NCBI GenBank assembly: GCA_964418815.1 | Contig: CAYQNQ010000003.1 | Span: forward strand, 5,528 to 45,422 | Length of the DNA stretch: 39,895 nt | Direction: 5' to 3' | Source: an uncultured Hellea sp. | GTDB taxonomy: Bacteria; Pseudomonadota; Alphaproteobacteria; Caulobacterales; Maricaulaceae | Shown here: in pieces, positions 1 through 39,895 of the stretch | How positions within the stretch are numbered: the stretch's first letter is position 1 | How the letters are laid out: each line of letters starts with the position of its first letter | Program-made: the position numbers and the translations under genes | The notes under the pieces: generated by a model | Told to the model about the DNA's origin: nothing | Seen by the model: only the letters and a program-made list of their open reading frames with translations | Databases searched by the model: none

Positions 1-2
1 CC

Positions 3-209
3 CAAATCGGAAAACGCAATAAAGACTGGGGACCGGGCGTTCTGTTTCAGAAAGCCTACGCCGCCGGCGCGCAGCTCGCCGCGCGGACATCGAATAATCT
101 GAATGTGGAATTTTTGAACGGCATGGAAGCCGCGCGGGATATTTGGATTGAAACGCTTGATAACAAAGTCTCGCCCAAGCGCGGGATCATGGTTTCGTTA
201 AAAAAATAG
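3..209 (+). CDS. 3' end of a CDS that starts upstream of the window (68 codons + TAG); product not recognisable
   Basis: Frame 3 is open from the window edge to TAG at 207-209 (...NKVSPKRGIMVSLKK*). The SD of the next gene (AGGGGA) follows. I recognise no diagnostic family motif. Confidence 0.4.
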   Translation, partial: QIGKRNKDWGPGVLFQKAYAAGAQLAARTSNNLNVEFLNGMEAARDIWIETLDNKVSPKRGIMVSLKK

Positions 210-222
210 AATAGGGGATATT

Positions 223-834
223 ATGCTCAAACTTCACTTCGCGCCCAATTCACGGGCCGGACGTATTGTCTGGCTGCTCGAAGAATTGGGCCTGCCTTAC
301 GATATCAACAAAATGTCGTTCCACCCCAAGGATTTGAAATCCGATGAACACCGCGCCCGTCACCCGCTAGGCCGCATTCCGGTGCTGGATGATGGTGATG
401 TATCGATTTATGAAAGCGGTGCTATTGTCGAATATATTCTGGAGCGTCATAAAAACGGCGGTCTCAAGCCAGCAGTCGAAGATGCCATGTGGCCCTATTA
501 CCAGCAGTGGTATCACTATTGCGAAGGCATGGTTATGCCGCCCATGAATACAATCGTCGTTCATACGCTATTATTGCCGCCTGACCGCCGCGATGAAGTG
601 GTTCTCGGGCAGGCGCAGCGCCTCTTGAATAAAGCCTTGAAACCGATTGAAAGTTGGATGGATGGCAAAGACTATCTGATTGGTGATTTCTCGGCTGCTG
701 ATATTATGCTTGGCCATTCCATATTTATGTCAGGCCGCATGGGCTGCGTCACAGACGAGATGCCGAACCTGAAGGCCTATATTGAACGGATTGAATCCCG
801 CCCGGCCTTCAAGACCGCAATCACTATGGCTTAA
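223..834 (+). CDS. Glutathione S-transferase family protein
   Basis: 203 aa. The N-terminus looks like the thioredoxin-like GST fold (RAGRIVWLLEELGLPY ... HPLGRIPVLDDGDVSIYESGAIVEYILERH, i.e. cis-Pro plus ES motif). An alpha-helical C-terminal half follows. SD AGGGGA lies upstream of the ATG. Confidence 0.85.
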   Translation: MLKLHFAPNSRAGRIVWLLEELGLPYDINKMSFHPKDLKSDEHRARHPLGRIPVLDDGDVSIYESGAIVEYILERHKNGGLKPAVEDAMWPYYQQWYHYCEGMVMPPMNTIVVHTLLLPPDRRDEVVLGQAQRLLNKALKPIESWMDGKDYLIGDFSAADIMLGHSIFMSGRMGCVTDEMPNLKAYIERIESRPAFKTAITMA

Positions 835-867
835 GCCGCAATTCAGTTCTCTACCTTTCAGCAATTA

Positions 868-890
868 TATTGACATTATCGGTGTCAATA
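868..890. promoter_or_regulatory. Perfect 8-bp inverted repeat TATTGACA-N7-TGTCAATA (candidate operator overlapping a TTGACA -35-like hexamer) upstream of the desaturase gene
   Basis: Read directly: 868-875 TATTGACA, spacer ttatcgg, 883-890 TGTCAATA. The site is 44 nt upstream of the GTG start at 934. Confidence 0.4.
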
Positions 891-933
891 CATAGATTGT
901 CCCAACACATAAATGTTGAGGGAGTAGGCGGCT

Positions 934-1872
934 GTGAACTCCACTGTTACCGAAAACACCGATGATTTGGAGCTTTTCAAAAAGCTGATGCAAAGACCTA
1001 AATTTGCTTGGCCGACAATCTTGCTTTTGGTGGGGGCTATAGCGATCTTCGGCCTGTCAACTTATGCCTGTATTGCGGGAACTTTGCCGCTCGGTTGGGC
1101 GATGCTTCTGAATGCGATTGCGTCTTATATGGCCTTTCCAGTTGCGCATGACGCGACCCATAGCGCGGTGTGTTCAAACCGAAAGCTAAACGATTGGGCA
1201 GGGCGCATTTCAATGTTACTGCTAGAGCCGGGCCCGTTTTTCCCCGTATTCCGATTTATTCATATGCAGCATCACAGATTCACCAACGATCCGGTCAAAG
1301 ACCCGGACGTCTATTCCGGCATGGGGCCAAAATGGCTGTTGCCGTTCAGATGGCTGACACTCGATTTTATTTATTTCAAAAATTATCTGTCGCCCGATGT
1401 CTTTAAGAAAAGACCCAAGAAGGAACGGTATGAATTCTATTTCGCCGTTGTTTTTGTTGTGGCGGTGGTTACCGCAATGACCATGGCCGGTTGGTTGCTC
1501 TATTACCTGTTGCTGTTCTTTATCCCGACGCGCATCTCAAAGTTTTTCATTATTATCGCCTTTGATTTTTTGCCTCACTATCCGCATGACGCGTATGCCA
1601 AAGAAGAGCCTTATCGATCTACATCGAACCGCGTCGGTATGGAATGGTTATTAACGCCCTTATTCCTGTACCAGAATTATCATCTCGTTCATCACCTCTA
1701 TCCGGCCATACCGTTTTATCGTTATCTCAAGATATGGAACGTGAGAAAACAATATCACGAGGCCCAAAATCCGGCGACGACCACCGTTTTCTCACTCACG
1801 CCAAAAAATAAAAAAGGCCCGCTAAAAGCGGGCCAGTTAATTTCCGGGGAACCAATCCCGGGGAAGGAATAA
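934..1872 (+). CDS. Membrane fatty acid desaturase family protein (di-iron, three His boxes)
   Basis: 312 aa with a GTG start. His boxes are HDATH, HMQHH(RF) and HLVHH, with hydrophobic TM segments between them. This is the classic membrane desaturase/hydroxylase/ketolase layout. Substrate cannot be assigned by eye. Confidence 0.8.
   Translation: MNSTVTENTDDLELFKKLMQRPKFAWPTILLLVGAIAIFGLSTYACIAGTLPLGWAMLLNAIASYMAFPVAHDATHSAVCSNRKLNDWAGRISMLLLEPGPFFPVFRFIHMQHHRFTNDPVKDPDVYSGMGPKWLLPFRWLTLDFIYFKNYLSPDVFKKRPKKERYEFYFAVVFVVAVVTAMTMAGWLLYYLLLFFIPTRISKFFIIIAFDFLPHYPHDAYAKEEPYRSTSNRVGMEWLLTPLFLYQNYHLVHHLYPAIPFYRYLKIWNVRKQYHEAQNPATTTVFSLTPKNKKGPLKAGQLISGEPIPGKE
1802..1834 (-). terminator. Rho-independent terminator for the minus-strand TonB-dependent receptor, embedded in the 3' coding end of the desaturase ORF
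   Basis: GGCCCGC (1816-1822), loop taaaa, GCGGGCC (1828-1834). On the minus strand the hairpin is followed by TTTTTTATTTTTT (plus-strand A-run 1803-1815). Confidence 0.6.
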
Positions 1873-4326
1873 TTAATCCCAGTTAAGCCGTAACGTCGCT
1901 CCATATGTGCGCGGCGGTTCGAGGAAAGCCGCGAAGGAACCGCGCTGCAACGGGGAGTCAAATGCAATGTTAATAACCTCTTTGTCGGTGGCATTTTTAA
2001 CCCATAGATCCAGCGCCCAAGGCCCTTCATTTCTGAATAGGCTGATTGACCCGTCCAGCATCAGGAAGTCCTCCTGAACCGAGGTGATGTCGTTATCTTG
2101 AGCTGTCGTGTAGTCGGTTCGATACCGATAACCAACCCTGGCACCAAGGCCGAGTTTGTCGCTCAAGCTCTGAGTATAATTAGCAGAACCAGTGAGAACC
2201 ATATCGGAAACAAAGTTAGGTTTTTCACCTGTCAAATCCTGAATGGTTTGACCGGCATTGATTTGATCGGTTGTTGGTCCTGCGCTGTCGAAACTGATAT
2301 ATTCAACATCTTGGAACGTTGCCGCGCCCGTAAGCGTAAAGCTCTCTGATAACCTAGCCGTATAATCGACTTCCACACCCCGTGACCGAACTTCCCCGGC
2401 ATTTCGAACGGTGAAAACAGTTCCGTTAAAAGAATTGGCCTGAAAATTCTCCAGATTTTGTGTAAACACGGTCGCATCCAGTTTTAGGCGATTGTCAAAC
2501 AACCTTGATTTAAATCCGAATTCGTAAGCATCAACTTCTTCTGGCTGAAATGTTACGGCGTTCTGCAGAGACTGAAGCGGTGTTAAACTTGGATCCGTTG
2601 CAAGCAGAGCGGTAAAGTCTCGTGTTCTATCAGAAGCTGCCGGGCCAGTATTCGGACCATTACGCGTGAGGTTGAGGCCGCCGGATTTATACCCTTGTGC
2701 GAAGCGCGCATAAACATTGAGATTATCGTTAACTTCATATGCTGCACTTAGAGCTATGGAAAAATTGTCATCGTCAAAACCTGCGGTAAATGGGTCAACA
2801 GGGATTGCCAGCTGCAATAGACTGCCTAAAGGCGCTAGAGCCGGATTTATAGCTGTTATATCTATAGTTGAGAATGGGTCTGACGACGTAATATTATAAT
2901 CCGCCGACTTGGATTCATCAGTGTACCGAACGCCTGCCGTTAAATCGAGCTTGTCCGTAGCGTGCCATGTGACATTCCCAAAAATGGCCGCACTTTCAGA
3001 GTCATATGGTATGAATTCGGTTGACGCGACGGCTGGGAAAAATGTCGATGGGTCATTCCCACTAAGTATCCCGATCAAATTTATTAGACCGGGAAGGGGT
3101 ATTATTGCGTCTAAATATGCGCGCGCGTCTCCGCCAAATCCAAGACTGCTTTGGGCATCAATATGCTGGTCAAAATAATATCCGCCGACGAGCCAGTTGA
3201 TATCCCCATTCCCGTTAGACGCTAACCGGAGCTCCAGTGACTTTTCGTCAATATCCTGGCCGGTTGTTACGGCCGTGAACATATCCAGTGATGTCTGGTC
3301 TCCGTCAACTTGCGGCAGACTTTCAAATAGTCGGTATGAACCTATCGCCGTCGCCGTCAATTTACCGAGATCCCATTCTAATTCTGCAGAAATACCGCTA
3401 TCGTCAAATGGATCTGTCAAAGGTTGTTCCGCATTCCCGAAAAATGCCCGCTCTCCGAGATCGGCAATGCCGCCGTCATATGGACCTATAGACCCTGGAG
3501 TTGTCGATACAAATTGTCCGCCTAGACCTTCTATAGCCGCTGCTGTTGGGCCCAGCAACAAGGTGGATGGCGTGCAACAAATCTCGTCAGCTTCTGCGTG
3601 ATCTCCGATAATTCGGAGTGAAACATCTTCGGAAGGCTCCCACAAAAGCTGCCCGCGGATGGACCAGCGATCCCGGTCATTAGAATCGGCCAATCCCGGT
3701 GTTAGGTTTTCCATATATCCATCGCGTTTGTGAATGGAGCCGGCAATACTGGCTGCCAATGTTTCGCTTAACGGACCGCTAATCGAAGCGCGGACTTGTC
3801 TCATGTCGTAATTACCATATGTCAGATCCGCTTTAATACGGCGATCAAATGATGGCTTGGCCGTGCGGACATTTATAACACCGGCAGATGTGTTCTTTCC
3901 AAATATGGTGCCCTGTGGTCCGCGCAAGACCTCGATTTGCTCAATATCAACATAGTCGCCCAATGCCGCGCCCGGCCGCCCGCGGGCGACGCCGTCGATA
4001 ACGACACCAACGGACTGCTCTAGTCCTGTATTTTGTCCTGCAGTACCGATACCCCGAATGGCGAAGACAGTCTGCAATCCGCCCGTTGATTGATTAAAGG
4101 TGAGGGTCGGGGCAACACTTTGAAGATCCGAAACATCTTTGATTTTTGCGGCATCAAGTTGTTCTGCGGTCACCGCCGTAACAGCAATCGGAACATCAAA
4201 AACAGTTTCCGGACGCTTGGTAGCCGTGACAATAATTTCGCCATCATCTTGTTGAGCGTGCGCTGGCATGATCATTAGCGCCGACAAAGCAGCGATTGTC
4301 AGCAATAAAGGCATTCGTGAAGCCAT
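1873..4326 (-). CDS. TonB-dependent receptor (outer membrane)
   Basis: 817 aa. Signal peptide ends ...MPAHA/QQ, followed by the TonB-box/plug start EIIVTATKR. Plug motifs IEVLRGPQGTIFGKNTSAGVINV are present, then a long beta-barrel with alternating aromatic/Gly pattern. Confidence 0.9.
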   Translation of the reverse strand: MASRMPLLLTIAALSALMIMPAHAQQDDGEIIVTATKRPETVFDVPIAVTAVTAEQLDAAKIKDVSDLQSVAPTLTFNQSTGGLQTVFAIRGIGTAGQNTGLEQSVGVVIDGVARGRPGAALGDYVDIEQIEVLRGPQGTIFGKNTSAGVINVRTAKPSFDRRIKADLTYGNYDMRQVRASISGPLSETLAASIAGSIHKRDGYMENLTPGLADSNDRDRWSIRGQLLWEPSEDVSLRIIGDHAEADEICCTPSTLLLGPTAAAIEGLGGQFVSTTPGSIGPYDGGIADLGERAFFGNAEQPLTDPFDDSGISAELEWDLGKLTATAIGSYRLFESLPQVDGDQTSLDMFTAVTTGQDIDEKSLELRLASNGNGDINWLVGGYYFDQHIDAQSSLGFGGDARAYLDAIIPLPGLINLIGILSGNDPSTFFPAVASTEFIPYDSESAAIFGNVTWHATDKLDLTAGVRYTDESKSADYNITSSDPFSTIDITAINPALAPLGSLLQLAIPVDPFTAGFDDDNFSIALSAAYEVNDNLNVYARFAQGYKSGGLNLTRNGPNTGPAASDRTRDFTALLATDPSLTPLQSLQNAVTFQPEEVDAYEFGFKSRLFDNRLKLDATVFTQNLENFQANSFNGTVFTVRNAGEVRSRGVEVDYTARLSESFTLTGAATFQDVEYISFDSAGPTTDQINAGQTIQDLTGEKPNFVSDMVLTGSANYTQSLSDKLGLGARVGYRYRTDYTTAQDNDITSVQEDFLMLDGSISLFRNEGPWALDLWVKNATDKEVINIAFDSPLQRGSFAAFLEPPRTYGATLRLNWD

Positions 4327-4364
4327 AATCTAATCCCCTGGAGTTTTTCGTTTTGTCAATCATA

Positions 4365-4381
4365 TGGCATTATTAGTGCCA
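4365..4381 (-). promoter_or_regulatory. Palindromic sigma-54-like -24/-12 element (minus strand TGGCAC-TAATA-ATGC) about 40-55 nt upstream of the TBDR start; could alternatively be a repressor operator
   Basis: The minus strand reads TTGGCACTAATAATGCCAT, with GG-N10-GC spacing satisfied. The plus strand reads TGGCATTATTAGTGCC with the same spacing. No enhancer-binding protein gene is in the window. Confidence 0.3.
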
Positions 4382-4680
4382 ATACAATAATTAATTGGCA
4401 TTTTGTGTGTCAAAATAAAGTAAGCTGACCCTTAAGGGCAATAATTTGGAATTTCCCTGTAAATTCCTGGATTCTAAAGAGTTGTGATGTGAGACTGGTT
4501 AGAATGAGGTTGACTACACCACCATCCTGTACCTTCAATGCACACTCTGACCGGCCGGCCACCCTGTCGCTCGTGAAGAATGTCAGGCATTGGCCAAGCA
4601 TTAGCGGGTCCGTCCACTTGAGCAGGCTTTTCTATAATAACCATTGAATGCCCTTTTTTATAAACACTTAGACCCAATAG

Positions 4681-4710
4681 TGCGTAGCAAAAATGCAACA
4701 TTTCTACGCA
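4681..4710. promoter_or_regulatory. 7-N16-7 inverted repeat TGCGTAG-N16-CTACGCA (candidate operator, copy A) upstream of the plus-strand TBDR
   Basis: Read directly: TGCGTAG at 4681-4687 and CTACGCA at 4704-4710. A near-identical site with the same 16-nt spacer lies at 10160-10189. Confidence 0.45.
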
Positions 4711-4739
4711 AAATGGCCAAAATCCACCGCAAAATGGCC
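4707..4739. repeat. Two perfect copies of CGCAAAATGGCC spaced 21 bp start-to-start, overlapping the right arm of the 4681-4710 palindrome
   Basis: Read directly: 4707-4718 and 4728-4739 are identical 12-mers. The related 9-mer CAAAATGGC recurs at about 7648-7656. Confidence 0.35.
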
Positions 4740-4850
4740 TAAACGCGCAGTTTTCATCCCTGTCTATTGCGAATGCGCATTGCACGGGGCTCTAAAATTT
4801 CGTAGTTTTTTGCCAAGTCCGGAAATCCGGAACAATAAGGGGAGAAACTT

Positions 4851-7634
4851 ATGAACCGTTATATTTATAAATCGGGGATGGCCGCGCTTGTTGCAACGAG
4901 CTGCCTGACCATTTTCAGCTTGCCGGCCTATGCGCAGATTGATGAGATCGTCGTTACTGCCCAAAAGAAAGAAGAAAGCCTGCAGGATGTACCAATTGCA
5001 ATTGCAGCTCTAAATTTGGAGAGTCTCGAAGCCGCACGCGTTGAGGGTCTTGAGGAACTCGCCTCTGCAATCCCGGGTGTTTATGTCACTCAAAACCCCG
5101 CTGATGCGAACGGTGTTCGCGTCAATATTCGTGGAATTGGTACGCTTGACCCTCAATTGGGACAAGATAGCCGGATCGCGATCTATCAGGACGGTGTTTA
5201 TTTGGGACGGACACAGGGGCTTGCGGTTGACCTGCCGGATCTACAGCGCGTGGAGGTCCTGAAAGGCCCTCAAGGCACGTTATATGGTCGTAACTCGGTC
5301 GGAGGGGCTATCAATCTGATTTCAGCCGGGCCTGACTATGGCGAAACATCAGGGAAGATAAATGCAGAATTAGGCAATTTTAATCACCTGAAAATGGCGG
5401 CGGGGCTTAATCTTCCCGTGGGTGACAACGTTGCTCTGCGGGTTTCGGGTCTTGTTCTGGATCGGGATGGATGGGTGGAAAACCTGGGTCCGGGTTCTGA
5501 TTTTGCAGGCGAATCCAAATGGGGTATCCGAGGCGTTCTGGGAATTAACCTCAATGAGTCCATGGAAATCCAAATTGCCGGCGATACAAACATTACCCGA
5601 AAAGAACCCAGGTTTTATCAATCTGTTACAGATTTCGGGTCCGGGTTTTTAGCGCCCGCTATTGCCACTTTTGACGGTCGGCAGGATGAAGTGACAACCA
5701 CATTTGCACCTGAAAAAGGCCGGGCGGAGTCCAGAGGTGTTTCCGCGACCCTTAATTATGATGTTAATGAAAATCATGATGTTAAATTTACGGCGGCCTA
5801 CCGCGAAGCCGACAGTCGGCGTTTTACAACGCTTATTCCAACCGCAAATCCGCAAGTTCTGGATGCCATAGCCGGCGGCTTTAATACGGCGCTGGGATTG
5901 ATTCCGGGTGCCTTTCAAACAGGGAATAATCTATTCGCTGACCCGGCCAGCGGGTTTTTTGACCCAAATTTTCCGGGGTTAACTCCAAGGCCGGAATTTG
6001 GCCCTCAATTTGACGGCTCCACGCCGCAACGCGGATTGTTTTTATCTGATCCCGGCGGGGCATTCACCTTGCGGGATCACGAGCAGTTCAGCGCCGAGCT
6101 CACTTATAACGGTAGTTTGGGTGAAGGTAAGTTTGATTACACGCTGGGTGCATTTTATTTCAATGAAGATACAGGGACCGGCCCGACATTTCCGGCCTCT
6201 GGGAATACCAACGAATTTTTATTCGCATTGAATGCGTTTTCTTACAACCCAAGTGTTGAATGGCAACGTGACGTCCAGAATGCGCTATTCCCATTCCGGA
6301 ATTTCCTTCCCGAGCCTAATCGGTCTCTCTTGTCTGATGTGCATGCCGACGGAACGCCCAATCTAACTACTGGCGTTTCGCCGCTTGAGGCCGCTCTGAT
6401 TTTTGATGGGTTTGCGAATGCGGGTTTTGCACAGCTTGTGGCGAATCCACTCCGCAATCTCTTATATGGCGATCCAGCGAACCCGACAAATGAAGGCCAA
6501 TGTTTTGCTGAGCAGGCTATGGTTTCGGGGATGGGTGTGGGTCCAGACGGTGTCGCCGGGACGGCAGATGACATTACCCTAATCGGCAATGACGTTTCAT
6601 CTTCGCTCTTTTGCGAATATTCTGCGCTTAGAAACTCCACAGGCGCGGAACTATTCATTCAGACCGATGCGGCTGCGGCCTATGGGCAGTTGACTTGGAA
6701 CTTGACGGATAGACTGCGGATTACCGGCGGCCTGAGATTTTCTCATGAAAGCCGCGATGGGCAACATCAACCCAAGTCTTTATTCTTTGGCGACGCCCTG
6801 AATTCTTTCGGGAATCCAATACCGGGGAATAATGCGTCCGTTACCGACAGTATTCTAGATCCGGCTCTAATCGTTGAATATGATGTCGATGATGATATTC
6901 TGGTTTATGCGTCCTACAAACAGGCTTACCGCGCTGGTGGTTTTAATGCTTCTGCTGTAGCCAATCCATTGCCGGGCGAAACGGTGGCGAATGACTTCCT
7001 GTTTGGGCGAGAAGATATCACAGCCTATGAAGCCGGTATGAAAGGCCGCTTTGGCGATGATTTCCAGCTTAACGTCGCAGGCTATTTCTATGACTTTAAT
7101 AACAAACAGGCGACAGCGGGGGATCCACGCTCTTCAGTTATTCGAACAGTCGTCAATACAGATGAAGAAGTGTGGGGCATTGATGTCGATGCCGTTTATG
7201 CGCTCACCGATGAGATAACTCTGAATGCCGGATATTCCTGGATCGATGGTGATGCCGGGGATGTCTTGAACCCCTTTACGGGCATCTTAGATGTTAGAGA
7301 CGAGATTCAAGGCGCGCCGGAACATTCATATTTGGTTTCTGCGTCATATAACGGTGATTGGGGCGACAATCGCGTCTTTGCTAACCTTGCGTATTCATTC
7401 AAAGATGAAATCCTGGCGATCCCGCAGGGACGGGTAAAACTCGAACCCTTTGGAATAACAACGGGCCGAATTGGAATGGAGATTTCCGAGGACATCACAG
7501 TGGCATTTTGGGGAACAAATCTGCTGGATGAGAAATATATCATCGAAGCCTTGAATTTTGAAACTTTTGCCTATCGGACAGAAGTCTCTGGCCAGCCGCG
7601 TTCGTTCGGGGTGAGCGTTGGCCACAAATTTTAG
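4851..7634 (+). CDS. TonB-dependent receptor (outer membrane)
   Basis: 927 aa. Signal peptide ends ...LPAYA/Q, followed by TonB box DEIVVTAQKK. Plug motifs VEVLKGPQGTLYGRNSVGGAINL are present. The C-terminal barrel ends in ...VSVGHKF (terminal aromatic). SD GGGGAG precedes the ATG. Confidence 0.9.
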   Translation: MNRYIYKSGMAALVATSCLTIFSLPAYAQIDEIVVTAQKKEESLQDVPIAIAALNLESLEAARVEGLEELASAIPGVYVTQNPADANGVRVNIRGIGTLDPQLGQDSRIAIYQDGVYLGRTQGLAVDLPDLQRVEVLKGPQGTLYGRNSVGGAINLISAGPDYGETSGKINAELGNFNHLKMAAGLNLPVGDNVALRVSGLVLDRDGWVENLGPGSDFAGESKWGIRGVLGINLNESMEIQIAGDTNITRKEPRFYQSVTDFGSGFLAPAIATFDGRQDEVTTTFAPEKGRAESRGVSATLNYDVNENHDVKFTAAYREADSRRFTTLIPTANPQVLDAIAGGFNTALGLIPGAFQTGNNLFADPASGFFDPNFPGLTPRPEFGPQFDGSTPQRGLFLSDPGGAFTLRDHEQFSAELTYNGSLGEGKFDYTLGAFYFNEDTGTGPTFPASGNTNEFLFALNAFSYNPSVEWQRDVQNALFPFRNFLPEPNRSLLSDVHADGTPNLTTGVSPLEAALIFDGFANAGFAQLVANPLRNLLYGDPANPTNEGQCFAEQAMVSGMGVGPDGVAGTADDITLIGNDVSSSLFCEYSALRNSTGAELFIQTDAAAAYGQLTWNLTDRLRITGGLRFSHESRDGQHQPKSLFFGDALNSFGNPIPGNNASVTDSILDPALIVEYDVDDDILVYASYKQAYRAGGFNASAVANPLPGETVANDFLFGREDITAYEAGMKGRFGDDFQLNVAGYFYDFNNKQATAGDPRSSVIRTVVNTDEEVWGIDVDAVYALTDEITLNAGYSWIDGDAGDVLNPFTGILDVRDEIQGAPEHSYLVSASYNGDWGDNRVFANLAYSFKDEILAIPQGRVKLEPFGITTGRIGMEISEDITVAFWGTNLLDEKYIIEALNFETFAYRTEVSGQPRSFGVSVGHKF

Positions 7635-7653
7635 ACCATAGAAATTTCAAAAT

Positions 7654-7686
7654 GGCTGTCCCGATTTTCGGTGGCAGCCTTTTTTG
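7654..7686 (+). terminator. Rho-independent terminator after the second TBDR
   Basis: GGCTGTC...GGCAGCC hairpin (7654-7679, one G-U pair) followed by TTTTTTGTT (7680-7688). Confidence 0.7.
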
Positions 7687-7697
7687 TTGGGGAATAG

Positions 7698-8999
7698 ATG
7701 GAACAATCCTTTTTGCTTCGCCATAGATTGAAACTGTTTATTGCTGTGCTCCTTTTGGGGTTTGTCTTGCTTTGGACTTTCGCCAAGACCAAAATGCAAA
7801 TGGTAGCGCTCTCGAATATGGAGGGCGTCGGTTATGCGCAGCTTACAAACACGTTCAGCAAAATGGGGGCTATTGTTGATGCCGAGACTGAGCCCGGATC
7901 CGTAGATAGAGCACAAGGTTATCGCTATGCGCTGCGGCAAATCGGGCAATGGGAAAGCCTGTTTTTTGGAGATTTCAATGCCCAGACGCCGACGATTTCC
8001 CGCTGTCCATCCCGGCCTTGCAAATACGGGTTTGATAACCCGGATACCACTTATTTGCTCATTGGCCCGCTTTCCAATCAAAACAGTTATATCATTCGAG
8101 GCCAGAAGGGCAGTGTTGCTTACACAACCTATCAGGTTTTCAGCATTGGCAGGGGCGACGGGTTTGGTGGCAGCAGCACTTTAGAAGACAGCCGCATCAG
8201 TTTTGATCAGGACGGGAGTTTTGAGCTTTTTCTGTCAAAATCCAATCCTGACAATTATCCTAATTTCATGGCGCTGCCGGACGGGTTCGGCGCGCAGCTC
8301 ATTGTGCGTCAGCTTTCGCGGGACTGGAATAGGGAAACGGAAAATGCTTTTGCCATCGACGTTCAAACCAGCAATCCGGACGAGCCTGCACCGCCCAAGC
8401 CCCTGAGCCTGCAGGCCTTTGACCGCAGAGCCATGGGACTGAATCGGTTTTTAAACCAGCAGTTCACCCAGTGGCGGGACCGGATTTCAAACGCGCCCGT
8501 CAACGCAATTGAGCACGGTAAAGCTGACCGCGCCGATGGCGGATTTCCGACAAATTTTACGTCTTATATGCGTTACGAAATCGGCAAAGGTGAGGGGCTG
8601 CTTATGGAGATTGAAAAGGTTGACGTGGTCTATGCCAATATTCAGTTGGCATCCCGATGGGCCGAGTCTTTGGTCTATCCGTCCCGAACGGCCTCGTTTA
8701 ATGATTTTCAGGCTTATCTTGATGCTGACGGTGTATATCGCTACGTGATTGCTACTGAAGACCCGGGTGTTCCGAACTGGCTGGATGCGACCGGTTTTCC
8801 GTCTGGCGGCGTGTTTATGCGCTGGCAAACGCCTGAAGGCGATATGCCTAAACCAAAAACCAAATTGATAAAACTTTCCGAGCTCCGTGAACACTTACCA
8901 GCGGCGCATCCAGAATTTACGTCCGCTCAAAGAGCGGAGCAGCTCCGCAAGCGGCACTCCGGGTTTTTACGCCGCCAAAGCCCCGTTTATTTTAAATAA
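7698..8999 (+). CDS. Membrane-anchored hypothetical protein (possibly DUF1214-like)
   Basis: 433 aa with an N-terminal hydrophobic anchor (LKLFIAVLLLGFVLLWTF). The segment GFDNPDTTYLLIGPL...YIIRG...YTTYQVFS resembles, from memory, the NPD..Y core of DUF1214 proteins. The family call is tentative. SD GGGGAA is present. Confidence 0.55.
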   Translation: MEQSFLLRHRLKLFIAVLLLGFVLLWTFAKTKMQMVALSNMEGVGYAQLTNTFSKMGAIVDAETEPGSVDRAQGYRYALRQIGQWESLFFGDFNAQTPTISRCPSRPCKYGFDNPDTTYLLIGPLSNQNSYIIRGQKGSVAYTTYQVFSIGRGDGFGGSSTLEDSRISFDQDGSFELFLSKSNPDNYPNFMALPDGFGAQLIVRQLSRDWNRETENAFAIDVQTSNPDEPAPPKPLSLQAFDRRAMGLNRFLNQQFTQWRDRISNAPVNAIEHGKADRADGGFPTNFTSYMRYEIGKGEGLLMEIEKVDVVYANIQLASRWAESLVYPSRTASFNDFQAYLDADGVYRYVIATEDPGVPNWLDATGFPSGGVFMRWQTPEGDMPKPKTKLIKLSELREHLPAAHPEFTSAQRAEQLRKRHSGFLRRQSPVYFK

Positions 9000-10073
9000 T
9001 TATTCTGCGGCTTCAGGCCAGGGGTGTTTCACCGTGCCTTTGGTTGGGTAGGTTCCATTGACCGCATCTTGATATTTCTTAGCGTCTTTACGCGGATTAT
9101 AGAACTGCTTGTACCAGGTCCGAGTTTTGCCGAACGGACCGTCGCCCGGAACCTGCATGACTTGCAGACAAGGCTGCTTATTGGCCCAGACATCAAAGTC
9201 CTGATACAGCGCGGCGCGCGACATTTCTTGATAGGCGGCTATGGCGCCGACGTCTTCTTCTGACGGCGGGAAATTCGGCGGTTCGACCATAAGGGCGTGC
9301 CAGGCGTGTACGGTTCCGTCTTCAACCGGTGTATGGGCGACCAGCATGATTGAGTTGTAATAGCCGCTCATGGCGCTCATCAGCAGGCCGGGCCCTGTAT
9401 ACCATGTGTCATTGACCAAGATATCATCTGATAAAGTCTTGTGGCCTGCGGCCAATTTTTGCCAGACCCGATGATCCTCATAAACGTTTTCAAAATACTG
9501 TATGTCTTGTGATCCATGGATGGGCTCAAGATGGGCTTTGTCCGTAATATTGTCGATGACCTCCTGGGAATGACAATTCAGTCCGCCCAAATCATCAATC
9601 TTCCAATTGACCCATTTTTCATCGTCCCATTCCGGAAGCGGATGTGGTTCGTAATCCGGCTCTAATTCTTCATCGTCATGCCACATTAAAACCAGTCCGC
9701 CCCATTCACGGGTCGGGAAGCTGCGAATTTTTGCGGCCTTGGGAATGGGCGCAGGTGAGTATGGAATTTCATTGCACTTGCCATCGGGACCAAATTTCCA
9801 GCCGTGATAGGGACAGCGAATATCATCTCCGTCAACTTGCTTGCCGTCCATGACAACGTATGAAGTTGTGTTCTTGGCGAGGTGGGTTTTCATGTGCGGG
9901 CAGTACGCGTCCATGACGACAACCTTGCCGCTGGCACCGCGATACATAATCATGTCGCGGCCAAAATATCTCAGCGAAACCGGTTTGTTGGTCGCGTTTT
10001 CGGCTTCGCCCACGACGAACCAACCGCGCGGGAAGGTGAACTCGCCAATGCCATAGTCTTCAGTGGTCGCCAT
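9000..10073 (-). CDS. Rieske [2Fe-2S] non-heme-iron oxygenase, alpha-subunit type (KshA-like)
   Basis: 357 aa. Rieske motif is CPHMKTH...(x)...CPYHGWKF. The mononuclear iron motif is D-x2-H-x4-H (DKAHLEPIH) after NCHSQE. SD GAAGGGAG is present. No reductase or ferredoxin partner gene lies nearby. Confidence 0.85.
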   Translation of the reverse strand: MATTEDYGIGEFTFPRGWFVVGEAENATNKPVSLRYFGRDMIMYRGASGKVVVMDAYCPHMKTHLAKNTTSYVVMDGKQVDGDDIRCPYHGWKFGPDGKCNEIPYSPAPIPKAAKIRSFPTREWGGLVLMWHDDEELEPDYEPHPLPEWDDEKWVNWKIDDLGGLNCHSQEVIDNITDKAHLEPIHGSQDIQYFENVYEDHRVWQKLAAGHKTLSDDILVNDTWYTGPGLLMSAMSGYYNSIMLVAHTPVEDGTVHAWHALMVEPPNFPPSEEDVGAIAAYQEMSRAALYQDFDVWANKQPCLQVMQVPGDGPFGKTRTWYKQFYNPRKDAKKYQDAVNGTYPTKGTVKHPWPEAAE

Positions 10074-10159
10074 TAGGAACTCCCTTCAAATTCAATTTCA
10101 TCAATTTTGCGCCAAAATTCTACGCAGTTCAAGCCTGTTACGCCGTCATCGTGCCTTTT

Positions 10160-10189
10160 TGCGTAGTAAATTAGCGATTTTTCTACGCG
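10160..10189. promoter_or_regulatory. 7-N16-7 inverted repeat TGCGTAG-N16-CTACGCG (candidate operator, copy B) upstream of the Rieske oxygenase gene
   Basis: Read directly: TGCGTAG at 10160-10166 and CTACGCG at 10183-10189, with a 16-nt spacer. An extra half-site CTACGCA lies at 10120-10126. Confidence 0.45.
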
Positions 10190-10190
10190 G

Positions 10191-10964
10191 TTACAGTCCG
10201 TACCCGCCTGACACGTTGATTTGCTGGCCCGTAATGTAGGCGGCTCTATTAGATGTCAGAAATATAGCCGCGTTGGCGATCTCTTCCGGTTGACCCCAGC
10301 GTTTCAGAGCCAAATTCTTCTGAACTTCGGTCACCCATTCTTCTGTGAACACACCTTGCTTGGTTAGCTCTAAAAACATGCCGGCTTCAATCACCCCAAC
10401 TAAAACAGAATTGGCCCGGATATTGTGGACGCCTTCTTCGCGGGCAATCCCTTTGACCAGACTTTCATTGGCGGCTTTGGGCGCGACCGATAAAACGTCT
10501 TTTGGCGGAAAACTCACATCTCCGGCAGAACCGAGGTGAACGAAAGAGCCGCCGCCTTTTTCGCGCATATGATTGATAAGGATCTTGGTAGCTTGGTAAA
10601 ATCCGTGAACCTCTACGTCAACGGCCTTCTTCCACTGCTCGAAAGATGACTCTTCAATGAGAACCTGTTCCACAAGCGGTCCGGCGCCCCAGACCATGGA
10701 ATGAATACGGCCATGTTGTTTTATGGCGTCTTTGATGGCCGCTTGCAGCGCCTTCGGATCTGTCACGTCGCATTGATGACGCGTCGCCTTTGAGCCCGCT
10801 GCCTCGATTTCGGCGGCGACCTCTTTGGAAAGATCCTCTTTCGTCCGGTACATGACGGCGACATCGCTGCCGGATTTACCAAATTCACGCGCCACGATTT
10901 TGCCGATACCGCCCGTCGCGCCAAATACCATGGTTGCGCCGCTCGGAAACAAAACTTCTGACAT
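10191..10964 (-). CDS. SDR family oxidoreductase
   Basis: 257 aa. It has the Rossmann motif GATGGIGKIVA, a classical SDR length, and a C-terminal ...YITGQQINVSGGYGL signature. Confidence 0.85.
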   Translation of the reverse strand: MSEVLFPSGATMVFGATGGIGKIVAREFGKSGSDVAVMYRTKEDLSKEVAAEIEAAGSKATRHQCDVTDPKALQAAIKDAIKQHGRIHSMVWGAGPLVEQVLIEESSFEQWKKAVDVEVHGFYQATKILINHMREKGGGSFVHLGSAGDVSFPPKDVLSVAPKAANESLVKGIAREEGVHNIRANSVLVGVIEAGMFLELTKQGVFTEEWVTEVQKNLALKRWGQPEEIANAAIFLTSNRAAYITGQQINVSGGYGL

Positions 10965-10968
10965 AGAT

Positions 10969-10990
10969 CCTCCCTCTAATCAGGGGGAGG
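10969..10990 (-). promoter_or_regulatory. Hairpin able to sequester the SDR Shine-Dalgarno sequence
   Basis: The minus-strand mRNA reads CCUCCCCCUGAUUAGAGGGAGGAUCU-AUG. CCUCCC can pair with GGGAGG, which is the SD located 4 nt before the start codon. Confidence 0.3.
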
Positions 10991-11042
10991 CTATCATTAT
11001 TTCGGCGTCTTGCCCAATGTTTCTAGGAGGAGATATTTTCCT

Positions 11043-11510
11043 TCACGATGCTTCGGAAGTTTTTGAATTGGTCATCTTCGCCGCAATCCAAAATATCAGT
11101 GCCATGCCCGCATAGCCGAGGATAAAATGGGCAATGTCCAAACCCCACAAATGGAGAGATTGACCCGCGAATAGTACCGCATTGCCCAGAACAGGCGTAG
11201 CAATCAGAACCGAAATGATGGCGGCCACAATCTGGAAGTCCCAAAAGGATTTAGCCCGAGAGATTTTGCATAAAAAGTAAAGGGCACCGGCTTGGACGAA
11301 ACTGATAAAATAGCTGAGGAATGTCTGAATGTGTCCTCTTTGTTCAGAAATTCCAATCAGCTCAACCTCGGTTCGTCCTATCAATCCTTGCCAAACATCA
11401 TCGAAAACGGTCGCGTACCAGAGGTAGCCCCATAGGGTAAACGCCAGGCTCGCCAGAAATACCGTAACTAGAGCGAACAAACCTTTTGATGAGAATAAAG
11501 AGTGTAACAT
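11043..11510 (-). CDS. Small integral membrane protein (possibly DUF1761-like)
   Basis: About 155 aa from the ATG at 11510 (the ORF track begins at a TTG at 11522). It has four hydrophobic helices. The N-terminal ...GYLWYATVFDDVWQ resembles the DUF1761 signature from memory. Confidence 0.6.
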   Translation of the reverse strand: MLHSLFSSKGLFALVTVFLASLAFTLWGYLWYATVFDDVWQGLIGRTEVELIGISEQRGHIQTFLSYFISFVQAGALYFLCKISRAKSFWDFQIVAAIISVLIATPVLGNAVLFAGQSLHLWGLDIAHFILGYAGMALIFWIAAKMTNSKTSEAS

Positions 11511-11679
11511 GATGTGAGCCAAGCAAAGCTTATGCCTAGAAGAATACTTTCACTGAATTGTGAAGAGCCCTGGATAAAAACGGGTATTTTGCTTTGAAAT
11601 TTTCAGGCATGTTTCATTTCGGGATTTAACCAAACATTATCTAATCTCGTGTAGGCCTGCCTCATAATAAAACAATAAT

Positions 11680-13479
11680 TTGGTGGTATTGGTGGCTAAG
11701 AATCGTTCAAACGATCGGCCCAAACGGCGTGCGAACCTTGTTAAAAGGGCGCGGCGATTGGTGAAAAAAGACTTGCGGGGCGTTGCTGCCTTCAGTCTGG
11801 TAATTAATATACTTATGTTGACCGGTCCGATCTATATGCTTCAAGTCTATGATCGTATTCTGACCAGTCGCAGTATGGCGACTTTGATCGCGATTACAGT
11901 CCTTATGGTCGGGCTTTTTGCGGCGATGGGTTTTCTTGAAATGTTCCGCTCAAAGGTTTTGGCGCGAACCGGACTTAAGTTTGAGCAAACTCTGGGCCCG
12001 GATACGCTGCGTCTTTGGCTTCTGCGCGGAAACAGTTTCCCCAAAGGTATGCCGTCGCCAATGCGGGATGTTGCCAATATACGCCGGTTTTTATCCAGTT
12101 CGGCTCCCGGATCGTTTTTTGATATCCCGTGGACGCCAATATATCTGGCTATTATTTTTCTTTTGCACCCGCTTTTGGGCGTATTGGGATTGATCGGCGC
12201 GATTATTTTAATCGCGGTATCCGTAATTAATGACCGCGCTGTGCGCAAAACCACAAAAGATGTCGCCGAACTCACTGCCGAGCAGGAAGTTCTCGCCCAT
12301 CAGGGCCATGAAAGCTATGAAACTGTGCTGTCCATGGGCATGCGACCGCAAATCGTGGACAAGTGGACGGAGCTCAGCGGCCGTGAACAACGGGCCGTAT
12401 TAAAGGCTGCCGACACGACAGGCGCGGCGCTGGCATTCTCCAAATCTTTTCGCATGACTATTCAGTCGGCTATTTTGGGCCTGGGCGCAGCATTAGCGCT
12501 ACAGCAAATCGTCAGTCCCGGCGCCATGATTGCCGCTTCGATCCTGCTGGGCCGGGCGCTTGCGCCGGTTCAGACAGTTCTGGGGCAGTGGCAGCAATTT
12601 AAAGGTTCATTGCAAAGCTATAAACGCCTTAAAAAATTCCACGACGTGGCGGCTGAAAATCAGACAGATACAAATCTGCCGCGCCCGCAAGGCCATTTGA
12701 GCGTGGAACAGGTTGTCGCAACGCCGCCCGGCGTTAAAAAACATGTTTTAAAGGGTGTCTCCTTTAAACTGGCCCCCGGTCATTCCATGGCGATTATCGG
12801 TCCCAGCGCGTCGGGTAAATCTTCGCTCGCCAAGCTCCTGGTTGGATTATGGATGCCTATGGGCGGAAAAGTCCGTCTGGATGGCGCCACGATGGACCAG
12901 TGGGACAAAGACCTTCTGGGGACTTACATCGGATATCTGCCGCAAAATGTGACGCTCTTTAGCGGCACTATTGGACAAAACATCGCGCGCTTTAACCCGT
13001 TGGCTACCGAAGCCGAAATCATAGCTGCCGCGCAAGAGGCTGGCGTTCATAATATGATCCTGCGTCTGCCAGGCGGGTATGATATGCAGGTGAGAGCCAG
13101 CGGTGAAAACCTGTCCGGCGGCCAAATTCAGCTGATCGGTTTGGCCCGCGCCATGTTTGGCCGCCCAAGCCTGGTTGTTCTGGACGAACCCAACTCTAAT
13201 CTCGACAGCAAAGGTGAACACGTCCTCAGAGAGGCGATCATGAGGCTTAAAAGCCGCGGAGCCAGCATTGTGGTGATTGCCCACAGAGCTGGTATTCTCA
13301 ACTCTATGGACTATCTCCTAGTGCTGGAAGAGGGCAAACAAGTTGCCTTCGGATTGCGTCAGGGCGTTCTTAAATATCTGAATGCGCGCCAAAACCCCGG
13401 CGCGCAGCCAAAAGGACAGCTGCCGCTAACAGCTCCGAGAGTTCCATCCAGTCCGGTTAGTAAAGGGGCGCAATCATGA
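11680..13479 (+). CDS. Type I secretion system permease/ATPase (PrtD/AprD/RsaD type, no C39 peptidase domain)
   Basis: 599 aa with a TTG start. The N-terminal TMD carries LTGPIYMLQVYDRILTS. The NBD has Walker A GPSASGKSS, signature LSGGQ and Walker B LVVLDEP. Confidence 0.9.
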   Translation: MVVLVAKNRSNDRPKRRANLVKRARRLVKKDLRGVAAFSLVINILMLTGPIYMLQVYDRILTSRSMATLIAITVLMVGLFAAMGFLEMFRSKVLARTGLKFEQTLGPDTLRLWLLRGNSFPKGMPSPMRDVANIRRFLSSSAPGSFFDIPWTPIYLAIIFLLHPLLGVLGLIGAIILIAVSVINDRAVRKTTKDVAELTAEQEVLAHQGHESYETVLSMGMRPQIVDKWTELSGREQRAVLKAADTTGAALAFSKSFRMTIQSAILGLGAALALQQIVSPGAMIAASILLGRALAPVQTVLGQWQQFKGSLQSYKRLKKFHDVAAENQTDTNLPRPQGHLSVEQVVATPPGVKKHVLKGVSFKLAPGHSMAIIGPSASGKSSLAKLLVGLWMPMGGKVRLDGATMDQWDKDLLGTYIGYLPQNVTLFSGTIGQNIARFNPLATEAEIIAAAQEAGVHNMILRLPGGYDMQVRASGENLSGGQIQLIGLARAMFGRPSLVVLDEPNSNLDSKGEHVLREAIMRLKSRGASIVVIAHRAGILNSMDYLLVLEEGKQVAFGLRQGVLKYLNARQNPGAQPKGQLPLTAPRVPSSPVSKGAQS

Positions 13480-14792
13480 AGGAACATTATCCAGAATTTG
13501 CCCGCAATCTGACGCGGACAAACCGATATTTAAGCGGCGGTGTTGTGCTTATGGGCGTGCTGGCCATAGGCGTTGTTGGCTGGTCGCTTTTGTTTAAAAT
13601 ACAAAACGGTATCATCGCGCCGGGAACGGTCACAATCGAAGGCGAAACAAAAACTATTCAGCATCTGGACGGCGGAACAATACGTCAGGTCCATGTCAAA
13701 GACGGCGATACTGTCAATATCGGCGACCCATTGGTTACGCTGGATACCACTTTACTCAATTCCAATCAGACCCAGTGGACACGGCAAAGACTTGATCTCA
13801 TGGGCCAGATTGCGCGGCTCGAAGCTGAAAACAACAATCATAGCCGAATTTCGTTTCCTTCGGAATTGTTGGCCAAGGGGTCCAATCTGGACGTCAAATC
13901 GATTTTATCTAATCAAGTCAGTATTTTCGAAGCGCGCCGGGCCGTGGCCGGGGCATCTCAAGAACAGGTCAATCAGCGCCGTCTGCAGTTTGATAGTCGC
14001 CGCGACAGCCTGATCAAACAGGCTCAGGTTCAGCAGGATCAGCTCAGAATTCTTGATAACGAACTTGTACGTCTCAAACGCGGACTCGATCTGGGCGTTG
14101 TCGCTCAAGTGCAATATAACGCTAAAGACCGTGAGCGCATTTCTATTCAGGGCCAGATCGCGACCTTCAATACGGAACTGGCCAATATTGATAATCAAAT
14201 CCGCGAGACCTATTCCAGCTTTGAACAAACTATTCAGGAGCGCGAAGAGCGCGTTCATGTGGAGCTTCGGGATGCGCGCTCTGCATTGGCTGATGTCACG
14301 CAAAAATTGCAAACTCTTGACTACAGGCTCACCAACTCAGTGATTACGTCGCCGGTCGCCGGTTTGGTGCACAATCTTCAGCTTACGACCGTGAACGGCG
14401 TTGTGAAACCGGGCGAAACACTGCTGCAAATCGTGCCGGACAGTAATATCTACAGTATCAAAGCTAGTGTTAGCCCAAATGACATTGATCAGATTTATTC
14501 CGGTCAGGAAGCCATGGTGCGGTTTTCAGCCTTTAACCAGACAACGACGCCGCTTGTCGCCGGGACTGTAAGCTATAAGCCTGCGGATCATACGATCGAT
14601 CAATATACGGGCCAGCCCTTTTTCGAAGTAAAAGTTAATGTGACTCCGGAGGAGTTTAAACAGCTTGATGGACTGACTGTTCAGGCCGGTATGCCTTCGG
14701 AAGTTTATATACAAACGCAAGAGCGTTCTGTAGCCAGCTATCTCGTTAAACCCGTTAAAGATGCCATGACAAGGATTGGGCAATCCGAGTAA
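13476..14792 (+). CDS. HlyD family type I secretion periplasmic adaptor
   Basis: 438 aa. An ATGA overlap links it to the ABC gene. It has an N-terminal TM anchor, the motif TIQHLDGGTIRQVHVKDGDTV, a long coiled-coil region and a C-terminal beta domain. Confidence 0.9.
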   Translation: MKEHYPEFARNLTRTNRYLSGGVVLMGVLAIGVVGWSLLFKIQNGIIAPGTVTIEGETKTIQHLDGGTIRQVHVKDGDTVNIGDPLVTLDTTLLNSNQTQWTRQRLDLMGQIARLEAENNNHSRISFPSELLAKGSNLDVKSILSNQVSIFEARRAVAGASQEQVNQRRLQFDSRRDSLIKQAQVQQDQLRILDNELVRLKRGLDLGVVAQVQYNAKDRERISIQGQIATFNTELANIDNQIRETYSSFEQTIQEREERVHVELRDARSALADVTQKLQTLDYRLTNSVITSPVAGLVHNLQLTTVNGVVKPGETLLQIVPDSNIYSIKASVSPNDIDQIYSGQEAMVRFSAFNQTTTPLVAGTVSYKPADHTIDQYTGQPFFEVKVNVTPEEFKQLDGLTVQAGMPSEVYIQTQERSVASYLVKPVKDAMTRIGQSE

Positions 14793-16507
14793 TGCGCAGG
14801 CTTATTACATTTTTCCTCAGTACAACGCTATTGATGGGCGCTAATGCTGAAGCCATTTCGCTGAAAGATGCGCTGGAGGCAGCGTATCAGAGCAATCCGG
14901 AAATAATGGCTTATCGCGCCCGATTGGCAGCGGCGGACGAGACCTACAACCTGGCCAAGGCGCAGGGCGGACTATCTCTTAATCTGGAAGGTTTTTACGG
15001 GGCGAGCCGGCGCAAACGATCAACCATATTTTCCAATCAGACCATTCAGGAAGAAGATGTTGGCGGGGAACTTGGCCTGTCTCTGAGCAAGCCCATTTAT
15101 CAGGGCGGCCGGGTCAAAGCGCTTAAGGAACAATCCGAAGCGGACATAGAAGGCGCGCGTCAACAGCTTCGCACCGCGCAGCAAAGAGTTTTTCTAGAGA
15201 CGACAACTTCCTATATTGACGTGGTTTTTGATCAGGACGTCTTAAGCCTTCAGCAAAAACACAAAGTGATTTTAACAGAGATGGAAAATCTCGTCACAAC
15301 CCGGGAAGAAATTGGCGTTGGCACGGAAACAGATATCTGGCGGATTAAGTCTCGCGCTTCCGCCATTGAGGGCGATATAACCCGGGCTGAAACGAATTTG
15401 CGCGTCGCAGAAACAGTATTCAATCAGGCGACAGGCCGACCTGCCGAAAATATGAGCTGGACTCGTAGCCTGTCAGTCCCCTCGACTATTGAAGGCGCTT
15501 TGCAATTGGCGCGCCGGAACAATCCGATCCTTTTTGAAGCCTTGTCTCGCGAAGATTCGGCCAAAGCGGCGATTAATGTGGCAAAGTCGGCCTATAAGCC
15601 ATCGCTCGCCATTGTCGGCAATTCGTTCATTACAGACGAATCGCTCGAAGATTACCGGAGTTATGACATTGACGGCGTGACGGTGGGGCTGAACCTGCGC
15701 ATGCCGATTTTAAACGGCGGCGCGACCAAGGCCCGCGTTAATTCCGCCAAGCATCAACTGGCTTCCCGCAGGTTTGAGACGGCTTTGGTTGAAAGGTCGA
15801 TCAAATCCTCTGTGGAACAGGCGTGGGCTCAACATCAAGGCGCCCAGACAGTCCGCGATTCTATTGAGCGCCGCATGGACAATGCAGACAAAACCTACCG
15901 GAATATCAAAATAGAATTTGAACTGGGAACGCGAACTATATTTGATGTGGTCGAAGCAGAGCAGGATTATCTCAATTCACAGGTTGAGTATCTGCAAAGT
16001 AAGCGTGACGCTGAGCAGGCTGCAGCGCTTTTGCTGGCATCCATGGGGATGACCGATACCATTCCGCATATTCTTCAGGTTCCGCCAAGCGGCAGTCAGC
16101 AAACGGCTTCGCCGGAATATGCGACGCTGAGCAAAGTCGATTCTCCGATTGAATTAAACCGCCCTGTTATTGTCTCCCAGGCAATACAGGCACCAACGCC
16201 TGTTTACCGGATGAAGCCTGAACAAAAGCAGCAGGTATTTGCGCCTCAGATCAAAACCGAACCCACATCGGATTTGGGGCTTCGCCTGCGTTCTGGGATA
16301 CAGTCAAAGGTCATGAAGGCGCCTGTCGTCGTTAGGCGCGTCGCCGCACCTCAGCCGAGCCGGGAACAAATATTCGCAAGTGTTAGCGCAACAGATGCGC
16401 CGTCATCTTTGGGCCGCGGAATTCCTGTGATTGTCCGGCCCGTTCAGCCTAGGCCAACACTGCGAAGAGGCCCTGTGCCGGTCATATTGCGGCACTCGCT
16501 CGACTGA
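14792..16507 (+). CDS. TolC family outer membrane protein with a ~150-aa Pro/Val/Gln-rich C-terminal extension
   Basis: 571 aa. A TAATG overlap links it to the adaptor gene. Signal peptide ends ...GANAEA. It opens with the TolC start SLKDALEAAYQSNPEIMAYRARL, and a duplicated helical-repeat architecture runs to about residue 425. Confidence 0.85.
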   Translation: MRRLITFFLSTTLLMGANAEAISLKDALEAAYQSNPEIMAYRARLAAADETYNLAKAQGGLSLNLEGFYGASRRKRSTIFSNQTIQEEDVGGELGLSLSKPIYQGGRVKALKEQSEADIEGARQQLRTAQQRVFLETTTSYIDVVFDQDVLSLQQKHKVILTEMENLVTTREEIGVGTETDIWRIKSRASAIEGDITRAETNLRVAETVFNQATGRPAENMSWTRSLSVPSTIEGALQLARRNNPILFEALSREDSAKAAINVAKSAYKPSLAIVGNSFITDESLEDYRSYDIDGVTVGLNLRMPILNGGATKARVNSAKHQLASRRFETALVERSIKSSVEQAWAQHQGAQTVRDSIERRMDNADKTYRNIKIEFELGTRTIFDVVEAEQDYLNSQVEYLQSKRDAEQAAALLLASMGMTDTIPHILQVPPSGSQQTASPEYATLSKVDSPIELNRPVIVSQAIQAPTPVYRMKPEQKQQVFAPQIKTEPTSDLGLRLRSGIQSKVMKAPVVVRRVAAPQPSREQIFASVSATDAPSSLGRGIPVIVRPVQPRPTLRRGPVPVILRHSLD

Positions 16508-16582
16508 TTCCCCTTCCAATTTACCTGAATAGTCCCGGCTTCCATCCGCGAACTTATGCTGTTTGAACAGCCAAATATATCG

Positions 16583-16645
16583 AAAAACAAGAATAATATA
16601 TAAATAAACAATAAAATATTATTGAAAAACAATAAAAATTAGCGT
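16583..16645. repeat. Three tandem imperfect 21-bp A-tract units (AAAAACAAnAATAA...) in the AT-rich gap upstream of the RND operon
   Basis: Read directly: the AAAC core C residues fall at 16588, 16609 and 16630, exactly 21 bp apart. AAACAATAAAA is identical at 16606-16616 and 16627-16637. Confidence 0.5.
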
Positions 16646-16680
16646 AGAGCGTCTGTATACCCGCTAAATGGGAGACAGGC

Positions 16681-17973
16681 ATGACGCGCAATGATGGACA
16701 ATCAAAGACCCCGGAGCCTCCGGACCGAGTCAGGGTCAGTAAAGGCCGTCTGCGACTGCGGCGCTTCTTGACCTTTGTTTTGCCGCTTCTTATTATTTTC
16801 GGGGCTGGGGCTGGGTCATATGTCCTGGCTTCCTTGAAGCCCGAACCCGAGGAAAAAGAAGAAGCCGTCAAAGCGCTATCTGTGCTCGTCTCAGAGGCCA
16901 AATTAGAAAATGTTACGCTCAGTATATCAGCGCAGGGCGAAGTTCAGCCGCGATCTCAAATCAACCTTGTCCCTCAGGTCACAGGCGTCCTGACTCATAT
17001 GTCTCCAAAATTTATTGAGGGCGGTGCTTTCAGAAAGGGCGAGCTTTTAGCGCAAATAGAACCGGCCGAATATGAAATGCGTGTGGTTCAGGCGCGGGCC
17101 AATGTGGCGCAGGCGGAAACGGTGGTTTCCCGGGAACAATCCGAACGGGAAATCGCGCGTCGGGACTGGGAAGAGCTCGGAAGCGGCGGCGCGCCGTCTG
17201 CTTTAACTTTACGCGAGCCTCAGATGGCCGAAGCGGCGGCGCGGCTTGCAGCCGCAAAAGCACAACTTTCAGAAGCGGAACTGCATTTACAAAGAACAAA
17301 AATTTATGCGCCTTTTTCCGGCCGGGTTATTTCCCGAAGGGTCAGTCAGGGCGGCTACGTGACCACGGGACAGCAAATAGGCGAAATTTACAGCACGGAT
17401 ATTATGGATGTGCGCTTGCCGCTTACCAATCAGGACTTAGGCCGTGCTGGGCTCTCCCTGGGGTATTCAGCCAGATCCGGCGCTGGCATAAAAGTGGACC
17501 TTAGCGCAGATGTCGCGGGCGAAGCTGCGTTTTGGCAAGGCGAAATTGTTCGGACGGATAGCCGATTTGATCCCGAAACCCGCGTGCTGTTTGCATATGT
17601 AGAGGTTCGAAATCCGTTTGGGAAATCTGTATCCGGCAATATTCCTTTGGCGCCGGGAATTTATGTGGACGCGAAAATAACCGGTGAAAATGTCAGCGAT
17701 GCCATCACAATTCCAAGATCGGGTCTTCGCGGAAAAAATCAGGTATATATTGCAAGAGCTGACGAAACTATTGAAGTCCGGGCAGTCGCGGTCAGGGCGA
17801 CCGATCGAGACAAGGCTATTATCCTGTCCGGACTCTCTGAGGGCGAATGGGTTGTGACTTCGCCCATTCGGGGCGCCGTAACCGGTATGTCCATCGATAT
17901 TCCCAATTACACCAGCCCCGAACCGAAGATGGACGAAAAGTCCGATGACGCTTCAGCTGAAATGGGAGAATAG
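16681..17973 (+). CDS. Efflux RND transporter periplasmic adaptor (membrane fusion protein)
   Basis: 430 aa with an N-terminal TM anchor. It has the lipoyl/alpha-hairpin pattern (...LAQIEPAEYEMRVVQARANVAQAE...LHLQRTKIYAPFSGRV). It lies directly upstream of the RND pump gene. Confidence 0.85.
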   Translation: MTRNDGQSKTPEPPDRVRVSKGRLRLRRFLTFVLPLLIIFGAGAGSYVLASLKPEPEEKEEAVKALSVLVSEAKLENVTLSISAQGEVQPRSQINLVPQVTGVLTHMSPKFIEGGAFRKGELLAQIEPAEYEMRVVQARANVAQAETVVSREQSEREIARRDWEELGSGGAPSALTLREPQMAEAAARLAAAKAQLSEAELHLQRTKIYAPFSGRVISRRVSQGGYVTTGQQIGEIYSTDIMDVRLPLTNQDLGRAGLSLGYSARSGAGIKVDLSADVAGEAAFWQGEIVRTDSRFDPETRVLFAYVEVRNPFGKSVSGNIPLAPGIYVDAKITGENVSDAITIPRSGLRGKNQVYIARADETIEVRAVAVRATDRDKAIILSGLSEGEWVVTSPIRGAVTGMSIDIPNYTSPEPKMDEKSDDASAEMGE

Positions 17974-17975
17974 AC

Positions 17976-20900
17976 ATGCGCTCAATCGTTAAGTGGTGGG
18001 CGAGCAATGCCGTGGCCGCAAATCTGGCGATGTTGATCTTATTGGTTGGCGGCTTTGTCAGTTTTATTCAAATCGAACGCGAAACCATTCCTTATATCGA
18101 GATACCGGGGGCTCAGGTTGCCGTTTCGTGGCCGGGCGCATCCCCCCAAGATGTTGAGGAACAAATTGTCGTTCGAATGGAGGAAGCCTTTACCCAGGTT
18201 CCCGAGGTACACCGTATTTGGTCCGAAGCGAGAGAAGGCTTCGGCGTGGTGGTCGTTCAGGCTAAAAGCAATGTCGATAAAGATAGTTTTTTGCAGGATA
18301 TTCAGCGAAAAATGGACGGGATCAATTCTCTTCCGCCCGCTGCCGAGAGACCTCAGTTCAGGATTTTTTCAAGCGACAATGAAATGATACGATTGGCCGT
18401 ATCCGGTGAGGAAAGCGTATCAGAGCGAACTCTGAAAAGATTTGCCGAAAAAACGCGCCGAGAAGTGGCGGGTCTTGATGACGTTCCATCTGTGGAGCTT
18501 TTCGGTGTCCGGGCCGAAGAGGTCTCCATTGAAATATCAGAGGATGCTCTTCGGCAATACGGCTTGACCTTTCAGGAAGTCGCGGGCGCCATAAGAGGAA
18601 CATCCGTCAATTCGTCGTCCGGTCTGGTAAGAACCAACACCGGCAATATGCAGCTGCGCATGCGCAAGCAGGCGGACTCTCGTGAAGAGTTCGAAAATAT
18701 TACGGTCAAACAACTTAGCAATGGAGCCATCATCAAAGTCAGCGATATCGCCAAAGTCGATGACGGCTTTGAGCAGGTCAATCTATTGGCTACCGTCAAC
18801 GGTAAACGCACTATTCTCGTTCAAGTGATGAGCGGGCCCAATATGGATATTACAAAAATGTCTCGTAATGTTCATGACTATGTCGACGAGCTTGGCGGGC
18901 AAATTCCGGACGGTATATCGATCTCGTTCTGGGATGACCAAGTCGACATGTATCAAGGGCAAGTCGATACAATTATGCGAAATTTTTTGAGCGGCATCAT
19001 ATTGGTGTGTCTGACGTTAATGTTGTTTCTGCGGCCCATCATTGCGTTTTGGGTATCGGTGGGAATCGCGACGGCTTTTGCCGGAGGCTTAGCCTTCCTG
19101 CCTTTGGCAAACGTGTCGCTCAACTTTGTCTCCATATTTTCATTTCTGATGGTGATTGGCGTGATTGTTGATGACGCGATAATTGTTGGCGAGGCCATAC
19201 ATTTTAAAACGGAAGAAGGCGAAACCGGTATTGATGCCGCCGTTAATGGAGCGACCATGGTGCTAAAGCCGGTAATCTTCGCTGTTCTGACAACAATGAT
19301 ATTCTTTGCGCCGTGGATGATGGTTTCTGGCGAAATGAGAGAATTCACGCGTGCCATTTCCTTGGTCGTGATCTTTGCTTTGACATTTTCGCTTGTGGAA
19401 TCGCTTTTGATCCTGCCGGCGCATCTGGCGCATTTAAAGCCGGCTAATCCCAAAAGCCGGATTATGAAGTTCCAAAAACGCATAGCCGATTTTTTGGGGA
19501 CAATTGCCGTCCGAATTTATCGGCCACTCGTTATCAAGGCCATCAAATTTAAATGGGTGACAGCCTCTATATTTGTTGCGGTTATGGTTTTATGCGTGAG
19601 CGTTATGGTCAACGGATTTGTCGGTACAGGCTTTTTCCCCGAAGACGAAACCGATCAAGTAGCCATTAATGTCGACCTACCGGAAGGGACGCCTTATTCC
19701 CGGACTCTGGAAGTGCTAAAGCAAATTCAAATTGCTGAGAAAAATCTTGAAGAAGAAATAGAAGCGGACGGCGGTGAGCTTATTGAAAACTGGTATACCC
19801 GCTCTCGTGACAATCAGGTCCTTGCCCTGGTCAAGCTGGTGCCGCCGGAAACAAGGTCACTCAGCGTAAAAGACACCGCGGAAAGACTGCGCGAACTCAT
19901 AGGCGATGTTCCTGACGCCGAAGCGATTTCAGTCTCTTACGGCAACAATAATAATGGTCCGTCGATCCAATATGTATTAAACGCCACGTCATTTGAGGCT
20001 TTGAATACGGCCGGGGCGGATCTGATGGAAAAGCTTCGTAGTTATGAAGGTGTGTTTAACGTCGTCAATGATCTGGAAAGCGCAGCGGAAGAAGTTCAGT
20101 TTGATCTCAAGCCCGGCGCAGAAGCCCTCGGCATAACCCATGCCGAGGTTGCCCGGCAAATCCGTCAGGGCTTCTTCGGTGAAGAGGTTCAGCGTCTCTC
20201 AAGAGACGGCGAAGACGTTCGCGTCTATGTTCGTTATCCGCGGACAGACCGGGAATCCCTTGATTTTCTCAATTCAATTCGCGTGCGGACTGGGGACGGT
20301 AGAGAGCTTCCGCTAAACTCTGTTGCTGATCTCAGGTTTGAAAAAGGCACGAACCGCATTTTACGCCGCGAAAGACAACGGGCTATTGTTATCAGCGCCG
20401 AGGCGCCGTCCGAACGGGTCAAAGAGATACGAGAACAGCTGGAAGAGTCCTATTTTCCGCAGTTTGATAAACGGCATCCGACCGTGACCCGAGGCAATAT
20501 TGGTGCCTCTCAAGGGGAAAACGAATTTATGGCCGAGCTTCTGGGAAAGCTTTATCCGATTGCGCTTGTTCTGGCCTATGTTCTTATTGCAATTTCGTTC
20601 AGATCCTATTTCGAACCGATCTTGATTTTACTGGCAGCCATCCCGTTTTGCTATTGCGGTATGATAATGGGGCATTTGATAATGGGAAAAGCGATGTCGG
20701 TTTTTTCCCTGCTAGGAATGTTCGCAGCTGCCGGCGTGGCCGTAAATGACAATCTCGTTTTGCTGGATTATGTTCACCGGTTGCGAGACAAAGGAATGGA
20801 TGGCGCTCAGGCCCTGGTTGAAGCGGGCACACGCCGTTTCAGACCTATATTGTTGACTTCTTTGACGACTTTCGTTGGTTTATTGCCTTTGCTTTTTGAT

Positions 20901-21098
20901 CGCTCCCTTCAGGCACAGTCATTGGTTCCAATCGGAATAAGCCTTGCCTTTGGAGTATTGTTCGCGCTCTTTGTGACCTTGTTCTTTGTACCGGCGCTCT
21001 ACGCCATTGGCGCGGATATTCGGCGCGGTCTTTCGACCACAATCAGCGGGATAAGGCACCCCGGCTTTGCGGATAGACTGGCCGCGCGAAACGCCTGA
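17976..21098 (+). CDS. Efflux RND transporter permease (AcrB/AcrD/AcrF superfamily)
   Basis: 1040 aa. It shows 12-TM topology with two large periplasmic loops, conserved TM4-type VIGVIVDDAIIVGE, and a second-half repeat AAGVAVNDNLVLLD. Confidence 0.9.
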   Translation: MRSIVKWWASNAVAANLAMLILLVGGFVSFIQIERETIPYIEIPGAQVAVSWPGASPQDVEEQIVVRMEEAFTQVPEVHRIWSEAREGFGVVVVQAKSNVDKDSFLQDIQRKMDGINSLPPAAERPQFRIFSSDNEMIRLAVSGEESVSERTLKRFAEKTRREVAGLDDVPSVELFGVRAEEVSIEISEDALRQYGLTFQEVAGAIRGTSVNSSSGLVRTNTGNMQLRMRKQADSREEFENITVKQLSNGAIIKVSDIAKVDDGFEQVNLLATVNGKRTILVQVMSGPNMDITKMSRNVHDYVDELGGQIPDGISISFWDDQVDMYQGQVDTIMRNFLSGIILVCLTLMLFLRPIIAFWVSVGIATAFAGGLAFLPLANVSLNFVSIFSFLMVIGVIVDDAIIVGEAIHFKTEEGETGIDAAVNGATMVLKPVIFAVLTTMIFFAPWMMVSGEMREFTRAISLVVIFALTFSLVESLLILPAHLAHLKPANPKSRIMKFQKRIADFLGTIAVRIYRPLVIKAIKFKWVTASIFVAVMVLCVSVMVNGFVGTGFFPEDETDQVAINVDLPEGTPYSRTLEVLKQIQIAEKNLEEEIEADGGELIENWYTRSRDNQVLALVKLVPPETRSLSVKDTAERLRELIGDVPDAEAISVSYGNNNNGPSIQYVLNATSFEALNTAGADLMEKLRSYEGVFNVVNDLESAAEEVQFDLKPGAEALGITHAEVARQIRQGFFGEEVQRLSRDGEDVRVYVRYPRTDRESLDFLNSIRVRTGDGRELPLNSVADLRFEKGTNRILRRERQRAIVISAEAPSERVKEIREQLEESYFPQFDKRHPTVTRGNIGASQGENEFMAELLGKLYPIALVLAYVLIAISFRSYFEPILILLAAIPFCYCGMIMGHLIMGKAMSVFSLLGMFAAAGVAVNDNLVLLDYVHRLRDKGMDGAQALVEAGTRRFRPILLTSLTTFVGLLPLLFDRSLQAQSLVPIGISLAFGVLFALFVTLFFVPALYAIGADIRRGLSTTISGIRHPGFADRLAARNA

Positions 21099-21100
21099 GG

Positions 21101-22567
21101 CTAAGAAGTGGTCTCGGCGGTTTCAGCTGTTTTGAAACCTCTGCGTTCCATGGCGCCCCAGCTGGCCTTTTTATTGGTGAAATGTTGATACACACCTTTC
21201 ATGCGCCAGAACGAACTCATCTGGCGATACCCAAAGTTTTCGATGGTTGCGACGAGCAGCAAGGTGATCAAATGGCGGGGTTTGTGAAACCGCTCAATTT
21301 CGTCCTGCTCGATAAAGATCGCCATAGTGCTGATGAATATACCGAAGCTGAAAATGAGCGCCGTATAGGCCAGAAAATATTTCACGCTAAGCCAGCCCAG
21401 CAAAACAAATATTGGCATCAAAAGCAGACCTAAAAGTTCCACAACGGGACCAATAATATCGACCAGTAAAAAGAGCGGCATTGTCAACATACCGAGGCGT
21501 CCAAACCGCGGATTAAACAGCATATATCGGTGGCGCGACAGACATTCGATTGCGCCTCTTTGCCAGCGCACTCTTTGGCGGCCGAGAACTTTGAGGTTTT
21601 CCGGAACTTCGGTCCAGCAGACGGGTTCGGGAATATACATCACTTCGTAAGGGTCGCCCAGATCGTGCATGTAATTGTGCATTTTCAAAACGAGTTCGAG
21701 ATCTTCACCCACGGTGGAGGTATCATAGCCGCCGACTTCGACAGCTATTTCGCGTCTGAATATGCCAAATGCCCCGGATATCAATGTGAGCGTGCCTTTG
21801 CGGCTGGCGGCCAGACGGGCCATTAAAAAGGCGCGAATATATTCTACGACTTGAATACGGGCCAAAAATTTCTTTGGAATGTCATAGTGTTCGACATGAC
21901 CGTTTCGGATTGTGCAACCATTGACAATTCCGATGGTGCCGCCAACGGCGATGACGTTCTTCGACGATTCAATAAAAGGGCGAACCGCTTTTAGCAGGGC
22001 GTTCGGATCCAGAAGAGAATCTGCATCGATGACGCAAAACAGCGGTGTGCGCACGCAGGTCAGACCTGCGTTAATGGCATCGGCCTTTTTCCCGTTTTCT
22101 TTATCCAGCAAGATCAGATTGGGATATTTGTCCGAGCCGTATATCTGTTTGATGGGTTTATGGGTGATATTCCCAACATCTCTGACCCGGTTAATCGGGT
22201 GCATTTCAAAGGCATTGATCATTTTCTCTGCCGTATCGTCAGAAGATCCGTCATTAATGACCACTATTTGAAAGTCAGGGTAATGGAGATTGAGCAGGGC
22301 CATAACGCTTTCGCGAATAGTAGCTTCTTCATTATAGGCCGGCACGACGATTGAGATCGGCAGGAAGGTTTCAGATCTTAAGAGCTCCCACTCTGCATGA
22401 CCATCGTCCTTTTGAGACCTTTCATTAATCTCCAGCCAGGCATGAGGAATGCTCCATGCATATACAATATTCTGGATCAGCCCCACAAGAATAATCAGGA
22501 CTGACAAGACTATGATCGTCGTTTGAGCCCAAGGGGGGAGATAAATAGCCTGTTGAAACACGAGCAT
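21101..22567 (-). CDS. Processive family-2 glycosyltransferase / polysaccharide synthase (PgaC/IcaA/NodC-like)
   Basis: 488 aa. It has an N-terminal TM, then ISIVVPAYNEE, INDGSSDDT, a DAD (DxD), GEDLEL, and QRVRWQRG (the Q-x-x-R-W motif of processive synthases). C-terminal TM helices follow. I see no PilZ-like domain. Confidence 0.85.
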   Translation of the reverse strand: MLVFQQAIYLPPWAQTTIIVLSVLIILVGLIQNIVYAWSIPHAWLEINERSQKDDGHAEWELLRSETFLPISIVVPAYNEEATIRESVMALLNLHYPDFQIVVINDGSSDDTAEKMINAFEMHPINRVRDVGNITHKPIKQIYGSDKYPNLILLDKENGKKADAINAGLTCVRTPLFCVIDADSLLDPNALLKAVRPFIESSKNVIAVGGTIGIVNGCTIRNGHVEHYDIPKKFLARIQVVEYIRAFLMARLAASRKGTLTLISGAFGIFRREIAVEVGGYDTSTVGEDLELVLKMHNYMHDLGDPYEVMYIPEPVCWTEVPENLKVLGRQRVRWQRGAIECLSRHRYMLFNPRFGRLGMLTMPLFLLVDIIGPVVELLGLLLMPIFVLLGWLSVKYFLAYTALIFSFGIFISTMAIFIEQDEIERFHKPRHLITLLLVATIENFGYRQMSSFWRMKGVYQHFTNKKASWGAMERRGFKTAETAETTS

Positions 22568-22569
22568 GA

Positions 22570-23784
22570 TCAGCGCTCTTTCATCACGTCAACGGCCAGA
22601 TCGCCAACGGCGTCAGGCTGTCTGGATATCACCCGAACGAGTGTCTCGCCGGATTGACCGGAATTCAAGGCGGCCTGCATGGCCCAGTACCGAACCCACA
22701 TAAACGGGTCTCTCATAAGGCGGTAAATATCGGCAAAGCAGTCTGTGCGCTTTTGCCGGGCTGCAATTTTTAAAGATCTGATTTTAACCTTGCGGCTGTG
22801 ATCCGTAAGCCCTTCCAGCAGCAGGTCCGATTGCCCCGAGTTCTGGCTGATTGTGGAAAGCTCGACAGCGGCGGCGCGCACCCGCTCATCACGGTGTTGA
22901 ATAAAGCTGCCGAGCTCCAGATCAAAATGCTCGGGCCTTAACAATATCAGGGTTTCCAGAACACCGGATATGATCGTCGGGTTTTGGCTGCGAATTGCCA
23001 TGGACTGTATGCGCGGAATGGCGTCCTGACCAAAACGGCTCAAGACATCTGCGAGAATTTTTTCGTCTTTCGGGAACGCAAAGGTCAGAGCCTCACAAAC
23101 TTCAGAAATAAGGCTTTGTACTTCGCGCCGAGCAATACAGCGCGCAACGCTTAAACGGACATATTTGTCACTGGAATATAGATGATTACAGATGGTTTTA
23201 AGAGACGAGCTCGTATCCAGAAAAGACAAGACATGGAAGGCCCGCATGCGTTTACCGCGATTGCCCCATGTTATCGCCGCTTGTACCACCTTTTCCAAGT
23301 TAAGGCGCTCGACAATGGTTTTGAGCTTTTCGGCATCATCGCCTTTGACCATCTTGAAATATTTCAAAAGGCCGGCCGTAACGGCGGTGCGGTCAGACCG
23401 AATATCCGAGGGTAGCGTTATATTTTTTGGAAGATCTTTTTCCGCAAGCAGCTCTCGAAGGTAGGATTCAAACCGGACCTGCCGGCTTTGAATTTGAAAC
23501 TGTTTTTTATTGCGTCTGACTCGGCGAATACTCAGCCAAAGGGCCACGCCGAGTGACGAGAGGATCAAACATGCCGAAATACACCAGAGGGTGAATAACA
23601 GGACGTTCTCAATATTTTTGAGTAAGTCCAACATTAAAGCCGTCCCGTATGTAAACACCTTTTCTGTTATCGAGAGAATAAGTGCCGTGAATGTTAGTAT
23701 TATCGCTAAGTTGATAAGAGAGCCCGCCAAACACGCTTTCCGTACTGATAGCGACGCCGTCAACGGTTTCAGGGGCGTTGGCAT
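22570..23784 (-). CDS. Membrane-anchored HEAT-repeat protein (alternative start at 23634)
   Basis: 404 aa from the ATG at 23784, which overlaps the upstream gene by 176 nt. From the ATG at 23634 it is 354 aa with a 26-nt overlap. It has one or two N-terminal TM helices followed by RRVRRNKK (cytoplasmic side). Repeated HEAT/PBS-lyase-like units follow (DKYVRLSVARCIA, DERVRAAAVELS, SRKVKIRSLKIAA, FMWVRYWAMQAAL). Confidence 0.7.
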   Translation of the reverse strand: MPTPLKPLTASLSVRKACLAGSLINLAIILTFTALILSITEKVFTYGTALMLDLLKNIENVLLFTLWCISACLILSSLGVALWLSIRRVRRNKKQFQIQSRQVRFESYLRELLAEKDLPKNITLPSDIRSDRTAVTAGLLKYFKMVKGDDAEKLKTIVERLNLEKVVQAAITWGNRGKRMRAFHVLSFLDTSSSLKTICNHLYSSDKYVRLSVARCIARREVQSLISEVCEALTFAFPKDEKILADVLSRFGQDAIPRIQSMAIRSQNPTIISGVLETLILLRPEHFDLELGSFIQHRDERVRAAAVELSTISQNSGQSDLLLEGLTDHSRKVKIRSLKIAARQKRTDCFADIYRLMRDPFMWVRYWAMQAALNSGQSGETLVRVISRQPDAVGDLAVDVMKER

Positions 23785-24757
23785 AACCTAAACGCGCGCT
23801 TAGCCTATCAGTGACAGGCGTGAGACCCGAGAACAGAAATCCGGTTTGGTCAGCTTGGCCGTCCTGCATGACATGGATCAGGCGGCTCGTGAAAACCATA
23901 CCGTTGTCCAGATAAGCCACAAGTTCCGGCGTGACCTGATGGACATCACCAGTCAGGCCATAATCATCGAACTGGTAACCGACGGAGGAGTGAATAATCG
24001 TGTCATTGCCCAGATCGAACTTATAGCCAACGCGGCCAAGGCCCGTGAAATCCGCTCTGAAATCGGCATCCGGCGTGAATCCAGCGCCGATTTCCCAGTT
24101 AAAGTCACTGTTTGAGTTAGATCTTAGACCGGCCATGAACTGAAGGTCATTGAGACCAAATCGTTCATATCGGCTTGCCGATCCGAAAACTGCAAAGCGG
24201 CCCGGAACATACTCAACACGCACGGACTGGGTGTTCCAATCCGCCTGACCATTATTAAAGGAGCTGATTTCGCTGCTCGCATCAATGCGCCAATTATAAT
24301 CTGTGCCGAGTTTATCGGCTCTGGCTCCGGCCACACGTTTCAGGCCCTTTCGCGCGTCCTCATATCCGGGATAGTTTTCAAGAACTTGATTGAAATAATA
24401 TTCAGCCTGATCCAGGTCTTCGCGATAATATTCCAGATATCCGTATCCGTTCTGGATGTCGGGATTACCGGGGTAAGCCGTGAGAAGACTTTCATATTCT
24501 GCGGCTGAAGCTTCATGATCGCCCGCCCAGGCTAGGATACGCGCCCGCGTAAAACGGACATCATAGCTTTGTTTAACGTCATATGGCTGCTGACTTATCA
24601 GTTCCAGCGCCGCCGCATGTTTTTCATCGCCGGCTAAGACTAGGGCCTGGGCTGAAATATCTTCAGGCGTACTGGCATAAGCCCATAATGGTAAAAGGAC
24701 CGCAAACGCTGTTCCCAGGAGTATGGCTTGTCCAAACTTTCTAAATTTACGCAGCAT
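23609..24757 (-). CDS. Outer-membrane protein: N-terminal TPR repeats + YaiO-like beta-barrel
   Basis: 382 aa. Signal peptide ends ...LWAYA/S. TPR-like helices include (AAEYESLLTAYPGNPDIQNGYGYLEYYREDLDQAEYYFNQVLENYPGYEDA). The C-terminal ~230 aa show an alternating beta-strand pattern ending in ...VGLTQKY (terminal aromatic). The YaiO family assignment is from memory of TIGR04390-type annotations. Confidence 0.7.
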   Translation of the reverse strand: MLRKFRKFGQAILLGTAFAVLLPLWAYASTPEDISAQALVLAGDEKHAAALELISQQPYDVKQSYDVRFTRARILAWAGDHEASAAEYESLLTAYPGNPDIQNGYGYLEYYREDLDQAEYYFNQVLENYPGYEDARKGLKRVAGARADKLGTDYNWRIDASSEISSFNNGQADWNTQSVRVEYVPGRFAVFGSASRYERFGLNDLQFMAGLRSNSNSDFNWEIGAGFTPDADFRADFTGLGRVGYKFDLGNDTIIHSSVGYQFDDYGLTGDVHQVTPELVAYLDNGMVFTSRLIHVMQDGQADQTGFLFSGLTPVTDRLSARLGYANAPETVDGVAISTESVFGGLSYQLSDNTNIHGTYSLDNRKGVYIRDGFNVGLTQKY

Positions 24758-25934
24758 TTTTCTCTACCCTCAAATGTCTGATGGCTCGCAGAACGATTTC
24801 GTCCGGATTAAACGGCTTGGTTATGTAGTCGGTTGCGCCTCGCTCTAACCAAGTAATGGCATCATCCTTGTTGGTCATGGCGGTGACGAGCATAACAGGA
24901 ATGGATTTAAGGCTAATTTCCTGCTGAATCTGATACAGGACAGCCCCGCCTTCCAGTCGCGGCATCATCCGGTCCAATACAATAAGGTCCGGCTTTTGAT
25001 TGCGCAGATATTCCAGACCCTCAATGCCGTCATTTGCCGTATCGACACGAATTCCGTAGGCTTCAAACCGGCTTTTCAGGAGATCTCGAACGGCTTTGTC
25101 ATCATCGACAATCAGGACGTGATGCTGCGATTTTTTAAGCAGTTCCTTGGCATGATTGAGAATAGGCTCAATCTCGCGATTTTTTTCGAAACAATCGGTT
25201 ACGCCAGCCTGAACAGCCGCCACGATCTCGTCCGGATCATCGCTACTCATAATCATAATGACCGGTGTTTGGGACAGGCCTTCAACATTTCGAATAAAGC
25301 GAGTCATATCGATCCCTGTCATGTCTTTGAGGGACTGCTCTGTGATAACAAGGTCCGGATTGTTATTGACTGCAATGGCCATGGCCTGATGCGCGCTGCC
25401 AATTGCGACGACCTCATAGTCAGCTGACATGAGCGTTTGAAACGTTTCCAGCATGGCCGGATCGCTGTGAACAAGTAAAACCGAGGGCTTTTGGCCATTA
25501 GAGCCAAGGCCCCCGGTTTTGATCGAGACAGTTTTCCAACGGTCAGGGGTAGGGTCATGTTGGAAAGATTCTGCCCCAAATTCGGCTTTTTCGGGCATGT
25601 TCACCTGCGCCTGAATTTCATCTATTTTTTGCAGGATTTTCAGGCACAGGGATTGCCCCATGGCCATATTCTGGTTTTGGTCAGAGCTCAGGAAGTTTTC
25701 GAGTTCACGGGCACGGTCTCCGAGGTCTTGGTAACCATACATGAGCGCATTTCCGCTGATTTTATGGGCCATACCCACGGCGGCCATACGGATTTCAGGC
25801 GTGAGATTACGAGCCTTTAATGCCTCAAGAGCCGCCTCGAATTTCGAGCGAGCCACCGCCAGATAGTCCATATAATTCTGGACGGCTTTGTGGTGTTCTT
25901 TTTCGTATGCAGTTTTCACCAATTTACCCTGCAC
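24747..25934 (-). CDS. Hpt domain + degenerate receiver + canonical receiver protein (no output domain)
   Basis: 395 aa with a GTG start. The Hpt-like motif is AHKISGNALMYG. REC1 is VLLVHSDP...DLVITEQ...IMIMSS, with Glu where the phospho-Asp is expected. REC2 is VLIVDDD...DLIVLDRMMP...VTAM...KPF (canonical). Confidence 0.8.
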   Translation of the reverse strand: MQGKLVKTAYEKEHHKAVQNYMDYLAVARSKFEAALEALKARNLTPEIRMAAVGMAHKISGNALMYGYQDLGDRARELENFLSSDQNQNMAMGQSLCLKILQKIDEIQAQVNMPEKAEFGAESFQHDPTPDRWKTVSIKTGGLGSNGQKPSVLLVHSDPAMLETFQTLMSADYEVVAIGSAHQAMAIAVNNNPDLVITEQSLKDMTGIDMTRFIRNVEGLSQTPVIMIMSSDDPDEIVAAVQAGVTDCFEKNREIEPILNHAKELLKKSQHHVLIVDDDKAVRDLLKSRFEAYGIRVDTANDGIEGLEYLRNQKPDLIVLDRMMPRLEGGAVLYQIQQEISLKSIPVMLVTAMTNKDDAITWLERGATDYITKPFNPDEIVLRAIRHLRVEKNAA

Positions 25935-26101
25935 GCTGTGTGCACCCTCACAGCATGACCCTAACCGAGACAGAACTTAGCAAAAGAAGGTTTATTCGCC
26001 GTTTAGAGGCGTAGTTAATTTTCCGTATAATTCAGTCTATAGCGGGCTTGCGGTCAGTCGGTGATAGGCCTAAACCCCGAGCATAAATCTGGACCTTTTA
26101 C

Positions 26102-27583
26102 ATGTCGAAAAAGAAAAACAAGCCAAACCGTCCCAAGGCCCGGCGCCCGCGCGGTTTTGAAGACAAACCTTCTGATCTTCTTCGGGCGGAGCGTCGCCTC
26201 ATAGAGGCTGCCTTTTCCGTGTATGACAAACACGGATTTGAGCCTTTGCAAACGCCCGCCTTCGAGTATGCGGATGTTCTGGGAAAGTTTTTACCGGATG
26301 AAGACCGTCCCAATACTGGCGTCTTTGCTCTCAGGGATGATGATGAACAGTGGATGTCGCTTCGGTATGATTTGACGGCCCCGCTGGCACGATTTGTGGC
26401 GGAAAATTATGACGCCCTGGCTAAACCATATCGCCGCTATCAGGCTGGAAGTGTCTTTCGCAATGAAAAACCGGGGCCGGGCCGTTTCCGCGAATTCGTT
26501 CAATGTGATGCAGATAGTGTCGGCGCGCCCGGCGCAGCGGCGGATGCAGAAATGATATTATTGGCTGCCGATGTGATGGCGGCAACCGGTTTGAAGCCCG
26601 GGCAGTATCAAGTGCGCGTCAATAACCGCAAACTATTAGACGGAATCCTGGAAAATACGGGCGTGCCAAATACGCAGGAGGGCAGTCTACAGCGCCTGCA
26701 GGTCCTTCGGGCCATTGATAAGTTGGACCGCTTGGGCCGGGAGGGTGTTGAAGCTCTGCTTGGTGAAGGCCGGGAAGACGACAGCGGAGATTACACGAAA
26801 GGTGCCATGCTGGCCCCGAAAGCCATAGACGCGGTTTTAGGGTTTACCACAGCCAGCGACCCAGACCGCGGGCAAACCATTCAGAACTTGGAAAAGCTTG
26901 TGGGACAGTCGGAACGCGGCCTTGCCGGCTGTCAGGAACTTAAAGACATCGACCAGATATTGAGCGCCGTCGGTTGCAGCTCCGAAAGGGCGGCTTTCGA
27001 TACATCTATCGTTCGGGGCTTAGGATATTACACCGGCCCGGTCTTTGAGGTGGAATTACTGGCTGATATTAAAGACCGTAAAGGCCGCCCGGTTCGGATT
27101 GGTTCCATCGGAGGCGGTGGCCGCTATGATGATCTGGTCTCCCGGTTTCGCGGTCAATTAGTTCCGGCGACAGGGTTTAGTTTCGGGGTTTCCCGATTGT
27201 TGTCTGCGCTGGAACGACTGGACGCTATTCAGCAAGGTTATCAAGCGCCCGTATTTATTTCCGTACTGGACCGCGCGCTATTGGGTGAGTATTTCAAAAT
27301 GGCCGAAGAAATCCGGACCGAAGGTATTCGGGCCGAAGTTTATGTGGGGACCGGTAATTTAACCAAACAGATGAAATATGCAGATCGGAGAGGGGTCAAA
27401 TTCGCCGTTATTATGGGCGAAGACGAAATGGCTCGCGGAGAGGTAACCGTGAAGGACCTGGTTCTCGGGGCAGAAAAGGCAAAGGCGATTGAATCCAACG
27501 AAGAATGGAAATCTTCGCGGCCGGCGCAGAAGACATTATCACTGGCAAATCTGGTCAATTATCTAAAAGATAATTTATCATAA
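26102..27583 (+). CDS. hisS: Histidine--tRNA ligase
   Basis: 493 aa. Class II motifs are present: LRYDLTAPLARFV, FRNEKPGPGRFREFVQCDADSVG, GGGGRYDDL. A C-terminal anticodon-binding domain is present. The basic N-terminal extension is typical of alpha-type HisS. Confidence 0.9.
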   Translation: MSKKKNKPNRPKARRPRGFEDKPSDLLRAERRLIEAAFSVYDKHGFEPLQTPAFEYADVLGKFLPDEDRPNTGVFALRDDDEQWMSLRYDLTAPLARFVAENYDALAKPYRRYQAGSVFRNEKPGPGRFREFVQCDADSVGAPGAAADAEMILLAADVMAATGLKPGQYQVRVNNRKLLDGILENTGVPNTQEGSLQRLQVLRAIDKLDRLGREGVEALLGEGREDDSGDYTKGAMLAPKAIDAVLGFTTASDPDRGQTIQNLEKLVGQSERGLAGCQELKDIDQILSAVGCSSERAAFDTSIVRGLGYYTGPVFEVELLADIKDRKGRPVRIGSIGGGGRYDDLVSRFRGQLVPATGFSFGVSRLLSALERLDAIQQGYQAPVFISVLDRALLGEYFKMAEEIRTEGIRAEVYVGTGNLTKQMKYADRRGVKFAVIMGEDEMARGEVTVKDLVLGAEKAKAIESNEEWKSSRPAQKTLSLANLVNYLKDNLS

Positions 27584-27624
27584 AAATGGCCCGCATTAAC
27601 GGCCAGTCTGGAGCAACCCGCGCC

Positions 27625-27661
27625 AATAAAGAAAAAACCCTGCCGCGTTAAAACGACAGGG
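27625..27661 (-). terminator. Hairpin with U-tract polarity for the minus strand (or tail-less hisS terminator)
   Basis: CCCTGCCG (27638-27645), loop cgttaaaa, CGACAGGG (27654-27661), with 7 of 8 positions paired. The A-run lies on the plus strand immediately 5' of the hairpin. So the T-run follows the hairpin only on the minus strand. Confidence 0.3.
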
Positions 27662-27751
27662 TCAGTAAGAGAGAGACAACTCATCAATTCGACAAGTTAA
27701 CCGGCATTTACGAGAGAGTGTGTGAATGCTAACTGAACGTTGAGAGGACCT

Positions 27752-28450
27752 ATGAGCCAAAATTTATCTGACATTCAGCTACGTGTAATTCCTGTAACCC
27801 CGCTCCAGCAAAATTGCTCTATGCTATGGGATATAGCGACTATGGAAGGCGTATTTGTTGATCCGGGCGGCGAGCCTGAAAAGCTGCTGAAAACCGCCAA
27901 AGAGGCAGGTGTCACCATTAAGGAGTTATGGCTGACCCATGGTCATCTGGATCACGCGGGGGGCGCCGAGGATATTCGCGCCGAGCTCGGGGTTCCGGTC
28001 ATAGGGCCTCATGAAGATGATCTCTTCTGGCTTGAGCAAATCGAAGCCTCTTATGCCAAATATGGCATGCCTGGTATGGGAAAGGATGTGGTCCCGGATA
28101 GATATTTGAAAGACGGGGACGTTTTAACCTTAGGGAAAATGGAATTTGGCGTGGCTCACACACCCGGCCACACACCGGGCCATGTTGTTATTTACAATAA
28201 GGATCTAAAAATTGCTTTTGTGGGTGATGTACTGTTTCGGGGCAGCATTGGCCGTACGGATTTCCCCAGAGGGGATCATGCGACACTGATCAAATCCATT
28301 CAGGAAAAACTCTGGCCGCTGGGGTCTGATATGCGCTTTGTCCCGGGTCACGGCCCGGCCAGCACATTCGGGCAGGAACGGGCGAATAACCCCTATGTCG
28401 CTGATAATGTCATCGGGACTGCCGGAGAAAATACGACCGGGGTTATGTAA
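27752..28450 (+). CDS. MBL-fold metallo-hydrolase (glyoxalase II-like)
   Basis: 232 aa from the ATG at 27752 (SD GAGGA). It carries the metallo-beta-lactamase motif THGHLDHAGG, plus a later HTPGHTPGH and a GDVLFRGSIGRTDFP segment. Confidence 0.85.
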   Translation: MSQNLSDIQLRVIPVTPLQQNCSMLWDIATMEGVFVDPGGEPEKLLKTAKEAGVTIKELWLTHGHLDHAGGAEDIRAELGVPVIGPHEDDLFWLEQIEASYAKYGMPGMGKDVVPDRYLKDGDVLTLGKMEFGVAHTPGHTPGHVVIYNKDLKIAFVGDVLFRGSIGRTDFPRGDHATLIKSIQEKLWPLGSDMRFVPGHGPASTFGQERANNPYVADNVIGTAGENTTGVM

Positions 28451-28451
28451 A

Positions 28452-29033
28452 TTGAAAGCCCAGAACCGAAAATTTGTGAAAATCTGTCTGGATTCGCTAC
28501 CGCTCCAAAACCCGGTCTACGAATTTGGAGCCTTGCAAGTTCATGAAGCTGAAACCGACAAGAAGTACATCAAGGATCTTATTGCGCCAAAGCATGAATA
28601 TGTGGGGTGCGATATGCGCCCCGGGCCGGGCGTCGATCAGGTTCAAAACCTGCACAAACTTGATATCGGAGATGGCATTGTCGGGAGTATATTTTCATTG
28701 GATACGCTTGAGCATGTCGAATATCCCCGCAGAGCTGTAAGAGAAATGCACCGTGTTCTGGCTCCAAATGGAATTCTAATCATGAGTTCCGTGTTCGAAT
28801 TTCCAATCCATGGATATCCCAGCGACTATTGGCGGTTTACCCCCAATGCCTTTCGATCCCTTATGAAAATTTTTGCCGAGTGCCGAGTTTATTCATTTGG
28901 CCCCAGTGAAACACGGCCTCAGGTCGTGATTGGGGTCGGATTCAAAACCAAACCTGGCGACATATCCACATTCGAAAAAAAGGCTGAAAATTGGGAAATC
29001 TGGCATAACAAGCTCTCCAGAAAGCCAATGTAA
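28452..29033 (+). CDS. Class I SAM-dependent methyltransferase (Methyltransf_11-like); start uncertain (TTG 28452 or GTG 28476)
   Basis: Motif I-like VYEFGAL, then YVGCDMRPGPGVD, SIFSLDTLEHVEYPRRAVREMHRVLAPNGILIMS. The ORF-track start at 28338 would overlap the MBL gene by 113 nt and adds no recognisable domain. Confidence 0.7.
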   Translation: MKAQNRKFVKICLDSLPLQNPVYEFGALQVHEAETDKKYIKDLIAPKHEYVGCDMRPGPGVDQVQNLHKLDIGDGIVGSIFSLDTLEHVEYPRRAVREMHRVLAPNGILIMSSVFEFPIHGYPSDYWRFTPNAFRSLMKIFAECRVYSFGPSETRPQVVIGVGFKTKPGDISTFEKKAENWEIWHNKLSRKPM

Positions 29034-29042
29034 ACGCCCAAA

Positions 29043-29321
29043 TCAGATTGACCCTGCCGCCTTTTCCATGGCTTCGGCCAGCTTTATGTCTTTTTCCGTT
29101 ACCCCGCCGGCATCATGGGTCGTGAGAGTCACATCAACGCGGTTATAGACGTTAAACCATTCCGGGTGATGGTCCATTTTATCTGCAACAATGGCAATAC
29201 GGGTCATAAATCCAAAAGCTGCGGCGAAATCCTCAAACCGGAAGACTTTGGTTATAAAGTCGTCGCCGCCCGTCCATCCTTCCAGTTTGGCGGCAACATC
29301 TTTTGGATTTAATACGGTCAT
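29043..29321 (-). CDS. phhB: 4a-hydroxytetrahydrobiopterin (pterin-4a-carbinolamine) dehydratase
   Basis: 92 aa from the ATG at 29321. It has the PCD/DCoH signature [31 protein letters not shown]. Confidence 0.85.
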
Positions 29322-29382
29322 AATTTGGCCCAAGTAGAGTTTCAAATAGGTTAGGTCTTATTTAGACTTATCCGTTAAATAG

Positions 29383-29823
29383 ATGATCCTCAAGTTATCA
29401 AAGGCGCAAACCCGCATGATAAAATTTCCCAAATGGCGAAATACGGCCTTTCCGCGACCCCGCTCAAATTGGCTGATTGCCCTGGGCTGGGCTGTCCTGG
29501 TCGTTAGTTTTGGGCTGATTTCCACGATTTCCATGATGAGCGTTACGGCCCCGCCCAGCGGCGGCAATATCGATAAGGTACTTCATATTCTGGCTTATGC
29601 AGTTTTGACCTTCGGAATGGTCTTTGCGCTGCCGAAACGGTCGCTCGTTTTGATATTTTTCAGCAGCTTTTGTTTTGGGCTAATTATTGAATTCATGCAG
29701 GGAACTTTGAGCGCAAACCGGACGGCATCCTGGGCGGATGCACTGGCAAATGGCATCGGCGCGCTTGGAATCATCGTGTTTTGGGTGTGGATATGTCCCC
29801 GTTTGAAACACAATCTCGCCTAG
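29383..29823 (+). CDS. VanZ-like family membrane protein (start uncertain: 29383 or 29416)
   Basis: 146 aa with four TM segments. It has DKVLHILAYAVLTF and the C-terminal IEFMQG...R.ASWADALANGIGA pattern typical of VanZ-like proteins. Confidence 0.65.
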   Translation: MILKLSKAQTRMIKFPKWRNTAFPRPRSNWLIALGWAVLVVSFGLISTISMMSVTAPPSGGNIDKVLHILAYAVLTFGMVFALPKRSLVLIFFSSFCFGLIIEFMQGTLSANRTASWADALANGIGALGIIVFWVWICPRLKHNLA

Positions 29824-29982
29824 CGCGATAAGCCCGATTCCCACTCATCAATGGCGCTAAGCCATTAGAAAAAGGCATGCTATTTGCTATAATCAACTGC
29901 ATGAACAGTTTGTAAAGACGTGCTTTTTCAAATATTTTGAATGTACCTCAAACTAAATATATAGAAGGTGAGTGGGGTTTTT

Positions 29983-31284
29983 ATGTCCAAAATACTCAAG
30001 AAATCCGGACTATTGGCTGTATCTATTACGGCTATTAGTTCTATATCAGCTATTGCTGGCGGCGGCCATGTTCCGCCCCTGCCAAGCGCTATTCCAGCCA
30101 ATCCAAATGCTGGTGAATGCTATACCCGCGTAAAGGTTCCGGCCCGTTTTGATGCAAGCCATCAACAAGTCCTGGTTCAGGAAGGCTACACGGAATATCA
30201 GGTGGAGCAGCCCATGATTTCCAGCCGAGCGCAGGAAGTGATGACCAAAGAACCCGGCGTTGAATACCGGGTCCGTCAGCCGCGCTACTCAACTGTAACC
30301 GAGCAAATGATGGTGCGTCCTGCCTATGAAAAACTGCAGGTCTCTCCGCCGGAGTTTCAAACCAGAACGGAAACTCAGCAGGTTACCGGCCCGCGCCTCG
30401 TCTGGAAAAAAGGAAATCCAGCGACCTTGCGCGCCCAAGGTTATGTTATCCACTCCACAGCAGATGGCGGTCCTCATGGACAGGGCTATCACTCTACAAC
30501 GCAATATGGCGCTTCGCGTTCCGAAGCGACGCTTTGTGGTAATTCTTGCGAAATCTGGTGCCTCGTGGAAGAGCCGGGTCAATCGGTTAGTTTTACACGC
30601 CGGGTCATGACAAAACCGTCCACGGTTCACCGCGTACCGGTTGCGGCCAAATATCAGTCAATTACCAAGCAGGTTCTGGTGGATCCGGGCGGCGTCGAGG
30701 AAATTCCGATTCCGGCCCAGTATCAAACGGTCATGGTTGAGGATGTTTTGCCGGCCCGCGCTTTCGTAGGACAGGAAGTCCCGGCGCAGTATGACAATGT
30801 ATCCGTTCAGGTCCCTGTCGAAGACGAGCGTTGGGAATGGCGCCGTGTGGTTTGCGAAACCGGAACTTATCTGGAGCCGAATCCAACCGCGCCGACTTAC
30901 TCTCACAGTTCATCCAGCTATAGCGGTCATTCTTCCGGTTATGTAGCGCCGCCTGCAACCCATGCACCGGCTCCAGCGCGGACTTATCAGCGTCAAAGCG
31001 GAACACACTATGATTATGAAGGCGTCGTTTGCGGTGATAGCCGCAAAGGCGATTGTTACGGCAAAGATGTTATAGACGCCTATAACCGCAGCCAGAGCCG
31101 GCAAGGCCACAGCCGTTCCGGCGGCGCGCAGCATCACAGCGGTAGCTATTCAGGCGGACATTCGCAAGGAAGCTATAGCAGCGGAACGACCTATGATCGG
31201 GCCCAAGGCTATTACAATGACGCCCGCCGGGCTCACGGTGCCTATGAAGATGTTAAACGGCGCAAACGGGGCCGCCGCCGATAA
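29983..31284 (+). CDS. Secreted repeat protein of unknown function with a Ser/Gly/His/Tyr-rich tail and polybasic C-terminus
   Basis: 433 aa from the ATG at 29983 (SD GGTGAG/GGGG). It has a signal-peptide-like N-terminus (LLAVSITAISSISAIAGG). At least seven copies of a P-x-x-[YF]-x-x-[VIT]...V unit are present. A low-complexity tail follows, and the protein ends KRRKRGRRR. Confidence 0.7.
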   Translation: MSKILKKSGLLAVSITAISSISAIAGGGHVPPLPSAIPANPNAGECYTRVKVPARFDASHQQVLVQEGYTEYQVEQPMISSRAQEVMTKEPGVEYRVRQPRYSTVTEQMMVRPAYEKLQVSPPEFQTRTETQQVTGPRLVWKKGNPATLRAQGYVIHSTADGGPHGQGYHSTTQYGASRSEATLCGNSCEIWCLVEEPGQSVSFTRRVMTKPSTVHRVPVAAKYQSITKQVLVDPGGVEEIPIPAQYQTVMVEDVLPARAFVGQEVPAQYDNVSVQVPVEDERWEWRRVVCETGTYLEPNPTAPTYSHSSSSYSGHSSGYVAPPATHAPAPARTYQRQSGTHYDYEGVVCGDSRKGDCYGKDVIDAYNRSQSRQGHSRSGGAQHHSGSYSGGHSQGSYSSGTTYDRAQGYYNDARRAHGAYEDVKRRKRGRRR

Positions 31285-31314
31285 ACATTAAATATAAGAC
31301 TAAATATTTCAAAG

Positions 31315-31336
31315 CCCTCCATTGAGAGGGTTTTTT
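31315..31336 (+). terminator. Rho-independent terminator between convergent genes
   Basis: CCCTC (31315-31319), loop cattga, GAGGG (31326-31330), then TTTTTT (31331-31336). The T-run overlaps the stop codon of the convergent GNAT gene. Confidence 0.6.
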
Positions 31337-31856
31337 ATAGGGTCTTTAACAGGATCCATTCATCGTCGAGATGATCTCCTACCGGGAACTGATACTCACC
31401 TATTTTTTCAAATCCATTTCGCTCGTAAAATCTATGTCCGGCAAAGTTTTCCGACCAAACACTCAAGACCATATTTTTGAAACCCAGCCCTTGGGCATGA
31501 GGCACAGCCCAGTCTAGTAGCTTCTGACCTATTCCCTGACTTTGATGGTTGGACCTAATATACAGCCTTGTAAGTTCAACGCTATTTTGCACAGGAGGAT
31601 CACAGGGCAGATGATTGGGACCCAGAGAAATATATCCGACGAGTTCTGTGGCGGTTTGTGCCACCGAGATGTGATGTGCGGTGTCTTTGATATCTCTTCG
31701 GTAGGCTGTTTCCGAATGGTTTTTATTGACAAAAAATGACAAATCTTTGGCGCTATATAAGTGTCCAAAGCTTTCGGTAAAAGTAACGGCCCCAAGCTCT
31801 GAAAGCGGGGCCGCTAGTTCATCTATGTCCGTTATGTCTACCGGACGGATGATCAT
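31335..31856 (-). CDS. GNAT family N-acetyltransferase
   Basis: 173 aa. The acetyl-CoA binding motif is QSQGIGQKLLDWAV (Q/R-x-x-G-x-G/A), followed by A..FYERNGFEKIG. Confidence 0.8.
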   Translation of the reverse strand: MIIRPVDITDIDELAAPLSELGAVTFTESFGHLYSAKDLSFFVNKNHSETAYRRDIKDTAHHISVAQTATELVGYISLGPNHLPCDPPVQNSVELTRLYIRSNHQSQGIGQKLLDWAVPHAQGLGFKNMVLSVWSENFAGHRFYERNGFEKIGEYQFPVGDHLDDEWILLKTL

Positions 31857-33376
31857 TATTCAATGGAGTCGAAATCCGGCTCTACGCCTTCTTTCTTGGC
31901 TTGAAAGTAAAGCCGCGCCATTTTGAAGACCAGCGGAGAAAGAAGCAGGAGAGCTATCAGGTTCGGCGCCGCCATCAGACCCGTCAGCGTATCCGCAATC
32001 AACCAGAAAATATTGACGATGTTTGATATACTGCCTTCGAGCGCCAAGACTGCAGCGCCGGCAAATACAACAACAACCCAACTTATCCGGTAAGGAAGGA
32101 TGCTTTTTTCTCCAAAAAGAAATGCGCAGCACCGTTCCCCATAATAGGACCACCCCAGAATTGTGGTGAAGCCGAAGACGACCAGGCCAAGGGTCACAAT
32201 ATGCTTTCCTAAATTCGTTAGCGATGCATCAAATGCGGCAACCGTAAGAGGCGCGCCTGTATCACAGCCTGCTGCTTGTTTTCCAGCAAACAAATCTTTC
32301 ACATTCTCAGGATTTGGAAAACACTGAGGTTCGAGAACTCCGGAAGTCAATATAATTAGGGCCGTAATTGTACAAACTATTAGTGTGTCGATGACGGTCC
32401 CCAGCATGGCGACCAAACCTTGATTGACCGGGTCTTTGTTTCGGGCGGCTGCATGGGCGATTGGCGCTGATCCTTGACCGGCTTCGTTAGAGAAAATGCC
32501 GCGTGCAACACCTTTTTGCATGGCTAGCATCAGTAGACCGATGGTTATCCCGGTCGTTGCTTCATGATAACCAAAAGCGCCTTTAAATATCATACCGAAT
32601 GCGGCTGGAACTTCGCTGATGTTCATTCCTATGACGACAATGCCTGCCATGAAATAGGATAAAGCCATAAAAGGTACAACGCCACTGGCGACGATTCCAA
32701 TACGTTCAATTCCGCCGATTATTACAGCGGCCGCCCCTGCAGCTAAAACGACGCCTGTAAATATAGGCGGGATTCCATAAGTTCCGTTCAGCGCGTCAGC
32801 GACCGAATTGGACTGGATTGAGGCCCCGGTTCCCCAGGCGGCCAACATTCCAAAAATTGCAAAGGTTACGGCAAGCCATTTCCATTTGGGGCCCAGTCCG
32901 TTCTTAATATAATACATAGGACCGCCCACTCGATTACCATTGGCATCGATTTCTCGAAATCTTACGGCCAAAACCCCTTCAGAGAATTTGGTGGCAGTAC
33001 CAACAATGGCTGTCATCCACATCCAGAAAATGGCACCGGGTCCGCCGATCGCAATCGCGGCGGCCACACCGGCAATATTACCGGTGCCGATAGTAGAAGA
33101 TAGAGCCGTCATTAGAGCTGCGAAGGGGGAAACATCCCCTTCTTCTTTGTCTCCGGATCTTTTTCTAAAAAGTTGCTTAAATCCATAAGGAACGCGAAGA
33201 ATGGACATTCCGCGTAATCCAACCGTCAAAAAGGCGCCGGTTAGAAGCAGAAGTGCCAGCATGGGAATACCCCAAACAATCCCGTTTAATACCTCGATCA
33301 ACCCTATAAATCCATCGTTCTGAATTTTAGCGGCAGAATTAGAAAACCAGTCTGTCAGCCAATTGAACACGAGCAT
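31856..33376 (-). CDS. Alanine/glycine:cation symporter (AGCS family)
   Basis: 506 aa, polytopic. AGCS hallmarks are present: SPFAALMTALSSTIGTGNIAGVAAAI..GGPGAIFWMW and FSNEAGQGSAPIAHAAA. Its stop overlaps the GNAT start by 1 nt (TAATG). Confidence 0.9.
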   Translation of the reverse strand: MLVFNWLTDWFSNSAAKIQNDGFIGLIEVLNGIVWGIPMLALLLLTGAFLTVGLRGMSILRVPYGFKQLFRKRSGDKEEGDVSPFAALMTALSSTIGTGNIAGVAAAIAIGGPGAIFWMWMTAIVGTATKFSEGVLAVRFREIDANGNRVGGPMYYIKNGLGPKWKWLAVTFAIFGMLAAWGTGASIQSNSVADALNGTYGIPPIFTGVVLAAGAAAVIIGGIERIGIVASGVVPFMALSYFMAGIVVIGMNISEVPAAFGMIFKGAFGYHEATTGITIGLLMLAMQKGVARGIFSNEAGQGSAPIAHAAARNKDPVNQGLVAMLGTVIDTLIVCTITALIILTSGVLEPQCFPNPENVKDLFAGKQAAGCDTGAPLTVAAFDASLTNLGKHIVTLGLVVFGFTTILGWSYYGERCCAFLFGEKSILPYRISWVVVVFAGAAVLALEGSISNIVNIFWLIADTLTGLMAAPNLIALLLLSPLVFKMARLYFQAKKEGVEPDFDSIE

Positions 33377-33501
33377 TCCCCTTGAAAATTTTCGCCGAAC
33401 ATAAGGGTCTGCATCGGTTGCGCAAGACCCTATTAAATTTTATCTTTCCACAGGCTTGCGACTCCTATAGGGAAGCGCCTTCGATTTCACCGGAGTATCT
33501 T

Positions 33502-34695
33502 ATGTTTGAGAGTCTCGAAGCCCGACCGACTGATGCCATTATGGCCGTGATGCAGCTTGCCAAAGCGGACAATAGTCCCAATAAAATTGATTTAGGGGCC
33601 GGCATTTATAAGACCGAGGACGGTGCGACACCGATCATGCGGGCCGTTGCAATGGCGTCCAAGATAAATCTGACATACGAGATTACAAAATCCTATGTGG
33701 GCACGATTGGTAATGCGGCGTTTAGGACAGAAATGCTCGATTTGATTTTCGGGGCTGAGTATGGGCCTCTAAAAAATAATCTGATTGCCAGCGCCCAGGC
33801 CACAGGCGGTTCTGGGGCCTTGCGCCTCGGCGCCGAACTCATCATGTCAGCCGGCGGTTCGGCCCGAGTCTGGGTGCCGACGCCGACCTGGGCCAATCAT
33901 ACACCGCTAATCGGTTCCGCAGGCCTGACCATCAAACAATATCCCTATTACAACAAGGCAACGCTCAGTGTGGATTTTGACGATATGCTGGCCTGTCTCA
34001 AAGACGAGGCCAGGCCTGGTGACGTCATTATCATTCATGGCTGTTGTCATAACCCGACCGGCGCGGATCTCTCCAAAGAAGAATGGGATCACCTCGCGCC
34101 ATTCCTGCGAGACCACGGTCTGATCCCATTTGTGGATCTGGCTTATTTCGGATTGGGGCATGGGGTTGAGGAGGATACTTACGGTTTACGGCTGGTGGGA
34201 GAAACCTGCCCGGAAACTTTGATAGCTGCGTCATGCTCAAAAAATTTCGCCCTATATAAAGAGCGTGTTGGTCTTGTGGCCGCCATAACCAATTCGCCAG
34301 ACCAGGCAAAGCTGGTTCAGGATCAATTCGGTGCGCTGCAGCGCCGCCTGACATCTATGCCGCCCGATCACGGCGCTACTCTGGTTGCAACAATTCTGGG
34401 CGACGCGTCTTTGCGTAAGGTCTGGTCTGAAGAGCTGGATGAAATGCGGGTCCGTATGCAGGTTCTGCGTAAACAGCTGTCTGATGCCCTTCGGGTGCAA
34501 GGTGCCGCAAATATCGCCAATGCCGTTCTCGGGCAAAACGGCATGTTTTCCACGCTGCCATTATCGCCTGAGCAAGTGGACAAACTGCGAACCGGTCATT
34601 CCATCTATATGATGCCGTCCGGCCGGATGAACATCGCCGGTGCAAACGCGAGCAATATTCCGAATTTGGCAAACGCGATTCTTGATGTATTATGA
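33502..34695 (+). CDS. Aromatic-amino-acid / aspartate aminotransferase (class I, AspC/TyrB type)
   Basis: 397 aa from the ATG at 33502 (SD GGAG). It opens MFESLEARPTDAIM...LGAGIYKTEDG, has the PTWANH motif, and has the PLP-lysine motif SCSKNFALYKERVG. I cannot tell AspC from TyrB by eye. Confidence 0.85.
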   Translation: MFESLEARPTDAIMAVMQLAKADNSPNKIDLGAGIYKTEDGATPIMRAVAMASKINLTYEITKSYVGTIGNAAFRTEMLDLIFGAEYGPLKNNLIASAQATGGSGALRLGAELIMSAGGSARVWVPTPTWANHTPLIGSAGLTIKQYPYYNKATLSVDFDDMLACLKDEARPGDVIIIHGCCHNPTGADLSKEEWDHLAPFLRDHGLIPFVDLAYFGLGHGVEEDTYGLRLVGETCPETLIAASCSKNFALYKERVGLVAAITNSPDQAKLVQDQFGALQRRLTSMPPDHGATLVATILGDASLRKVWSEELDEMRVRMQVLRKQLSDALRVQGAANIANAVLGQNGMFSTLPLSPEQVDKLRTGHSIYMMPSGRMNIAGANASNIPNLANAILDVL

Positions 34696-34698
34696 GGC

Positions 34699-34956
34699 AT
34701 GAGGAAAACCCTTAAAAAGGGCCGCGGAGATTTCCGCCGTAAGGTTAAACTCTGGGGCATTGAAGGCGGCAGCATCGTCCCTTGTCCAAACCATCCCGAG
34801 GTTTTGCTGGAATCCGAAGACGGTCCGCAGGGCGGACATAAAGTCATTCAGTACGCCTGGGCAATCGGACATATCAGCAGCGACGCGCAAGCGGCTAAGG
34901 ATTTGCTGGACGAAATTATGCGAGACCTGCCCAAAACCTGTCCGAAATGCGGCTAA
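34699..34956 (+). CDS. Possible small basic protein with split Cys pairs (CPNH...CPKCG), zinc-ribbon-like
   Basis: 85-aa ORF starting 3 nt after the aminotransferase stop. Two alternative ORFs (34760-35017 plus strand, 34690-34974 minus strand) cover the same DNA, so coding status is uncertain. Confidence 0.3.
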   Translation: MRKTLKKGRGDFRRKVKLWGIEGGSIVPCPNHPEVLLESEDGPQGGHKVIQYAWAIGHISSDAQAAKDLLDEIMRDLPKTCPKCG

Positions 34957-35026
34957 TCCAAATGCCACTGACATTGGCGGGCTCAGGGCTCTTGCATCCT
35001 TTTTGAGGCCTCATTAGGTTTTCATT

Positions 35027-35956
35027 ATGAATAATCGCGGCCAATCCACCCAAATCATTTTAGCCATGTTTGGCATATTGGCTTTGACCGGCTATATTAT
35101 GTGGGGGGTAAATGGTGTCATCGGCGCTGTGCTTTTGTCTCTGTTTTTGATTTATTCGGTCAGCCGCGCATCGCCTAAAATGCTCCTGAAGATGTATAAA
35201 GCCAAAGCGCTTGGGCCCCGGGATTTACCTGAATTACAAGACCTGTTTGACCGGCTCGTTGAACGCGCCGAACTGGAACACCCGCCAACCCTTTATTACG
35301 TGCCCTCTAAAATGCTCAACGCCTTTGCGACAGGCCGCGAAGAACAGGCCGTTGTGGCCGTCACCCATGGTCTTTTGCAGCATATGAACAACCGGGAAAT
35401 CGCCGGTGTTTTGGCCCACGAGCTATCCCACATCAAGCACAAAGATGTCTGGGTCATGGGCCTGGCCGATGTGTTTTCGCGGCTGACCAATACAATGGGT
35501 CAAATCGGGCAGTTAATGCTCCTTTTGTCTTTGGGCGCGCTTCTTCTCGACATTAAACCGCCTATCCCCATGTTATGTGTCGTTGTGCTTCTATTGGCGC
35601 CGCTCGGATCGACGCTCTTGCAGCTGGCCCTGTCGCGCACCCGCGAATATGAAGCGGATTTGGGCGCCGTGCGCATTACAGGCGATCCGGCCGGTCTGGC
35701 TTCCGCGCTCCAGAAGGTCGAAAAGGCCAAAAAGAGCTGGCTACAGGCTGTCATGCCGGGCCGGAAAATTCCGGAGCCGGCCATGCTGCGGACCCATCCT
35801 CCCACGCAGGAGCGGGTTGAGCGCCTCATGGCGCTGGAAGGCGGCCTTGATGTACCCGTGCCCGTATCTATCCCTGAGCTCATGGTCAATCCGCCGCGCG
35901 GGTATGAGGTCCGACGACGGCCACGCTGGCACGTCATATCCGGTCTTTGGTACTAA
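35027..35956 (+). CDS. M48 family zinc metalloprotease (HtpX-like)
   Basis: 309 aa. It has N-terminal TM helices, the HExxH motif HELSHIKHKD, further TM helices, then a downstream REYEAD third-ligand region. Confidence 0.85.
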   Translation: MNNRGQSTQIILAMFGILALTGYIMWGVNGVIGAVLLSLFLIYSVSRASPKMLLKMYKAKALGPRDLPELQDLFDRLVERAELEHPPTLYYVPSKMLNAFATGREEQAVVAVTHGLLQHMNNREIAGVLAHELSHIKHKDVWVMGLADVFSRLTNTMGQIGQLMLLLSLGALLLDIKPPIPMLCVVVLLLAPLGSTLLQLALSRTREYEADLGAVRITGDPAGLASALQKVEKAKKSWLQAVMPGRKIPEPAMLRTHPPTQERVERLMALEGGLDVPVPVSIPELMVNPPRGYEVRRRPRWHVISGLWY

Positions 35957-36359
35957 AAAAGATCCCGACCCTTGGGACAAGGGCCAGGAAGGGAATTACC
36001 TTGGTGGAGGTAATAAATGATGCGGGGAGGGACGACCCGCACACAAGGGATGACACATTAATGGCGGAACCCGCCGGAAAAATCACTTAAAGCTTACGCC
36101 ACATTTTTGTGACTCTGGGTGACAGAAACGTGAGACGACGTGAACACATTCTGTGCGGAGCTATGGTTAATATATGAGTCGGGTCCCGGCGCCCGCATTG
36201 CGCCCAGTTATCGGGCTATTGATCATTGGATTGGGCTAAACGTGGTAGTCCAGCCTGTTTCATATAGATCTCATACCGGGGCCCACCACGCCTATGTAAA
36301 TTCCTCTTGATAATTTTTTATGTATCGCCAAATTGCCATCTTCTGAGTTGGGGGACTTA

Positions 36360-38939
36360 ATGGCCGATAATAATCAAAATGACGAATATGAATCCGTCGA
36401 TTTTTACAGGACGCACAGCCAATCCGTAGATAACGGGTTTTCAAGATTTTCAGTCGGCGGAAAATATTATTTTTGTTATTATGCTGACGGCGACGTATTT
36501 CTAATCAGCCAGGCCTATACGGCAGAGAAGGGCCGGGATAACGGCATAGAGTCGGTCCGGAAAAATGCGCAAATCCAAAAACGCTTTCGAATTGGTGAGC
36601 GCAGGGATGGCCGAATGGGCGTCAGTCTTGTTGCGGGAAATCATCAGGAAATCGCTGTCTCCGGCCCAATTGCGTCCCAGGCCCGTGCGCAGTCGCTGAT
36701 TTCAAAGATGAGCGGATCGTCCAGACTTGAAACAACCGGAGCGGCCAAAGTGCCAAAAAAAGCGAAGGTAAAGCCAGCACCTGCAAGAAAATCCAGAGAG
36801 CAGGATTACCGTCCCTTGGCGTTTTATCAAAACAATGTCGACAGTTCGGTTGATGGATTCACGACGTTTGTGGGTGAAGACGACCTGCATTATTTTACAT
36901 ATAATGTAGACAGCCGAATCGAGCTTATATCCGAAGGATATGGCAGCGAAGATGCCATGCTAAACGGCGTCGACTCTGTTATTCGAAATATGCCGGATGT
37001 TGACCGATATGTTTTCAAGAAATTTAAGAGCGGCAAACGCGATTACAGGATAAAAGCGCGTAACGGTAAGGAAATTGCCCGGTCTGTCTGGTATGATTCG
37101 CTGGAAGGCGCCGAGCAGGGCGCCGGATCGGTTCGTTCTTTTTTTGACGGCCGCGCGCCTTCCGGTGCCACGCGGACGCGCCGGTCCTGGTATGCTGGGA
37201 GCCGGGGATATGTTCAGAAGCCCATGGATACTTATTATGTCCAGAAAGAAAAACCCCGGAAACGACCAGCCAAAACAGATGAGCTGGAAACCCAAAAGCG
37301 GCGTAACAAAGCCTCTAATCTGGAAGCGGCTAAATCCAAAACGTCTCCTGTAGAAAAGCGAAAATCAGCGCCCTCTCTATCCAAGAAAGCCAAGTCAAAA
37401 CCACGATTGAGCGGAGCTGGCCGCGCCAGTGCTTTAGCCGCCTCAATTTCCGGAGCGAAGCCTGCCAAAGCTGCCAAACCCAAAGCAACAAAGCCTAAAG
37501 CAACAAAATCTAAGTCGGCAAAACCAAAGACAAGCAGTGCCGCGAAAACGGTCAAGCCCAAAACGTCGCCTGCGAAAATTATCAAGGTGAAAGCCAAAGC
37601 CGTTGCGGCGCCGGTTGAAAAACCGAAAGTCAAAAAGGTCAAAGCGAAAGCGAAACCAAAAGCGGCGGTTAAAACAACGTCTAAAAAACCTGCCGCAAAA
37701 AAACCGGCGCCGAAGCCGGTTGCGGTTAAGAAGCCGGTCACCGCCAAGAAAGCGCGGATAGCGCCGAAGGCGGCAGCGCCCACGAAATCCAAGGTCAAGC
37801 AGACGAAAGTTAAAGTGAAAAGGGTCAAAGCGAAAACCGTTCGTACGGTTGCTGCCAAGCCCAAAGTCAAGCGGGTTAAAGTTAAACCGGCCGCAATTGC
37901 GGCGGCCGCTGCCGGTACGGCTATAGCAGCCAAGGCTGCTGCGGATATAGCTCCGGCCAAACCGGTTGAGCCCAGGATTGAAAAACCTGTTATTCCCAAG
38001 GCCGCCGCGCCAACGCCAACTCCAACGCCCAGACCAGTTCCGCCTCCGCCCCCTCCGCCCACACCTGCGCCGGTTATGTCAGAGGCTGCTCCCGTAGCTG
38101 CGCCAATTGCTGCCCCTGTTGCGGCTAAGGCCGCTGCCATCGGCACAGGGACCGCCGCAGCTGTCGCGACGGGACAGGCCGGCGGCGGCTTTAGATGGAT
38201 CTGGCTGCTATTGCCTCTATTATTAATACTGGCATTATTCGGATTAAAGCAATGTATCCCTGCGAAAACGGCGGTCACGCCGGTGCTTGCCGAATCTGAG
38301 GCCAGCACAGCCGTGGAAGCCGTGAAAGACATTACGGAACCGGCCTTGGAAGCGCCGCCCGCAGTGGAACCGCCGCCCGCGCCAGAGCCGACGCCTGAAC
38401 CCGCACCCGCACCCGAGCCCATGCCGGAGCCGGTCGAACCCGTGGTCGAGACCGTCCCAGAACCAGTTGTCATAGCTGAAAAACCCATGCCTAAACCAAT
38501 AGAGGCCATCAGCTATTGTGGACCGTCCAATGTTTCGATTTTCAACGTTGCAGATAATTCGGCGCCCAAAAACGTCACAAGGCTCGGAACTTATCCGGAG
38601 TTTGGTGACAGCCATGGTCTTACGCCGGCGCAATTTTATGACAAATTGAATCTGCGCTATCAGACCAATGACTTTGACCGAAAATATCTGGACTATTTAT
38701 TCCGGTCGATGGGATATAGTCAGGGGTTTGCAGACGCCAAAGCCGCATATTTTTCTGATGATACACTTGTTCGGGGCTCCAAGGGATTACTCGGATATGG
38801 ACCTTTCCACGGACTGGAGTATTCACAGCTCAATGTGGCATCAGACCGGGATTTACGGGCTTTCCGCATTCAGGCTGCCAATGGCTCCAGTGTCTATTTC
38901 ATGAAAACCTGCGGCAATTATATGTATGTTTGTCAGTAA
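36360..38939 (+). CDS. Chimeric single-pass membrane protein: 4 YegP/DUF1508-like repeats + Lys/Ala/Pro-rich tract + TM + Pro/Glu-rich spacer + orphan C-terminal domain
   Basis: 859 aa from the ATG at 36360 (SD GGGGGA; the ORF track begins at a TTG at 36333). The YegP-like units are ...LISQAYTAEKGRDNGIESVRKNA, ...EIAVSGPIASQARAQSLISKM, ...LISEGYGSEDAMLNGVDSVIRNM and ...GKEIARSVWYDSLEGAEQGAGSVRSFF. KP/KA-rich repeats follow. The TM helix is FRWIWLLLPLLLILALFGL, followed by a PEPxPEP spacer. Confidence 0.75.
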   Translation: MADNNQNDEYESVDFYRTHSQSVDNGFSRFSVGGKYYFCYYADGDVFLISQAYTAEKGRDNGIESVRKNAQIQKRFRIGERRDGRMGVSLVAGNHQEIAVSGPIASQARAQSLISKMSGSSRLETTGAAKVPKKAKVKPAPARKSREQDYRPLAFYQNNVDSSVDGFTTFVGEDDLHYFTYNVDSRIELISEGYGSEDAMLNGVDSVIRNMPDVDRYVFKKFKSGKRDYRIKARNGKEIARSVWYDSLEGAEQGAGSVRSFFDGRAPSGATRTRRSWYAGSRGYVQKPMDTYYVQKEKPRKRPAKTDELETQKRRNKASNLEAAKSKTSPVEKRKSAPSLSKKAKSKPRLSGAGRASALAASISGAKPAKAAKPKATKPKATKSKSAKPKTSSAAKTVKPKTSPAKIIKVKAKAVAAPVEKPKVKKVKAKAKPKAAVKTTSKKPAAKKPAPKPVAVKKPVTAKKARIAPKAAAPTKSKVKQTKVKVKRVKAKTVRTVAAKPKVKRVKVKPAAIAAAAAGTAIAAKAAADIAPAKPVEPRIEKPVIPKAAAPTPTPTPRPVPPPPPPPTPAPVMSEAAPVAAPIAAPVAAKAAAIGTGTAAAVATGQAGGGFRWIWLLLPLLLILALFGLKQCIPAKTAVTPVLAESEASTAVEAVKDITEPALEAPPAVEPPPAPEPTPEPAPAPEPMPEPVEPVVETVPEPVVIAEKPMPKPIEAISYCGPSNVSIFNVADNSAPKNVTRLGTYPEFGDSHGLTPAQFYDKLNLRYQTNDFDRKYLDYLFRSMGYSQGFADAKAAYFSDDTLVRGSKGLLGYGPFHGLEYSQLNVASDRDLRAFRIQAANGSSVYFMKTCGNYMYVCQ

Positions 38940-38962
38940 GCCGTCTAAAAGCAGATAGCTGT

Positions 38963-39895
38963 TTAACCGTCCGCTTCCATAGCGGCCAGTCGGGCCGCCT
39001 GGTCTTCGGCGATCAGGGCGTCAATCACGTCGGAGAGTTCATCGCCGGCCACGATTTTATCGAGCTTGTATAGCGTTAGATTAATGCGGTGGTCCGTCAC
39101 CCGGCCTTGAGGGTAATTATAAGTGCGAATGCGTTCTGAGCGATCGCCGGAGCCGACCTGTCCTTTGCGCTCGTCGGCGCGCTCCGCGTCAAGGCGCTGC
39201 TTTTCCATATCGTAGAGGCGCATTTTAAGTAGGCGCTCGGCATTGGCCCGGTTCATGTGCTGGGATTTGGCATCGCAGACGACAACTACGCCTGTCGGGA
39301 TATGGGTCATGCGCACGGCCGAGTCGGTTTTGTTGACGTGCTGTCCGCCCGCGCCAGACGCCCGCATCGTGTCGACCCGGACATCGCCCATGGAAAATCC
39401 GATATCTATATCTTCAGGTTCGGGCAGGACGGCGACCGTGGCGGCGGAGGTATGAATGCGGCCCTGGGTTTCAGTCACGGGGACGCGCTGGACCCGGTGA
39501 ACACCGGATTCAAACTTCATCATGCCATAAACACCGGCGCCGGAGATGGAGGCGACAATCTCTTTAAAGCCGCCCATTTCGGCCTCGGATTCAGACTCGA
39601 TCTCGACCTTCCATTTATTGAGCTGCGCATAGCGGGCATACATGCGGTACAAATCGCCGGCAAAAATCGCGGCTTCGTCGCCGCCGGTCCCCGCGCGGAT
39701 TTCAAGCACGATAGAGGCATTGTCATCTTTGTCTTTGGGGAGCAGGAGGACTGAGACTTCATGTTCCAGTTCCGGGAGCTTTTCTTTAAGAGCCTGTAGT
39801 TCTTCTTTGGCCATAGGGCCCATTTCCGGGTCATCGAGCATAACGGTCAGATCTTCCATCTCGGCCCGGACGGATTGCAGCTTGCGCACGCCTTC
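38963..39895 (-). CDS. prfA: Peptide chain release factor 1 (5' end lies beyond the window edge)
   Basis: It has the GGQ motif ([23 protein letters not shown]), an RF1-type PxT tripeptide region ([20 protein letters not shown]), and [14 protein letters not shown]. The frame stays open to position 39895. Confidence 0.9.

Follow-up and report, generated by a model that had tools for sequence, protein, structure and literature searches.

Four genes on the minus strand of DNA from an uncultured Hellea sp. (positions 21101–25934 of the 39,895-nt stretch analysed, here the window) pose the question of what a membrane glycosyltransferase makes in the company of an outer-membrane type barrel, a HEAT-repeat protein and a phosphorelay protein, and how its output is controlled. 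Reading from the genes alone, we consider that the operon probably encodes a synthase-dependent exopolysaccharide system of uncharacterised type, controlled by the second receiver domain (REC2) of its regulator. It belongs to a very large REC + HEAT + GT2 family present in many bacterial phyla and in haloarchaea. The NCBIfam models, PGAP annotation and literature searched gave no named equivalent, in line with the initial view (the sequence-only reading) that this is not an already named EPS locus. A synthase and HEAT partner shared across phyla and some archaea appear to be unstudied.

Operon structure and conservation

An ORF check found all four genes at the coordinates first given. Gene 1 (24747–25934, GTG start) encodes a cytoplasmic Hpt - pseudo-REC - REC protein of 395 aa; gene 2 (23609–24757) a predicted outer-membrane export protein of 382 aa with TPR and YaiO-family β-barrel domains; gene 3 (22570–23634, ATG at 23634) a bitopic inner-membrane HEAT-repeat protein of 354 aa; and gene 4 (21101–22567) a membrane GT2 synthase of 488 aa. 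The 167-bp divergent intergenic region (25935–26101) is common to the operon and hisS and presumably holds the operon promoter; the minus strand has one sigma-70-like match (26108–26080, 9/12), weak and no better than shuffled expectation.

The genes are as tightly coupled as was originally proposed. Genes 1 and 2 overlap by 11 nt (ATGctgcgTAA, 24747–24757). The 2-nt gap between genes 3 and 4 (TGAtcATG) is also as described, but the motif lies at 22565–22572 and not at 22567–22572. For genes 2 and 3 an overlap of either 26 or 176 nt had been left open. The gene 3 homologues in the related loci L001, L002 and L004 (354–360 aa) start at the downstream ATG (ML[DGA]L..., window position 23634), so the overlap is 26 nt, a length kept in the relatives, and the 176-nt alternative (a 404-aa HEAT form) is ruled out.

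The gene set and its order are preserved in every one of the six independent close relatives sampled (L001, L002, L004, L093, L094 and L095), where the flanks of the block differ and GT2 identity is 57–83%. Recurrence of the order within different flanks places the arrangement far beyond chance and bears out the expectation that the genes co-occur in related genomes. All four proteins diverge in parallel among the relatives.

The HEAT protein and the conserved core

Gene 3 matches HEAT_2 with 44.3 bits (45.1 bits for the 354-aa form). A single N-terminal TM helix (residues 11–36) is followed by RRVRRNKK, a positive-inside signal, and then by a cytoplasmic α-solenoid. The suggestion of a HEAT-repeat protein on a membrane anchor is thereby upheld, for a protein of 354 rather than 404 residues. 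A profile built from 63 family sequences matches alphaRep/PBS-lyase-type HEAT proteins.

Among 63 distant homologous loci, 62 have a HEAT_2 gene as the next gene upstream of GT2. HEAT + GT2 is the conserved core, usually accompanied by a REC protein; such loci span more than 15 phyla, Firmicutes and Actinobacteria included, and a haloarchaeal plasmid, a wider spread than first supposed. Of 68 loci, 50 carry a REC gene within or beside the operon; since the other 18 have none nearby, REC control is not universal.

The regulator and possible control by c-di-GMP

Gene 1 gives matches to Pfam Hpt (27.1 bits) and, over two stretches, Response_reg (155 bits); profile and hydrophobic-segment scans of the protein revealed neither an output domain nor a TM segment. 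The Hpt domain (residues 39–109; 25608–25820) carries the phosphorylatable His57 in 'AHKISG' (25752–25766), which is kept in eight of eight aligned Hpt-REC-REC homologues. The REC2 domain (residues 273–382; 24789–25118) is a canonical receiver with D277-D279, the phospho-acceptor D321 ('IVLDRMMP'), T351 and K373, and its catalytic residues are kept in the aligned homologues. Where distant loci encode single-domain REC proteins, these align to REC2 (profile positions ~266–388). REC1 (residues ~151–262; 25149–25484) is, from the alignment, a pseudo-receiver: the acidic pocket reads 'LLVHSDP', with HSD for DDD, the phospho-acceptor Asp is replaced by Glu199 ('VITEQS') and the conserved Lys is gone. 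The description of gene 1 as an Hpt-REC-REC protein lacking an output domain is correct in its domain content, but REC1 is degenerate. Its degeneration is common to L001, L002 and L004, whereas the alphaproteobacterial and Bdellovibrionales relatives L006, L008, L013 and L081 retain a canonical REC1 (DDD, D, KPF). A gene 1 homologue sits within the operon in these four loci as well as in the six close relatives. No kinase is encoded among the window ORFs of at least 150 aa. A dCache-PAS hybrid kinase adjoins the operon in L095, and kinase genes also appear in the loci of Mesorhizobium ciceri (HK-RR-RR-YaiO-HEAT-GT2-Hpt) and Haloarcula (RR-HEAT-GT2-HK).

Control by phosphotransfer rather than c-di-GMP had been proposed, partly from domains missing at the locus. 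The profile scan of the four proteins and of window ORFs of at least 150 aa indeed gave no BcsB, PilZ, MshEN, GGDEF or EAL match, and no deacetylase. The proposal itself is not established by this. PgaC/PgaD are reported to bind c-di-GMP at their subunit interface without a recognisable domain, and a missing PilZ or MshEN is consequently no proof against such control. In relatives from Bacillales and Paenibacillus, the gene just before HEAT-GT2 encodes an Hpt-REC-GGDEF-REC version of the regulator (GGEEF intact in five of eight, RxxD I-site in four), an indication that c-di-GMP plays a role in some members of the family. The Ruminococcus loci have a GGDEF-EAL protein downstream. It is conceivable, although on balance unlikely, that c-di-GMP acts through a cryptic site on the HEAT/GT2 complex, with the Hpt-REC-REC protein merely an upstream or auxiliary input. 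Besides the empty scan at this locus, the operons of all six close relatives are devoid of GGDEF, and the element conserved across phyla, the haloarchaeal locus included, is REC and not GGDEF.

The synthase

Gene 4 matches Glycos_transf_2 (85.5 bits), Glyco_tranf_2_3 (85.0 bits) and, over residues 307–457, Chitin_synth_2 (30.2 bits). The best curated NCBIfam model is PgaC_IcaA (153.8 bits, E 6e-45), below its cut-off of 422.3. An N-terminal TM segment (~13–37) precedes a GT-A domain (~68–345) and a C-terminal helical/TM block (353–463). The processive-synthase motifs that had been recognised in this gene are present, namely D106, DAD (181–183), GED (287–289) and QRVRW (331–335), and their key residues (D106, D181/D183, E288-D289 and Q331-R-x-R-W335) are invariant in 83/83 family sequences. 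The cytoplasmic tail contains W470-G-x-M-x-R475 (W470 in 82/83, R475 in 80/83), which by analogy resembles the gating loop of hyaluronan synthase; the WGTRG loop is essential in CvHAS (PMC11750622).

The AF2 model (pLDDT 76, pTM 0.79) finds CvHAS (E 9e-14), XlHAS1, BcsA, Chs1 and CesA as top full-length Foldseek matches, and the first 17 matches are all processive polymer synthases. Together with the nearest family, PgaC_IcaA, this places the GT2 with the processive enzymes, the grouping that the sequence-only reading expected. Counting against a complete channel are the roughly four predicted TM helices and a moderate model with a TM-score of ~0.5 to solved synthases. From motifs and fold, we infer a processive and putatively channel-forming synthase.

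The predicted export protein

Gene 2 contains a TIGR04390 YaiO domain (92.9 bits, cut-off 32; Pfam YaiO 32.5 bits) and also matches TPR models. A signal peptide (1–28, ..LWAYA|ST) is followed by about four TPR-like helix pairs (31–152) and a 14-strand barrel (156–381) ending ..LTQKY, with a terminal Tyr. Profiles and the AF2 model (pLDDT 89.3, 14 strands) thus agree with the original assignment of a signal peptide, TPR helices and a YaiO-like C-terminal barrel with an aromatic end. The barrel is predicted to be of outer-membrane type, as had been claimed: the best Foldseek matches are BcsC (9b8a, E 2.7e-11) and OmpG, and PelB follows in 21st place. Porins of known EPS systems have 16–18 strands, and the narrower barrel of gene 2 counts against the exopolysaccharide reading.

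TPR and/or YaiO matches were obtained at 26 of 68 loci, yet at none of the 30 from Firmicutes and Actinobacteria, a pattern that an exported polymer would predict. The barrel is an add-on to the HEAT + GT2 core.

Proposed mechanism

The 488-aa GT2 would act as an inner-membrane processive synthase that, judging from its motifs and fold, builds a polymer from a nucleotide-sugar and passes it through the membrane. The most likely substrate may be a UDP-HexNAc, for example UDP-GlcNAc, and a β-linked polymer the product; the hint comes from PgaC_IcaA and Chitin_synth_2 as nearest families, HAS as top fold, and CE4 deacetylases in 2 of 50 downstream genes. The single-pass HEAT protein would be the obligatory partner of the GT2, given their pairing in gene neighbourhood. 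Its TM helix probably packs on the synthase, which has few such helices of its own, and its solenoid may lie under the catalytic domain and serve for docking or regulation; we infer these HEAT–GT2 contacts, and those between REC and HEAT, from gene neighbourhood. In hosts with an outer membrane, the TPR + 14-strand YaiO protein could take up the chain in the periplasm and export it across that membrane. Output would be set post-translationally by the Hpt-pseudoREC-REC protein, with phosphoryl groups presumably flowing from an unlinked hybrid histidine kinase to His57 and on to Asp321 of REC2. Phospho-REC2 may then act on the HEAT/GT2 complex, perhaps via the C-terminal WGxMxR loop.

Comparison with known systems

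The Pga, Bcs, Nfr and E. coli yaiO/yaiP systems were each rejected as the identity of this locus. With PgaABCD/IcaADBC it has in common four genes in one operon, a membrane GT2 from the PgaC/IcaA/NodC/HAS branch, a small membrane partner gene beside it and an outer-membrane TPR + barrel exporter. One could see here a divergent Pga-type system making poly-β-1,6-GlcNAc, with the TPR-barrel as a PgaA in miniature and PgaD replaced by the HEAT protein. In addition to the PgaC_IcaA match, 25% identity to E. coli PgaC (E 4e-29), a weak match of the gene 2 TPR region to the PgaA model and a CE4 deacetylase directly downstream of GT2 in the close relative L002 speak for this reading. We nevertheless find it rather improbable. 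Scores fall far short of the equivalog cut-offs, for PgaA (20.8 against 366.65) as for PgaC, and the locus has neither PgaB nor PgaD. As partner the GT2 has a HEAT solenoid of 354 aa, against 137 aa for PgaD; PgaA has 807 aa and 16 strands, compared with 382 aa, 14 strands and a YaiO-family barrel here; and a dedicated Hpt-REC-REC gene lies inside the operon. The earlier claim of no deacetylase holds for this locus, among window ORFs of at least 150 aa, but not for the family; yet no significant similarity links the L002 enzyme to PgaB, and in other relatives its place is taken by sulfatase-family transferases. The top folds are moreover hyaluronan, cellulose and chitin synthases (β-1,3/1,4), although the PDB searches yielded no PgaC structure.

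That the GT2 instead makes a short NodC-like oligosaccharide, glycolipid or lipid-linked sugar beside an unrelated porin or uptake channel is very improbable: NodC too has about four TM helices and its model scores 54 bits with gene 4, the non-processive PcManGT and ArnC are in the Foldseek list and OmpG likewise has 14 strands, but the invariant QRxRW, ED and gating-loop-like motifs, the 17 leading fold matches and the restriction of the BcsC/PelB-like TPR + barrel to loci outside Firmicutes and Actinobacteria all oppose it.

The exopolysaccharide system proposed here shares with BcsA-BcsB-BcsC a processive GT2 fold and the TPR + barrel architecture. It differs in having no PilZ domain and no BcsB, in a CelA score of 57.5 bits (cut-off 699), in a barrel protein about one third the size of BcsC, and in a WGxMxR motif where BcsA has FxVTxK. 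Class I hyaluronan and chitin synthases are the top full-length structural matches and share with the GT2 a WG...R-type loop that follows the final helices, although identity is only 13–17%. They work in monoderm or eukaryotic membranes, either singly or as homo-oligomers, and we know of none with a HEAT partner, REC regulator or outer-membrane porin. NfrB-NfrA is likewise a minimal synthase plus outer-membrane exporter, but NfrB has negligible similarity to the GT2 (E 0.002), bears the annotation of a c-di-GMP-activated glycosyltransferase and has a C-terminal MshEN domain; NfrA has 990 aa. Xanthomonas xagABCD and the FeOB sfz 'xag-like' cluster are also four-gene operons with a PgaC-like GT2 for an uncharacterised biofilm polysaccharide. 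By published description, rather than by comparison with Xag sequences, they are set apart: the 'XagB-like' Sfz2 is reported to have ~690 aa, a T2SS-E-type domain at its N-terminus and a partner resembling BcsB (PMC8250860), unlike the 488-aa GT2 with its HEAT partner.

The E. coli cluster, also uncharacterised, combines a YaiO-family barrel with a membrane GT2. The remark that yaiO sits next to yaiP is right as to the cluster but not as to direct adjacency, as the K-12 order is yaiS-yaiP-yaiX(IS2-split)-yaiO. YaiP is a paralogue only 23% identical to the GT2 and lacks the Gln of QxxRW; YaiO is without a TPR domain and has no significant pairwise similarity to gene 2; HEAT and REC genes are missing, and the accessory genes encode an acyltransferase and a deacetylase. 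The yai cluster is an analogy and not the same system. The pairing of a YaiO barrel with a GT2, suspected to be widespread, does recur, in at least 19 of our loci besides the E. coli cluster.

Results and discussion

The four minus-strand genes at 21101-25934 had been read, from sequence only, as an operon for synthase-dependent exopolysaccharide secretion. Judged by its sequence features, the locus does appear to work like such a system, and to fall outside Pga, Bcs, Nfr and E. coli yaiO/yaiP. In the ORF listing of the window, gene 1 (regulator, 395 aa) occupies 24747-25934, gene 2 (barrel protein, 382 aa) 23609-24757 and gene 4 (GT2, the predicted polysaccharide synthase, 488 aa) 21101-22567, all on the minus strand. 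Gene 3 (HEAT protein, also minus) was first listed at 22570-23784 and its start was then moved to the ATG at 23634. The 11-nt overlap of genes 1 and 2 (ATGctgcgTAA) and the 2-nt gap between genes 3 and 4 (TGAtcATG) are as originally described. Two overlaps had been offered for genes 2 and 3, of which the 26-nt option stands and the 176-nt option falls. HEAT homologues from three independent relatives are 354-360 aa long, with an N-terminus ML(D/G/A)L that corresponds to the window ATG at 23634; because every homologue begins at this position, the 404-aa start that gives the 176-nt overlap was dropped. The 26-nt overlap is itself kept in relatives.

Neither flank of the operon has to do with polysaccharide synthesis: on the GT2 side lies a gene for a convergent RND efflux pump, on the other a divergent hisS, and farther off in the window are type I secretion components, TonB receptors, prfB and others. 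Neither a histidine kinase nor other polysaccharide genes were found among the scanned window ORFs of at least 150 aa. Promoter and terminator scans gave results no better than shuffled sequence. We note that the stop codons of the RND pump gene (17976-21098) and the GT2 gene are just 2 bp apart (21098-21101), so there is no space for a terminator between both transcription units. In six independent close relatives (57-83% GT2 identity) with different genomic contexts the four genes recur in unchanged order, and the proposed co-occurrence is thereby borne out in every close relative sampled. Their four proteins diverge in parallel, as expected of a co-inherited unit.

The GT2 matches the Pfam families Glycos_transf_2, Glyco_tranf_2_3 and Chitin_synth_2. 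A fold search with its AlphaFold2 model (pLDDT 76, pTM 0.79) matched full-length Chlorella-virus and Xenopus hyaluronan synthases, BcsA, yeast and oomycete chitin synthases and plant CesA. The processive motif set noted earlier (D, DxD, (T/G)ED, QxxRW) is complete on this HAS/BcsA/CHS/CesA fold; D106, D181/D183, E288-D289 and Q331-R-x-R-W335 are invariant in 83/83 GT2 family members. A C-terminal W470-G-x-M-x-R475 motif is nearly invariant across the same 83 sequences. It resembles the WGTRG gating loop of CvHAS, in which Trp, Gly and Arg are needed for activity (PMC11750622). Hydropathy indicates one N-terminal and about three C-terminal TM segments, so that the membrane part has about four predicted TM helices besides amphipathic ones. 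Against solved synthases the model reaches a TM-score of about 0.5. If the synthase forms a channel of its own for the polymer, the HEAT protein may contribute its TM helix to it.

In the HEAT protein (354 aa) a single TM helix (residues 11-36) precedes RRVRRNKK, a signal that puts the solenoid on the cytoplasmic side. A 63-sequence family profile matches HEAT proteins of the PBS-lyase/alphaRep type, which are generic protein-binding scaffolds. Among the matches listed, a HEAT_2 protein is encoded directly upstream of the GT2 in 62/63 homologous loci.

The barrel protein matches the YaiO model TIGR04390 at 92.9 bits (cut-off 32) over residues 156-381, covering model positions 1-229 of 230, as well as Pfam YaiO (PF19413; 32.5 vs 23.9) and TPR models. 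In agreement with the TPR-barrel exporter proposed by the sequence-only reading, its predicted structure (pLDDT 89) is that of a putative outer-membrane porin with a periplasmic TPR domain: the signal peptide is followed by some four TPR-like helix pairs and then by a barrel of 14 strands; E. coli BcsC is the first fold match, OmpG follows and PelB is also listed. It would be the smallest TPR-porin so far tied to a synthase-dependent system. Among the matches listed, TPR and/or YaiO-barrel matches occur in 26/68 loci, at least 19 of which have the barrel itself (family profile coverage and Pfam combined), and in 0/30 loci of Firmicutes and Actinobacteria. In Proteobacteria, Verrucomicrobiota and Bdellovibrionales the barrel gene precedes the HEAT gene; in Balneolaceae and one Stenotrophomonas MAG it comes after the GT2.

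The regulator contains an Hpt domain (Pfam, 27.1 vs 24.6) and two receiver domains. In an alignment of the window protein with seven homologues, Hpt His57 (AHKISG) is kept in 8/8. REC1 has HSD for DDD, Glu199 in place of the phospho-Asp and has lost the Lys, and reads as a pseudo-receiver in this lineage; REC2 is canonical (DDD 277-279, D321, T351, K373). Of 68 loci with enough flank among the matches listed, 50 have a REC gene within or next to the operon, and single-domain REC proteins of distant loci align to REC2 of the window regulator. The receiver domain is the element kept throughout the family. In one close relative (L095) the operon has as neighbours genes for a dCache-PAS hybrid kinase and for a further REC protein.

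To our knowledge, nearly all known synthase-dependent polysaccharide systems are switched by c-di-GMP, and cryptic control of this synthase by c-di-GMP has to be weighed. No PilZ, PelD, Alg44, MshEN or PgaD domain was found in the four proteins or the neighbouring ORFs scanned, and the earlier statement that a c-di-GMP receptor domain is missing holds at this locus. Its corollary, control without c-di-GMP, fails for part of the family. The upstream regulator of Bacillales and Paenibacillus is Hpt-REC-GGDEF-REC, with GGEEF intact in 5/8 and an I-site in 4, and Ruminococcus loci encode a GGDEF-EAL protein. With GGDEF-bearing regulators in relatives, part of the family thus has c-di-GMP built into its control. 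For the synthase itself we regard cryptic c-di-GMP control as a real, if rather unlikely, alternative. The Hpt-REC-GGDEF-REC order is itself unusual, the diguanylate cyclase standing between both receivers (L028:4312-5931, L055:4234-5934, L042, L047 and L065, all distant loci).

A scan based on the GT2 alignment, with one genome per species, confirmed at least 479 relatives. Among the matches listed there are 80 loci at 38-52% GT2 identity; as the listing reached relatives at 52% identity or below, it samples breadth rather than the closest genomes. It includes Alpha-, Beta-, Gamma- and Deltaproteobacteria, Bdellovibrionota, Verrucomicrobiota, Balneolaceae, Acidobacteriota, Gemmatimonadota, Nitrospirota, Elusimicrobia, Patescibacteria, Actinobacteria and Firmicutes; the family also extends to Bacteroidota, Deinococcus and haloarchaea. 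Plasmid copies read HK-RR-RR-YaiO-HEAT-GT2-Hpt in Mesorhizobium ciceri (pMc1192), TPR-HEAT-GT2 in Deinococcus radiophilus and RR-HEAT-GT2-GAF histidine kinase in Haloarcula halophila (NZ_CP119560.1, 23702-27830). The Haloarcula GT2 is 42% identical to that of the window, and the module thus crosses the boundary between bacteria and archaea. Every annotated copy inspected bears generic product names only (PGAP), and we found no study of a REC + HEAT + GT2 system in the open-access literature.

Accessory genes vary. The reported lack of a deacetylase is correct for the window operon but not for the family: in a relative 68% identical (L002), a 623-aa CE4 polysaccharide deacetylase protein is encoded at 9464-11332, directly downstream of the GT2. 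In two distant loci (L040:9607-11976 and L030:3837-6239) the GT2 or barrel gene is followed immediately by one for a sulfatase-family membrane protein of 790-800 aa. By size and family these proteins may be transferases like LtaS, OpgB or BcsG, and if so the polymer in some lineages would receive phospho-substituents. In Bacillaceae (L028:8379-11636, L042:8382-11648, L047:8227-11478) the next gene after the GT2 encodes a conserved protein of about 1085 aa that matches nothing in Pfam; genes for one single REC protein and for a hybrid kinase (about 960 aa) come behind it. The protein of about 1085 aa may be the export or processing counterpart where there is no outer membrane.

Comparison with known systems

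Biofilm formation rests on synthase-dependent systems (cellulose, PNAG, alginate, Pel, Nfr). The nearest named relative by synthase is Pga: PgaC_IcaA (TIGR03937) is the best curated family of the GT2, and E. coli PgaC aligns with it at E 4e-29. The score is 153.8 bits against a cut-off of 422.3, identity to PgaC is 25%, and the PgaA model TIGR03939 gives 20.8 against 366.65, in the TPR region only. No CE4 domain, as the PgaB deacetylase/hydrolase would have, and no PgaD-like gene were found in the operon or window, and the CE4 protein of L002 has no sequence similarity to PgaB. We thus consider a divergent PNAG system unlikely. PDB sequence searches returned generic GT2 or HEAT matches only and no NCBIfam equivalog covers the GT2. 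A product that is not a polymer is, with this motif set and fold, very improbable.

Bcs, Nfr and E. coli yaiO/yaiP were also set aside. For Bcs, the CelA model (TIGR03030) scores 57.5 bits against 699, and PilZ and BcsB domains are missing. NfrB, annotated as a c-di-GMP-activated GT2, carries an MshEN domain; the window GT2 is essentially unrelated to it (BLASTP E 0.002 over 44 residues), with no MshEN or T2SSE_N domain. E. coli YaiP is 23% identical to the GT2 (E 1e-10), and the pairwise similarity of the barrel protein to YaiO is not significant. The window operon is without an LmbE-type deacetylase or acyltransferase (counterparts of yaiS and yaiX), and HEAT and REC genes are missing from the E. 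coli cluster. In K-12, yaiS-yaiP-yaiX-yaiO form one co-directional cluster (380069-384616). As yaiX is split by IS2, this putative YaiO-dependent glycan system may be inactive in K-12. The order HEAT-GT2-TPR/YaiO-sulfatase in the Stenotrophomonas locus L040 at first seemed a candidate equivalent of Xanthomonas xag. The published architecture of the XagB-like Sfz2 differs, having an N-terminal T2SS-E-type domain and a BcsB-like partner (PMC8250860), and argues against identity of the operon with xagABCD; on this published description the xag link is unsupported.

Proposed mechanism

Sequence and computation establish the structure of the operon, its catalytic motifs, the fold class of synthase and barrel, the signals of topology, the residues of the phosphorelay and the co-occurrence counts. 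Going beyond these, we propose that the GT2 would polymerise and translocate a beta-linked polymer, probably containing HexNAc. The HEAT protein could serve as a co-synthase and adaptor, its TM helix supplementing the small TM bundle of the GT2 and its solenoid taking in the regulatory signal. An unlinked hybrid kinase would phosphorylate Hpt and, through it, REC2, with phospho-REC2 gating the synthase, and the TPR-YaiO barrel would carry the chain over the outer membrane. We put forward only tentatively, as a possibility at somewhat less than even chance, that REC + HEAT + GT2 constitutes an ancient bacterial and archaeal synthase class, switched directly by a phospho-receiver via a membrane HEAT adaptor, with control distinct from the c-di-GMP paradigm, and that the small TPR-YaiO barrel is an unrecognised but widespread path by which glycans leave through the outer membrane.

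The locus defines a further family, notable for a HEAT solenoid on a membrane anchor as a new obligatory subunit and for a two-component receiver built into the synthase operon. The REC-HEAT-GT2 module is broadly distributed, and a processive synthase may be under direct phospho-control in it. Characterisation of one member would name the polymer of many environmental microbes, test direct phosphorylation gating of a processive synthase and assign a function to the family of YaiO barrels, the orphan of E. coli among them.

Other observations in the window

At E <= 1e-4, Pfam gave no match for two plus-strand ORFs, 7698-8999 (433 aa) and 29968-31284 (438 aa). As listed, an MBL-fold gene (27740-28450, plus) and the methyltransferase ORF after it (28338-29033, plus) share 113 nt; for the latter, the TTG start is probably set too far upstream. 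An 868-aa ORF with a TTG start (36333-38939, plus) has two DUF1508/YegP-like modules in translation, of which Pfam lists one stretch. The modules lead into roughly 300 aa of histone-H1-like low complexity rich in Lys, Ala and Pro; a Pro-rich tract and a TM segment follow, and the C-terminal domain has no match in Pfam. Opposite it runs a spurious 424-aa ORF, and the AT skew of the region is extreme, at 0.338 for 37001-38000.
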